Positions 1 through 64,000 of a DNA stretch of 64,000 bases are shown one piece after another. The DNA comes from Raillietiella orientalis (lineage: Eukaryota). The position numbers were made by a program, and so were the translations under genes. The stretch covers positions 3,410,001 to 3,474,000 of the forward strand of contig JAYWIR010000002.1 in the NCBI GenBank assembly GCA_036172245.1, in the 5' to 3' direction. The notes beneath the pieces are model-generated. The model saw nothing but the letters and a program-made list of their open reading frames with translations. It was not told the DNA's origin and made no database searches. The stretch's first letter is position 1, and every line of letters begins with the position of its first letter.

Positions 1-830
1 GTAAGGTCTTCGGCCAGTCCAACGCTGATCGTTGCGCACGCGGTGGTGATGTCCACATGGATCGAGGCGGCCTCAGAAAGACTGGAAGGTGGATGCAACG
101 AGAATCGCGCCCTTGGTCAGGGCAGGCACTCTCATGTTCTTGGTGAGGGATGAGCGTGCGCGCTCGGATATCGCGAACTCGATGAAGGAAGGACCGGACC
201 AGAAAACCAATGCTCAGAAGCTGGAACTTTCCTGGACACCGCCTCTTCGATGGAGAAGGAATGCCGAGTGGTTATCACAATGAAGCACCCTGGGATTTGA
301 TGGGAATTTGGAGACGTCTCTGTGCCGATAGCATCTTGGAAAGGATCGTGGGGAAGTGACCACGTACAGCCGGTTCGGACTTCTCGAAAGAAAAAGGTCG
401 AATTGGAGGGCAGCGTGCGGCTTTTCAGGTTCTGTGGAGAAAGGCCAACCCATATCCATATGCCCACCCATCAGTCGCTGACCCAGGACTGGAAAAGGTC
501 GAGGATGATGATGGGCTTGCAGGAGAATGCCAGAACAGGGAACCCTGGGTGGACTCTTTGAAGTAAAAGGGGTCGTTCTCTTACAACCCTGTAGTGCGAA
601 TCGCTACAGCCTTCTCCATCACGAGCGCCGCGACAAGAAGGCTGAAAATCCAGCAGGGGGAAGCTGGAGCGATCGCGGAAATCCCAGCAGGTCTGCTAAG
701 GAGAGAATCGGGAATTTGCAGGGACCCAAGCACAAACCACAAAAGAATCCTTGCTTGGACTTATCCTTACACTCAGCGATAGGCACTGGGGACGAAGTCC
801 AGGTGTTTTGCGTCACCATGTGAGCTGGAA
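1..830 (+). mobile_element. Decayed 3' part of a Tx1/L1-type LINE ORF2, related to the element at 11691-16811
   Basis: FRFCGERPTHIHMPTHQSLTQDWKRSRMMMGL aligns without gaps to CQACGDMDARLHVLTCPTLRREWLILKRIIGM of the large LINE. SYNPVVRIATAFSITS matches CYNPMVRTTIALFITT, and EIPAGLLRRESGI...ILAWTYPY matches EILKGLIQKEIGI...LQAWMYRY. Frameshifted; boundaries approximate. Confidence 0.75.
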
Positions 831-1289
831 GCGGCGGCTGCTATGCGCAGACGGCCAAAAGAGCAGGCATTGCATATGCGTGGAAGTAACTCGCTGCTCT
901 GCTTTCCGTGGTCCCGTGTTGAGCTACGGCAGAAGAGAACATGTCACCTTTTCTCTGTCTGTTGGACTGGAGAGACAAGAAACGAAAAATTGCGAATTCG
1001 GCGGTGCGGGGACACCCTGCAAACCATCTGAAGATTGAATGGCTCTCTGCGAAGGGTTCTCGACGGCATCTTCCGAGCAAAGGGTGGTACCTGGCGTTGA
1101 GTTCTGAAAGGGAATCTTGGAAGCCTGCTGGGGCCGCATGTCGACCCGTGGTCCGTCCCTCCGCTGCTGCAGCGGCGCGTTCCCTTGCGAGCAGAGGCAA
1201 GCAGGGGGAAACGAATGGGAGCGAACTATTTCACTGCGGAGGTCGTTTTGCTGACCGCAGTTTGTTTGCGATTTGGGCAGCAAGGAGTC

Positions 1290-1460
1290 TGTACTGCGAG
1301 AGTAGAGGCGTTCCCACCTGATGTTCCCAAGCTGCTTGCAGCCGCGGCACTCGATCTTCGGGCTCCTCCTCTCGAGATGTCCCTCTTCGTCGCACTCGCT
1401 GCAGGCGGAGCAGAATGAAGCGGATGATTGGGAAGAGTCCGGCACGGTCTTCAAGGGCAT
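1290..1460 (-). mobile_element. Decayed retrotransposon ORF1/gag fragment with degenerate CCHC zinc knuckles
   Basis: Minus-strand translation CSECDEEGHLERRSPKIECRGCKQLGNIRWE resembles two tandem CxxCxxxGHxxxxC knuckles with lost ligands. Confidence 0.55.
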
Positions 1461-2527
1461 TCCGGTGCAGGTGCTCCAAGTTGCGGCACGGTCCCAAGCA
1501 GCTATCTCCCGACTCTCACTGGTAGACGAGGATCACGTGAGACCACGCGAGGAGGAAATTTTTGCCCCCGTCCCCTGGAAAACGGGCATCCGATTACATC
1601 CTGACCTGTGTGGAGGCTCCTAGCAATCGACCGGAATGACCAACGGAACGAGAGCATCCGAAGAGAAAGACGTGCTTGGGATCTCCTCGTAAGCAGCCAC
1701 GGGTGGGGGGCACGGAAGATCCCCATCTTCGAGCGAGGCTGCGCCTGTCTGCCCAACTGCTGAAAAGCGCCAGGGAAGAGCGCCTTGCTGACGGTCCTCA
1801 TTCGCCTCAAACTCGGCCACCAGAAGCTGCGTCCTACGCCTCGAGGGAGGTCGGTTCTGGCCTTAGGGCAATCATTTATTCGTGGGTGCGCGAAAACTCA
1901 GACGCAGGACCCTCTTATTCAGTTTCACCAAAATGAGATGAGGATTGCTTCACCAGACACACGGCGCCACCTGGAGCCGGCCCATCGGCTGCTCTCGCAA
2001 TGAGGAAGGGAACTGAGTGCTTTCAGGAGTACACGGTCGGCGCGCGTTCCTTGAGAAGGAAGCGCTGAAGCAATGCACTCTTCTGAGCCCAAGAACAATG
2101 GCAGCAGCCCGCTGGCTGGGTGGGAGTTCTCCCGCACTGCTGCAGGGGTGGCAAAACGACTCGATGGCTGGGAGACGAGCGAACTGGTGGACCCCGCTAC
2201 TACTCGCTACCCCTGGCCTAAGAACGAGCGCTATTGAGCCAAATTGACTCCTGAGGTGGCAAGAGTTTCTTTCGGGGGTGCCCCTTGAAGAACTTGTGGT
2301 CTCCTTGCTGAGAGCAGACCGCAAAGTGAAGACCTGAGATGGTGCCTTTTTGTGTACTGGAGTTCCCAGCGTAGAGAAGGCCAGTACCTCGTCTCCAGAA
2401 GGAGGTGGAGGTGGGGGATGGCGGGGGGAGAGAGATCACATCCTCGAACTGTCCCAACCTGGTGAGTGCCCTCCGAGAGTTGCGGCGGCGGGAACTGGCA
2501 GCTGCTGCTGAACCTTCAGGACAGCAC

Positions 2528-2948
2528 CAGACTTGCTGCAGGGATCTTTCATGAGCGGCGCGCTTTCTTGTGAAGCTCCGTGACCGAGACGTTCAGCCAC
2601 ACCCCCTCCCCCAGACAAAGAGGAAAGGAGGAAAAGGGAGGAGATTGTTGCGCCATCCGCTCCCGAGAAGCCCCGGGGGCAGGTGCGCCGCGCCATGGAC
2701 GGACGTCTCGGACGTGGACGCGTCGGCCACGGGGGGCAACTTCGCGCCTGACCGCGCCTTGAGGGCGCCTCTGCAGAAGCGCCCACAGCCAGCGAGCGCG
2801 ACCATCGCAAGCCGGAAGTGGCGGGCACGGGGAACAGGCCAGGCGAAGGCCGCACAGCCGCGGGCGCCCCCGTCCCGGTGAACCAGCTGGCCAGCTTCAC
2901 ACCTTGAAGCACCGAGGGCAGTGTCAGACTTGCTGCAGGGATCTTTCA
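2528..2948 (+). repeat. 24-bp exact direct repeat (2528-2551 and 2925-2948)
   Basis: cagacttgctgcagggatctttca occurs twice, 397 bp apart. Confidence 0.9.
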
Positions 2949-3138
2949 CGCGCTTTCCGGGAGCGTGAGGAGGGTCGATTTCTCCGGCTCGCTTGATGAT
3001 GACCATCGGTCACCGCCTCGCTTTCCTCTGAGGATTATCCTCAGCCCTCTGGGTGCACCCGGCACCTGTCCTGCCTCATCGGAGGCAGGAAAAAACTGTT
3101 GAAGGCGTGGACGTCCCGGGAACTAACGGACGCTAATA

Positions 3139-4124
3139 CCCCGACTGTCCTGCAGAATGGACTTGTACTCTAGGGCAAGCTGCCGACATGCCTCCGGAGG
3201 AGGTGAAGTGGCTCCCAGCGTCTTGGGACAACGGCACCCTTCCCCTGCAGTGGCAGGAGACGGCGTTGCTTCTGCTCCATTGGGGACTTTTAAGCAGAGC
3301 ACGCCTGTCTCACTGGACATCGGGGAGTGTGGATGCCAATTGTGCAGAGTGCGGGGAAGGAGAGACCTTCTCCCACTTAATCATCGAATGTGTTGACCTC
3401 CGCCAGATGTGGGATCGACTCTCGTCGATCCTGAACATTCCGGAGGGCGACCCCAAGAACATTTTTCGACTCCTGATGCGGGACGCCATGCCAGCCTCCG
3501 GGTGTGTAGCAGTGCTCTGTTGCATACGCGGAATCCTGGATAAGTGGACCGCGTCTAGGAGAGGCCGCACCAGTCGGGATGCCATCCACTGGGCAGCCAT
3601 CTCTTTATAGAAGGCTTCCCGTTGGTGCCGACTTAAGAAACATTTGCCGGCACTTGTTCGCATCCGAAACCGGATGCAGAGGCCTCCTCACGGCGTACCG
3701 TGATCCCCTCCTTCCCCTCCCCTCCCAAAAAACATTGCTCCTAGTCCCTCCCCTACGACTGCCGGTAGGATGACTGGAGACCCCCTGTTGCACGAAGAGC
3801 TGCTTCCCTCCCCATTTATGCCTACGCCCAAAGCCTCTAGATGCTCTAAAAACAGACTGCGACAGGGCTTCATCTGCATCAGAATGAAAATAGGTGTTTT
3901 TCTTTTTTTGTTTTAGCTTTGTTTTTTCCGCCCCTGCGCCAATGTGGAGGACCTTATCGGCCTACGAGTCGGTAAGGACAAGTGCCCCATGACAGTCGGA
4001 AAGTGTTACGGCTGGAAAAAAAAAAAAATCATTCAAAACAGTGAAAAGAAAAAGGACTTTATTATAGAATTCTTTCTTGTAAAAAGTTTTGATAATAAAA
4101 GCCCCGGCTCACCCGGGTGAAAAA
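3139..4124 (+). mobile_element. 5'-truncated LINE 3' end: ORF2 C-terminal zinc knuckle plus 3' UTR
   Basis: ORF 3188-3610 contains QETALLLLHWGLLSRARL...CAECGEGETFSHLIIEC...W, the L1/Tx1 C-terminal CCHC region. It is followed by a T-rich UTR, an A run near 4016-4028, AATAAA at 4094 and a terminal hairpin. Confidence 0.85.
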
Positions 4125-4635
4125 CCCATCACCTGTCCCAAGCACCCCGGACGAAATGATGTTCCCCTTTCCTTTGCCGCGGAAGCTGCTCCAGTCAGTA
4201 CCCGAATCCCCCTCGGAAGGCTGAAAAGTGGTGCCGGTGGTCATCAGCAAAGTCCATGGAGCGGGAAGCAGCAGGCGCGTAGTCTTTCGCGCTCTTCCTC
4301 GTACTGCCCTTCTCACCGGCTGGATTTCACAGTGCGCCAGAGGGCAGAATCTCGTTGATTCCTCAGTGCGACTCGATTCGGTAGGCTTCGGTTTGGCTGC
4401 CCTACCTTGTTTTGTCATTCCCACGACCTTCCTTCAGGCCTTGCACCTGCGTCTCTAGGAGCAGAGGGCCTCCCCTCTGCTCCTAGTCCCTCCCCTACGA
4501 CTGCCGGTAGGATGACTGGAGACCCCCTGTTGCACGAAGAGCTGCTTCCCTCCCCATTTATGCCTACGCCCAAAGCCTCTAGATGCTCTAAAAACAGACT
4601 GCGACAGGGCTTCATCTGCATCAGAATGAAAATAG
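3736..4635 (+). repeat. 158-bp identical direct repeat (3736-3893 and 4478-4635)
   Basis: tgctcctagtccctcccc...atcagaatgaaaatag is present twice. The second copy starts inside a perfect 14-bp inverted repeat (4455-4486). Confidence 0.95.
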
Positions 4636-6599
4636 CGTGCCCAATATCCCCAACTATTCTGGAAAAAATGGGCCGAAGGGCGCAAACTCGTCCGGAAGAG
4701 CGGGCTGCAGAACGGAACCGGACACGCGGAGTGCTTCGAAAAGAGAAGGAACAGGACCTGGCCTCCAGGCTGGTCCGACCAGGCCGCGGCAGCGAGTGAC
4801 GTCCAAGGGAAGGAAGGTAGGGATGGTTGGGCGGAGCGGCGGCGGTGGAGCTGGCGACGATGGGAGAGCTCGCGAACCTGCGACTCTCCCTCGAGGAGAA
4901 TCGAGGAAGCTCCGGGGGCGGGCCGGCGACCGAGAAGCGGCTGGAGACGACCCTAGGGCAGTATAGCCTGGACCCAGGACCCAGGACAGGCAAACTGGAA
5001 GCTGCGTCGCAGCGCCTCCGCCATCTTCGAAACCCCCCTGGGGCGAGCGTGCTCTAGGAGAGGCCGGAACGCTTGGGAAGCATCCGTCCGCTTCCTGTGG
5101 AGTCGGAACGACGATTCAAGACCGATGGCGGAAGGGGAATGCCTCGGGGCTGGGGACCGGAGCTAGCCGATCCGCCGTTACGGCCCTTTTCACCGGCCCA
5201 TGGCCAACTTCGTTCCGGCGGACTCCGGAGCGCGAACGCAAGCGCTCGAAACCCCTCGTCGGCAGCTCTGCTCTTGCAATTCTCTGGGACCGAGTGGATC
5301 TTCATCCTCTGAGCATCCGTGATGGGAGCAGAAGAAAAGTTGCTCGAGTCCGAAGCTCCCACGAATTGCATCCTTCTCTTTCTCTTCCCCTTCCTCCACT
5401 TATTCCTCCTCTTCTCCCTCCCCTTCTTCCTCCTCCCCCTTTTCCCCTCCCCAACTCTAAAAGCACTTGAGCGCAGGGAAGGAAAGGGGCGAAGACAGTC
5501 GTCGTGGAGGAGGATGTTTTTCGCCTGGTCACGCTGGAGGGTTCTTTCGAAAAAAACAAACCGTCCTGGAACAAACAGCTCCCAACAGAATACGGAGGAA
5601 GATGAGGGGGAGGGTCCACCCACACGCAAGTTGAGGATCTCTAAAAGTCCGGAACGGGAGGGAGGGCGGGGTGGAAATACGGGAGGGATGGAGCCACCCT
5701 TTCCTGATGAATGAGAAAACCCGGTAAAGGTCCGGAGCGAAAGCGAGGGGGAATTAAAAAAAAAAAAAAGCAAAATAAATGAAAGGAGGGCAGAGACAGA
5801 GGTCACCGGTGTCGGCCGTTCCTTCTCTTCAGAAGAGGCTCTGGATGCCAGCAACCTCCGCCTCCACTTCCGCTTCCAGATGAGGCCGCCATCCGCGCGA
5901 TAGAGCGACTTCCATGCGAATGGCCGTACTCGCGTCTGCAAGACGTGGAGGACCGTAGCAATGGCGCAGTCGCAACGCAGCATCTCGCGACCACTGAGCT
6001 AGTCGAAAGTCCACTGGGCGCGAAGAGCCGAGAGCAGGCCACAGGCGGCGCCCTCCCGGTGCAGGAGAGCTGCAGTCAACAGCCTCCGCCGCGGCTTGTG
6101 GGGACCGGCGCGGTCGGGAAGCAGGTACAGTGGGATCAACTACACCGATCTCTCACCTGCTCAGTTCGGGGACGCGGCTTCCCCAGAGGCGAAACGTCAG
6201 CGCTGACCGTGCTGGAAACTCCATTGTAGGAAACAGCCCGGGGTACCTGGCGCCTCCATCGAATTGGGAAACACCGAGGAGTTCCAACACGAGGCAGGGA
6301 CCATAGGTTCATCGGGGAAGGTCACTCTCAACAGGTGACACCACAGACTTAGTCCTGCTGCCAGAGCGCCAAAAACGGAAGAATTCCACCCCCTGTTCCA
6401 CTTCCTCGGCCATCCGCCGGAAGTGGTGATGAAGGGCGAGATGAAGTTGTCGACTATGGCCACCGCCACACTCCCTGCCGCAGAGCTACCTTCCCTGGGG
6501 GCGAGAGCTGCCGACACCGGCAGGCTGAGGGTTTTCCTGCACCCGCTGAAGGGAGGATGAAACTCTCTGGCGGACAGAGGACGCGCTAGTGGCGGGCAG

Positions 6600-6940
6600 T
6601 TATTCCCAGTTGCCTCTTGGGGTGCGGTTTGGGGACGCGGGGGACGGGGAAAAGCGAAACAAAAATGAGTAAAAAAGGTAGAAGGCTGTTTGTCGGGGGA
6701 AGAGTGTCGGAAAGGGACCCCTGAGTGTTGTGGCTTCCCGGATGGCTTCGCGACGATCCCCAAAAGAGCTTCGTCTGCGAGGGATGGCGCACCTGCGTTT
6801 CATGCCACCGCGGGGCCCCCCGCGTGCACCGAACAACCGCCACGCGCACGGCTCGCGGCAGAGCTCCACGCGCGAAGAGGCACTCGAACGCGCTTTTCCC
6901 CTGCGGCAACCCCAGGGACGCTCTGAAAGCCCTCTTCATT
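6600..6940 (-). mobile_element. Decayed LINE ORF2 C-terminus and UTR
   Basis: RASLGLPQGKSAFECLFARGALPRAVRVAVVRCTRG resembles SSILNIPEGDPKNIFRLLMRDAMPASGCVAVLCCIRG (ORF 3188-3610), and is followed by a T-rich tract. Confidence 0.6.
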
Positions 6941-6959
6941 GCCGATGCCCTTTGGTCTA

Positions 6960-7365
6960 CGGCCTCATTAGCAGCCCTGTGCTGCCTTCCCTTGGAGTAA
7001 GGCTACGGGAGGACCTCGCGATATGGGTGCCATCCAGCACGCCGCTGAGTTTTTGAAGAGGGCGTCGCGATGGTCCCACCTGGATCCAGGAATGCGAAAA
7101 GATCTTGCCGGCATCCTGCGAAGGATGCAACGGCCCCAGCAGCAACAGTGATCCCTTCCCGTACCCTCCCTCGTTTTCTTTTCGTTTAGTTTTTTGTTTA
7201 TCCCCCCTTCCCCCTGCTGCCGTGGTGGACCGTACCGGTCTGCGAACCGGTGACCCGGTAGGCTCTGTGTTTCTTCGTGCGTGGCTGGAACACTGGTCCA
7301 GCCACAGCACGTCTTTGTTAAAGTTTGTTTTTATAGTAAATGCCCCGCCGAAATCTGGGTGAAAA
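6960..7365 (+). mobile_element. Decayed LINE 3' end
   Basis: GAIQHAAEFLKRASRWSHL...LAGILRRMQRP matches DANHWAAIFLKKASRW...LVRIQNRMQRP. T-rich UTR and the shared terminal motif agtaaa-tgccccg...gggtgaaaa follow. Confidence 0.75.
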
Positions 7366-8059
7366 TCGAACAGGATTCCAGGATCGCTCCCGGGGATCTG
7401 GAAGGTAGTTGAAGAACGTTCCTGCAGGGTCCGGTCCCTGCGGCACAACCAAGGAGCGGGTACAGGGAGGTATCCCTTTTCCCTGTGCCTGCCTTCCCCC
7501 GGGGTCCAGTGGCGCAGACGCGTTTGCTTTGCATGAGGGAATCCCCCAATGCAAGATCAGCAGCAGTGCTGACTCCAGTCAGCAGGGGAGGGAGGGTGCG
7601 GTTGCCTTGCAGCACCGATGGCCGCATCAGGGATTCCCGGGAAACCCCCAGCAGCTCGCCCTGATGGGGAAGTATTTCGGGTGAGACACTCCCGAGGTCG
7701 CGAGCTCCCGAGTTGTCTAAGTACCCGGAAGTTTCCTTTCGCGCTGCAGGTGAGGCAAGGCACCTCTCACCCGGCTAGGGGGCCGCTATCCCTTGCTTCC
7801 CGCAGGGAAGGCAACACGGGGGCAGGAAAGAGGAGGATGAAGGTGAATGGGAAAGCGGCGGATCCCTCGGTAGGCATTCCGGGAAGCAGTGGCCTCCTGC
7901 CTCCGGGCACTGAACTTCTTCGGAAGGAGATCACCGGGACGGAGGGGACGGTTCGCCGCCTCCGCGCGGCTCCGCGACGGCGGCGGAAGGCAACTCCGAG
8001 GTGCGTCTCCGCCTACTGCCCGCTCGCTTTCTCCCTCCTCCCCTTTCCCACCGCGTAGG

Positions 8060-8650
8060 TAGGATGAGCAAGACGCGGGAGCTCCTGCGTCACCAGCGGA
8101 ATGCCATCTTGCTGGCGCACTGGGTTCCCCCCTGTAACGAGGGACGTCTGAACTACGCCTCAGAGGATGGAGGGCCGAGGGGAGTGCCCCGCAAAAAGGG
8201 CGCTCATCGAGTCCTGCAGGGCGCGCTGCCCTGCAGGACTCTCTCAAAGCCGCGTCCTCGCCTCCAGGAAGCCGAGCATCTCGCCTTCGGCGGTTCCCCG
8301 CCAAGATGGAGGAAGGGTGTGGCCGTCGTCTCGGAGGGTCTTCTGCGAGATCCACGGCCCACATGCGGACGGCTGTGGGGGTGGTTCAGCCCCGGGACTT
8401 GGATTACGAGGAAATCCTCTAACGCTGGCAGGCGGACTGATCCGATACCGGTGAGAACACCCCTTCCTCCCGCCCCTTACCTGCCCAACGCAGGCCCTCG
8501 GGAACACCACGAGGCTCGTCTACCCCATCCCCTTGCTTACTGTCCCTCTGCCCCTCCTCAGTGCCATCCCCGAGTGAGGGCGAACCCTCTGGGCACGGAA
8601 CGTCACGTATCCGTCCGCAACCCCATTTGCTCAGCTTTGTTTATTTCTGT
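8060..8650 (+). mobile_element. Possible highly decayed LINE ORF2 C-terminus
   Basis: LLRHQRNAILLAHW resembles QETALLLLHW. A degenerate GECP...HRVL knuckle and a pyrimidine-rich tail follow. Confidence 0.4.
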
Positions 8651-9739
8651 TCAGCGAGTGACCCAGCCGTCCGGGAGGAGAGGATCACTCCAAGGCGCTC
8701 GTTAAGGAACGCAACAGTTGATAAGGAAGCAACAAAAGCGGCATGAATTCCTTGTGGATCACAGCGGCTGCACGATCAGAAAGACAAGAGCCGCGCGCAG
8801 GTCAACGCGGCGGCGTGTCTGTCCTCTTTATGGTCAGCGACGATTTGGCGACATCGGGGAATTCGGAAGGAGGAAGAGGCTCGCGTTAAGGGGACCAGTG
8901 GGGAAACTTCTGACTCCGAGCTGGAGCCGGAAAAAAACTGGCAAGGCCAAGAGCCCCTAGGCGGCACGAGCATCCACGCGAGAGAAGGGCAGGTGCCGGC
9001 ATCCGATAAGGAGGTGATGTCCGTGGAATCGTGAGACGCCTCCTTGGAGGAGGATCCCGATCCTTCAGGGTCCCTGCAGGGAGAGAGGGAGCAACCGAAA
9101 AGCCCCTGGATGTCTCTCTCTCTTCCAGCGGCCCTTTTCAGCGCGGAGCGGGAACTGCACCGGGAACTTCCCAGTGGCAGCGCGGAAAGTCGCCTCCTCT
9201 CTGCGCCGGCTGCAAGCTGCTGCCTGGAACGTCGGCGGGATCCACAACGACGCGGAGAGGCGAGTCGTGGCCGAAACCCTGGGTCACTTCGGCCACACTC
9301 CCCCCCGGGAAATCCACGCAGCATTTCCGCAGAGGCAGCGGAAATCGAGGCACGCACGCGCGCACAGGACGAACTGCACTGGAGCTGCGACTCCTTGCTC
9401 AACGTGCACAGAGTCGCGTCCTTCATCCACGCGGATGCCACGCGTGGTGCCCGTTCCCATGACGACGTTGGCCGAACTCGGACTTGCGTCCAGGTAGTCC
9501 GGTGCGACCGACCTCGCCACAGCCTTCGTATCGAGCGGACTCGGGGTCTCCGGCATGCCCGGGAGCCGATGGCCGGGCGGCACGGGTTCCATTGTGGTGC
9601 ATCCGAGAGCAGGGGATTTCAACCCTTTCAGCTGCCCAATGATACTTGCTGGCTAAAGGCTATCGGGGGCAGGAGGATGAGCTGAGTCTGTCGGTTCCGA
9701 GGTTGTCAGAATGTGCCAGCAGCGGCTTCCCGCTGCTGC

Positions 9740-10700
9740 CGAGGCTGTCAACGCGTGCCGAGGGCGCACTCGGCGGAAGGCAGGTGAATGGCGCCGGTCG
9801 TCATGTCGAACAGGACGTCGAACTGCTGGGGCGGCGTGTCCGTCGATGAGCGCGACAGCAGCACGCCGACGGGGGCTACAGAGCAGGTTCCCATGATTAC
9901 ATTTGTAACGAGGCAGGACCAAGTGTCCTGCCACCGACTTCTAAGTTTATGTTATATAAATAAACGCTCCGGCGCAACCGGCTGTCAAGCCGCGTCCCCA
10001 GAAGTTCCCTGCTGTGTCCGTGGAATCGTGGCAGCCTGGAACGCGGGAAGAGACCAGAATGGCAGAGACGCCATTCACTGGGTGCGGATCTTTTTGAAGA
10101 CCGCCGCAAGATAACCTTACCTGGGCAACATGAGAACCGCTTGTCAGCATCTTGACAGGATGCAGAGGACGCCTCTCAGGGAAACATGATCTCTTCCCCC
10201 TCTTCCTTCCTCAAGAAGCTCTTCCTCCTGCTTTTTTTTCTTTTTTTGTTTGTTATTTTGCGGTTTACCCTCCCACTCGCTGCTTCGGAGTGGACCTCCC
10301 TGGTCTCCGTACCGGTGACCGGCAACTGGAACGCATGCGGTACCCCAGGGGTTTCACTACATGACCAACTGATTGTTCTTGTATTATCTTTAATAATAAA
10401 TGCTCCGGAACAACTGGTGAAAAACCTGCAAGAGGAAGTCAAGGAGGAGATCGCTGGCATGCAGCGCTGGTTTTGAAAGAGTGGCACGGGCAGGTTCTGG
10501 GTTGGGGCAGGGATCTTCGGATTCCCTTTGCTGTTGTTATTGTTGTCTCCCACCTCCCGCCCCGAACTTTCGAATATCCCGACATGAATGTCTGTAGACT
10601 CCCCCCATTCAACTTCTTTTTGCCTTTGGTTGGGAACGCGCTGGTTCTAGAGAGAATCTGCAGGAGATGCCACCAGAGGAGGAATCCTTTGGGATGAACA
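9740..10700 (-). pseudogene. Decayed paralogue of the pepsin-fold genes, opposite strand
   Basis: Minus strand ~9850-9755 reads TDTPPQQFDVLFDMTTGAIHLPSAEC then a stop, matching exon 3 of the intact genes. NLPVPLFQNQ at ~10500-10465 resembles the exon 2 end (YEVPLRYYQ). A LINE remnant lies between the two pieces. The exon 3 match is firm; the overall extent is tentative. Confidence 0.7.
10005..10424 (+). mobile_element. Decayed LINE 3' end
   Basis: CCVRGIVAAWNAGRDQNGRDAIHWVRIFLKTAAR matches CCIRGILDKWTASRRGRTSRDAIHWAAI. T-rich UTR, AATAAA at 10395 and terminal gctccgg...ctggtgaaaaa follow. Confidence 0.8.
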
Positions 10701-10828
10701 GTGGAAGTGGAGACGCCTGACAGCTGGAGCCCCGTTTACACCCCGAGATCCCACGGGGCTCCCCACAACCCGGGCGATCGCTACGCCATGAAACAGGACA
10801 AAGTGGACCAAGATGTCAGAACCAAGAA

Positions 10829-11082
10829 CCCAACAGGTTGCTCTGCTGTGCCCTCGCCGCGCACTCAAGGAAGCGTAGCCGGGAGCGTCTCTCGGCGAAG
10901 CGTCCGCGAGGACAAGGAACGCTCCGCGACCGGGACGCCGGAGAGCGGATCTTCCAGCGGAGGAACGTGGAAGAACGGGACAAAGTGAACCGGGATGCGC
11001 GCGCCCTGCCACGTCAAAGAACGGGAAAGGGGACGATGAGGCGAAGCGGATGACACACCGGGAACCGCGCGTCCGGGACGCC
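10829..11082. repeat. ~250-bp dispersed repeat, also at ~29252-29505 and ~45032-45285
   Basis: gttgctctgctgtgccct...gggacaaagtgaaccgggatgcgcgcgccctgccacgtcaaaga... is shared, with scattered mismatches. Confidence 0.9.
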
Positions 11083-11089
11083 TGGGGAG

Positions 11090-11690
11090 ACGATGTTTTT
11101 TGGGAGGAGACGGAAGGGAAGGGATCACGGTGCGCCGTGAGGAGGCCTCTGCATCCGGTTTTGGATGCGAACAAGTGCCGGCAAATGTTTTCTATGCCGG
11201 TGCCAACGGGAAGCCTTCTTCAAGAAGATGGCTGCCCAGTGGTTGGCATCCCGACTGGTGCGGCCTCTCCTAGACGCGGTCCACTTATCCAGGATTCCGC
11301 GTATGCAACAGAGCACTGCTACACACCCGGAGGCTGGCATGGCGTCCCGCATCAGGAGTCGAAAAATGTTCTTGGGGTCGCCCTCCGGAATGTTCAGGAT
11401 CGACGAGAGTCGATCCCACATCTGGCGGAGGTCAACACATTCGATGATTAAGTGGGAGAAGGTCTCTCTTTCCCCGCACTCTGCACAATTGGCATCCACA
11501 CTCCCCGATGTCCAGTGAGACAGGCGTGCTCTGCTTAAAAGTCCCCAATGGAGCAGAAGCAACGCCGTCTCCTGCTACTGCAGGGGAAGGGTGCCGTTGT
11601 CCCAAGACGCTGGGAGCCACTTCACCTCCTCCGGAGGCATATCGAGCAGCTCGCCCTAGCGCACTAGTCCATTCGGCGGGACACTCGGGG
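11090..11690 (-). mobile_element. Inverted copy of the LINE fragment at 3139-3735
   Basis: ORF 11125-11562 is nearly identical to ORF 3188-3610 (CAECGERETFSHLIIEC). The core is near-identical and the flanks are more diverged. Confidence 0.92.
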
Positions 11691-11758
11691 TTGTAGAGAC
11701 GAGGGTGGTAGAGTCAGGCGATCGTGTGACGGCGGAGCCTCGGGTTACGCCCGCGGCG

Positions 11759-13166
11759 ATGCCAGAGGCACAGCCCTCGAGCTCCCACGTGGCGGGGAAC
11801 TCAAAAGATGCGACGCCATCTTGTGCGGCTGCGACAGCGCGGCCAGTGTCTTACGCGGCGGTAGCGGCGAGCACTTCCAACGCACAGCCAAACCTCAGTT
11901 TTGGAAAGCCCGAAGTGGACAAGATAGAAAACAAGGACAAGCCAATAATACAGATAAGCCCGGACGTGAAACCCATCACGTTTAAAACCGGACTTATCCG
12001 TATAAATAACATCAAAGAAGTGTATTTAGCCCTCTTTAAGGCAAATGTTGATTTCGATCGCGTGCAGGCGATCATTCCCAGCACTACAGGGTCCACCATT
12101 TATACGGATAGTGAACCCTTGATCGAAGACCTCATCGAGAACGGCATCAACATTCAGGGCCGATTGGCCATCTGGAACTTTTTGGCTAAATACGGAGAAG
12201 TCCGAGACATCGAGTTCAGGAGCCACTCCGGCAAAGTGTTTTCCGGTGACGTTAAATCTAAAAATTGAATTGCGCCCCCTCCAACAGAAAGCTGTTGGAG
12301 GGGGCGCAAATTCCAGGGTCGGCCCACATCGATGGAGACTCCCAGGAATTTTACGTCTGCTACAGGCAACAGCCAATTTTCTGTAAGGGGTGCAAGCAAT
12401 TCGGCCATAGGGTCAGTGCTTGTCCGAGATCTAGGTGTTTCCGCTGCGGTAAGCAGGGACACCAGGTCAGGTCGTGTCAGCAACCGACGGTGTGTGCCTT
12501 TTGCAAGGCTCCGGGCCACGCGAGGTGGAGTTGACTGGAATATGCGAATTGGTGTACCATGAGCGGGTTTTCCCCCGTGCGGGAGAGAGTAGAAAAACCG
12601 GCTGAAGAAAATGGTAGCAGAGAAGGCGAGGAGAAAGATCGAAGCCCACTCGTATCTGAGGGCGGCTTCGTGGAAGTGAGGAAAAAGGGAAAGAGGGGGT
12701 CCTCTCTAAGGAGCAAGAAACCGAAGGAAATAGCAAAGGATGGCGAGTTGACGAGAAAGCTGAAAAGAGGGTAGAGGCGGAATGTGTCACGCTACCAGAG
12801 GAAACTCTGCAGGTTGCCGAGGACTTGGAGAAGCTCGCAGAGGAAGCCCAGCCTGGAGTAAAAGGGAAGGAGCAAGAGCGACTCCTACGACACTTGTTTG
12901 AGGTCCAGGAGGACATCAACAAGACGGTGGAGGCGGCCCATGGCAAGAAGCTGGAAAACATGCTTCGCAACGTGAAGGCCGAATACTGTGCGAGGGTGAG
13001 CCTGGACATGCTCCCACGCAGTGTCGTCGAGAAGTCGGAACAATCAACGGCAGAAGCTACCGACCTCACCGGCATGGAAAGTGACTCAGGAAGCGAAAAG
13101 CCTTCTGCCTCCGGTAGAACGAAGAGATCTCCCCGGCAGATGAAGACCAGGAAGGCAAAAAAATAA
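11759..13166 (+). pseudogene. LINE ORF1 (gag-like), disrupted
   Basis: SYAAVAA motif; knuckles CKGCKQFGHRVSAC, CFRCGKQGHQVRSC and CAFCKAPGHARWS* (stop where the last Cys is expected); split across several frames. Confidence 0.9.
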
Positions 13167-13176
13167 AAACCCCTTC

Positions 13177-16100
13177 ATGGCCTCGTTCTTATCTACCACT
13201 AGGAGGATCAGCATCGCCTCCTGGAATGTCAATGGATTGACAGACCAAGGCAAAAGGAAAAGGATTGTGCGGATCATCGCACATCAAGATATCGTGTGCC
13301 TACAAGAGACCCACCAGCTGGGCCATCGGATCACCTTGTAAGTAGAACGCCGTTTGAACGGTCAACTGTTCGTTAGCGAGGGGCAGCGGAAGACCATGCG
13401 ATTCTCATCAAGAACGAGCTCTCCCTCACAATCCTGGAAACCTTCTGTCCCATGCCTGGACGAATCATCGGCGTACGGCTGTCCTGGTCCGCTAACGTTC
13501 ACTTGTTCCTGGTGAACGCCACACAAGCTAAAACATCGGTGCGCGGAGGCTTTGCACGAAACACTCCACAAACGAGTAGCACCGAAGGACATTGTCATCG
13601 TCGCGGGTGATCTGAACATCCTGGATGAGATCACCCATTCCCAGGACGCTAGAGGAAGGATGGCGTATCGGCGGCTATCCGATGATTTCGGACTTCAGTG
13701 GAGAACAGCTAGCCACAAGCCGATCGACCATGTCCTCCATAGTTCGGAAATCGGGAACCATATACAAGGATTTCGCGACATGCAAACTCTGCTGTCCGAT
13801 CATCCGTTAGTGCGGTTCTCCCTCCGAACGGAAAATCCTCGGCGGAACAAGGCCACCAGGGCGACACTCATCTGTATGCCCGCCTGGTTCGAGACGTTTC
13901 CGTCACCAGGAAGTCATCGAGGCGATTCTGCGAGATACAACTATCCGCAGAGTCGCCGACTGGGATAGTATGAAGCATAGGATCCATTTGTTCTGCAATA
14001 TGCAGTTTGGTGACAAGAGGTTGAGGCAGGAAGCGTATCGGGAGCTGAACACGAAAGATCGCTCCCTCTCAAGGCACTACGAACAGTACGAGAGTCGGTA
14101 CGTCTTCCAAAATGTTAAAGGGGGAGTCGGCGTATTAGAAAAGAAGAACCTGGCAACAGACATCTTCTGTATCCAATACGGTGGCTACAGTCGATACACA
14201 TCGGAAGACATCGTGGACGCCTTTCAAAGGCACTACACGGGGCACTTCCGACGTCAACAATTGTGCCTAGTAAGACAAAATGTCTTCCTGAAGCACTTAG
14301 GAAAGAAGACGGATGACCTCCAACGGAAGAGACTGGAGGAGAACTCGCTTTCTCCGAAGACAAGGTGAAGGCTGCATTTATGGAATTACGTAAGAATGTG
14401 GCGGCAGGCTCTGATAGTGTTCCCATCACTCACTACCAGCGGTAGCTGCATGCCTACCTGCGTTTATTCCACCAGCTGAATCTGCATCCGAGAAGAAGGA
14501 CGACTACCGCAATCCTTCTATGAGACTAGGATGAGATTGCTGCCAAAAGGAGGCGACCTAACCAAGATTGCCCAATGGAGGCCAATCTCAATCCTGAACT
14601 CAGATGCCAAGTGGTTGGCAAAAATATGGGCCAACCGCTTAGGCAAGGTTATGCCGAAGCTCATCTCTCCCGTCCAGACATGTGCGGTGCCCGGACGCCA
14701 CATGTCGGACAATGTCGAGTGTACGCAGGCCACTGTGAGAATCAACTGATTCTTCGGTGAGACCTTTGCGCTGGTGTTCGCCGACATGGAGAAAGCTTTC
14801 GACACCATCGACCATGGGTTGCTGCTGAAGATTCTGAAAAAGCCGGGCCTTCCAGAATACTTCAACAACTTCGTGAGGATGGTACTCCAGAAGCAGTACT
14901 TCCGAATTAAGATCAACGGGGTAGAAACAGCAGCCATTCGGATGGAACGAGGAGTCCGTCAGGGCGACTCACTAAGTCCGATGCTGTTTGTTATCTACAT
15001 GGAGGCACTGTCTTCTTTAATCGAGAGAAGTGAACGTCTCCATGGAATTACCATCGACGACCAAAAGCTTACTCATCTGGCTTACGCAGACGATCTCGTT
15101 TTCTTCATCAAGGGAGAACGAGAACAGAAAGCGTTCCTGGATGTCATAGAGCTGATGGAAGAGGGATTGGACTTGAAGATCAATTATCAGAAAAGTCAAC
15201 TTTGAGCTGTCGGAATCCTAGACGTCTCCGTGCTCACGGGAACAGTATTCCAAACAGTAGACAACGCCAAATACCTAGAAGTCCACATCGGCAACGACTC
15301 CGCGTCGAAACTATTGTGGACAGAAATCCTAGAGAAAACGGCGAAAGAAGCAGCAAAGTACACTTCACTGGACCTTGGCATAAAGAGGAAGGCCAATCTT
15401 TGGAATGGAGTACTCCTTCCAAAGATACTTTTCGGAGCGGCCTTCCACAGATTGAACAAGGACACCACCAGAGAAGTGGAAAAGCTGCAGAGGAAAACCC
15501 TTTGGGGGAAATACCGTCCCAGGGTTAGACTGAAACCCTTGTGTCGTTCCAAGGAAGAGGGTGGTTCCTGGATGAAGTCGCTTGCACATCCGTGGAAATC
15601 ATGGATACGCAACAGATCCTGGATATTGCTGCTCACTAGGACGACTGGCCATATGCGGCGCACAGAGCCTACTCGATGTTGTTAACTCGAAAGGTCCAAT
15701 GACTGCGCTGCTAGGGCGAGCAGGGGAATGGTTCACTATCGACCCCATCTGGAGAAGGAAGCAACAGCTGGTGCGAAAGCACAAACTGAAGATTGTCCCA
15801 AGAAGTAGGGAACTCTGGCAGGAGGAATCCATCCTGGTGATCCCTTGGGCTTCAAGTGCCCCCGGACACGAGAAGCTGGATCTACCAGCGGCTCAGAGTT
15901 ACCCTTCAACGCATCCAGGAATGGAGAAGAGGAGAATACCTACTTCACACTCGGATACTTCAGTATAGAGAGATGATGTTAGGAAGATTTACCCATAGGA
16001 CACGCAAAGTGTGGAAAAACCACAGGGACTTCGCCTGGTCCAGGGTGAACAAACAAAACATCCGAAGATTAATAACTGAAGAGGATAAGGATATCAGTGC

Positions 16101-16682
16101 CCTCCGGGGAGCTGCCGACCGCCACGCGGGAAAGGATCAAGTGATAGGATCAAGCTGTTGGCGATTGGCACGACGCTCTGGAGGAGTGACCTACCACCGG
16201 ACACCCAGGACAACCTCCTGATGTTCTATCATGGAGGAATCCTGAGCGGGTCCAGATTAAAATACTTCACTGGAAGACGGGATGACGAAGACTGCCAGGC
16301 ATGTGGAGACATGGACGCAAGACTCCACGTCTTGACATGTCCCACATTGCGCCGAGAGTGGCTGATCCTGAAAAGGATCATAGGAATGACCACCACCTCG
16401 GTGATGGGAATACTTGCCGGAACGTTTCAGGGAAATGCAAATGTTCCCTGTTACAACCCAATGGTAAGAACAACCATTGCTCTCTTCATCACCACTATAC
16501 TTGTGCGGTGGTGGAAGATGAGAAAAGCCAGGACAACCGCATCCCCGATGGAGATCCTGAAAGGACTAATCCAGAAGGAGATCGGCATCAGGAATTGTGG
16601 AAGACTCCAAGCCTGGATGTACCGTTACATCCTGAAAAGGATTGATGACGACTCCCGGACAAAATCGAGGAACCCACCCTGA
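13177..16682 (+). pseudogene. LINE ORF2 (APE endonuclease, reverse transcriptase, zinc knuckle), disrupted
   Basis: IASWNVNGL, DIVCLQETH, IVAGDLN, IDHVL, SDH (APE); WRPISILNSD, FADMEKAFDTIDH, GVRQGDSLSPMLF, LAYADDL (RT); CQACGDMDARLHVLTC (knuckle). Confidence 0.97.
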
Positions 16683-17088
16683 GTGCAGAACTTATGAAAC
16701 GTCAAAAGGACTTCCAAGTGAGAAAAAGGTGCATAAACAGTGTGAATGAAAGTGTATTGTGGATGTAAAAGAAAATAAATTTACCCCACCCCTTGTGGGA
16801 CTAGGGGAAAACGTACTATGCAATTTCCCGAAACCTCGAAAGATCTGGCGCCGAGCAAAGAGGGTTTCGAGTTACTCCTAAGAAGCCGACGGCAGCCAGA
16901 GAAGATCAGAAGGAGTTCCCAGAAGCCCCCACGCTGGTGAGGGGGATCTCCTTAGCTTCCGCGCTTCCCAGTTGGTGGTGTGAGTTTGTTTTCGAGCCGC
17001 AACCAGACGTCGCCGACTCCGACGAGCAGCTCGTGAGCATCTCAGAGCTCCCAAGTGTCGGAGATGCAGATGAGCCCGGATGGAGACG

Positions 17089-17095
17089 TTTATAA
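17089..17095 (+). promoter_or_regulatory. TATA-like box upstream of pepsin-fold gene A
   Basis: TTTATAA begins 48 nt before the ATG at 17137 and is conserved at 32900-32906 for gene B. Confidence 0.5.
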
Positions 17096-17136
17096 CCGGG
17101 ACGATTCCTCGTGTCTCGAAAATCGTCGGCAGCAAG

Positions 17137-19954
17137 ATGGAACTCAGTGGACTCCTGCTCTTCTTTTGTGCGTGCTCGTGAGTGTCCCTCTTGGAGCAGA
17201 GCCCCTTTTCGCAGCTCCCGGGGTCTGCTCTCTCTTAGATCCATCCGTTTGTACATGAATGCGCAAACCGTCACCACCAGCACCACCTGCACCACCGCCT
17301 CCACCAGCAGCCCGGAGACGAGAACGCCCACCAATTCCTACGAGGTGCCACTGCGTTACTACCAGGCGAGTTGTTGCGGCGATCGCGAACGGCTCCGGAC
17401 GGGCAGTTACTCTTCCAGAAGCAATTCTTCCACACCTCGATGACCGTCGGCACACCGCCCCAGAAACTCACTGTCAAGTTCGACACGACGACAGACGCTC
17501 TCTACCTGCTTTCCTCCGACTGCAGGAGCGAGTATTGCAGTGAGTGACAGCACGCGGGAAGCGGCCGCCGTCGGCGACAGTGCTGTTCACTCTCCCCCCC
17601 CCCCTTTCTCAGAAACGCTCCCTTCATACAACAGCGACCACTCAAATACTAAGATCTTCACCAGCCTCTACGGAAGCCACGTGCTCCTTAACGAGACTCT
17701 CGCCGGCGCCCTCCTGCTGGACTCCACGGAGCTGGTGCGTAGCCGACGGACCGTTCCCCCGGCATCCTGGGCTAAACGCAATCATTTCTGAGCAGTTCTC
17801 ACCGTCCCCTGACAACGCGCGCCACGACAAATCCCCCATCCGGATATACGAGTACGTGCTACCGTACATCCTGAATCCTCTCCCATACGGACTCCTGAAA
17901 TATTCAGTCGGCCAAGCGCTGTACGGCATCGACAAGCCGGCGTTGAGGATGCTGGCGAAGGCGCTGGACACGGAGCCCATCCTACATCTGGAATTCGACC
18001 CGTAACCGCAAGGGGCGAGGGTGGACGAAAAGACATCGCCCTCCCCCTTCCCCTACCTTCCAGGTGGCACGACAAGGCGAAGATCGTCGTGGGAGAGAAC
18101 CTCAATGACATCCAGAAGTGCGAGTTCGAGGAGAACCGGCTGAGAGACCCCGCATCCAAATTCTACAAAATGAAGATCTTCAAGTAAGGCGAGCTCTTCC
18201 GCACGTGCGTTTCGAGGACAGCGCAGTGAGCGTCCCTCTTTGCGCTCTTGGTCTTTTCGCTTGCCCGTCACGCGCGGTCCAGGCGCCCTAGGACCTGCAG
18301 GGAACGGTTGCTCCCTCTATGCGGGAAGTACTGGACCGACACTCATGCATCTGCTGGAAGAAGCTCCCAAGAGTCGGAGGCGAGTTGTCGGGAACGTTCG
18401 TTTTTTTTTTTCCTTGCCATCCGAGCAACTCTGCGCGCCCTCCATCTGCAGTAGAATTCCCCTGTCGCAAGGCACCCGGATTCACCGTTCATTCCAGAGT
18501 GCTCATTAATGACCAAGAGCTGGCAATCAACAAGACGATGGTCAACCAGACGGAGGTCATCAACCAGTTGGTGGTAATCGACTCCGTCAACCCTATCTTG
18601 AAGGTTTCGAGCGAGTTCATAGATATGATCGCCGCAGCCACGAGAGCCCGGAGGGACTCCGCATTCGGCGGTCTGCTGACGGTGAGGCGACCTGACCGTC
18701 TGACTGACCAGTCCCGCCACCTGTCTCCCGGCAGATAGAGTGTCAGAACCTACCGGAAACCTACCAGATGCCCGTGATAACCTACTGGCTGAACCCCTAC
18801 TACTTCGTGAATCTTCGCCCCGACGACTACATCCTCAAAGTACGTGGAGTCGCCGTTCGATCACGCGGAACCGTCCAGACAGACGTCTTCGCGCGCAACC
18901 TGCGTGGATCAGCGAGGAGCGCGCACGCCAAGTGCACCGCTCCTCTGCTGCTCGGCTTGAACATCGCCGCCCCACGCGCGTAGGAAAAGCCGACAGCCAG
19001 CTGCCCCGGGCAGGACGCGGATTACGCAGCTTCCCGCTGCCGCCGCACGGTTCTGGAGCCCGCTCCGAGGGACACATGCAGCAGCTTTCATGTCCGCTTC
19101 TCCTTGAGCAATGGCGTGCACTCTACGTGGACCTGAACATCCCCCCCTCTCCGTCGTCTCCTTCACCGCCGTTTCCTTCCGTTAGCATTCTCTTCTGCCA
19201 GCTCGTCCATTTCCCGGGAACCGCTATTTGCTGTGAGGGGAGCGTTTCCCGGGAGGCGCTGGACTTCCATCAGTCCTGCTGGCGAAGGAGTCGCGGAGCT
19301 TAAGAATATCCGTGCGTCTTTTCAGTCATCCTCCGAGGCAAAACAGTGACCGGGTTTTGCTAGAGCGGAGGGGAGAAGGGAAAGGCGTGGCGTGGACAGG
19401 AGCTGCTGCTATCTACCTTGGTATGCCGGCGCGCTTGCGAATGCACCGTTTCCCGCGTGTTCCCTGCGGAACTGGCTGCGCCCTTCCGCACGCCGCTGTC
19501 CGACTCGTCCGGGGAGCGCCCAAGTGCACGCCGCGTCGGGCTTCGTTTTCTAAGGGGGCTCGCTCTTTCGCAGGCGCTCCCTTTGCGCTACCCACTTGCT
19601 TGCTTAGCCATTCGTGCTGTTCACTGATCACCTTTGAGCTCTCCAGCTTTTCCTCCTAACCACCCCTAACAACCCGCTGTGAAGCAAACAAATACGCCGC
19701 GCTTCTACACATCGCCGCACGATGGCAGCACCTCGCAGAGGGGAACACGGCTCGAGAGCTGCTCACGAGCCTCTTTTCAGTTCCCGCACAACGACAGAAC
19801 TGTGTGCGCATTCATGTTCTCTGACAACATGAAGACCTCGTTCTCCGAGGGGTGGAGTCTGTCCCTTCCGATCCTCAAGCGGCTGCACGTGAAGATCGAC
19901 CTGGACCGGTCTTCCGTGTTCTTCAAAACCCGGAGGGAGTGGAAGCCCTCTTGA
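17137..19954 (+). CDS. Secreted pepsin-fold (A1 family) protein with non-canonical catalytic motifs, gene A, 9 exons, 399 aa
   Basis: Manual model: 17137-17177, 17239-17365, 17419-17539, 17613-17734, 17796-18001, 18064-18183, 18498-18681, 18735-18839, 19781-19954 (1200 nt, open frame). Hydrophobic N-terminus MELSGLLLFFCAC; motifs TVGTPPQKLTVKFDTTTDALYL, VVIDSVNPIL, MPVITYWL...LRPDDYILK, WSLSLPILKRLHVKIDLDRSSVFF. Intron 2 is GC-AG. AATAAA at 19982. Confidence 0.9.
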
Positions 19955-20789
19955 AAGGCATCGAAGACCGCCGAAGCGGTCAATAAAGCTCTTCCTGGAG
20001 CCCGGGTGGTCGTTCCGGAGGGACCGCGAAGACGGGCGCCTCCCTCCGTCTGGAGCTATGCGCCCTCCGTCGCTCGCGCAGGCGTCCAGAGTGGTAGGGT
20101 AGGCGCCGACCGAACTGCGTGGCTGGAGCCGGGAGCACCCTGGCCGAGAGGGAAGCGACGCAGTGGACCCTGCAGAAGCTACCGACTCACTCGCCGTCGC
20201 CGCCACAGGATCGGAAGTGGCTCTCTTCCTGCTCCAGCGATCTTCCCAGGTCCCAGAGGGAAGTCGAACCCTCAAGGACGCGGCAGTCGCGCCGGGGTAC
20301 TCCCCTGCCACCGGGGGTCGTTCTCGCTACACCTCCCATGGGCTAGTTCCCCTTCTACACTCTCCATCTCTGGGAACAACCCCCGGTTTTGCTGTCCGGA
20401 GGAGGAACGGTAGCTCCCGCTGTAACTTCGAAACGCATCGCGAAGACGAGACGGTAGGCTGGGCCGGGAAGTCGCAGACTGCTCATGCGGAAACGCACCC
20501 GTGGCCAGAAAGAAGAGGTAGAAGGGGAAGACGTCCAACGATCTATTCGGCAAGGGTCCTCCTTATTTCCAACAGGAGACTGGTCCGACGCCGTTAAAGC
20601 ACCAACGGAAGAGCGAAGGCAACAGGGTGATCAAGCAGGGATCTTTTCCACAGATGCCATGCATCGTGACCCCGCGCTGGCCGGCTGGATCCGCCAACCC
20701 CTTTCCTCCTTGGAACCTCTGCGAACTCACCCGAGACCCCTCGGCCTTCAAGAGGATCCCCTCCGAGGAGATTCCCTGGAGGAGGAGGA

Positions 20790-21250
20790 TACTCAGAAAG
20801 CAACGGGAGCTCTGCCACTACAGAATCGTTATCTTGCCAACAGGGATTCCACCACCCGGAAGCCGTCCGCAGCTCGACGTCCTGTTCGACACGACCGGTA
20901 CCACCGGTGCCTGCGCTGCGGCTTCTTCTCTCTGCAGCTGCCATCTTGGCGATTACGCTTCATCTTGCTGTTGTCCTCTTGCTGTTTCCGCTGCCGTAAC
21001 TTCTGGCTTTGGGAGAGGAAGCAGGTCAAAAGTCCCGGTCAAGATCGCTCCCTGGACCCATGAGTCGCGAGTCCTCTTCGTCCTTGCGATAATCAGGCAG
21101 CTGCAGCGCTCACGTCCTCGCTTCCGCTTCGGCCAGCCCTCACACGGCCTCTCGAGGCTTCCCGAAACCTCTCGTGCGGCAGTCCTTGCTGCTTCCGACC
21201 AGTCCCTGCGCGGGGCCTATGTGAAGTCGGCGTGGCTCAAAAAGACCCAA
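20790..21250 (+). pseudogene. Decayed pepsin-fold paralogue fragment
   Basis: PQLDVLFDTTGTTG matches the exon 3 motif, and DQSLRGAYVKSAWL resembles NETLAGALLLDSTEL. No clean exon model could be built. Confidence 0.55.
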
Positions 21251-22054
21251 CGGTGCGGAAACTCCCGTCTTGAAGACGGTGACCCCTTGCGCCCGCGAGG
21301 GCAGGCATGGCTGAAAAGACACGAGCGACTGCCAGAAGCAGTCTGGCTCCTGATCCGGTTCGGCGACAAAGCACAAGATGGCAGAACAAACTGGCATCGG
21401 CGTCGTTTATCTGTCCCTTACGAGGTGGCGCGGCGTGCAGGCATTTTTCGAACCACCACACGCGCCTTTCCCGTCCCCACTCCCCTGTTCCAGAACAGCA
21501 AATGCGAACCCACGTTGCAGCCCTGCTCCGAAGAGACCCGCCCGCAGCTGCTGCCCCGCGCGCACGCGCGCCCGTGTGTGCAAACTCGGGAAACCCTGTT
21601 TCCGTGACGCAAGAAACCGCGCTGTCCGCAGGTGAGGAAAAGGTGAGCGGAGTTCGTATACACCGTACACACACACTCGTGCAGACCTCATCCTGCATGT
21701 TCGTTCCCCCCTGCCGCATCACGCGTGTGCCTGCTGCACTTGTGTGCAAGAGTGAACGCACTCGTAGTGACGGGATCGAGTTCCGCACACGGGGAAGCTG
21801 CGGGTAACCAAGATGTCCGGAGACGGCACCGCGGACCTCCGACCTGGCTGGAGCAGAGGGGAGGAGGGAAGGGGGGAATTTCCGGTGTCCCTTCGACTCC
21901 GCAGCGTTGGAGACACGACGTCATTTCCGCTAAGCTCATCGCGAACTTTGCGAAAAACACATCTCCAGCAGCTCGCGCCCCGTCCTGAAAGATCGCCCGA
22001 TCCAGGAGGCGAAGCAGCTGCTCGGACCTTCGACGGTGCCTGAATCCATCTTGC

Positions 22055-22088
22055 ATCGCTTCTCTGCCTTTTGGCTAAGATCAAAGTG
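22055..22088 (+). pseudogene. U2: 3'-truncated U2 snRNA retro-fragment with 14-bp target-site duplication
   Basis: ATCGCTTCTCTGCCTTTTGGCTAAGATCAAAGTG corresponds to U2 nt 1-34. It is flanked by tgaatccatcttgc at 22041-22054 and 22087-22100. Confidence 0.93.
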
Positions 22089-25000
22089 AATCCATCTTGC
22101 GCGCACCCCAAAGCTTGCCATCAACGGTCGTCCGGGAACTAGCCGGAGACGTCGAAAGCACGTCTGCTTGCCAACGCCTTTGTCGCAGAGCAGCCGGGGA
22201 CTGAAAGCAGCGTCTGGGCAAATCCCCACGCAACTTCCGTGGTGCTTGCGAGCGAACCGTCTCGCCCTGACCGGCCGTTCTGCGGGGAACCCGTCCGGTG
22301 CACCCAACTGTCCCGCCCGAGGACCCTGCCGACGCGGCTGAATCAGCTGGCGAGTTCGAGAGCCCGCGCCTCTGGACTTCCCCTCTCCTCCATGCCCGTC
22401 TCGCGCGCAGAATGCCGCCTCCAGCCCGGGGTCTCGGACGAGGAAGAAGCCTCGAACCCACGAGCGAAATCGGAGCACCACTCGTTTGTAGACCGTAACC
22501 GCCACCTCGCCACGAAAGCGTCGAACGAACTTCACACTCCAGGAAAGCCGATGAATGGAGCTTGCGCTCGCGAAACAAAGCCTTTGTCCGCTATCCGAGG
22601 AGGCAGCGAGGCCAAAGACGGATTGCTGGACTCGTTTTGCCGTGCCGTGCCTCCTTTCGAAGAAGATTCGGCCAACAGCATTCTGCGTGAATGCGTTGAG
22701 CTCTTTCGGACCGCACGCTCCGTTGCTAAGGGGGAGGCAGTCTGGTCCAATTTATACATTTCCGGCTGTGGGCAGCACGTTGCTAGCCGTTGCTAGCGAA
22801 CGCCTCTATATATAGCCCCCGGGAGCATCCCTTCCGAGCTGCGCACACCATTGTTAGCCGCAGCGTCTGCACGCGGTTCGTGCTCTTGTTACGCGGATGA
22901 ATGAAGAGCGTCGTCTCATCTTGGAGGCAATTCTATCTGTCTGAGCAAACGAACGTTCCTCGGTAAAATGCATCAACGAAGTGTTTGTCCACGAGCTTTA
23001 TCGAGCTCGCTGCATTCACAAACAAAAGGCGGGCGATGCGTGCCGCACACGTTCCACGGTTTCGCTCGAAATGCGAACGGAACTGCGGAGAGGAAGAAGG
23101 AAGGCAAGAGACGTTCGCAGAGGTGCTCAGGGAACCCTTGAATCTGGAATGTGGCGCCATCAGGGGACGGATGTATGAACCGTGCAGCGCAGACACTACA
23201 CGACGTGTCCTCCGAGGGAGCAGTGGATGGATATTCGTTAACGGCACAGGTACGCAGTGCCGTGCGTTCTGTTTCAAGGGCGCGATCGACGCCCACACGG
23301 ATCGACTCCACTTCCCTTATTCCTTCTGGACGCTCCCGGATAGGCAGCACGTGCGTCCTGGCTGTGGCGACCTGCGGCGGGCGTGTCCCCGATGAATGTT
23401 CTCACGACACCGGACACTGGAGCTGTCTTCACGTGCCCTGCCCGCGTGCGAGGGATCCTGGCTCCTTGGGCGGCACCCCGAAGCCGCCCTTCGAGTCTCA
23501 GCGACGCAACCAACCGGTTCTCTCGCTATCCTTCGTCAACGAAACGAGGAGCCATTTCCCCTTCCCCTCTCCGTGCTTCCCCCGACGCTGCTGCCGCGTT
23601 CCCCACGGCGAGGACAGGCGACGTCGAGGCGAGTTCCGTTCTGGAGCACCCCCGCCACGTCCGGTCGGAAGCGTCCCATAGGAATTGGCACGCTGGAGGC
23701 CGCCGGACCGCGCATTCCCTGCCGTCGCTTCCCTGATGAGGCGACAGATCCCGGACGACCAGGCCGCTCGGTAGCGAGGTGGGGTCATTTCGCACGCGCC
23801 GACCGAGGGCATGCGGCAACGACTCTTCTCCCACTCTCGCCAAGTCCTCAGGGCACTCGCCCACGGAAGGCGCCCCCTCCCGGTTGCCAGGCGAGATCCA
23901 ATGGCGCCGAAATGCGGAGAAGAGGCCGCGTCCTCCGGCTTTCCAGAGGCTTGCCCGGACTTGGAAATTTCGCCTGGAGCAGCGCCGCCTGCGAGGTCGT
24001 CTCGCGTGCCCGCAGCTCCCGTCGAGGGAGTCTCCGGCAGGAATTTGCGGCTCCGAAGGCGGGCAGCGCCGGAGAAAGGCGAGAGCGAAGGGCGCCGGAT
24101 GGGAGCTGGCGGCGACTCGAGAGAGGACTCGTGATCACGGGCTGCTGCTGCCGGAGCACCCGGTGTGGCAGTTCGCAGGGGTGGTATCCACGTCCTTCCG
24201 GGGGTCGGGGAGGAAGCGGCCACCATCCCGGTAGGGGGGAAGCGTCGATCGAAAGGGGGTGGGAAGGAGGAGGAAGGGAAGGGGAGGGGAGGAGGGAAAA
24301 CGGGCGAAGCGCCAACTCATACGAACGCGCAGCATGACTCGCGTCCCGCATCGCCTTCGGCATCCTCTCGGCTGGTCATCGTGCGCGCGCACGCGTGCTG
24401 ACGCCTTTCCCGCGACACACCAAGTGCACGCCGGGCACCGACCGTCACCTCGACCCGAGTGTGCGACAGTTGCCCTCCGCGGAGCACACGGCTCCGTCGT
24501 TTTCTTCCCCGCGCGTCAGGCCCCTTTCCCGCTTCGGAGTGCGAAAGAAGAGCGCTCCACGATGCGGTCTTCCACGCGGCCAAGGGCCCGGATACGATTG
24601 ACGAAGGTAATCAAACAGACAGAGGTAGGACGGGGACGGGCCCTCGAGGTGCATCCCTCCCGAAGGTGCGGCAGAAGGAGGAAAGAAATGGAGGGAGACA
24701 GAGGCCACCGAGGTCTATATACGTACAATCGCACCAATTCTCCAGGGCGCGCGCCTCATGTCGCAGAGGAATCTCCTGGTGACGGCGGACGCCATCTCGA
24801 TCTCGCCGACGCAGTGGTGCTTCTCCAAGACAGGAGCCGCCGCGATGCTCGTGGGAAGGACAAGAGCGTGGGGAGAATCGAACAGCACGGGAGGGGGGGT
24901 GAGAGGGAGGGAAGCTGGAGACATCGCCCACACTGTCAACGGGAATCAAACCAACTCGAACATGAAGGGTGTGCAGCGCGCGCCCTACCATGACGGACGC

Positions 25001-25399
25001 TTCCCGCGCTCTCGAAGCTAGCGTGGGCCGCAGTCCAGGTAATCGGAAGCTAAAAATAGACGGCAACAATGAGTGAATGTTTGATCGATTAAACCGCTTT
25101 TTGCCATCTGGTTCGAGTTGTGGGTGGGATGCCTGTCGGAATGAAACTCCGTACCATTCCCAGGTTTGTGTCCTCCTCGAGTGGATTGCGGCCAGTTGTG
25201 CGGATGCAGGCTGAACAACACGGGACCCGTTCCAGGTCGGGAAAAGTGTAAATAACTGCTTGCGGGCCCACGTGAGAGACTGAGAAAATCGATGTTCAGG
25301 TTTCGGTCGAGCAGGTTTTTCGATGACGGCGAAGGCAAGGGCGGTGCTCTCAGCCGAACGGACGGCATCTGGCGTGCTCCCCTTCCCCCACCGTGCACC

Positions 25400-25900
25400 G
25401 ACACCCGTGGAGTCTCTCCTTCGCCGGGTTCCGCCGTTATCGCGAATGCCGGCCCAGCTCTTCAGGTCCTGTTCAAAGCCGTCCTGCCCAGCTTCGGAAT
25501 GAAGAGCGGAGCGGATAAAAACCCAGAGCTCCCGAAGGGAACCTCCGGCTGCGCGAACCTCCACTTGGAACGTCTTGGAAGCACGGCACAGATGGCTAAC
25601 AACGGCGAGCTCCGAAGGAGTGAAACGCAAACTCGGGTGCGAGCAAAGGACAGCCCGAGCACGACCTCTAAGTTTCCTGTGATCCAAATGAATAAGATCC
25701 AACGTCTCAAACACCAGCTTCGAGCGGTGGAGGAGGAGGAGAACAGGAAGTGTTCGGGATCGGCGTGTCTCCAGGAAACCACGGCGAAAATCGCACGCGG
25801 CTGCGAAGACCATCTCGACGAGCGGACGTGTGTCCTGTGCCTTCACGCACGCTCTCGACTGGGCCGGCAGGCAAACACTTCATTGCTGGAGTCCGAGCTC
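25400..25900 (-). mobile_element. Decayed LINE ORF2 C-terminus (duplicated at ~41179-41679)
   Basis: Across frames: VKAQDT (cf. PPDTQDN), GLRSRVRFSPWFPG (cf. GLLSRARLSHWTSG) and DPEHFLFSSSSTARSW (knuckle H...W spacing). Confidence 0.55.
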
Positions 25901-26669
25901 TCGAACAAACACGGAAGACTTGCCTGCGAGAACTGGGTGCATGGGCTTAGCTCAACGGGAGCGGATGACGCGAATTGATCCGGAGGGTAGTTTGAGTGCA
26001 AACACGCGACGGCATCCAGAAAACAACCAAGGGACCAGGAGGCAGCTGCGAGCAAGGAACGAGCCACGGAGCTCGTCCGTTCACGACGCATTTCGAAAGC
26101 TTCTTCTGAGAGAAGGTTAAACTCCGCGGTCTTTAGCAAGAAGTTCAAAAGTGTTGCGAAGTGTTGCTATGGAAAAGGAGCAGCAAAGAAAAGAAAAAAA
26201 AAAAAAAAAAAATGGGCGGGGGGGGGGGGGACTTAAATGAAAAGGGTTACTTCACGAAGATTCAAGTGGAGGACGATGCACCGCATCTAGGATTGCAGAG
26301 GAAGGAAAGTCTCGATGCGCAACCCATGGAAGAGGCATCGCTCAGAGGATGCCTGAGCTTGCAGCCTAGGGTTGACCAAAGAACATGTTGAGCCACTCGA
26401 TCCCGACCGCCACTTCGCCTGTAGTCAGCTGGGCTGGAGGGATAGCTGGCTGGAATATGGCTGCAGTCTCACCTGGTCACGCCGGGGCGCTTCTTGTACG
26501 GAAAAATACAAAGTCTAACAGTAGGTCATTTCATGATGGTGCGTTGGGACAGTGCAGGGCCGCGCGTTCCGCAGGAGTCCCCAGCTCGGAGCCGTCGCCG
26601 GAAGAGGTCTGCGCAAAGAAACTGGGGGGAGGGGCGAAAAACAACAACAGCAGCAAAAACAAATCAATA

Positions 26670-27135
26670 GACATTAAATAAATAAGTGCTGAAGTGTTTA
26701 AGGGGAAGACCCGCCCGGCGGAGAAGTCCTTTCTTTCGGGCGCTCCTCGAAGGGAGCGGTGTGCTTCTTGCACACACCGATGAGGTGTCATCAATCCACC
26801 AGCTCCTTGGTACGAGATGCAGGGTCACCGCTGAGGGATGGAGCGACGTCTCCTTTGCACAACCGGAGGGGAACTACCCATTCCTTATTTCTGTTTCCTG
26901 GAAAGGCCCCAGAGGGTCGACTTTTAATCTCGGCCACTCATCGGTTACATCCGGTTTGAACCGCTATTATCGTTGCCGCACCCGAATGCAGGCCAACCAG
27001 CGCCATCTGGAGGGAGAAGCTCGAACCCACGACGCACCCATTTCTCTGGCGTCGATCCTTCCCCGAGTGGGATTCGAACCGGCGACGCCCGGTGTCTCGA
27101 GCGCAGACGAAAACCACGTCGCCTCCGATGTGGAG
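26670..27135 (-). mobile_element. Candidate tRNA-derived SINE
   Basis: The minus strand has an A-box-like ggaggcgacgtggtt (27126-27112) and B-box GGTTCGAATCCC (27080-27069) at tRNA-like spacing. The body contains hairpins and ends in cttatttattta. Confidence 0.5.
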
Positions 27136-27399
27136 AGGGCGGCGAGGGTGGAAGGGCGAGTCATCTGATGCTCTGCCCAGAGTCCCAGCCAGTCTTCTAC
27201 CTCCCTTCGACCTCGCACATTGTTTCCCATCTTCCAAGCGGGACATTGACTGTCCTGGAACTCCCCCAGGGACCACAGCGTCGCGGCAGAAGGGGCTCGC
27301 TGGATACACGGGTTTATCCACGGAGCAGTCCATCCATCATCCCCTTCGGTGGGCAGCGAGCGCAACCGGAGCGCCGCAGGCGTCGCGTTTCCTCCAGGC

Positions 27400-27800
27400 T
27401 CGAGCCGCTGATCCTCGCCAGCGCCTGAGATTCTTCCCGTCTCCAGACGCCACAGCTCGTCAGCGAGCAGGAGACCAGGCACCAAGGCAACGCGTGCCGA
27501 AGCAAGCGGCCGCCGCACCGCGCGCCTTCTTGGGCCAGTTGAGTCCCTCCGAGCCGGCTGCCCGCTCGGCCAGGATCAGGGCCGGAGCGCACCAGAGGGT
27601 GCTGCGGAACTTCCCCTCCCGGGCTGTCCTTCGGAACAGCTCCTTTCCAGAGTGGGAACTCACAGGAGTCCGTCTTCCCGGCGCGGGAATCCGCTCGCAG
27701 CTGGAAGGCGGGGAGCGGTCCCGTGCCGGTCGCACGAGGCGAAGCAGGTCAAGAAGGAAGGCGTTCCGACCGGCTTGAGCCGTGCGGGGCGCGTGCTGCG
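27400..27800 (-). mobile_element. Possible decayed LINE ORF2 C-terminus (duplicated at ~43179-43579)
   Basis: GRNAFLLDLL resembles QRNAILLAHW, and RVALVPGLLLADELWRLETGR resembles RTTIALFITTILVRWWKMRKAR. Confidence 0.4.
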
Positions 27801-30379
27801 CAACCATCTGGTCATCGGAGCCCGGCCCTCAGCGCGGGAAGGAGAGTCCACCCTTCTTCTGCCCCACTTGGCCTTTCCCCGCAAGTGCAACACGCGCCGC
27901 CTTCCCCCAGCCCGTCCGTCGTCGGTGGGTCCTAAGCCCATTCCTGCTCGGGCTCTCGTCCGAAGCTCCACCGTTTTGTGCAAGCCGCTCCGACGCCCCA
28001 ACGCCACAGATGACCGCTTCCGCTTACAGCAGGAGGAGGACCCCTCTCCCAAGGCATGACGAAGGGAGGGCGGCGGCTTCCCGAGGACCTCCGACGCGCC
28101 ACTGCCACGGGGCGCGGGAGCGGCCAGCTCTCGTCTTCAGGAGGGCGACACGCGCCGCACGAAGTGTGCGGGCGCGCGTCGCCCGCAAGGAGCACTGCAG
28201 GAAGAAAAGCGGAGGAAAGCTCCACGACGGAAACCCTCCACCGGACCCGGGACCGATCGCTCCCCGCGTTGCCCGGGCGACCGCTTGGTCCTTTACGCCT
28301 CCAGGGCAGCCTCGCGTAAAGCGACGAGGCACGGCTGGTGGATTGGGAAGCTTCCGGAATGGCGAACAGGTTCCGCAGCGGCCCGTCGGACGCTGGGCTC
28401 ACGCAAGCACGAAGATGGCGCGAGAGGGCTCAGCAGAAGGGATGCCGTCGCGCCTCGGTCCTGACCCCTTCGCGGTGAGAAGATCGGGGGTGCCCAGATG
28501 CAGGCGACGACAAAGCAGCAGCATCCGGAAGGGCTGCCCGCACTACGGGACCGGCGGAGGAATTCCAGGAAGTCCCTTTCGGGAGCACCCTTACCCTACA
28601 GCGGGAGATCTCGAGGAGCACCGACGTCCCTACTTTAGGAAAACCTGGAAGGAACGGTGGGATAAAAGGGGAGTTCCAAAATTACGACCTGCCCTCGGGC
28701 TTTTTTTCCGCGAAAGCATCCCTCCGTGGGAACCATCTCCGGACATCTCCTCCGAGGGACCGGGAAGCGTTCAGGAGAGGGGAGTGAAAAACTCAGGCGA
28801 GTCCCTGCGGTCGGCTTTCTTCCCATCCGTCCTGGAGCCACCCCGTTGAAGACCGCTCCTTGGCGCGGTAGGGGCCCTTCATAGGATGGGAACACCCGGG
28901 GGTCCCCGAGGGGCCGGTGATTTAACCTCTGGGTTCGTGAGGAACCCTCCCTCGTGCGCGGGAGCCGCTCCTGGCTCGGAGATCCCGGACGGATCTCCCT
29001 CTCCTTGGGACCGCTGCCGCCGACTCAGTGCAACCCTTCACCCCCCCCCCCTCCTTCGTCCATCCTGGCGCGGGACCTTCCTCCTTCCGGGAAGCGGGGG
29101 ACTCTCCTGGTGGAGGAGAGGGTGGAGCCCGAGGCGGGCGGGAGGTGTCTACGTGTTTCTCCGGGAGTGCGGGAGTGCGGCCCGCGGCAACTCCGCGACT
29201 CCCCTCGGAGGACCTGCCGGCAGGCCACCTGCTTGCGCCCAGAGGCGACCGCCCAACACGTTGCTCTGCTGTGCCCTTGCCGCGCACGCGAGGAAACGTA
29301 GCCGGGAGCGTCTCTCGGCGTAGCGTCCGCTAGGACAAGGGACGCTCCGCGACCGGGACGCCGGAGAGCGGATCTTCCAGCTGAGGAACGTGGAAGAACG
29401 GGACAAAGTGAACCGGGATGCGCGCGCCCTGCCACGTCAAAGAGCGGGAAAGGGGACGATGAGGCGAAGCGGCTGCCGCACCGGGAACCGCGCGTCCGAG
29501 ACGCCAGGAAGCCGCCAGGTGACCAGGACGGATCGGTCTTGCGCCCTTCGCTATGAGACGGGGCCCGAGAACCTGGCACTTCCTTGGAAAGCGGCCCCGG
29601 GGCCACAGCGTCCGAGTGCAAAGGGGGAGGGGGGCAATCCGGTAGGGCTCTTCGGGCAGAGCAGCAAAGGAAGCAAACGGTGGAGGAAGGAGGAAGAGCA
29701 AAGTCGGAGGCAGCAACAAGTCACCAGCCGACAACTCCGAAACGGTGGAGCCTCATCGAAAAGTGGCATTGGTGCAGAGTGGACACCCTCCTTGGCGTCT
29801 TCCACCCCAACCCCAGGCGAGCCCACGGCATGCATCTCGTGAAGTCGTGCCGACTTCTTTGCAACCCGAGGTGTCGTGGGACTCATGTGTAGAGCAAGCG
29901 GGAGCCACAAGATGCCCACGGAAAGAAATAACCCTAGAGTCAGGCGCTTCCGGTTAAGGGACAGCAGAATCTGCGGCAAAGATAGAAGGGAAACAGTTCC
30001 GTCGAAGGTGGTAGCGAGATCGGTTGGAAACCAAACTGCCCGCCTAAGTGCTCTCGCTCTGCAGCCTCCTTCCGACGGGTGCACAGGAATGCGTCTTCGT
30101 GATGTTTCAGCAACCACCTGCAAGTTTTGTTCGCATTCCGTTTGCACACGCTGACTGTACACCAAACCACGGATTGTTTGCGTGTCTGTGTTTCTTAGGA
30201 TTTGGTCCGAGGTTTGCACGCAGCTCGCCAAGCACAGGCACCTGCCCGTGAAAACGCCGGAATCGGGAAGCGTGAGCACCAACCCTCGTTTCCAAAGTGA
30301 GCGGAGTAGCTTGCATGACCCTCTGAGTCTGCACCACTGGCGCTGCAGGTACTCGGGGTTGCGGACTCGAGAGAGTGAT

Positions 30380-31026
30380 GCGACCTGATGCAAAAGAGCC
30401 TGGAGAACATTTACACACCGTCCTTATACTGCAGCTCTCCTTGTCGTTGTCCTCCTAGCACCAGTCCAGAAACCAACCGACCGCATAAACACACCTCAGG
30501 ATGAAAGCTAGTATCGGCAAACATGGTACCTGAGTATGACTCCAACCCAAGGACGCATCTAGTGCTGCAGAAGACGAATAAGATGATCGTCCTTGAAGTT
30601 TCCCGTACGACCGACAACGCGGAAGAGGTATTCAGCCTCACAGGAACGCAAAAAGAAGACAACTGCCAGGAAATCGCCTTCCTTTTGAGAAATGAAAGAA
30701 TTCAGGCCAAAATCTAAGCGATCATGTTCGGCGCGCTAGCAGCCTGGGACTTGAGAAATGATGGGGTGATACTGAGTATCTCGAAGCAGCATGCGGAAAC
30801 AATGAGGCATCTGATGCCTACTAAACAGCGAGGATGTCTTCTGCACCCAACGATGGGGACATCCTCCTGCAGACGGCATTAAGCGACCAGTTGTCGAAGC
30901 GGCTGCGGATGAAGAGTCCGCATTAAATCCATGAAAACTGAAGCCGCTGTCGAGAAATTTAGAAATACGGGGGAGCTATACAAGTTATGTGCTTGTACAG
31001 AACGTAAGCAAATTAATAAATAAAAA
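30380..31026 (+). mobile_element. Decayed 3' end of a Utopia/NeSL-type RLE non-LTR retrotransposon
   Basis: KLVSANMVPEYDSNPRTHLVLQKTNKMIVLEVSRTTDNAEEVF...QKEDNCQEIA...I*AIMFGALAAWDLRND...MRHLM fits the RPDLV...IIDV...FDN...KxxKY...GALGSWDPxND pattern. A 3' UTR with AATAAATAAAAA directly abuts U2 sequence. Confidence 0.85.
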
Positions 31027-31064
31027 TATGTTCTAATCAGCTAAATGCCTGATACGCCACCTAT
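31027..31064 (+). pseudogene. U2: U2 snRNA internal fragment (about nt 39-76), the downstream half of the target site
   Basis: tatgttctaatcagctaaatgcctgatacgccacctat versus U2 tctgttcttatcagtttaatatctgatacgtcctctat. Stem IIa (ATCAG-8 nt-CTGAT) is intact. No Sm site follows. Confidence 0.8.
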
Positions 31065-32947
31065 CTGCAGACATCAACGACCTTTGGGAAGAAACCTCCT
31101 GTACTGCTCCCAGGCACAGACAACGCACCAAGCTACCGCAATTCAATCTTGCACGCGCAAACTGGAAGAAACGGGAAATTTCCACGAGGAAAAAAATACA
31201 GCCACCTGGCCGCTAAAACAACGCCTCCTCTGATGGGCTCCGGAAAAACAGCAACTTTTAGGGGATCGTCTGGATTCCTCCTCAGGAAGGCATCACCCTT
31301 ATCGGCGAAAGTGACGGCGTCCATTCAACCTAAGAGGGGGGGGTCTCCTAAAGAATTCTTCCGTTCCTTTCGCTCCGTACGCACGTCCTTAAGCCTCTCG
31401 ACCTTGGATTGTCCTCATTTTGCAGCCCGCTCCTCCCCTTCCGCACTTGAGTCTCCATCCGCTTATGCAGGCACCACACCTCTGGGTCACAAGAAGGTCG
31501 GACCTCTTTGTGTTCCCGGAGGGAAGTCAGCCGCATCTTCCGGAACTCAGTCTCTCACTCAAAGTGCTTCCATGAGCCGGTCTCCCTTCGCACCACTCTG
31601 TTCATGCCGTCCCTCGAGCGTTGCCAGGGCATGCTTGAAGGGTTCGGAGGTCTGGAGACCGCCAATACCGGCTTTCTGCGTGCTGCCATGTGCCGAGGAC
31701 ACACTCGGTTGATGGGAGGAGGATGGCGCCTGACTTCGTGTCGAAAGGGACTTCGAGCTGCTGGGATGGCGTGACTGACGGTCATCAGTGACCCGAACGG
31801 GGCTCCTTCGGAACCGGGCCTTTCGGAATCGCGGCAGTTCGCCCGACGGCATCTCGGCGGCGACTCGTTGGAGTCAGCGGGACTCCCCTCTCCCGCGTCG
31901 CCTTGCGACCAACTCTGTCATGGTGGTCAGGATTCAGGGCACGCGCACGACCGAAACACCTCGAGAAACGGAAGCCAAGGGAGACGCGGGTGAGCTGTCC
32001 TGCCGGGGCACTCTTTCTTTCGCAGGCGGACTCCGCACGACCATCGCCGAGAAAGCAGGAATTCCGTGCAGGAGAGCGTCGAACCTCCCCGTCGCGTTTC
32101 AAGCTGTCCTTTTCCTCAGAAGGACGCAAAAGGAGTGCCCACGAGTGAAAAAGGACCAGCAGATCGCGGAGAAGAGCGCACGAGAGACGGCGCGCTGGAA
32201 GCAGAGGCGGTGCGAGAGCGCCGACGGCGCGTCCATCTGTCATAGACGCAAGAAATCGCTCTCACGTGCCGCGCAGGAAATCAACAACTCCTTGGTACGA
32301 CCCCACCTTCGATGGCACTCTTCCGTGTGCATCGGAAAAAAGTCGCTTTCTAAGCTCTCCAGATGAGGGAGCCTCCAGATTGGGGAAGCCGACACGTGAC
32401 GTCTTCGTCCGCCAGATTTCGACGCTGCCGGACCAGGGGTGGTGGCGAAGGGGGGAAAGCAGATTTTCTTCCCAACAGCCTGCTGGCGGTCCTTCGCGGC
32501 AGGGTTGATGGAAGGCAATCTCAGTTTCTCTCTTCGTTCCGGTACGAAAGGCCTCGTACCGAACGGAGAGAGACGTGGCAAGAGGTCGACCAGAGAGGCA
32601 GGAACGTGGCCTGCAATTTTCCGAAACCTGGAAAGATCTGGCGCTAAGCAAAGAGGGTTTCAAATTACTCCCAAGAAACCGACGGCAGCCGGTGAAGCTC
32701 CGATGGAGTTTCCGGAAGAAACGGCGAGTCCACGGAACGCGGGTGATGGGGAGGGTTAGCGAAAGCTGTGTTTTTCAAATTTGACGTCACAACATGCCTG
32801 CCTTCGAGCACAGCCAATCCTCTCCGACACCGCCGAGCGACTCGAGAGCACCTAAGGACACCCAAGTGTCGGAGATGCAGATGAGCCCGGATGGAGACGT
32901 TTATAACCGGGACGATTCCTCGTGTCACGAAAATCGTCGGCAGCAAG

Positions 32948-35733
32948 ATGGAACTCAGTGGACTCCTGCTCTTCTTCTGTGCGTGCTCGTGAGTGTCCCT
33001 CTTGGAGCAGAGCCCCTTTTCGCAGCTCCCGGGGTCTGCTCTCTCTTAGATCCATCCGTTTGTACATGAATGCGCAAACCGTCACCACCAGCACCACCTG
33101 CACCACCGCCTCCACCAGCAGCCCGGAGACGAGAACGCCCACCAATTCCTACGAGGTGCCGCTGCGTTACTACCAGGCGAGTTGTTGCGGCGATCGCGAA
33201 CGGCTCCGGACGGGCAATTGCTCTTCCAGATGCAGTTCCTTTACTCCTCCATGACCGTCGGCACTCCGCCACAGAACTTCGACACCATGTTCGATACGAC
33301 GGCCGGCGCCATTTATCTACCTTCCTCCGACTGCATCAACCCGTACTGCAGTCAGCGGCAGCACGTGGGAAGCCAGAGACAGTGACGCTTCCGTTTCTTC
33401 CCCCTCCCCGTTTTCAGGCAGGCTCGTCGTGTACTACAAAAGCCAGTCGAAGACCGCCATCTCCAGCAGCCTGAATGGAAGTCACGTGCTCCTTAACGAG
33501 ACTCTCGCCGGCGCCCTCCTGCTGGACTCCACGGAGCTGGTGCGTAGCCGACGGACCGTTTCCCCGGCATCCTGGGCTAAACGCAATCATTTCTGAGCAG
33601 TTCTCACCGTCCCCTGACAACTCGCGCCACGACAAATCCCCCATCCGGATATACGAGTACGTGCTCCCGTACATCGTGAATCCTCCCCCATACGGACTAT
33701 TGAGATATTCCACCGTGCAGGCCTTATACGGCATCGACAAGCCGGCGTTGAGGATGCTGGCGAAGGCACTCGACACGGAGCCCATCCTGCACCTGGAACT
33801 TGACCCGTTAGAGCACGGGACGAGGGCGGACGAAAAGACATCGCCCTCCCCCTTCCCTTACCTTCCAGGTGGCACGACAAGGCGAAGATCGTCGTGGGAG
33901 AGAACCTCAATGACATCCAGAAGTGCGAGTTCGAGGAGAACCGGCTGAGAGACTCCGCGTCCAACTTCTACAAAATGAAGATCTTCAAGTAAGGCGAGCT
34001 CTTCCGCACGTGCGTTTCGGAGACAGCTCCGTGAGCGTCCCTCTTTGCGCTCTTGGTCTTTTCCCTTGTCCGTTACGCGCGGTCCGGGCGCCCTAGGACC
34101 TGGAGGGAACGGTTGCTCCCTCTATGCGGAAAGTCCTGGACCGACACCCATGCATTTGCGGGAAGGAGAAGCTTCCAGGGGTCGGAGACAAATTGTCGGG
34201 AAGTTAGTTTTTTTTTTTTTTTTCCTTGCCATCCGAGCATCTCGGAGAGCCCTCTACCCGAGAAAGACTTCCTTTGGTGCAAGGCTCCAGGCTCCCCTCC
34301 TCTTTCCAGAGTGCTCATCAACGGCCAGCAGGTGACCACGAAACAGACGATCGTCATCGACTCCGCCAGCCCCATCTTGAAGGTTTCGAGCGAGTTCATA
34401 GATATGATCGCCGCAGCCACGAGAGCCCGGAGGGACTCCGCATTCGGCGGTCTGCTGACGGTGAGGCGACCTGACCGTCTGACTGACCAGTCCCGCCACC
34501 TGTCTCCCGGCAGATAGAGTGTCAGAACCTACCGGAAACCTACCAGATGCCCGTGATAACCTACTGGCTGAACCCCTACTACTTCGTGAATCTTCGCCCC
34601 GACGACTACATCCTCAAAGTACGTGGAGTCGCCGTTCGATCACGCGGAACCGTCCAGACAGACGTCTTCGCGCGCAACCTGCGTGGATCAGCGAGGAGCG
34701 CGCACGCCAAGTGCACCGCTCCTCTGCTGCTCGGCTTGAACATCGCCGCCCCACGCGCGTAGGAAAAGCCGACAGCCAGCTGCCCCGGGCAGGACGCGGA
34801 TTACGCAGCTTCCCGCTGCCGCCGCACGGTTCTGGAGCCCGCTCCGAGGGACACATGCAGCAGCTTTCATGTCCGCTTCTCCTTGAGCAATGGCGTGCAC
34901 TCTACGTGGACCTGAACATCCCCCCCTCTCCGTCGTCTCCTTCACCGCCGTTTCCTTCCGTTAGCATTCTCTTCTGCCAGCTCGTCCATTTCCCGGGAAC
35001 CGCGATTTGCTGTGAGGGGAGCGTTTCCCGGGAGGCGCTGGACTTCCATCAGTCCTGCTGGCGAAGGAGTCGCGGAGCTTAAGAATATCCGTGCGTCTTT
35101 TCAGTCATCCTCCGAGGCAAAACAGTGACCGGGTTTTGCTAGAGCGGAGGGGAGAAGGGAAAGGCGTGGCGTGGACAGGAGCTGCTGCTATCTACCTTGG
35201 TATGCCGGCGCGCTTGCGAATGCACCGTTTCCCGCGTGTTCCCTGCGGAACTGGCTGCGCCCTTCCGCACGCCGCTGTCCGACTCGTCCGGGGAGCGCCC
35301 AAGTGCACGCCGCGTCGGGCTTCGTTTTCTAAGGGGGCTCGCTCTTTCGCAGGCGCTCCCTTTGCGCTACCCACTTGCTTGCTTAGCCATTCGTGCTGTT
35401 CACTGATCACCTTTGAGCTCTCCAGCTTTTCCTCCTAACCACCCCTAACAACCCGCTGTGAAGCAAACAAATACGCCGCGCTTCTACACATCGCCGCACG
35501 ATGGCAGCACCTCGCAGAGGGGAACACGGCTCGAGAGCTGCTCACGAGCCTCTTTTCAGGTCCCGCACAACGACAGAACTGTGTGCGCATTCATGTTCTC
35601 TGACAACATGAAGACCTCGTTCTCCGAGGGGTGGAGTCTGTCCCTTCCGATCCTCAAGCGGCTGCACGTGAAGATCGACCTGGACCGGTCTTCCGTGTTC
35701 TTCAAAACCCGGAGGGAGTGGAAGCCCTCTTGA
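32948..35733 (+). CDS. Secreted pepsin-fold (A1 family) protein with non-canonical catalytic motifs, gene B, 9 exons, 388 aa
   Basis: Manual model: 32948-32988, 33050-33176, 33230-33350, 33418-33539, 33601-33806, 33869-33988, 34310-34460, 34514-34618, 35560-35733 (1167 nt, open frame). Motifs MTVGTPPQNFDTMFDTTAGAIYLPSSDC and IVIDSASPIL. TATA-like box at 32900; AATAAA at 35761. Confidence 0.9.
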
Positions 35734-36568
35734 AAGGCATCGAAGACCGCCGAAGCGGTCAATAAAGCTCTTCCTGGAGCCCGGGTGGTCGTTCCGGAGG
35801 GACCGCGAAGACGGGCGCCTCCCTCCGTCTGGAGCTATGCGCCCTCCGTCGCTCGCGCAGGCGTCCAGAGTGGTAGGGTAGGCGCCGACCGAACTGCGTG
35901 GCTGGAGCCGGGAGCACCCTGGCCGAGAGGGAAGCGACGCAGTGGACCCTGCAGAAGCTACCGACTCACTCGCCGTCGCCGCCACAGGATCGGAAGTGGC
36001 TCTCTTCCTGCTCCAGCGATCTTCCCAGGTCCCAGAGGGAAGTCGAACCCTCAAGGACGCGGCAGTCGCGCCGGGGTACTCCCCTGCCACCGGGGGTCGT
36101 TCTCGCTACACCTCCCATGGGCTAGTTCCCCTTCTACACTCTCCATCTCTGGGAACAACCCCCGGTTTTGCTGTCCGGAGGAGGAACGGTAGCTCCCGCT
36201 GTAACTTCGAAACGCATCGCGAAGACGAGACGGTAGGCTGGGCCGGGAAGTCGCAGACTGCTCATGCGGAAACGCACCCGTGGCCAGAAAGAAGAGGTAG
36301 AAGGGGAAGACGTCCAACGATCTATTCGGCAAGGGTCCTCCTTATTTCCAACAGGAGACTGGTCCGACGCCGTTAAAGCACCAACGGAAGAGCGAAGGCA
36401 ACAGGGTGATCAAGCAGGGATCTTTTCCACAGATGCCATGCATCGTGACCCCGCGCTGGCCGGCTGGATCCGCCAACCCCTTTCCTCCTTGGAACCTCTG
36501 CGAACTCACCCGAGACCCCTCGGCCTTCAAGAGGATCCCCTCCGAGGAGATTCCCTGGAGGAGGAGGA

Positions 36569-37029
36569 TACTCAGAAAGCAACGGGAGCTCTGCCACTAC
36601 AGAATCGTTATCTTGCCAACAGGGATTCCACCACCCGGAAGCCGTCCGCAGCTCGACGTCCTGTTCGACACGACCGGTACCACCGGTGCCTGCGCTGCGG
36701 CTTCTTCTCTCTGCAGCTGCCATCTTGGCGATTACGCTTCATCTTGCTGTTGTCCTCTTGCTGTTTCCGCTGCCGTAACTTCTGGCTTTGGGAGAGGAAG
36801 CAGGTCAAAAGTCCCGGTCAAGATCGCTCCCTGGACCCATGAGTCGCGAGTCCTCTTCGTCCTTGCGATAATCAGGCAGCTGCAGCGCTCACGTCCTCGC
36901 TTCCGCTTCGGCCAGCCCTCACACGGCCTCTCGAGGCTTCCCGAAACCTCTCGTGCGGCAGTCCTTGCTGCTTCCGACCAGTCCCTGCGCGGGGCCTATG
37001 TGAAGTCGGCGTGGCTCAAAAAGACCCAA
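36569..37029 (+). pseudogene. Duplicate of the decayed pepsin-fold fragment
   Basis: Same LDVLFDTTG-containing sequence as 20790-21250. Confidence 0.55.
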
Positions 37030-37833
37030 CGGTGCGGAAACTCCCGTCTTGAAGACGGTGACCCCTTGCGCCCGCGAGGGCAGGCATGGCTGAAAAGACA
37101 CGAGCGACTGCCAGAAGCAGTCTGGCTCCTGATCCGGTTCGGCGACAAAGCACAAGATGGCAGAACAAACTGGCATCGGCGTCGTTTATCTGTCCCTTAC
37201 GAGGTGGCGCGGCGTGCAGGCATTTTTCGAACCACCACACGCGCCTTTCCCGTCCCCACTCCCCTGTTCCAGAACAGCAAATGCGAACCCACGTTGCAGC
37301 CCTGCTCCGAAGAGACCCGCCCGCAGCTGCTGCCCCGCGCGCACGCGCGCCCGTGTGTGCAAACTCGGGAAACCCTGTTTCCGTGACGCAAGAAACCGCG
37401 CTGTCCGCAGGTGAGGAAAAGGTGAGCGGAGTTCGTATACACCGTACACACACACTCGTGCAGACCTCATCCTGCATGTTCGTTCCCCCCTGCCGCATCA
37501 CGCGTGTGCCTGCTGCACTTGTGTGCAAGAGTGAACGCACTCGTAGTGACGGGATCGAGTTCCGCACACGGGGAAGCTGCGGGTAACCAAGATGTCCGGA
37601 GACGGCACCGCGGACCTCCGACCTGGCTGGAGCAGAGGGGAGGAGGGAAGGGGGGAATTTCCGGTGTCCCTTCGACTCCGCAGCGTTGGAGACACGACGT
37701 CATTTCCGCTAAGCTCATCGCGAACTTTGCGAAAAACACATCTCCAGCAGCTCGCGCCCCGTCCTGAAAGATCGCCCGATCCAGGAGGCGAAGCAGCTGC
37801 TCGGACCTTCGACGGTGCCTGAATCCATCTTGC

Positions 37834-37867
37834 ATCGCTTCTCTGCCTTTTGGCTAAGATCAAAGTG
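37834..37867 (+). pseudogene. U2: Duplicate of the TSD-flanked U2 5' fragment
   Basis: Identical to 22055-22088, with the same flanking repeats (37820-37833 and 37866-37879). Confidence 0.93.
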
Positions 37868-40800
37868 AATCCATCTTGCGCGCACCCCAAAGCTTGCCAT
37901 CAACGGTCGTCCGGGAACTAGCCGGAGACGTCGAAAGCACGTCTGCTTGCCAACGCCTTTGTCGCAGAGCAGCCGGGGACTGAAAGCAGCGTCTGGGCAA
38001 ATCCCCACGCAACTTCCGTGGTGCTTGCGAGCGAACCGTCTCGCCCTGACCGGCCGTTCTGCGGGGAACCCGTCCGGTGCACCCAACTGTCCCGCCCGAG
38101 GACCCTGCCGACGCGGCTGAATCAGCTGGCGAGTTCGAGAGCCCGCGCCTCTGGACTTCCCCTCTCCTCCATGCCCGTCTCGCGCGCAGAATGCCGCCTC
38201 CAGCCCGGGGTCTCGGACGAGGAAGAAGCCTCGAACCCACGAGCGAAATCGGAGCACCACTCGTTTGTAGACCGTAACCGCCACCTCGCCACGAAAGCGT
38301 CGAACGAACTTCACACTCCAGGAAAGCCGATGAATGGAGCTTGCGCTCGCGAAACAAAGCCTTTGTCCGCTATCCGAGGAGGCAGCGAGGCCAAAGACGG
38401 ATTGCTGGACTCGTTTTGCCGTGCCGTGCCTCCTTTCGAAGAAGATTCGGCCAACAGCATTCTGCGTGAATGCGTTGAGCTCTTTCGGACCGCACGCTCC
38501 GTTGCTAAGGGGGAGGCAGTCTGGTCCAATTTATACATTTCCGGCTGTGGGCAGCACGTTGCTAGCCGTTGCTAGCGAACGCCTCTATATATAGCCCCCG
38601 GGAGCATCCCTTCCGAGCTGCGCACACCATTGTTAGCCGCAGCGTCTGCACGCGGTTCGTGCTCTTGTTACGCGGATGAATGAAGAGCGTCGTCTCATCT
38701 TGGAGGCAATTCTATCTGTCTGAGCAAACGAACGTTCCTCGGTAAAATGCATCAACGAAGTGTTTGTCCACGAGCTTTATCGAGCTCGCTGCATTCACAA
38801 ACAAAAGGCGGGCGATGCGTGCCGCACACGTTCCACGGTTTCGCTCGAAATGCGAACGGAACTGCGGAGAGGAAGAAGGAAGGCAAGAGACGTTCGCAGA
38901 GGTGCTCAGGGAACCCTTGAATCTGGAATGTGGCGCCATCAGGGGACGGATGTATGAACCGTGCAGCGCAGACACTACACGACGTGTCCTCCGAGGGAGC
39001 AGTGGATGGATATTCGTTAACGGCACAGGTACGCAGTGCCGTGCGTTCTGTTTCAAGGGCGCGATCGACGCCCACACGGATCGACTCCACTTCCCTTATT
39101 CCTTCTGGACGCTCCCGGATAGGCAGCACGTGCGTCCTGGCTGTGGCGACCTGCGGCGGGCGTGTCCCCGATGAATGTTCTCACGACACCGGACACTGGA
39201 GCTGTCTTCACGTGCCCTGCCCGCGTGCGAGGGATCCTGGCTCCTTGGGCGGCACCCCGAAGCCGCCCTTCGAGTCTCAGCGACGCAACCAACCGGTTCT
39301 CTCGCTATCCTTCGTCAACGAAACGAGGAGCCATTTCCCCTTCCCCTCTCCGTGCTTCCCCCGACGCTGCTGCCGCGTTCCCCACGGCGAGGACAGGCGA
39401 CGTCGAGGCGAGTTCCGTTCTGGAGCACCCCCGCCACGTCCGGTCGGAAGCGTCCCATAGGAATTGGCACGCTGGAGGCCGCCGGACCGCGCATTCCCTG
39501 CCGTCGCTTCCCTGATGAGGCGACAGATCCCGGACGACCAGGCCGCTCGGTAGCGAGGTGGGGTCATTTCGCACGCGCCGACCGCGGGCATGCGGCAACG
39601 ACTCTTCTCCCACTCTCGCCAAGTCCTCAGGGCACTCGCCCACGGAAGGCGCCCCCTCCCGGTTGCCAGGCGAGATCCAATGGCGCCGAAATGCGGAGAA
39701 GAGGCCGCGTCCTCCGGCTTTCCAGAGGCTTGCCCGGACTTGGAAATTTCGCCTGGAGCAGCGCCGCCTGCGAGGTCGTCTCGCGTGCCCGCAGCTCCCG
39801 TCGAGGGAGTCTCCGGCAGGAATTTGCGGCTCCGAAGGCGGGCAGCGCCGGAGAAAGGCGAGAGCGAAGGGCGCCGGATGGGAGCTGGCGGCGACTCGAG
39901 AGAGGACTCGTGATCACGGGCTGCTGCTGCCGGAGCACCCGGTGTGGCAGTTCGCAGGGGTGGTATCCACGTCCTTCCGGGGGTCGGGGAGGAAGCGGCC
40001 ACCATCCCGGTAGGGGGGAAGCGTCGATCGAAAGGGGGTGGGAAGGAGGAGGAAGGGAAGGGGAGGGGAGGAGGGAAAACGGGCGAAGCGCCAACTCATA
40101 CGAACGCGCAGCATGACTCGCGTCCCGCATCGCCTTCGGCATCCTCTCGGCTGGTCATCGTGCGCGCGCACGCGTGCTGACGCCTTTCCCGCGACACACC
40201 AAGTGCACGCCGGGCACCGACCGTCACCTCGACCCGAGTGTGCGACAGTTGCCCTCCGCGGAGCACACGGCTCCGTCGTTTTCTTCCCCGCGCGTCAGGC
40301 CCCTTTCCCGCTTCGGAGTGCGAAAGAAGAGCGCTCCACGATGCGGTCTTCCACGCGGCCAAGGGCCCGGATACGATTGACGAAGGTAATCAAACAGACA
40401 GAGGTAGGACGGGGACGGGCCCTCGAGGTGCATCCCTCCCGAAGGTGCGGCAGAAGGAGGAAAGAAATGGAGGGAGACAGAGGCCACCGAGGTCTATATA
40501 CGTACAATCGCACCAATTCTCCAGGGCGCGCGCCTCATGTCGCAGAGGAATCTCCTGGTGACGGCGGACGCCATCTCGATCTCGCCGACGCAGTGGTGCT
40601 TCTCCAAGACAGGAGCCGCCGCGATGCTCGTGGGAAGGACAAGAGCGTGGGGAGAATCGAACAGCACGGGAGGGGGGGTGAGAGGGAGGGAAGCTGGAGA
40701 CATCGCCCACACTGTCAACGGGAATCAAACCAACTCGAACATGAAGGGTGTGCAGCGCGCGCCCTACCATGACGGACGCTTCCCGCGCTCTCGAAGCTAG

Positions 40801-42448
40801 CGTGGGCCGCAGTCCAGGTAATCGGAAGCTAAAAATAGACGGCAACAATGAGTGAATGTTTGATCGATTAAACCGCTTTTTGCCATCTGGTTCGAGTTGT
40901 GGGTGGGATGCCTGTCGGAATGAAACTCCGTACCATTCCCAGGTTTGTGTCCTCCTCGAGTGGATTGCGGCCAGTTGTGCGGATGCAGGCTGAACAACAC
41001 GGGACCCGTTCCAGGTCGGGAAAAGTGTAAATAACTGCTTGCGGGCCCACGTGAGAGACTGAGAAAATCGATGTTCAGGTTTCGGTCGAGCAGGTTTTTC
41101 GATGACGGCGAAGGCAAGGGCGGTGCTCTCAGCCGAACGGACGGCATCTGGCGTGCTCCCCTTCCCCCACCGTGCACCGACACCCGTGGAGTCTCTCCTT
41201 CGCCGGGTTCCGCCGTTATCGCGAATGCCGGCCCAGCTCTTCAGGTCCTGTTCAAAGCCGTCCTGCCCAGCTTCGGAATGAAGAGCGGAGCGGATAAAAA
41301 CCCAGAGCTCCCGAAGGGAACCTCCGGCTGCGCGAACCTCCACTTGGAACGTCTTGGAAGCACGGCACAGATGGCTAACAACGGCGAGCTCCGAAGGAGT
41401 GAAACGCAAACTCGGGTGCGAGCAAAGGACAGCCCGAGCACGACCTCTAAGTTTCCTGTGATCCAAATGAATAAGATCCAACGTCTCAAACACCAGCTTC
41501 GAGCGGTGGAGGAGGAGGAGAACAGGAAGTGTTCGGGATCGGCGTGTCTCCAGGAAACCACGGCGAAAATCGCACGCGGCTGCGAAGACCATCTCGACGA
41601 GCGGACGTGTGTCCTGTGCCTTCACGCACGCTCTCGACTGGGCCGGCAGGCAAACACTTCATTGCTGGAGTCCGAGCTCTCGAACAAACACGGAAGACTT
41701 GCCTGCGAGAACTGGGTGCATGGGCTTAGCTCAACGGGAGCGGATGACGCGAATTGATCCGGAGGGTAGTTTGAGTGCAAACACGCGACGGCATCCAGAA
41801 AACAACCAAGGGACCAGGAGGCAGCTGCGAGCAAGGAACGAGCCACGGAGCTCGTCCGTTCACGACGCATTTCGAAAGCTTCTTCTGAGAGAAGGTTAAA
41901 CTCCGCGGTCTTTAGCAAGAAGTTCAAAAGTGTTGCGAAGTGTTGCTATGGAAAAGGAGCAGCAAAGAAAAGAAAAAAAAAAAAAAAAAAATGGGCGGGG
42001 GGGGGGGGGACTTAAATGAAAAGGGTTACTTCACGAAGATTCAAGTGGAGGACGATGCACCGCATCTAGGATTGCAGAGGAAGGAAAGTCTCGATGCGCA
42101 ACCCATGGAAGAGGCATCGCTCAGAGGATGCCTGAGCTTGCAGCCTAGGGTTGACCAAAGAACATGTTGAGCCACTCGATCCCGACCGCCACTTCGCCTG
42201 TAGTCAGCTGGGCTGGAGGGATAGCTGGCTGGAATATGGCTGCAGTCTCACCTGGTCACGCCGGGGCGCTTCTTGTACGGAAAAATACAAAGTCTAACAG
42301 TAGGTCATTTCATGATGGTGCGTTGGGACAGTGCAGGGCCGCGCGTTCCGCAGGAGTCCCCAGCTCGGAGCCGTCGCCGGAAGAGGTCTGCGCAAAGAAA
42401 CTGGGGGGAGGGGCGAAAAACAACAACAGCAGCAAAAACAAATCAATA

Positions 42449-42914
42449 GACATTAAATAAATAAGTGCTGAAGTGTTTAAGGGGAAGACCCGCCCGGCGG
42501 AGAAGTCCTTTCTTTCGGGCGCTCCTCGAAGGGAGCGGTGTGCTTCTTGCACACACCGATGAGGTGTCATCAATCCACCAGCTCCTTGGTACGAGATGCA
42601 GGGTCACCGCTGAGGGATGGAGCGACGTCTCCTTTGCACAACCGGAGGGGAACTACCCATTCCTTATTTCTGTTTCCTGGAAAGGCCCCAGAGGGTCGAC
42701 TTTTAATCTCGGCCACTCATCGGTTACATCCGGTTTGAACCGCTATTATCGTTGCCGCACCCGAATGCAGGCCAACCAGCGCCATCTGGAGGGAGAAGCT
42801 CGAACCCACGACGCACCCATTTCTCTGGCGTCGATCCTTCCCCGAGTGGGATTCGAACCGGCGACGCCCGGTGTCTCGAGCGCAGACGAAAACCACGTCG
42901 CCTCTGATGTGGAG
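42449..42914 (-). mobile_element. Duplicate of the candidate tRNA-derived SINE
   Basis: Copy of 26670-27135 inside the duplication. Confidence 0.5.
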
Positions 42915-45900
42915 AGGGCGGCGAGGGTGGAAGGGCGAGTCATCTGATGCTCTGCCCAGAGTCCCAGCCAGTCTTCTACCTCCCTTCGACCTCGCACATT
43001 GTTTCCCATCTTCCAAGCGGGACATTGACTGTCCTGGAACTCCCCCAGGGACCACAGCGTCGCGGCAGAAGGGGCTCGCTGGATACACGGGTTTATCCAC
43101 GGAGCAGTCCATCCATCATCCCCTTCGGTGGGCAGCGAGCGCAACCGGAGCGCCGCAGGCGTCGCGTTTCCTCCAGGCTCGAGCCGCTGATCCTCGCCAG
43201 CGCCTGAGATTCTTCCCGTCTCCAGACGCCACAGCTCGTCAGCGAGCAGGAGACCAGGCACCAAGGCAACGCGTGCCGAAGCAAGCGGCCGCCGCACCGC
43301 GCGCCTTCTTGGGCCAGTTGAGTCCCTCCGAGCCGGCTGCCCGCTCGGCCAGGATCAGGGCCGGAGCGCACCAGAGGGTGCTGCGGAACTTCCCCTCCCG
43401 GGCTGTCCTTCGGAACAGCTCCTTTCCAGAGTGGGGACTCACAGGAGTCCGTCTTCCCGGCGCGGGAATCCGCTCGCAGCTGGAAGGCGGGGAGCGGTCC
43501 CGTGCCGGTCGCACGAGGCGAAGCAGGTCAAGAAGGAAGGCGTTCCGACCGGCTTGAGCCGTGCGGGGCGCGTGCTGCGCAACCATCTGGTCATCGGAGC
43601 CCGGCCCTCAGCGCGGGAAGGAGAGTCCACCCTTCTTCTGCCCCACTTGGCCTTTCCCCGCAAGTGCAACACGCGCCGCCTTCCCCCAGCCCGTCCGTCG
43701 TCGGTGGGTCCTAAGCCCATTCCTGCTCGGGCTCTCGTCCGAAGCTCCACCGTTTTGTGCAAGCCGCTCCGACGCCCCAACGCCACAGATGACCGCTTCC
43801 GCTTACAGCAGGAGGAGGACCCCTCTCCCAAGGCATGACGAAGGGAGGGCGGCGGCTTCCCGAGGACCTCCGACGCGCCACTGCCACGGGGCGCGGGAGC
43901 GGCCAGCTCTCGTCTTCAGGAGGGCGGCACGCGCCGCACGAAGTGTGCGGGCGCGCGTCGCCCGCAAGGAGCACTGCAGGAAGAAAAGCGGAGGAAAGCT
44001 CCACGACGGAAACCCTCCACCGGACCCGGGACCGATCGCTCCCCGCGTTGCCCGGGCGACCGCTTGGTCCTTTACGCGTCCAGGGCAGCCTCGCGTAAAG
44101 CGACGAGGCACGGCTGGTGGATTGGGAAGCTTCCGGAATGGCGAACAGGTTCCGCAGCGGCCCGTCGGACGCTGGGCTCACGCAAGCACGAAGATGGCGC
44201 GAGAGGGCTCAGCAGAAGGGATGCCGTCGCGCCTCGGTCCTGACCCCTTCGCGGTGAGAAGATCGGGGGTGCCCAGATGCAGGCGACGACAAAGCAGCAG
44301 CATCCGGAAGGGCTGCCCGCACTACGGGACCGGCGGAGGAATTCCAGGAAGTCCCTTTCGGGAGCACCCTTACCCTACAGCGGGAGATCTCGAGGAGCAC
44401 CGACGTCCCTACTTTAGGAAAACCTGGAAGGAACGGTGGGATAAAAGGGGAGTTCCAAAATTACGACCTGCCCTCGGGCTTTTTTTCCGCGAAAGCATCC
44501 CTCCGTGGGAACCATCTCCGGACATCTCCTCCGAGGGACCGGGAAGCGTTCAGGAGAGGGGAGTGAAAAACTCAGGCGAGTCCCTGCGGTCGGCTTTCTT
44601 CCCATCCGTCCTGGAGCCACCCCGTTGAAGACCGCTCCTTGGCGCGGTAGGGGCCCTTCATAGGATGGGAACACCCGGGGGTCCCCGAGGGGCCGGTGAT
44701 TTAACCTCTGGTTTCGTGAGGAACCCTCCCTCGTGCGCGGGAGCCGCTCCTGGCTCGGAGATCCCGGACGGATCTCCCTCTCCTTGGGACCGCTGCCGCC
44801 GACTCAGTGCAACCCTTCACCCCCCCCCCCCTCCTTCGTCCATCCTGGCGCGGGACCTTCCTCCTTCCGGGAAGCGGGGGACTCTCCTGGTGGAGGAGAG
44901 GGTGGAGCCCGAGGCGGGCGGGAGGTGTCTACGTGTTTCTCCGGGAGTGCGGGAGTGCGGCCCGCGGCAACTCCGCGACTCCCCTCGGAGGACCTGCCGG
45001 CAGGCCACCTGCTTGCGCCCAGAGGCGACCGCCCAACACGTTGCTCTGCTGTGCCCTTGCCGCGCACGCGAGGAAACGTAGCCGGGAGCGTCTCTCGGCG
45101 TAGCGTCCGCTAGGACAAGGGACGCTCCGCGACCGGGACGCCGGAGAGCGGATCTTCCAGCTGAGGAACGTGGAAGAACGGGACAAAGTGAACCGGGATG
45201 CGCGCGCCCTGCCACGTCAAAGAGCGGGAAAGGGGACGATGAGGCGAGGCGGCTGCCGCACCGGGAACCGCGCGTCCGAGACGCCAGGAAGCCGCCAGGT
45301 GACCAGGACGGATCGGTCTTGCGCCCTTCGCTATGAGACGGGGCCCGAGAACCTGGCACTTCCTTGGAAAGCGGCCCCGGGGCCACAGCGTCCGAGTGCA
45401 AAGGGGGAGGGGGGCATTCCGGTAGGGCTCTTCGGGCAGAGCAGCCTTTCCTGCCGCGCGTTCATGCGTGCTGGAACGGACGTCTGGAGGGAGGACGCAG
45501 CGAGACTCTTGGGGCTGCTCTGTCCCTGCCGACTTTCAGGGGAGCGACTCGCGCTCCCGGCCCACCATCCCTCCTGGTGGAGGAGACTACACCTGGCGAT
45601 GCTTACGACTGACACTGCTTCCCGCAAACCCTCCAGGCCCCTCGGCGGCAGCAATGGGGAAGGAAGTGGTGGGGGGAGAGGTAGCAGGGTGCTACAGGAA
45701 CGAGACGGGGTCACTGGAGCGGGGGTGGGTCGTGGAAGAGGAAGGTGAGGCGTGGGGTAGAGAGGCGGTGGCCCGCTAGGAACTTCAAGAAAGGGCGGGG
45801 CGCTGCTCCAGCCTGGTTCCGGGTAGGGGCGGATCCGGAACGTGGGCGAACCTCCGCTACTTTTGCTTCCCCCCGTACCTTCTCCGGTGGGCAGGAGTAA

Positions 45901-46293
45901 GGAGTTGGTGGGGTGGGGGATCTGAGGCTTCCCGATTGCCGCTCCGAAGATTTTGGTCTCTCAGCTACGTAGGTCATCAGTGAATGGAGGGAGGGGAAGG
46001 AGGGGGAGGGGGATGCTTCGGACCGTTCCTTTTCCGGAAAGGAGGAAGGAAAATCGTAGGGCTCTCCCCCTCCCCGACTTGATCCTTGCACCCTCGGATC
46101 CGGAGGAGCACCGGCGCGTCCTCGAGGTCGAACCTGTGGGACGCGATGGCAACAGCGAAGTTTTCCCGGCAGCTCCGAAGGCGCTGCGCGCGAGGGAGCG
46201 TCCGGGATGGATAAGTGAGGAGAGGCCCTAGGCTGCATATCTCACGGAAGCTCCCCCGGGCAGGGCCCCCCAGCCAGAGGGTCCGTTTTCATA

Positions 46294-48726
46294 GGGGAGG
46301 TGATCTCGACCCGAGAGTTGATCCCGACAGGGGAAGGAGGTGGTGGGGGCAGGGGTTCCCGATCCCGGGATGACCTATCGAGGAGATACTTCACCAGGGG
46401 CAGCCTAGCGGCAGACCTCCTGGCGCATTGGCAGTGTGCCTCTCTACTCACCGCCGACTTGTTGCATTCCCCTCCGCTTCCCGTCCACCCATCCCTTCTC
46501 CCGCTTCGACGCTGCCTCCCGCTGGCTTCGCCCGGCGCCATCGCCAATGCCGCACGGTGTCGCTGCTCTCACCACCAACGGCAAAGCGCGACCTTTTGTC
46601 ACCTCAACCGCCAGCGGGAAACCGGAGGCATCTTCTCCCTCCCCATCAACCGTGCCACTATTCATCACTGCCAAAGTGCGCGGCGGCGGCGCCACCGATT
46701 CTGGCCTACTCGCCGCAGGCGCCGTCGCGGCCACTTTTGCCCTTTCCTCGCGTCCTCTTCCGGGTGCTCCCCACGCGGATGGTGGTTCCGCGGTGGCGTG
46801 GGGTCCGTGGCACACCCCAGCTCGCTGGATCGGATGGCCTCCCCGAGAAAGGGAGGGAAGGGGGAGGAGGCTCACGCCGGAAAGAGGAGGAAGGAAGTCG
46901 AGGAAGGGAGGGAATGCCCCCCTCCCCCTCCCTGCCGTCCCAGAGGGAATCGAATGCTCCACGGCTCCAGAGCTGCGGCAGACCTTCCCTTCCCCCTACT
47001 TTCCCCACCTTCCTGCTGGAGGTCCGGAAGGGAGGGTAGGGGGAGCAGAAGCAGCGGCGGTTCGCCCTCGTTCTGGACCCGCCCCTTCCCGAAACCGCGG
47101 GGGGGAGACATCGCGGACACGGTGGTGGGCGCGACATCCGACGGCCGCCCCACTAACCAACTCGGGGAGCAGCGGTTCTGAGAAAGTTCTCGCGAAGTCC
47201 GCTAGGCACCACGCCGGCCTTTCGTGGCACAGACCGCCCTCTTCGCGCCCCGAAGACCTTCCCGGACCCGAATTCCCCCAACTTCACCCCTTCCCCACCT
47301 CGGAAGCCAAGAGCCCGCATCCCCATTCGCGCGCACTGCGTAGCAACGCACGAACAGCGGAGGTGCGCGGCCGCAGCGCACGCAGCCACACGGAGGACGC
47401 TCCATGCTCTCCCCCTCCCCCCCACATCCGTCAGTCTGGTTCGTGAGCTGGTCAAAGTGGTCAGCTGGAGCCCACAGTAGGCAGCCTCCTCTCGGAAGGA
47501 CAAAGGATCGGACGGAAGGGCGCATGCGGGCGCCATCCCTCGAGCTGGACTGGACGTGCTCGGGTCAAGCGGGCAGCCCCTGCGACGGCCTTTCTCAGGG
47601 GTTATTCCAGGAAGGGAGCCTGCGCTCCTCCGAAAGGACAAGAGCCGGGAATATTGGCGACACGCAAAGCCGCTACTTGATCCCTGCCCCTGCCCACACC
47701 TCTGAGAACGGCAGAGGCCGGCAACAGGCACGTCACCAGAACACCGTGCGCTTCGCCGCAGTAGTCGCTCCGAGGGAGGCGGTCAGGGTTTCCAGAACAC
47801 CACCTGCTCCCGGGAGCCGGGAAGGAGGGCGTCCACTGGGCTCCTGGGTGCCCGCGGTGGGAAGCGGCTCCAGGCGGGGCCCATCGCTGCGCCATCTCCC
47901 CGATTCCTCCGCAACTCTTGGAGGATGAGGTGGGCCGGCGTCTTCATCCGGAAGGGGCTCCTTCCCGGGACGGGGTGCGTGGGGAGGGGTCGGACGCCCC
48001 CCTGAAAGTCAGCAGGTAGGGAGCCGACCTCCAGCCTCGTTCGGGGAGGGAAAGCACCGTGAGCACGGCACGGAAAAGGGGAGAGTTAAAAGGAGGGCCG
48101 TGGGTGGAAGGAGGGTATGGGCAGGAGAAGAAGACCCACAGGAGAGGTCTGCGCGGTTCGACCCCGGGGGCTGCGCTGCTGGCTGAGCTTTCGGGTCGGC
48201 TGTAGTCCTCGGCTCTTTGCCTCCCCACTCCAGCACCCTGACTCCCCGAGCGGACCTCAGCACAGTGCCGAGACGAGGGCGCGGAAGGCCGAGGTCGCGC
48301 GGGGTCGGTGCATGCGCGCTCGTCATAGACGCGTTTCCATGCGCGTCTATCCCTTTCCTCCTCGCCAGCACGGGACGGCATCCCTCCCAGAGCTCGCGTC
48401 GTCATCGTCATCGGCCGAAGGAGGGGCGGCGCGATTCGGTTGCGGCCACCCTGTCGGAGGAGACGCAGCAGGGAAGAAAGTAAAAAAAGAAAGGTGGAAA
48501 ACCGGGAAGGGCCCGCCCAACACACGCGCGTCCCAACCGGATGGCCGGGTGAGGCGGCGGTGTGGACGCCACACGTCAGGTCACCCACCCACCCTTGTGA
48601 GGAGCGAAGGGCTCTTCTCACATGGGAGGTGACCTCGACCCAAGAGTTGATCCCTACAGGGGAAGGAGATGGGGGCAGGGACTCCCGATCCCGGGAGGAC
48701 TTATCGCGGAGACACTTCGCCAGGGG
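46294..48726. repeat. Diverged ~105-bp repeat pair (46294-46400 and 48624-48726)
   Basis: gggaggtgatctcgacccgagagttgatcccgacaggggaagga... versus gggaggtgacctcgacccaagagttgatccctacaggggaagga...; probably two copies of one old element. Confidence 0.8.
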
Positions 48727-51700
48727 CGGGGCAGGGGCGCAGACCCCCTGACGGACCCGGCAGTGTGCTGCTCCTCTCCCCTCGAGTCCATGTCTCCCTT
48801 CTGACCGCGGAGGAGGGCGGAAGACGTGGACGGCGTGACGCCGCGCTCGGCGTAGTCCGCTTCGCACTCGCGGGGGCGCACGATTGAATCGTCAGGTGCG
48901 CGGAGCGGAGCGAGGCCTAGCCTTCCTAATCACCGCGCGCGTTCGCCCTTTGAAACAGCGAGCCTCCTCCTCCCACGCACCACCGAGGGCTGGTCCAGCA
49001 GGATGGACACCGATTTGCCCTCCCTCGGATGACCCGCGTCTATCAGCTCGGGATGTCCGAAGACAGCCGCCGTGGTGCCGCCTCCAGGAAAACGTGAGGC
49101 GGGCAGGCAGCGCCGTCGCCTACTTCGCCTTCCCCATCACCCCCCCTTCCACCTCCAGCGACCACGCCCAGGGGCCAAGAGCCCTATCTGACCGCGCTCG
49201 CGAACGCCGAAGAGGAGCCGAGTGTTCGCTTGCTGCTCCGAAAATCGGTCGACGGCGGGTTTCCGCGCCCCACTCGGCCGCTCCTTCCGGTGGCGGCAGC
49301 ACCTGAAAGACTCGCCGCCCTCTTCCTTTTCCCCCCCTCTTCGACCGGAAAAAAAAATCCTGCGCTAGCGTTTGATTTGCGCCGCCGCTTGACGTTGGTG
49401 AAGCCACCGCGGCCACCGAACGGGAGGTAGGGAGCAGACGCGCAGCTTGGTGTTTTAGAGCTTTCTGTTCAACAACCCGAGAAAAGGCCCCTCTCCCCCC
49501 ACCCCGGTCCCCGATCCGGGGGTGGGGAGCCCCCAGACAGACCCCGGTCCCGGAAGGCACCTAGAAGCCTGCCTCCCACGTTTCGAGCACCCCCTGAAGA
49601 AGACTCCGATCTCCATCCGAAAAATTCCCCGAATCGGGAAGAGCTGCTGGGAATGCGTCTCTGCGAGGCAAACAATCGATTGCCGAAAATAAATCCCGTA
49701 ACGTGGCAACCGCGATTAACAATGAAGCAAAGCGAGAGAAGTCGTCGCTCTTCGGAGGCGCGACCTTGAACGGCGAAAGCGCAAAGCGAAGCGTCCGACA
49801 GTCGCGGCAAAGCAAACAGACGGCAGCGCCGAAGCCGGAAAACCAGCGGAACCATCGGGAACGCGCTCTTCTCCCCCCCCCCCTCTCTCTCCCCCGCAGA
49901 GGAGGGATCGACGGGGAAGGAGAATCACTGGCGTGGGACATCGCGCGCGCGAAAGGTTTCCTGAGCGAGCCCGCCCCGCGTTTCGAATGCAGCGCGCGGA
50001 AGACCGGCGCTCCTGTGCGGCGGCAAGGGCGGGGAGGGAGGAAAGGAAGCCTGGCGGCGGACTCTGAGCCGGCAGGAACCGCAGCAGATCAATACGTTGC
50101 GAGCCGCCGCTCAACTAGAGAAGCAAGAACGTGCGGTGAGGAGAACAGCCATGGTTGTCCCGCGGCCTCTGTGGCTCCTTCTCTCCCCTCTCTCTTCTTC
50201 CCCCCCTCCCCTTCTGCTCCTTCCTTTTTCTTTCCTTTGCCTTGAAACCGTAGAGCTTCCCCTGGAGGAGGGAAGAGCGGAGGCGACCTTCGGGGAGGAT
50301 CCCCGGTGGAGCCACCGAGAAAGCCACTTCGACTCACTCCCTCACTGCAGCGAAGGCGATGGGGCAATGCAGATGGGGCCTCCGAGCCCCGGGAAAGATT
50401 GGTGCTTCCGGTTTGGAAGGCTTCCGAGGGATACTATCTTTGGAGGAGAAAGGAGGGGGAGGGTAGCCGCTCAACCGACCTTCCGGCGCTGACCTGCGAG
50501 AGACGAAGCCGCCGTTCATCCGGCTCGTACGGAGAGGGAAGCAACCGCGTCTCCGTGGGACCTCCGTGGTACGGTAGTCCGGATGGGACAGGATGCGGGC
50601 GCGTTAAGAGGAGTGGGGGGGGGGACTTGTCTGCGCGCGCGCTCACTGCCCCGGCTCCAATGCATCGCAGGCCCACGGGGACGGACGCGCACAGCTCGCG
50701 CGCGTTCCTCCTCAGGCGAGAAGAGTGAACGGGGCTCACGGCGGGGGTGGAAGGGGCGGAGGCGGGCAGGCTTGGTGGAGAGGCACGCCCACAGAGCGCG
50801 CGACTCCCCTAGGGGGAATCATGTGGATAGTCGAGCGAAAGAGCCCCCCTCTGTTCCATTTTTTTTTTTTTTTGGCCCTTTTTCCCCTCCTTTCCTCCCA
50901 GAAGACAGTCCGTCCCAGCCGGCACGAAACGGGAGGACCCCGCTGCCGAACCTGGAAACGCGGCGACGCGGGAGTTTCCCTCCTCCTCCCCTTTCCCCCT
51001 CCTCCGAGCAAGGCGACGCCCCCGCAAGGCACCGCCTGCCGGAACAGCCGCTTTTCTCAGGGTTTTCCGACGCCCGGAATGCCGACGCCCGTGCCCAGCG
51101 AACCGGATGACGTGGCAGCCGCTCGATAGAGGCGGCAGCAGCCCCGGGACGGACAGCGGCGGCGGCGCTCGGCAGCCCTTCCTCCGGCCGCTGCGCTCGG
51201 CACAGCTGCCAGTGCCGCAGCCCTTCGCCGACGACGGTGCGAGAGCTCGGGGCGAACAGAAAAGGAGGCGAGGGCCGGACGTCGCAAGCGGGGACCTCGG
51301 TGGCTGACCACGCGGCGACCAAGGATGTTAGGTGTCCTTGGGCAGCCTCTGCAGCAAAAAGCGATGATGGCAGCCGGCTCTCTGGAGCCGGCGCTAGAGA
51401 GGGGAGGCTCCTCCGTCGCCAGCTCCCGACGTCGGCCGCAAGCAGCTGGGAGGAAGCAGTTTCTTCCCGACCGCTCCCTTTCGGACGTGGAGAAAGCATC
51501 CTTTCCAGTCCGTTTCCGGTCGCAAGGCGGCCTCTTCCTCCCGGCGAGCTTGAACTTCGACATCCGCGAGCACCTAGACGACCGCCTGGGAAAAGCGCTC
51601 AAGAAAAGAAGCGCCCCGCCGTCTACCAGCACCAGCCTGCCACCCCTCGCTGTTCCAGGTGGTGTGCACCTCGGATGGGGTGGGGACCGCCCCTATTGAA

Positions 51701-53302
51701 ACCGCGACTACAAAGCTGTCTCGCATCCTTGCCATTCGTCATCGCCCCGGGAAACCTCAAGCAGTCGGCTCTTGCTCGAGGCTACTCCTAGACAACTTGC
51801 TTGAAAGGAAGGACTCTCGTTGTTGCTCTCCCAAACAAAGGACGTCTTCGAGAAGCAGGGGGGGATCCCGGGAGCGTCACGGAGTGCAGAGGAACCGTGA
51901 CGTGAGCGCCTCCTCTCAGAGGCCTCAGAAGGAAGAAGGAATCCGCCTCAGGAGCACAACGGGCAGGTCTGAGAAGGCTCTCCGGGAAGGGAGGGGAGAA
52001 TCGGCTGGTGCCAGGAAGCTCCCAGGACGCGGCGGATGCGAATCGCAACAGACGAGGAGGAAAGCGAGGCCCTGCCTCCCGTGCTGTCTCTCAGGAGATG
52101 GCGGCTGTGCCTGGTTCGCACCCTTTAGGAAGGACGGTTGCATCTCACGCGGTCGCGGGCGACAGCAGCGGCGCCACCTGCACCCTCCCGGGTCGGTCTC
52201 TGGGAAGAGAAGCCAAAGGGGGAGGAGGAAAAAAAAACGGGAGAAGTCTCCTGGTTTGACGGAAACCTCCCCGCGGGGCTACGACTTGTGCGGCGCATCC
52301 GAGGGAGCACGCGGAACGCCTACTCCAAGGTCGACCTCCGAAGCAGATGCTCCAGCGCGCCTGTTCCGCATTGGATCCGGAGACATTCGGGACAGAGGAG
52401 GCTGAGACGGGAGGATCTGCCTGAGACCCCGATTGCGACCTTTGCTGCCAACGCATCCTTCCAGAGGGCTTCGCCGCCCTCGGATATCTCCCAAGCAGTG
52501 AAAGGTGAGCACGTGCAGACTTCCCGAGCGCGCCAAGCTGCAGGAAGGTTGGCCGTCCTTCCTTGCGGGCACAAATGACCACAGCTCTGGATGAGGACAC
52601 TCAGCGCTTGGAGAGGGGAGGGGAGAGGTGTCTCGCATACGAATGGGAAAGCTGCGGACGAGAAACCTTCGAAGAGCTGGACCGAGTCGAGCCCTATCAG
52701 GCCTGATGAAGGCCATCGGCAGCCCTTGATATGGCGAATCCCCATGCCGTTCCTTCCCTTTCCTATTGGCAATGAATTCTGTCCTTCTCACTTCATGAGA
52801 ATTCTTGCTGGAAGACTTTCACTCTTCTTCGTCCTCTTTCCCCGCGTTCCGTTCGTGCTGGAGCGTTCCGGGCGTTCCCGGTTTCGAGCTCCGTGCAAGC
52901 GCCCCGGCAAGCGTGTCCTGCGTCATCCCCTAGGATGGGAGCAGACCGTCCCCAGATCGCTGCGATTTCTCACCCCTTCCTCTCCTGTACTACGTAGCTG
53001 CGTGAGCCGCAATAGGCAAATCGCAAAGTTCATTAAATCCTGTGAGCTGCACGAACAGATCCGTGTCTTGCGGTTCTCATGTAATTCCCGAACGGAAAAC
53101 TGCGGTTCCAACCGTGCGAACGGATAAACGCAGACTGCTGCAGAGCACGAAACGAAACCACTCGCGGGAGTGCACCACCGAAACGGACTCTCTCACCTAC
53201 GAAACGATACTTGGGAACCCTGCAACCAGCTCGGACTCACGTCCACCGCTCACTAAAACTCAGTGAGCGGCGTCACGAAAAATCACGACCACTGTGCGTT
53301 CG

Positions 53303-53505
53303 AATCATTGTTAACGAGTGTTCATGGAAACTCCCCGCACGGCCGTCTCGCCATACTCAGACATCATTGTTAGAAGATTTCTATATATATCTCGGCCGAC
53401 TCGCGTTCTCAGAGCGTCTCGAGACGTCATTGTTAACGAGTCTATATATAGCCCCTCACTACCGTCTAGCCATGCGCACGTCGTTTCGGTAGAGACGTCA
53501 TACGG
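53303..53505. repeat. Degenerate ~60-bp-period repeat
   Basis: tcattgttaacgagt, tcattgttagaagatttctatatatat and tcattgttaacgagtctatatatagccc recur at ~60-bp spacing, with a partial fourth unit (agagacgtcat). Confidence 0.65.
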
Positions 53506-54284
53506 ACTGATTCTGGCGCAGGGACAAACGGCTGCTTGCATTCCGAGGCCACGGAACTTTGCAGGCTTTCGGAGGGTTCGATCTGCTGAAGCACCTGCAC
53601 TGTTATTCCAGGCTGTTTGAGACGACACCGTCTCAGGGTATGCAACCGGTTGCCCTCCGGTCTTTGCCGAAGGAAAGCCCAAACACCCGTTCCGCAGGCG
53701 GCAAAGGGAGGGAGAAAGCAGGTGCTCTTAGCTGGGGTCTCTGGGCACCTGGAAGCTCGTGGAGATCGAAAGCAGGGGTGATGGGTGATCTTCCCTTTTC
53801 CGGGATTGGCAGCAGCGTTTTGCGTTTCCCGGAGTTCGTGCATCAACTGAAATCCCGGATGCGGTTCAAAGACAGAGCAAAGGAGCTCTCCTCCTCTCCT
53901 CTTTTTTGCTGCTTTCCCAGGACCAGTCAACTCCCGCGCTCTCCCCTTTGCGTAAGATTGAGGACGGCGAGGCAAGACGTTTCGGGAGTCTAGGAATCCT
54001 AGAAGGGGCGCAGGAAGGGGAACAGACTCCCGACAGAAGGCCGGGAGAAGGAAGAAAACCTCCTCCTCCCTCTGGAGCCGTTGTCTGGAACGCGTGCGGA
54101 ACCCGGAGCGGAGGAATCGAACCCGAGCAAGCGGGGAAAGGAAGCAGGACCATCGAGGAGCGTTTCTGCTTCCCGAAACATGTGCAGGCGCACTCGAAAA
54201 AGACAGGCATGTCGTGCGGACACCATCCTTTCCGAGTTCCTCGGCAGAGGTCGGGGGCATCTCTCCTCGACTGACCTCTGAAAG

Positions 54285-54420
54285 ACTTCCTTGACAAGAG
54301 ATCTGGAGGGAAAAAAGAGGTTCCGATACCTCTTGGGAGGGGCGTCTTCACAAGCTGTGGCTCGTTGCCGGCTGCCGCTGCGGATCTCCAAAGAGGGTGA
54401 TGAGGCTTTCCAAGAGCGTG
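54285..54420 (+). mobile_element. Possible decayed LINE ORF2 post-RT fragment
   Basis: LTRDLEGKKRFRYLLGG...VARCRLPLRISKEG resembles TTREVEKLQRKTLWGKYRPRVRLKPLCRSKEEGG of the large LINE. Confidence 0.4.
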
Positions 54421-57400
54421 GAGAAAAGAAAAACCTAACGGCGGAACGCCATCTGGAAGGTTGTCGGATCCACAGGAGGGCCCTCCCCTGGACCGCCACG
54501 TCCCTATCGCATCATCACAAGGGTACCCTCGCACCCGGATGGTACAGTGAAGAGCCTTCTAGAACTTCTTCCCCTGTCCCTTCTTCGGACTGAGGTGCCA
54601 GTGCAGGGAAGGCCTCTAGGCCCTGTGAAGCCATGAACGTTGCTTGGCAACGGAGTTGACGCACTTCAAGCTTCAAGCCTCCCCCGGGATCCCAATCACA
54701 TTTCCCGCTGATCGTTCTCCTCTCCATTTTCCCCTCTCCCTCCCCCCGTTCGCCATCATCTCTTTTTCTCGTCTCTTGCGTCCCTCTATGCTTCCTAGCC
54801 CTTTTTCCTCTTTATTCCTCCTCCTTTCCTTTCCTCCCGCCTTGATCCCTGGATAGAGATGGCGCTTTCGGGAGGCCTTCAGCGCGTGTTGTCATGTATC
54901 CAACCAGCAACCAGCAGAGCTGGAACTCCCCCCTCCCTCCGCCAGCCTGTTCGACATCTCGCTCCCCAACCCCTGAAACGCTGCCAGTCCTCCTCCCTCC
55001 TGCGCTCCTTTACTTCCGCTTGCGCACGCAACGAAGGGACTTGCCGGACGAGGGTGCCAAGCGCGCGCGCCGCTTTCCGTAGATTCGGCGATCCCGCGGA
55101 AGCTTTTTTTCTCGCTGCTCCCGGTGTGTCCTCTGTTGCCGCCGCCTCCCGTCCCTACTCGTCGTCTCCCCGGGAACCAGAAAAGGAGAGAGGGAACTGA
55201 AGAGCGGCGGTTTCCCATCTTCAAAGCCGGCATTCCCGGGGCGACGCTGGCTCATGGGAAGCTGGAAAGACTGCACGCACCTCTCAGGAAGGGCGAGAGA
55301 GGAGGGGAAGCGGACGAGGAACCCGACGACAGTCGCTTCCTGCGTCTCCTGCCCGCTCTCCTTTTCGGGAAGGGCGCTCCTGAGCGCCGCGGTGCAGGCT
55401 CTTCAGTGAGCTTCACTGGAGGGACTGCATTATTCCCGGCATTCCCATCGCCGGGAGGCAGACTCTCGACGTCGCTGCTTCCTCCTCTGAGGGAAGAAAC
55501 GAAGCCCCGTTTCCAGAGTCATGCGGGAAGGAGGCGGTGACGACGACCCGGGACGGGAGGACTTCCCTCTCTGGCGCCGTCTTCCGCTCGGGGCACGAAC
55601 TCCTCCTCCCCTCCCAGGTTCTCTCGGAACCGAGCAGGCGCCGCTGCCCGCGCCTGCGTGCACGCACATCGGGAAGATAACGCGCGCCGGAGAGCATCGG
55701 CGGGGCGATCCCAAAGGTCGAGCGCGGCGTGACTGCACCGGAAATCCTGAGTCACCCTCCCGCTGGGTTCACCGGGAAGAAGGGAAAGCGAAAAGGGGGG
55801 AAGAGGAACAGCGCCGTCTGCGCGAGCGTCGGCCACGAGGACCGAAGGAGCGGACCTCCTCCTCCCTACTCTCCTCGTCCTTTCCGGAAGGCAGAGAGCA
55901 CCCCGCTCGATGTTGGGGAGCGCTTTCGTTTCAAAGAGCATCTGCGGCACGGTCAAAGGTCGCAGTCTCGGCCCACCAACACCCAGCGGCTGGTGTAAAC
56001 AACAGCTTTCCGGCGACCCGTTGTAAAAGGATTGCCCCGAGCCGTATAGGCCGGATCAAAAGAAGATCACCACGGAGCATCCCAAGGTCTCCTCCGTCTT
56101 AGCAGGAGGTCCGGAAGTTAGTCTCCGGGATGCCCTTTCCTTCCTCCCTCCCCCAGTTCCTGGAGGTCGTGTCTCTAGGAAAAAAGTCTCTGGTTGAATT
56201 TCTGGTTCTCCCTTTGGAGTTGGGGCGTCTGTGTGAAAAGGGAAAAAAGAGGGTGGGAGGGAGAGGGAGGATAGGAGCAATACGGCCAGCGGTCGGTCAG
56301 CAGCACAGTTTTTTTTTTTTTTTTTTCCAGTGGTTGGCGTGACCTCACTAAGTCAGTCTCTTTGCGTCGGAAGCACATCCGGGACTGCAAGAAAGCGAAA
56401 GAACAGATTGGACCAAGTAGGGAAGAATTGAAAAGAATGGAGCAGCTGAAGCTTCTGTCCGCGTGCAGATCCTTGCAGACGTGTCCAGGAGCCTGCAACT
56501 TGCAGGCAAATGCCCCCGGTGCTCCACCTTGCGGGAGCGCCTTCGGGGAGACCACGTGCGTCTCTGTGGAACGTGGTCTGGACATCTCTCGTCCGTTCCG
56601 GAAGTGCGAACAAAATGAGAGCACCGTGAAACAGCGGAAAATGGCAACGGTGGCCAGGCATTGCAATCCCTGAGAGAACGGCGAGAACACGAAGGATCTT
56701 GTGATGCCACCGCACTGGGCCTACATCACGAGTCAGGAGCCAGCAGGAAAAGGGGGAGCAATTAGGAGCAACAAGGGAAAGGACTGGACCCTCGAGTGTT
56801 ACTTCCAGAGACTGTGATCAGATCTTGTGTTCGGTGCTATGCTGAGCACCGGATCCGTTGGTTTACTCGCCGCGCTCGCAGCGCCCCTCCGGCACTAGCA
56901 GACCACTAGAGAGTCCTGGAAGATGGGAGAAATGGGGTCGAAGAGGTCTGCCATGCGCATGCGAAATCGCTGCTCCTCCTCCTCGGCTCTCCAGAGCAAA
57001 ACAGCGCGCGGCAGCAGAAACTGGGAAGTGAAACGACAGCGTTCGCTCTCGAGTGTTCCTAGCGCCGCCACCAGCACCACCTGGTGTCGTTTCGGGGAAC
57101 GACGAGAGACACCTCGCATGTGTTCGGACACCCTGCTCGAGCGGGCGCTCTGTTATGGAAACATGACTCACGCGAAGAGGGGGAGGGAGAGGAGGAGGAA
57201 AGAGTCGAGCACACAGGGAGGCGCTCTCAGTCCGCGCCAGCAGATGTTGCGAGTTGAATGGGCAGGAAATCAGGCATGGTTCCGATCCAGCCGATGGTTG
57301 CCATGATCCGTGGTGCGTGGATCTCACTCCTGGAAAAGGTAAGGAGCAGCCTGGTAACGTCCACGACCGGTGCTCTCCCAAGAGTCGAAAAGACTCAGCA

Positions 57401-57726
57401 GAACGCGTTTCGCCATTGCCTTCTCTTCTGCTTTCTCCGAATTTCTGGTGCACGTCCCCGTCTTTTAACTCGCTGAACGGCACGGAGCAGTCGGTAACGG
57501 ATTAATAAAAAAAGAATGTTTCTGCATTATCGCAGGACGCAACGTTTTCGCAGCGCTACGCGCCTCTATGGGGGAACAGAAACCAAGTCTCAGGCAGAAA
57601 GGAGGGAGCTATGTACAAGTATACTGAAGGTATGCCTATTCCGTGCAACATGTCTCTAAAAAGTGCTGACTGGTGTTCTGTTCTCACCCGCAACGAAAAT
57701 TCCCGTGTTTTTCGTGCGAGCACATG

Positions 57727-57795
57727 TTTTTTTTTTTTTTTTTTTTGTTGGTGTGTGTGTTTGTGTGTGCGTGCGTGTGTGTTGTTGTTCGTGTG
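57727..57795. repeat. Poly-T plus imperfect (GT)n microsatellite
   Basis: A T run followed by gtgtgtgtgtttgtgtgtgcgtgcgtgtgtg. Confidence 0.9.
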
Positions 57796-60700
57796 ATGAC
57801 TTTCGGAAAATTTTCTTGCCGGACAGTACGAAGCAGGAAAATTCTCAAGTCATTTGATAGCTGATGATTCGATAAGTTTGATGTTGCAGCGCAGCGCCAA
57901 GCTGATGCTGAGGAAAGAAGAAAAAAACGAAAGGAAAAGGACGTTTCTTGGAAGAATAAGCACACCAAGTAACACAAGTGCACGGTTTACGTATTGATTC
58001 CTGAAACGTAGGCTTTTGTTCCGCCGAACAACCTTCTCCGTCCCCATGGTTTTTCATTGTTACGTGTTGTCGCCTTTTGCCGAAACCCAGGGTAACGGAT
58101 CGCTCAAACCTTAACGAAAAACATACCTGGTTTTCTTTCATGAGGAATTGGTATTGATTTTTCTTGTTTCGTTTTTCGTTAGTTTTCGTCAAGGAGCATT
58201 TTTTTAAAAAAAAAATTAATAAATAAATAAAATGAAAAATGAAAACTCGCCGACTGTGTGGCTCGTCCTCTGTTCCACCGTTTGCACGTTTGTTGCTGTG
58301 GCAACAGGGTTTTCGTAAACGTTAATTTTGGAAATTGTATACAAAAGAGGAAAGCGTACGACACCAAGAAGACGCAGGCGTGCGATGAAACCAGCACGAC
58401 TGCGATTGGCGATGGGAGAACGGGAAGATCGGGTTTTCCAGAGGAACTCGAGGAACGATCCCATCGGAACCGAAAGGAATTTGTGTGTGTGCTCGACTGT
58501 GGAAGATTTTTATTTTCCGTTTCCTCACTGAGATGTTCGTTCAATCACGTGCTGCACTCGTGTTCGTACGGCGCGGATGGCCGATCCATGTCAGCAAAAA
58601 TGATTCAGTATTTTATCTACGAACATTTGCTGTTGACAATCCTTTCGTTAACGATAACCAAGAGCATGAAGGAAGCTGTGAGTTATGTGAGCGTGACGTC
58701 GATTGCCAGGGAAACACACACGGATTCGGAAAAAAAAAATCGGAGGGGTCAGAGTGATCTTGACGCTCCCATTTGCGAACCTCTGAACGGCACGAACGCA
58801 TCCATTTGGAGACCCACCGTGTACGCAGTGCGACGCGTGGGGGTGGGTGGACTTCCTCCTCCTCGCTTACCTTTGTCCGACTCGGTGCATTTTTCTTTCT
58901 TTCTTTTTTTTTTCTTTTTATCTCGCCTTTATTTTCTCCCCATGTGGCGCGCTTGCGAGCACGCTTAAAAGTGTTGCGCTGGACACAAAGCGTGTCTGAA
59001 AAAGAAACACGAACAGGAAAAGCGACTTCTAATCGGAGTGCTGATAAACCGCGCAATCGGAATCTCCGAGAAGCGCACGTAGGAGGAGGAAGAAGGGGGG
59101 CTCCTTGGTTTTGCCAGTGCGATTTTATTTGCACGGGGAAGCGCAGTTGCCAAGGGAGCAGGTTCGATGTGTGCCATCCGGGCTAGACTTTGAATGGACG
59201 CGAAATAAATAAGATCAGCGGCGAAGGGAGGTCTGGCGAGAAAACGTATGATGACAATCTGCGAAATGACATCTGTTCCCGTAATTGTGTTGGCTCCCCG
59301 TGCGCACACGCAACCATTGGCGACGAGGACCGGCTCTCCCCGTCCCGCCGAATGAGATGCGGCGTGAAAATTTGATCGGATTGAAATTCCAGCTCTCTTC
59401 GAGCTTCCATCCAGCTTTCTTTCTTTTTTTTTTTTTTTTCCCCTCGTGGGGAGGGAGGGGGGGGAGGGGGAACGAATCCGATCCCGGAGACGTCCGAACG
59501 CAGGAATCGATGGGAAAGGTGGGGGGGCGGCGAACCGGTTTCCACGGTGTCTTCGCCGCGGGAGCACCTACGCGCCTTCGTTGGCGGTGAAGGCGATCTC
59601 TTCACGCTCGTGCGGTGAAGAGGCTTCGCGAGGCCTTCTTCCGCGCCCCTTGGAAACCGTCCCTCGAGCCAGCTCTTTTCCTGCTTCCACGGTGCGGCGG
59701 CGGGAGCCTTGAAGTTCTCTGGCGTGCCGGGCGGCGCAACCCGGAGCAACCGCGAGCTCTCTGCCTTGGACGCGTGCGCACCCGATGCAGGAATCCACCG
59801 CGCCTTGCCAGGCAGCCGGCTCGTCGGGAGGTGAGCCTGGAGTCGATGTGCGGCCGCCAGGGGCCGCCTCCGAGCGTCGCCGCGGATGTCCTCGATCCGC
59901 GCGCGCTCGAGTTCCCGTGGGGGGACAAAAAAAAAAAAAACGCAGCACCCCGCGAGGAATCCGCATTTATCCCAAGCGCGCCAGCACAGCAGAGGGTAGG
60001 CATGCGTGCGCATGCGCGCCGCCGCGGAGCCGCTGAGGGGAAAAGCAAGAGTCGCTCCGAGCCGCCGCTTTTCGTCGCAGGGGGCGCTGATCCGGGAATT
60101 CTCCGGGAAGAAAAAACGAAAGGAAAGCCAGCGGCGACGGGAAGCGGCGCTCCCTCGGTTCGGAGGGAGGGGGCGCCGCCGTGCTTCTGCTCACGCAGGT
60201 TCCCGGGAGCCCGTCGACTCCCGCCCGCGAGTCCCCCGCCATCCTTTCCCGGCGGTCACCGCGGGCGCAGCGAGCGCTTCGTGGTGGCAGAGCCCCGCTA
60301 CGGCGGTCCAGGGAGGCTGCCCAACCTCCTGCCGCTGCGCAACAATGGGAGGGCTCCCTAGGAAGCGCGTGGCGACCGTCGAGAGGGGGAAGCGGGCCGC
60401 GGGTCGGCAGCTCCCGCGCGCCCGTCCGTCCCTATTGCATCCAGCCCCGTTTTCCAGTGGCGTGGAGCGCGCGGAGACGGCGGGAGGGGGAGGGGGGGAG
60501 GAAGAGGAGGGAGAGAAGAATCCGTCGCGGTTTACACGCGAAGCAGCCTCCCTCCGGAAGCGCCTTCGGTCTACTTCCGGTCATCCGGCGGGATCCTCCG
60601 CCTGCGTTCGGAAAGAAAGAACAATTTTCCTCTGCACGGGACCTCCGAACCGAGGTCGGTCGAGGTCTCCGTGTCGTCTGGAGGGCCCGCAGCAACCCAG

Positions 60701-63627
60701 CGGTGCTCGCGAAGGGTGCGCTTCTGGTCACGCACTCCTCCCCTGGGCGGCGCCACCACCACGCTGTTGTTTGCAGCGCATCCCCCCCCCCCCCCTGCTC
60801 TTCACGAAGCTGCGGCGCCGTTTCACGCGCGGGAGCGAGCTCCGGGGCTCGAGACTCGCTTGGCGCAGTGTAGTGGCTCCCAGACGGATCGGCCGCATCG
60901 GAGCGCGCGCCCGTCGCGGCGCGCAGGCGCGGAAACAGCGCGAGTTTCCCCCTCGTGCGGAGCGCACGCACGCGCTTTCCCCCGCCTCCTCTTCCCCCGT
61001 GAGCGCGAACTGCGCATGACCGCGAGACGGGGGCGCAGCAGCAGCGGCAGCAGCCCAGATGCGCGCGGGAATCACAGCAGCGGCAGCGGTAGGCAGGCGG
61101 GTGAATACGCGTGCGCGCGCAACGGAGGCTGCCGAGCCCCCGGAGAGCGCGCCGCCGCCGATTGTTGCGTCGAGCCCACGTGACTGAGGGAGACGCTCGG
61201 CGTTCTTCGGCGCGGCGGCTGCAGCCAGGGAAAAGTGCGAGCAAAAGGGGCCGCCGTGCATCCCTTGCGCTGTGAGGATGATAACGAGTGGGGCCTTCTC
61301 CCATTTCCCCTCCCCTCCCCCCCACCTCTCTTCGCCCTCCGTTCCCCTCCGGAAAAGTGTGCGAGCCTGCTCATCCCGGTGCTCCTTGCCTCCCCTCCCT
61401 CCCCTTTGGTCTGTCTCTCCCACCCACCCAGCCCCTCCCCGTGCTGTGCCCCCCGTTCGGCTCGCCGGAGCTGCTTCGATCGCATAGAGTGGGGAAGGGA
61501 GCCGGGGGAGGGGACGACCCGGTTCAAGGACGCACCCGTGCTTTGTCTTCGTCGACGCAACACGTACGTACGTGTGCATCTGGGTGTAACGGGGAGATTC
61601 TGCGTGCGTGCGTGCCCCCTAGCTGGCAGCAGCGTCTGCTCCCGTTCGGTAAGGTTGAATGACAGCGGCGCGACGGCCCCTCGGTGTTCCCTGCGCGCGA
61701 GAAAGGAAGCTTCCCTGGGATTGTGCGGCGGAACGACCCGCGGACGCCCTTCTCCCTCCCTTTCCTGTGGACCTTGCACGCGCGCGCACAAGCGGGGGCG
61801 TCTTCGCGGCCCTCTGCTGGTGGAGGCAGCAGCGTTCTGCCGCACCCTCCGATGAGAAGCACTCCATGCTGCGCGGGGCTGGGGCGGAGGGGAAAGCGGG
61901 CGTGCCGCCCGCGTCCCGGACGTCGCCGTCGTCAAGGCAACCGAGCAGCGGCTCCGCCGCACGGAACGCATGCGTGTTCCGCCTGTTCCTGCGCTCGCGC
62001 ACACTTCCAGGGCAAGAGGGCCGCGTACGCAACATCTGCAGCAACCCCCAGCCAGGAAGCCGTAATTTAATACCCCGGCCGGAGGGGGGAGGTTCGCTGG
62101 CAGCCAATGGGAGCGCACCGAGCTCGTGGCGGGCGCGCGGGTTTTCCCCCCATGCGCGTCGTCTTCGTCATCGTCCGCTATGGGGAGGGGAGAGAGCGCG
62201 TTCGAGCCCAGAGCCAGGGAGGGGAGAGGAAGCTGCCTCCTTTCCCCTACTGCCCCCCACTGCTGCCGCCGCCACCCCACGCAACCGACCCTCGGGGTCT
62301 CTCCTTCTCGGGTCGACCGACCATGGCAGCGCTCACTGGGCTCGCGCGCGCCGGGAGCGAGAGGCGCGGAGCTCGCCTCCCCCTCCTCCTCCCGCGGGAA
62401 GAACACCGCACGCGGCGCTACCGGCAGGGAGCGAGGAGGGAAGGCGGGCGGAGGCGGAAGGCGGCGGCGGGAGCGCTCGGGCGATCGATCGGTGCGGCTA
62501 CGGCAGCGGCACCTCGCGCTCCCTTCCTCCCCTTCCCGGAAGCCGCTGCTGCGGAATGAGACAAGGCGTCATCCCTCCGAACTCCTCTGCCCTCCTGAGG
62601 GGGGGAGGGAGGAGGAACGGGAATCGAAGGGGAGCAGCACGATCGAAGGAGCGGTGGGATGAACAGCCGCCGTTGCCAGTCTCCCGGACGGCGGAGGGAA
62701 GGTTGCCATGGTTACCCCTCCCCCCTCCTCCTTTTCCTCTCTTTTTTCTTTCTTTCTTTTTGTCTCCCCCTTTCTCCCCGAGCGGGTTCCCCGTTCCCGC
62801 CGGATGCCATGCGTGCGCGCGAATTGCACCCGCACGGTCGTGCCGAAGGGGAAGTCGTGGGCGCGCGCGCGACGTGCGAAGCGGCAGCTGCTGGTCGCGG
62901 GCACGGAGGAAGGCAGGAGTGGGGACGAGGAGAGGGCAGGAGGAGATCGGCCCTATTCCTCTCCCCCACGTCCCTCGGTGGTGAGTAGGGCTTCGCGGAA
63001 AGTTTTTCCTGCCGACGTTCTGGAAGGGCGTGGCAGGGGTCGTGCCCCTCGGGAGAGGGAGGATGCCACGACCCTTTTCCCTCCAAGGGACGGCTCCTCC
63101 CTCCCCTCCTCACCAGTGAGAACGCCCGCCCATCCCCTTCGCCTGCTCCCCGACCGGAGTTATCGATTCCCGCGGCGGCGGCGCGACGAATCCTCTGTCG
63201 CGGACGCAGCCGCTTCTTCCCCCTCCCCCCCCCGCGTGGGTCCGACGCCGTCTTTGCCCCGGGGCATCCCGGATGCGCGCACCGCCGCCTGCCGGAAACG
63301 CTCCCGGCGGTGGCTGGCGGCGCCGCAGCAGGTACCTCCAGCCAGGTCCCCTCCAGGCGCTTCCCCTCGCATTTAAGGCGAGCTGCCCGTCGGCGCGGAC
63401 GGAGAATCGGGAACGCTTCCGGCCGGAGGGGTCGGGAGGGGCGAGGCGGGTGTTCCCGGTGTTCCCCTGCCCTCCCTGCTGCCCTCCCTCCACATCCTAC
63501 CGCCGCCGCTCCCCCCCCCCTCCGTCACCTTCGCTCTTTCCCCCGCTGTCCAGTGCTGTCCCGTCATCATCGTCGTCGTCCCCCCGGGAGCGGCGGCTCC
63601 CCGGCGACGGCCGCCGGGATCTCTGGC

Positions 63628-63706
63628 TCACGTCTCCTTATCACTCTTCAGTCCCAGTTGGTATGCGCACGACATGACTGGACGGAGAACTGATAAGGGC
63701 ACGTGA
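63628..63706 (+). ncRNA. mir-184: microRNA mir-184 precursor hairpin
   Basis: TGGACGGAGAACTGATAAGGGC at 63679-63700 matches the protostome mature miR-184-3p as recalled. The 5p arm ccttatcactcttcagtcccagt (63636-63658) pairs with it, and tcacgt/acgtga closes the basal stem. Confidence 0.97.
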
Positions 63707-64000
63707 CAGGGTCAGCTCGTCGACGGCCGGCCCGAACAGGATGTCGGGAACGCGGCCTCCTCGCTGCCGGCGCCGTGGTGACCCTCCCCCCCATTGTCGC
63801 CGAAAGAGGTCACTGCTTGGCCGGTATGCGGGCATTGTTTTCGGACTCTTAGCGGTGGCGGACGCCGGCCGCTTTAAAAAGGACGCCCGAACCGCGAGGA
63901 TCTGTCCGCCAGCGGCTTTCCGCGTCCGTCCGATCTCCCGAGATGGCCTGCAGCCCGCAGCTCCCGTCGCCGACGACCCTGCTCCGGCCCCTTCTGCCGC

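Follow-up and report, generated by a model that had tools for sequence, protein, structure and literature searches.

Two neighbouring genes in a 64,000-nucleotide stretch of the Raillietiella orientalis genome (hereafter the window) are nearly identical over most of their length and strongly different in a few short patches, which raises the question of how both states arose and whether the patches are held apart by selection on the encoded proteins. The original prediction was that repeated gene conversion or unequal exchange homogenised the pair, while the exons forming a ligand cleft were protected or diversifying.

Self-BLAST and global alignment of the 64-kb window revealed a direct tandem duplication, in which 16819-29665 matches 32612-45445. 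By self-BLAST, 18574-29665 aligns with 34353-45445 at 99.865% identity over 11093 columns, a near-perfect agreement that consensus polishing may have inflated, and 16991-18506 aligns with 32803-34318 at 87.6%. The homology ends on the left at 16819/32612, where a LINE remnant adjoins unit A, and ends abruptly on the right at 29665/45445. Sequence comparison found no homology between the 2.9 kb spacer and either flank except for a family relic. The window contains no N, and a mir-184 gene present in it places it in a bilaterian animal. The surroundings were scanned against Pfam with 18 + 150 + 150 stop-to-stop ORF translations (a few of them duplicated) taken from 363 ORFs of at least 90 aa, leaving aside those over gene A and most of 60-64 kb; only three domains were matched, all transposon-related, and the 11 kb tail yielded no Pfam domain in its scanned ORFs of at least 90 aa.

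Each unit carries one intact gene with nine exons separated by eight introns, for which the models were built by hand (Table 1). Splice sites are conserved or valid even within the diverged patches, and the indel between the copies is in frame. An alternative 5' model for gene A, starting at ATG 17064, with no intron 2 and a His-rich N-terminus, is also in frame; it was judged less likely, as it has neither an N-terminal signal peptide nor a pepsin-like N-terminal strand, and it would turn two of the three A/B differences it contains into replacements, while the preferred model has two coding differences, both synonymous.

Table 1. Features of the duplicated locus in window coordinates; tract and island borders come from HMM segmentation of the A/B alignment and are positions in copy A.
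Feature	Position	Strand	Description
Paralogue C, exon-3-like segment	9751..9876	-	AG and GT borders; tblastn E 6e-7 and 4.5e-10
Duplication unit A	16819..29665	+	gene A and about 9.7 kb downstream without Pfam match; self-BLAST
Gene A	17137..19954	+	9 exons, 399 aa; spliced frame open, AG/GT(GC) borders
Gene A exons 1-5	17137-17177, 17239-17365 (GC donor), 17419-17539, 17613-17734, 17796-18001	+	
Gene A exons 6-9	18064-18183, 18498-18681, 18735-18839, 19781-19954	+	
Identical tract T1	17050..17405	+	from the 5' UTR through exons 1-2 with intron 1 and over most of intron 2; 99.2%, 3 of 356 columns mismatched
Island V1	17406..17677	+	exon 3 (FDTT motif) and intron 3, preceded by the last 13 nt of intron 2 and followed by the first half of exon 4; 67.7%
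Island V1 counterpart in B	~33217-33482		
Identical tract T2	17678..17860	+	from the second half of exon 4 (flap-equivalent segment) through intron 4 to the start of exon 5; 98.9%, 2 of 183 columns mismatched
Island V2	17861..17921	+	within exon 5; 75.4%
Intermediate heterogeneous tract	17922..18427	+	from the end of exon 5 through intron 5 and exon 6 and over most of intron 6; 92.1% across the tract
Island V4	18428..18594	+	from the 3' end of intron 6 through the first half of exon 7, to just past the second Asp (IDSV/IDSA); 69.4% and a 33-nt in-frame indel
Island V4 counterpart in B	~34240-34373		
Near-identical tail T5	18595..29665	+	copies differ by 10 substitutions and 1 indel over about 11.07 kb
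Weak relic	20840-20947		exon-3-like
Unique spacer between units	29666..32611		2.9 kb; family relic inside
Weak exon-4-like piece	30927-30986		in spacer; tblastn
Frameshifted exon-3-like relic of a family member	~31689-31781	-	in spacer; tblastn; +1 frameshift
Duplication unit B	32612..45445	+	gene B and tail; self-BLAST, global alignment
Gene B	32948..35733	+	9 exons, 388 aa; intact spliced ORF
Gene B exons 1-5	32948-32988, 33050-33176, 33230-33350, 33418-33539, 33601-33806	+	
Gene B exons 6-9	33869-33988, 34310-34460, 34514-34618, 35560-35733	+	

At the DNA level the pair is a mosaic, in which three islands of 272, 61 and 167 bp at 68-75% identity are set among tracts that are far more alike. 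The differences are clustered well beyond chance: the longest identical run reaches 183 columns against a permutation maximum of 123, and the index of dispersion 6.72 against a maximum of 1.83 (0/10,000 in each case). Non-coding sequence follows the same pattern, with introns 1, 2, 4, 7 and 8 at 96-100% identity and intron 3, inside V1, at 64.2% (proportion of differing sites 0.36). None of the four sharp tract borders coincides with an exon-intron junction. The divergence lies where the original prediction had placed it, but its units are DNA tracts that ignore exon borders and extend over the whole of intron 3 as well as the 3' part of intron 6. The coding share of the three islands is 69% versus 47% in the remaining region. 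Since the identity spans introns and 11 kb of sequence without a Pfam domain in the scanned ORFs, conservation at the protein level is excluded as its cause.

At least three divergence classes can be told apart: the tail stands at 0.09%, the pair of identical tracts on the 5' side at 0.93%, the middle tract at 8% and the islands at about 30%. The 5' identical tracts differ from the tail (5/539 versus 10/11068 differences, Fisher p = 4e-4); the middle tract is itself uneven, rising to 98-100% in the 40-column windows over 18025-18144, and 8 of the 11 tail differences lie at 27126 or beyond (3 versus 8 split, p = 6e-4). Such distinct classes point to several exchange events of different age. Sharp-bordered, near-identical tracts that include non-coding sequence and lie between diverged paralogues, the pattern by which interlocus conversion is recognised, are all found here, and the predicted repeated conversion or unequal exchange is supported by the near-identical introns and 11 kb tail and by the several divergence classes.

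The protein differences had been largely described beforehand and were reproduced. Exons 1-2 encode identical protein (2 synonymous changes, 0 amino-acid differences), exon 3 differs at exactly the 16 of 40 residues reported, and exon 4 carries 13 differences, all in its first 20 residues, its second half being identical. Exon 7 had been described as strongly different up to the second Asp, and its 10 substitutions and 11-codon indel all end no more than 2 residues past it; beyond that motif, where near-identity had been claimed, exon 8 is identical and a single difference occurs, in the first codon of exon 9. Seven further differences in exon 5 and two in exon 6 had gone unmentioned. The N-glycosylation sequons inside the islands also differ between the copies, and the additional 33 nt of A in V4 resemble a tandem duplication of 15 nt, by which two N-x-T sequons are gained.

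The encoded proteins appear to be very divergent secreted homologues of the pepsin fold (A1), a fold proposed for the whole protein from exons 3 and 9. Exon 3 of A matches Pfam Asp (PF00026) at fragment level with an E of 4.1e-5 and 23.6 bits (cut-off 19.9), while that of B falls just below the cut-off (18.8 bits, E 1.2e-3); phmmer against the PDB connects exon 3 with cathepsin D, chymosin and pepsins (best E 1.8e-4). For exon 9, 29 of 30 ESM Atlas feature hits are PF00026 aspartyl-protease clusters (score 0.93, 183 shared features). None of the other exon translations, from either gene, matched PF00026 in Pfam, and these pieces, together with the relics C, D and 20840-20947, matched no Pfam family, DUF6177 (E 0.21) being at chance level. 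Against the PDB, exons 4 and 7 had no hits and exon 9 a single irrelevant mannanase (E 0.42). Exon 7 had no usable hit in the ESM Atlas, exon 5 had none among 1.84 billion representative proteins, and exon 7 and B exon 3 found no homologue in a word-indexed collection of longer proteins.

Exon 3 aligns with pepsin residues 15-50, including the first Asp and the Cys45-Cys50 pair (Cys 91 and 96 in A). The second Asp-Ser follows the first Asp by 196 residues in A and 185 in B; in pepsin this distance is 183 residues. The intron positions presumably coincide with those of animal A1 genes. Nine exons are also given for mammalian aspartic peptidase genes in PMC2682831. Different from pepsin and cathepsin D, A and B have no typical propeptide, no clear flap Tyr-Gly where gap-free homology would place it and no Gly in either motif, where Thr and Val or Ala stand instead, so that the two D-T/S-G catalytic motifs, one per lobe, are found in neither copy. 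Both Asp are kept, and since DTT (in A and B) and DSV (in A) or DSA (in B) replace DTG, binding is more likely than cleavage; the proteins are probably non-catalytic. The cockroach proteins Bla g 2 and Per a 2, Lma-p54 and the ruminant 'modern' PAGs are likewise secreted A1 homologues with catalytic-centre substitutions, which are thought to bind and not to cleave (PMC9541408, PMC2682831), and PAGs are described in the latter as large, recently expanded families with the nine-exon A1 structure. The likeness is one of features. A and B are much farther from A1 enzymes, with only exons 3 and 9 recognisable, their motifs are DTT and DSV/DSA, and the region ahead of their mature-like N-terminus is Thr/Ser-rich, unlike a typical propeptide.

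Selection was assessed by pairwise Nei-Gojobori dN/dS, in which a dS of 0.7-0.8 is near saturation. Over all islands, dS is 0.715, dN 0.274 and dN/dS 0.38 (bootstrap CI 0.22-0.65), with pN below pS (p = 2e-4). The coding part of V1 has dS 0.805, dN 0.352 and dN/dS 0.44, with its exon-4 part at 0.69 (CI 0.23-2.1); V2 has dS 0.78, dN 0.14 and dN/dS 0.18, and V4 a dN/dS of 0.42. No island exceeds 1, although an average below 1 is compatible with a few positively selected sites. Judged from these two sequences, the islands evolve in both copies under purifying to relaxed selection. The diversifying cleft of the original prediction is not upheld, since synonymous and intron sites in the islands are at least as diverged as replacement sites, and the per-tract comparison returned what had been set against it at the outset, an old tract with low dN/dS; of the interpretation as a whole, repeated exchange is supported and diversifying selection on the cleft is not. 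Selection on the cleft is not demonstrated by the present evidence. The island excess in dN/dS, the rate of the exon-4 island and the placing of the Asp motifs, all detailed below, are also compatible with selection for difference.

Further members of the family lie nearby; of paralogue C, the rest of the gene was not found. Over the exon-3 core of 83 shared columns, identity is 71.1% for A-B, 71.1% for A-C, 75.9% for B-C and 78.3% for C-D, so that A and B are no closer to each other than either is to C. Over the whole of exon 3, the relics C, D and 20840-20947 share 53-64% with A and B, and outside it they do not align. A recent donation of conversion tracts by these nearby relics, in the manner of chicken immunoglobulin genes, is rejected on account of that 53-64%.

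Based on this pattern, we favour, at a probability of roughly two in three, a model in which A and B would be old tandem paralogues that were mostly overwritten by non-allelic exchange at different times, with the islands escaping. One exchange, very recent and no shorter than 11 kb, would have run from mid-exon 7 to the unit end, for which unequal crossover or long-tract repair is more likely. Somewhat older short conversion tracts may have covered the stretch from the 5' UTR to intron 2 and that from exon 4 to exon 5, and a still older one exon 5 to intron 6. Three islands and the promoter region would thus be left unexchanged, with an original divergence as deep as that between family members. 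The islands persist probably as a mismatch of about 30% blocks heteroduplex formation, so that tracts would end at their edges, and selection for two protein variants may add to this persistence. Conversion is read here from the pattern in two sequences, which does not give its direction. Arabidopsis halleri HMA4 and Tigriopus californicus GOT1p1/p2 are similar tandem copies with alternating tracts of low and high divergence; in bioRxiv 10.1101/2025.10.29.685298 and PMC3728101, such mosaics are explained by interlocus conversion with an effective rate varying along the gene, and islands persist despite ongoing exchange. The A/B contrast is extreme beside these, with 0.1% versus about 30% and a dS of about 0.7, and one exchanged tract reaches at least 11 kb, to the end of the repeat unit.

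In a rather unlikely alternative, conversion homogenises the pair and the ligand cleft is under diversifying or balancing selection, which actively keeps or drives the differences near the two Asp motifs, after the fashion of recognition-protein families. Both motifs do lie inside islands (probability by chance about 0.10), the island dN/dS is about three times that elsewhere (0.38 versus 0.14, p = 0.05), exon 4 evolves at the intron rate in its first half, with 13 of 20 residues changed (pN 0.41 versus 0.36), and the differing sequons fit as well; in other systems, islands that survive conversion have been read as hinting at selection (PMC3728101). The island dN/dS nevertheless stays below 1 throughout, divergence in intron 3 and in the 3' part of intron 6 matches that of the coding parts, and the tract borders disregard exons. 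By homology numbering, in which the A residue minus 46 gives the pepsin number in exons 3-4 (from the exon-3 PDB alignment ranges), replacements adjoin the Asp residues at positions 30, 35, 36, 217 and 218, whose pocket roles we assume, but most changes fall at 26-29, 46-70 and 192-211, which we take to be strands and surface loops. With this numbering and pepsin landmarks, most variable residues stand in strands and loops flanking the two Asp motifs and few at recognised pocket positions, while the flap-equivalent segment and the whole C-terminal part, with all its pocket loops, belong to identical tracts.

It is less probable still that duplication of the entire 12.8 kb unit is very recent and that the 5' 1.7 kb of one copy was afterwards overwritten in patches by conversion from other, diverged members elsewhere in the genome. 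A tail divergence of only 0.1%, the members and relics close by and a B exon-3 core nominally nearer to C than to A would suit such a course; the last gap, however, amounts to 4 of 83 columns, and an intron-collinear donor would have had to supply sequence on four or five separate occasions, promoter and intron among it. The window holds no such donor, the relics C, D and 20840-20947 reaching 53-64% over exon 3 and up to 76% on the 83-column core, and the 92% and 0.9% tracts would be left to explain. An assembly artefact, whether two haplotypes or two distant loci joined in tandem or repeats homogenised by polishing, seems least credible of all. An 11 kb repeat at 99.9% identity is indeed difficult to assemble, and polishing with multi-mapped reads can erase small differences, but it can only sharpen 1-3% to 0% and cannot create islands diverged by 30% or in-frame intact genes. 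The window is free of N, and both repeat ends are sharp with unique flanks; a haplotig placed beside its allele does not fit the mutually non-homologous spacer and outer flanks and is rejected.

In conclusion, the pattern is of a known kind, ordinary for tandem duplicates, and the family that shows it is new and lineage-specific; good documentation already exists for mosaic conversion and for inactive A1 homologues, and current understanding is unchanged. The locus offers a clean, small example of near-complete homogenisation of tandem paralogues with short old segments surviving, and three or four exchange age classes within one gene pair. It also brings forward what would be an undescribed, very divergent pepsin-fold family whose catalytic glycine motifs are lost, from an animal whose genome is GC-rich. 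A doubtful extension is that A and B are lineage-specific, fast-evolving secreted pseudo-proteases of this fold serving binding or recognition, with the islands around both former active-site loops held apart by selection for two specificities against very strong, ongoing homogenisation; if true, the PAG story would have an invertebrate parallel, in which conversion and selection are visibly opposed within 1.5 kb.

Self-comparison of the window, which is eukaryotic and has a GC content of about 0.6, short GT-AG introns and no N, revealed that unit A (16819-29665) and unit B (32612-45445) are direct tandem copies at an offset of about 15.8 kb, separated by a 2.9 kb spacer of unique sequence. 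The homology ends sharply on the right at 29665/45445 and on the left at 16819/32612. Identity is 99.865% between 18574-29665 and 34353-45445 (11093 columns) and only 87.6% between 16991-18506 and 32803-34318. Gene A and gene B, the pepsin-like genes opening the two units, were modeled by hand from reading frames and splice sites. Both have an open frame. Their introns begin with GT and end with AG, the exception being intron 2 (53 nt; 17366-17418 and 33177-33229, plus strand), for which the model needs a GC donor (GCGAGT), the same in both copies. An alternative in-frame start, ATG 17064, with intron 2 read through, would give a His-rich N-terminus.

Features in and around the duplicated units (HMM, three-rate segmentation of A against B)
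Feature	Position	Strand	A/B identity	Basis or remark
Gene A	17137-19954	+		predicted, 9 exons, 399 aa, first in unit A
Gene B	32948-35733	+		predicted, 9 exons, 388 aa, first in unit B
T1	17050-17405		99.2%	HMM
V1 island	17406-17677		67.7%	HMM
T2	17678-17860		98.9%	HMM
V2 island	17861-17921		75.4%	HMM
Middle tract, heterogeneous	17922-18427		92.1%	HMM
V4 island	18428-18594		69.4%	HMM
T5	18595 onward		100% to 18750	HMM; region ends at 18750
Intron 6 poly-T run	18403-18413; about 34211-34227			unequal length
Extra 33 nt, gene A exon 7	18526-18570	+		
LINE remnant, its end adjoining left edge of unit A	zf-CCHC 12262-12531; RVT_1 14750-15202	+		Pfam; RVT_1 E 4.5e-21
Decayed non-LTR retrotransposon pieces	12262-16800; 3137-3607; 11086-11691	+; +; -		
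zf-RVT	3137-3607	+		inverted copy 11691-11086, 95%
254-bp repeat	10829-11082; 29252-29505; 45032-45285			94% identity; upstream of unit A and at tail ends
Paralogue C, exon-3-like	9751-9876	-		FDMTT motif; plausible AG and GT borders
Relic D, exon-3-like, in spacer	31689-31781	-		+1 frameshift relative to A/B
Weak exon-4-like piece, downstream of D	30927-30986	-		
Weak exon-3-like matches	20840-20947; 36619-36726	+; +		tblastn E 0.16-0.8; contain FDTTG
mir-184 precursor	63624-63710	+		Rfam RF00657, 60.4 bits (gathering score 54.1)

Exon-wise comparison of A and B reproduced exactly the residue-difference counts of the original prediction. No amino-acid differences were found in exons 1, 2 and 8 (DNA identity 97.6, 99.2 and 100%), one in exon 9 (99.4%) and two in exon 6 (97.5%), while 16 of 40 residues differ in exon 3 (72.7%), 13 in exon 4, all within its first 20 residues (77.9%), and 7 in exon 5 (89.3%). 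Exon 7 (89.4%, plus a 33-nt indel) carries 10 substitutions and an 11-codon indel, the last change being two residues past the second Asp. Introns 1 to 8 are 100, 96.2, 64.2, 98.4, 88.7, 84.4, 100 and 99.9% identical, respectively. The clustering of differences is far above chance: the longest identical run was 183 vs a permuted maximum of 123, and the dispersion 6.72 vs 1.83, each reached in 0 of 10,000 permutations. Segmentation separated old divergent islands (V1, V2, V4) from near-identical tracts (T1, T2, T5). V1 runs from 13 nt before exon 3, across the whole of intron 3, to mid-exon 4, and V4 from within intron 6 to mid-exon 7; the mosaic follows DNA tracts rather than exons. Exchange tracts could stop at the poly-T run of intron 6, which shortly precedes the point where the 92% tract passes into V4 (18427/18428). 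The extra 33 nt of gene A look as though a 15-nt unit had been imperfectly duplicated in tandem (11/15 identical between the first two units) and add two N-x-T glycosylation sequons.

The tail, the near-identical rest of the unit (18598-29665), diverges by about 0.1%, through 10 substitutions and 1 indel; of these 11 differences, 8 are found from 27126 on (p = 6e-4, post hoc). Tracts T1 and T2 on the 5' side differ at ten times the tail rate (5 differences in 539 columns, p = 4e-4), the middle tract by 8%, and the islands show a dS of 0.715 and an intron divergence of 0.36. Over the 83 exon-3 columns alignable with C and D, pieces of further family members, A resembles B (71.1%) no more closely than either resembles another paralogue (A-C 71.1%, B-C 75.9%; C-D 78.3%). 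Since Pfam scanning of ORFs along the 11 kb tail gave no domain, the identity of the tail cannot reflect protein-level constraint. Age classes, paralogue distances and the near-identity of the tail together point to several exchange events, differing in age, over an old duplication. C may be part of a third, more diverged gene, of which other exons were looked for and not found, and C and D suggest that family members formerly stood in head-to-head pairs, C/A and D/B. The FDTTG-bearing matches, about 0.9 kb past each stop codon within a long open frame, may be fortuitous or else relics of great age.

At the left edge of unit A, an AT-rich stretch with AATAAA closes the retroelement immediately before 16819, and because the element end adjoins the unit start, the left border of homology may be an insertion site. 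The 254-bp repeat is probably a transposon fragment. Elsewhere in the window, the mature arm of mir-184 matches the model consensus perfectly, with C as final base; this gene assigns the window to a bilaterian animal, for which about 60% GC and introns of 53-73 nt are unusual.

The divergence had been assigned to cleft-forming exons. In exon 3, the residue number of A minus 46 gives the pepsin number (PDB alignment), and this offset was retained in exon 4 because that exon presumably has the same length as in pepsin. Changes fall at 11, 14-16, 26-30, 35, 36, 38, 41 and 46-48 in exon 3, at 51-70 in exon 4 and, with the second Asp set as 215, at 192-199, 212, 217 and 218 in exon 7, with the indel at about 201-211. 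From pepsin-inhibitor structures, 30, 35, 36, 217, 218 and perhaps 212 are taken to be cleft positions, and the remainder presumably strands and loops adjoining the cleft. With few cleft positions changed, the flap-equivalent segment (71-82) inside an identical tract and the C-terminal pocket loops the same in A and B, the assignment appears only partly apt: some changes would touch the cleft, but the majority would lie beside it.

Divergence of A from B by Nei-Gojobori, with bootstrap confidence intervals (two sequences only; island dS near saturation)
Region	dS	dN	dN/dS
All islands (pN < pS, p = 2e-4)	0.715	0.274	0.38 (0.22-0.65)
V1, coding part	0.805	0.352	0.44 (0.19-0.91)
V1, exon 3 part	0.779	0.253	0.32 (0.10-0.84)
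V1, first 20 codons of exon 4	0.865	0.598	0.69 (0.23-2.1)
V2	0.78	0.14	0.18 (0.03-0.92)
V4	0.513	0.214	0.42 (0.12-1.31)
Remaining gene outside islands	0.054	0.008	0.14 (0.03-0.44)

A model is favored, at a probability of about 0.68, in which A and B are old tandem paralogues subjected to repeated non-allelic exchange, with the islands as unconverted remnants. The latest exchange would have been long and reached the repeat end, fitting unequal crossover or long-tract repair. Mismatch of about 30% would stop heteroduplex extension in homologous recombination, so that islands mismatched to that degree would protect themselves. Repeated conversion or unequal exchange, as the original prediction proposed, is supported by the sharp DNA tracts, the age classes and the near-identical tail with no Pfam domain in its scanned ORFs. 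Its diversifying cleft is not supported, as dN/dS in the islands is 0.38 and the A-B comparison gave no sign of dN above dS in any island.

The same ratio argues against selection actively keeping the cleft regions of A and B apart, which is rather improbable, but several observations lean toward it: island dN/dS exceeds the value for the remainder about threefold (p = 0.05), replacement divergence in the exon-4 island matches intron 3 (0.41 vs 0.36), both Asp codons lie within islands (chance about 0.10), the coding share is 69% in islands vs 47% in the remaining region, counting three tracts only, and N-x-S/T sequons differ in the islands (NKT and NQT in exon 7 of A; NGS in exon 4 of B). Less probable still is that the unit was duplicated recently and then received patches of sequence from other members of the family, and an assembly or polishing artefact is very unlikely. 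The A/B mosaic is confirmed, as a modest addition to an already known type of pattern; parts of two reports describe mosaic divergence of like kind in A. halleri HMA4 (bioRxiv 10.1101/2025.10.29.685298) and Tigriopus GOT1 (PMC3728101).

Exon 3 of A matched Pfam Asp PF00026 (E 4.1e-5, 23.6 bits, cut-off 19.9), that of B reaching 18.8 bits, and in PDB exon 3 matched cathepsin D, chymosin and pepsin (best E 1.8e-4; pepsin residues 15-50). In ESM Atlas features, 29/30 matches of exon 9 were aspartyl-protease clusters (score 0.93). The other exons taken singly (Pfam pieces; PDB exons 4, 7 and 9; Atlas exon 7) gave no recognisable A1 match, and a search of 1.84 billion representative proteins with exon 5 turned up none related to it. 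The N-terminus has a short signal-like part, followed by a Thr/Ser-rich stretch where the propeptide would be, presumably unlike a typical propeptide. Both Asp are kept, in the motifs DTT (A, B) and DSV (A) or DSA (B), not D-T/S-G, and the proteins retain the Cys pair that corresponds to pepsin 45-50. Nine exons are also the structure of most mammalian aspartic peptidase genes, according to part of PMC2682831.

Judged by the dN/dS ratios, A and B have both been constrained since their split, so that neither is a pseudogene. They are read as secreted pepsin-fold proteins that would have lost the ability to cleave. In this they would resemble the cockroach proteins Bla g 2, Per a 2 and Lma-p54 (PMC9541408) and likewise many 'modern' PAGs (PMC2682831).

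What the first reader, a model, noticed from the sequence alone, without database searches (positions are those of the whole stretch)
17137..35733. Cluster of secreted pepsin-fold proteins that look catalytically disabled but are kept intact
Seen: two complete spliced ORFs (399 and 388 aa) with a hydrophobic N-terminus. Both catalytic Asp positions are kept, but the D[TS]G motifs read DTT and DSV/DSA. The flap YGxG appears replaced by HVLLNET, and the C-lobe WILGD reads WSLSLP. Established: active A1 proteases use two D[TS]G motifs, the flap Tyr and hydrophobic-hydrophobic-Gly psi-loop motifs; inactive members such as cockroach Bla g 2 (DST/DTS) exist. Inference: a lineage-specific family of secreted pseudo-proteases acting as binding proteins, inhibitors or effectors. 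It is not visible as a single ORF in the six-frame track.
Basis: partly seen in the sequence, partly recalled or inferred. Interest (0 to 1): 0.8.

Follow-up and report, generated by a model that had tools for sequence, protein, structure and literature searches.

The report
Arthropod expansion of disabled pepsin-like proteins
Two neighbouring genes encode pepsin-shaped proteins, probably secreted, that have lost most features needed to cut protein; they belong to a large family of such genes in this arthropod, much like the inactive pepsin relatives known from cockroaches and the cow placenta.

Summary
Confirmed. Two nine-exon genes (17137-19954, 399 aa; 32948-35733, 388 aa) splice to open frames. 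All eight intron phases equal those of the genome's own cathepsin D-like gene. Both proteins are pepsin-family (A1) members (HMM E 1e-13 and 3e-18; profile match 99.8%). Both catalytic Asp remain, but Gly34 is Thr, Gly217 is Val/Ala, flap Tyr75 is Leu with a glycosylation sequon beside it, the C-lobe psi-loop Gly is Ser, and the propeptide is replaced by a Ser/Thr stalk. dN/dS between them is 0.39, and sister genes at about 30% identity are also intact. The 'cluster' is only two genes plus exon-3 relics, in a mosaic duplication whose last 11 kb are 99.9% identical. The larger picture is genome-wide: 24 of 29 modelled A1 genes lack a D[TS]G motif, and a 15-gene group mostly keeps both Asp with Thr34. 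The host is an arthropod. Exon-sized searches found no outside relatives. Best reading: secreted non-cutting binding proteins, an independent parallel to PAGs and Bla g 2. Expression, fold and activity are untested. The kind is known; the scale and the kept Asp pair are the new parts.

The parts
17137..19954 (+). Gene A, 399-aa degenerate A1 protein. Exons 17137-17177, 17239-17365, 17419-17539, 17613-17734, 17796-18001, 18064-18183, 18498-18681, 18735-18839, 19781-19954
   Evidence: open spliced frame, splice dinucleotides; HMM E 1.3e-13
32948..35733 (+). Gene B, 388-aa degenerate A1 protein. Exons 32948-32988, 33050-33176, 33230-33350, 33418-33539, 33601-33806, 33869-33988, 34310-34460, 34514-34618, 35560-35733
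   Evidence: (HMM E 3.3e-18)
17137..17177 (+). Exon 1 of A: short hydrophobic N-terminus, putative signal peptide; same 41-nt exon and 61-nt intron as in sister genes L063 and L080
   Evidence: best 8-residue hydropathy 2.98; sister models; no signal-peptide predictor available
17239..17365 (+). Exon 2 of A: Ser/Thr-rich stalk (15 of 23 residues) in place of the activation propeptide; ends at a GC donor
   Evidence: L080 has a GC donor at the same intron
17482..17493 (+). N-lobe Asp32 motif of A, D-T-T-T (Gly34 is Thr); in B at 33293, D-T-T-A
17678..17698 (+). Flap of A: Tyr75 is Leu, Gly76 is Leu, N-E-T sequon at the tip; identical in B (33483)
   Evidence: alignment only, no structure
18580..18591 (+). 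C-lobe Asp215 motif of A, D-S-V-N (Gly217 is Val); in B at 34359, D-S-A-S
19853..19870 (+). C-lobe psi-loop of A: Gly302 is Ser, Asp303 is Leu; identical in B (35632)
17091..17095 (+). TATA-like box 46 nt upstream of the start codon, in A and B; not found in L063 or L080
   Evidence: consensus match only
19982..19987 (+). AATAAA polyadenylation-like signal 28 nt after the stop; also after B, L063 and L080
16819..29665 (+). First copy of the duplicated segment; second copy 32612-45445. Mosaic divergence up to 18594, then 11 differences in about 11 kb
32612..45445 (+). Second copy of the duplicated segment
9724..9861 (-). Isolated relic of exon 3, no other exons found nearby
31670..31786 (-). 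Second isolated relic of exon 3
20869..20891 (+). Very short exon-3-like relic (22 of 23 nt match to the 9.8 kb relic), repeated at 36648-36670
   Evidence: E 2e-5
11660..16682 (+). Broken non-LTR retrotransposon (endonuclease and reverse transcriptase pieces) directly upstream of gene A only; left end approximate

Best explanation
A and B are genes for secreted pepsin-fold pseudo-proteases, derived from the ancestral nine-exon A1 gene that also gave this arthropod's cathepsin D. Shown: homology, motif loss, intact frames, constraint. Inferred mechanism: the bilobed cleft is kept as a binding site, not a cutting site. Side chains at positions 34 and 217 and the loss of flap Tyr75 disturb the catalytic water and its hydrogen-bond network. 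The two retained Asp serve as an acidic anchor for a peptide, protein loop or other basic ligand. No inhibitory propeptide is needed, so it was lost (sister genes) or became a probably O-glycosylated stalk (A, B). Duplication and patchy sequence exchange between copies vary the N-lobe wall of the cleft, as in PAGs.
For: Motif table: A and B fail both D[TS]G motifs, Tyr75, Trp39 and the second psi-loop Gly. [quoted passage not shown] PMC4890903 (passages) says a change at Gly34 alone is held to displace the catalytic water in PAG-1, which still binds pepstatin. dN/dS A vs B 0.39, bootstrap 0.26-0.61, close to 0.36 for the canonical-motif pair L052/L053. In a substitution-only neutral simulation about 3% of 2000 runs kept the frame open. 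Both outer disulfide pairs are kept. Sister genes L063 and L080 (29-32% identity, tree support 100/99) are intact, have the same exon plan and almost no propart.
Against: No ligand, tissue or expression evidence. No structure of the full protein was predicted, so cleft geometry rests on alignments at about 21% identity. Non-synonymous divergence in exons 3-7 (12%) is about the same as divergence of introns 3-6 (65 mismatches in about 500 nt), so the dN/dS value leans on high synonymous divergence in a mosaic region. A glycan at the flap tip could close the cleft. Keeping both Asp also fits residual catalysis.
Confidence: 0.58

Rival explanations
1. Atypical but active hydrolases: the Asp pair still works, with Thr34 and a Tyr-less flap giving narrow specificity or a non-peptide substrate.
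For: In the 15-gene group Asp32 is kept in 15 of 15, Asp215 in 14 of 15 and position 34 is Thr in 13 of 15. Among 9 divergent representatives Asp215 is one of only 14 of 315 columns conserved in at least 8. Known plant pseudo-enzymes lose the C-lobe Asp without changing the psi-loop fold, and HAP stays active despite a motif change (PMC11313796, passages).
Against: A and B carry at least five separate hallmark losses and no propeptide. Bla g 2 and PAGs are inactive with fewer changes. Asp32 conservation is inflated because loci were found with exon-3 and Pfam searches. The 15-gene group has only 88/84 support.
Confidence: 0.15
2. The cleft is closed or irrelevant. The proteins act through the outer surface, as enzyme inhibitors of the TAXI/EDGP type or as stable bulk proteins of cuticle, gland secretion or egg coat, like Lma-p54.
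For: Flap-tip sequon in both copies and a large flap residue change. Lma-p54 is described as an inactive epicuticular aspartic protease (PMC9541408, passages). Many A/B differences fall at residues 53-72 (approximate pepsin numbering).
Against: Retention of both Asp across 15-30% identity has no clear reason if the cleft is unused. The TAXI_N Pfam hit is below its cut-off.
Confidence: 0.17
3. The genes are decaying or silent duplicates whose frames happen to be open.
For: Exon-3 relics, a broken retrotransposon next to A and a recent duplication show a turbulent locus. Recent pairs elsewhere in the family have dN/dS of 0.71-0.91 with intervals spanning 1.
Against: All 16 splice junctions intact; the only length change in coding sequence is an in-frame 33-nt indel while introns 3 and 6 carry indels; dN/dS below 1; poly(A) signals shared with distant sisters.
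Confidence: 0.1

Closest known systems
Cathepsin D / pepsin family A1 (Pfam PF00026), including the genome's own cathepsin D-like gene (L050)
   Same: Nine exons with identical intron phases, both Asp, first psi-loop Gly, two disulfide pairs, end-to-end profile match.
   Different: 21-22% identity; Gly34, Gly217, Trp39, Tyr75, Gly76, Gly302 and Asp303 replaced; middle disulfide lost; propeptide replaced.
Pregnancy-associated glycoproteins (MEROPS A01.971 per PMC3116508)
   Same: Lineage-specific expansion of A1 genes (25 copies in cattle, 64 in hippopotamus per PMC13389413), with inactive members that have a Gly34 change and keep the cleft.
   Different: PAGs derive from mammalian pepsinogen F and stay much closer to pepsin; this family is in an arthropod and far more eroded.
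Cockroach Bla g 2, Per a 2, Lma-p54 (MEROPS A01.950 per PMC3116508)
   Same: Arthropod inactive A1 proteins with changes at both D[TS]G motifs and at Tyr75; function unknown.
   Different: Bla g 2 has Phe75, a zinc site and five disulfides; A and B have Leu75 and at most three mature disulfides. Bla g 2 was not named among the 49 PDB hits of exon 3.
TAXI, EDGP and basic 7S globulin (plant pepsin-fold inhibitors)
   Same: Pepsin fold reused without proteolysis.
   Different: Those lose the C-lobe Asp (PMC11313796); A and B keep both Asp and have an animal exon plan.

Membership tests
Peptidase family A1 (pepsin fold) | Sequence homology over both lobes | tested here: met
   Pfam Asp above cut-off on exon 3; HMM of canonical A1 on spliced proteins; hhalign 99.77%, 313 columns
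Peptidase family A1 (pepsin fold) | Shared gene structure with an animal A1 gene | tested here: met
   8 of 8 intron phases equal those of L050
Peptidase family A1 (pepsin fold) | Bilobed 3D fold | not testable with these tools
   folding accepts only contiguous translations, and no database record of the spliced protein was found
Active A1 protease | Two catalytic Asp | tested here: met
Active A1 protease | Two Asp-Thr/Ser-Gly motifs | tested here: not met
   DTT and DSV/DSA
Active A1 protease | Flap Tyr75 and Trp39 | tested here: not met
   Leu75, Tyr39; ungapped against L050 through the flap
Active A1 protease | Two hydrophobic-hydrophobic-Gly psi-loop motifs | tested here: not met
   first kept (L-Y-G; placement differs between MAFFT and hhalign), second is Ser
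Active A1 protease | Proteolytic activity | not testable with these tools
   needs an assay
Bla g 2 subfamily | Phe75, five disulfides | tested here: not met
   Leu75; six Cys beyond the signal region; features from PMC3116508 and PMC3137622
Bla g 2 subfamily | Zinc site; orthology by tree | not tested
Pregnancy-associated glycoproteins | Pepsinogen F descent, ungulate placenta | tested here: not met
   host genome has 14 arthropod cuticle-protein matches of 16 candidates
Secreted protein | Cleavable signal peptide, no membrane anchor | tested here: inconclusive
   hydrophobic exon 1 shared with sister genes, hydropathy only; the core is short

The most novel reading that the evidence does not exclude
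In this arthropod most of the A1 family has left canonical proteolysis, and one old branch (15 genes, 15-30% identity between subgroups) has fixed Thr at Gly34 while holding both catalytic Asp. This branch may be a new functional class that uses the Asp pair for something else: a different hydrolysis chemistry, or a variable repertoire of ligand-recognition proteins reshuffled by gene conversion.
Probability: 0.2. Interest if true: 0.72.

Novelty: new variant of a known kind. Interest (0 to 1): 0.42.

Why it matters
Inactive pepsin relatives (PAGs, Bla g 2, Lma-p54) have resisted functional explanation; the papers read call their function unresolved or unknown. This genome offers an independent, graded series in one animal: 5 canonical genes, a group keeping both Asp with Thr34, and a group that has lost the Asp too. 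That makes it possible to test which hallmark losses abolish cutting and what the retained Asp pair is for. The two window genes alone are one ordinary example of this series.

Tried and rejected
Outside relatives: exon 5 against 5.8 billion proteins gave 0 of 8 candidates. An exon-7 profile of A, B and L063 against 1.84 billion representatives gave 1 hit with no matched stretch, a tandem-repeat protein, rejected. An exon-3 profile of 9 family members gave 6 hits of 1670 candidates; 5 have canonical motifs and P0127 matches strongly only over exon 3, so none is an orthologue. The ESM Atlas gave no usable hit for exon 5 and only generic A1 clusters for exon 3. All were exon-sized queries, so absence is weak evidence.

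Expression: no RNA holder was listed; this is no evidence either way, and no reads could be laid.

An intronless paralogue to use as a folding proxy: the 373-aa frame at C8 proved to be an intron-containing gene.

A His-rich frame (17239-17547) reads through intron 2 into exon 3. Rejected as the main model: the spliced exon-2 end aligns with the canonical HMM and both sisters have an intron there. Intron retention is not excluded.

Positive selection between A and B: not supported; no exon has dN/dS above 1 (highest 0.84, exon 4).

Exon-3 relics as conversion donors: no clear shared tracts seen.

Nematode host: 0 matches of 3 candidates for the cuticle collagen domain, control silent; arthropod cuticle domains present.

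Automated exon 1-2 models for distant paralogues were unreliable except L063 and L080. Earlier scan notes were not available.

Literature: nine searches listed no paper on a comparable arthropod family; the library lacks most subscription papers. No supplements were opened.
Full report
Observation. Exons read from the sequence splice to a 399-aa product for gene A (17137-19954) and a 388-aa product for gene B (32948-35733). Each has nine exons, seven GT-AG introns and one GC-AG intron (intron 2). A TATA-like box lies 46 nt before each start codon and an AATAAA follows each stop. A genome-wide DNA search finds only these two copies (2 of 2 candidates).

Homology. Exon 3 passes the Pfam Asp cut-off in both genes; the four other exons tested for A and exon 7 of B give no A1 hit alone. 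Its best solved relatives are cathepsin D, cardosin and proteinase A (49 PDB sequences). An HMM from the near-full-length canonical A1 proteins among the 120 listed scores the spliced products at E 1.3e-13 and 3.3e-18, against a best of 4.0 bits for 500 shuffles. A profile of A, B and two sister genes aligns end to end with the canonical profile (99.77%, 313 columns, 21% identity). Independent support comes from gene structure: the genome's own cathepsin D-like gene (L050) has nine exons of similar length and the same eight intron phases.

Active site. Hallmarks of active A1 enzymes are two Asp-Thr/Ser-Gly motifs, two hydrophobic-hydrophobic-Gly psi-loop motifs, Tyr75 and Trp39 (PMC3116508, passages and section 6); Ser35 and Thr218 join the hydrogen-bond chain (PMC6221303, passages and section 16). 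A and B keep Asp32 and Asp215 and the first psi-loop Gly. Gly34 is Thr, Gly217 is Val or Ala, Trp39 is Tyr, Tyr75 and Gly76 are Leu, Gly302 is Ser and Asp303 is Leu (pepsin numbers transferred through L050 and partly recalled). An N-glycosylation sequon sits at the flap tip in both. Two of the three usual disulfides are kept. A stalk with 15 Ser/Thr in 23 residues replaces the propeptide. These assignments rest on alignments at low identity; the placement of the first psi-loop differs between MAFFT and hhalign.

Are they kept intact? A and B are 85% identical over exons 3-9, with dN/dS 0.39 (bootstrap 0.26-0.61; simple counting method, no transition correction). The canonical-motif pair L052/L053 gives 0.36. 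About 3% of 2000 neutral simulations kept one frame open at this divergence. The only coding length change is an in-frame 33-nt indel, while introns 3 and 6 carry indels. Against this, non-synonymous divergence in exons 3-7 (12%) is similar to that of the short introns there (about 13%), and three recent pairs elsewhere in the family have dN/dS 0.71-0.91 with wide intervals. The stronger argument is depth: sister genes L063 and L080 on another contig are 29-32% identical, group with A and B at 100/99, have open frames, the same 41-nt first exon and 61-nt first intron, a hydrophobic N-terminus and almost no propart.

Local history. The genes lie in a 12.9-kb duplication (16819-29665 and 32612-45445). 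Up to 18594 the copies are a mosaic of identical tracts (longest 183 nt; 0 of 300 permutations reach it) and diverged tracts. From 18595 on they differ at 11 sites in about 11 kb. This fits old paralogues with repeated gene conversion and one recent long overwrite, which makes one gene a chimera. It also fits two alleles assembled in tandem; reads are needed to decide. A broken non-LTR retrotransposon lies upstream of A. Exon-3 relics lie at 9.8 and 31.7 kb on the minus strand, with a very short one at 20.9 and 36.7 kb.

Genome-wide family. Searches with exon 3 (17 matches of 24 candidates) and Pfam Asp (43 of 73) led to loci that I fetched and modelled for exons 3-9 with my own phase-constrained script. 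Three models were dropped as incomplete (L067, L071, L077). Of the 29 kept, 5 have both D[TS]G motifs and Tyr75; 24 lack at least one D[TS]G motif. The count is a lower bound, the distant models are unverified, and near-identical pairs such as L058/L078 may be haplotype copies. A group of 15, containing A and B, has only 88/84 support and long branches. In it Asp32 is kept in 15 of 15, Asp215 in 14 of 15, and position 34 is Thr in 13 of 15. Among 9 divergent representatives Asp215 is one of 14 of 315 columns conserved in at least 8. Asp32 figures are biased by how the loci were found. Of the 8 other degenerate representatives listed, 4 keep Asp32 and 2 keep Asp215. The host is an arthropod (14 cuticle-protein matches of 16 candidates); its way of life is unknown, so nothing here supports or excludes a parasite-effector role.

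Outside relatives. Three exon-sized protein searches and two Atlas look-ups found no orthologue. This is weak evidence of lineage restriction, since even the host's cathepsin D exon has no listed match above 75% identity.

Mechanism. Most likely (0.58) these are secreted non-cutting binding proteins. A change at Gly34 alone is held to displace the catalytic water in PAG-1, which still binds pepstatin (PMC4890903, passages). Tyr75 tolerates only Asn or Phe in a tested fungal enzyme. Bla g 2 is inactive through catalytic-site changes (PMC3137622, passages). A and B carry more such changes and have no propeptide to hold an enzyme in check. The retained Asp pair would then anchor a ligand. That step is inference. 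Rivals: function through the outer surface or as a bulk secretion protein (0.17), atypical catalysis (0.15), decay (0.10). The atypical-catalysis case draws on PMC11313796 (passages): plant pseudo-enzymes drop the C-lobe Asp without changing the fold, so keeping it needs a reason.

Comparison and novelty. The proteins are members of family A1 and fail the test for active A1 enzymes. They work, on this reading, like PAGs or Bla g 2, but are not members of either group. PAG expansions reach 25-64 copies (PMC13389413, passages). Inactive arthropod A1 proteins are known as Bla g 2, Per a 2 and Lma-p54, with unknown function (PMC9541408, passages). PMC5736985 notes an A1 expansion in a bug; a term search of it found no mention of inactive members. 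Nine searches listed no comparable arthropod family, within a library that lacks most subscription papers.

Verdict. This is a new variant of a known kind: an independent, large expansion of pepsin-fold pseudo-proteases, with one branch that keeps the Asp pair. Interest 0.42. Fold, expression, activity and the reality of the tandem arrangement remain open.

Noticed in passing
window 63624-63710 (+): mir-184 microRNA precursor above the Rfam gathering score.
   Followed up: no
window 22045-22100 (+), copy near 37830: A 35-45 nt element with at least 38 further matches across many contigs (40 of 121 candidates scored); possibly part of a short mobile element.
   Followed up: partly
window 11660-16682 (+); 3138-3735 and 11093-11691: Broken non-LTR retrotransposon, and a 599-nt inverted repeat pair (95%) carrying a zf-RVT piece.
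   Followed up: partly
window 10829-11085, 29252-29508, 45032-45288: A 257-nt repeat (94%) close to the right end of the duplicated segment; it may mark the breakpoint.
   Followed up: no
L063 1-929 and 3181-4109: A perfect 929-nt inverted duplication containing exon 9 flanks the sister gene L063; a recent event or an assembly artefact.
   Followed up: no
G000 contig C1, loci L068, L069, L076, L077 and L057, L058, L078: Two recently amplified subfamilies of degenerate A1 genes, 91-100% identical within the pairs compared, with DST/DTG or DTT/DAG motifs.
   Followed up: partly
L066, L070, L072, L073, L074: A1 paralogues that have lost Asp32 and mostly Asp215 yet keep the exon plan.
   Followed up: partly
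P0127 (database protein, 451 aa, 42 member sequences): An apparently unrelated A1 protein with a C-terminal hydrophobic segment and DTT/DSS motifs, suggesting that Thr34 arises independently elsewhere.
   Followed up: partly
window 17239-17547 (+), and 33050-33385: A second, His-rich open frame over exon 2 runs through intron 2 into exon 3 in both copies; the two intron-2 differences between A and B are silent in that frame.
   Followed up: partly
A1 loci across G000: GC at third codon positions ranges from 0.26 to 0.85 among paralogues, a strongly heterogeneous genome.
   Followed up: no
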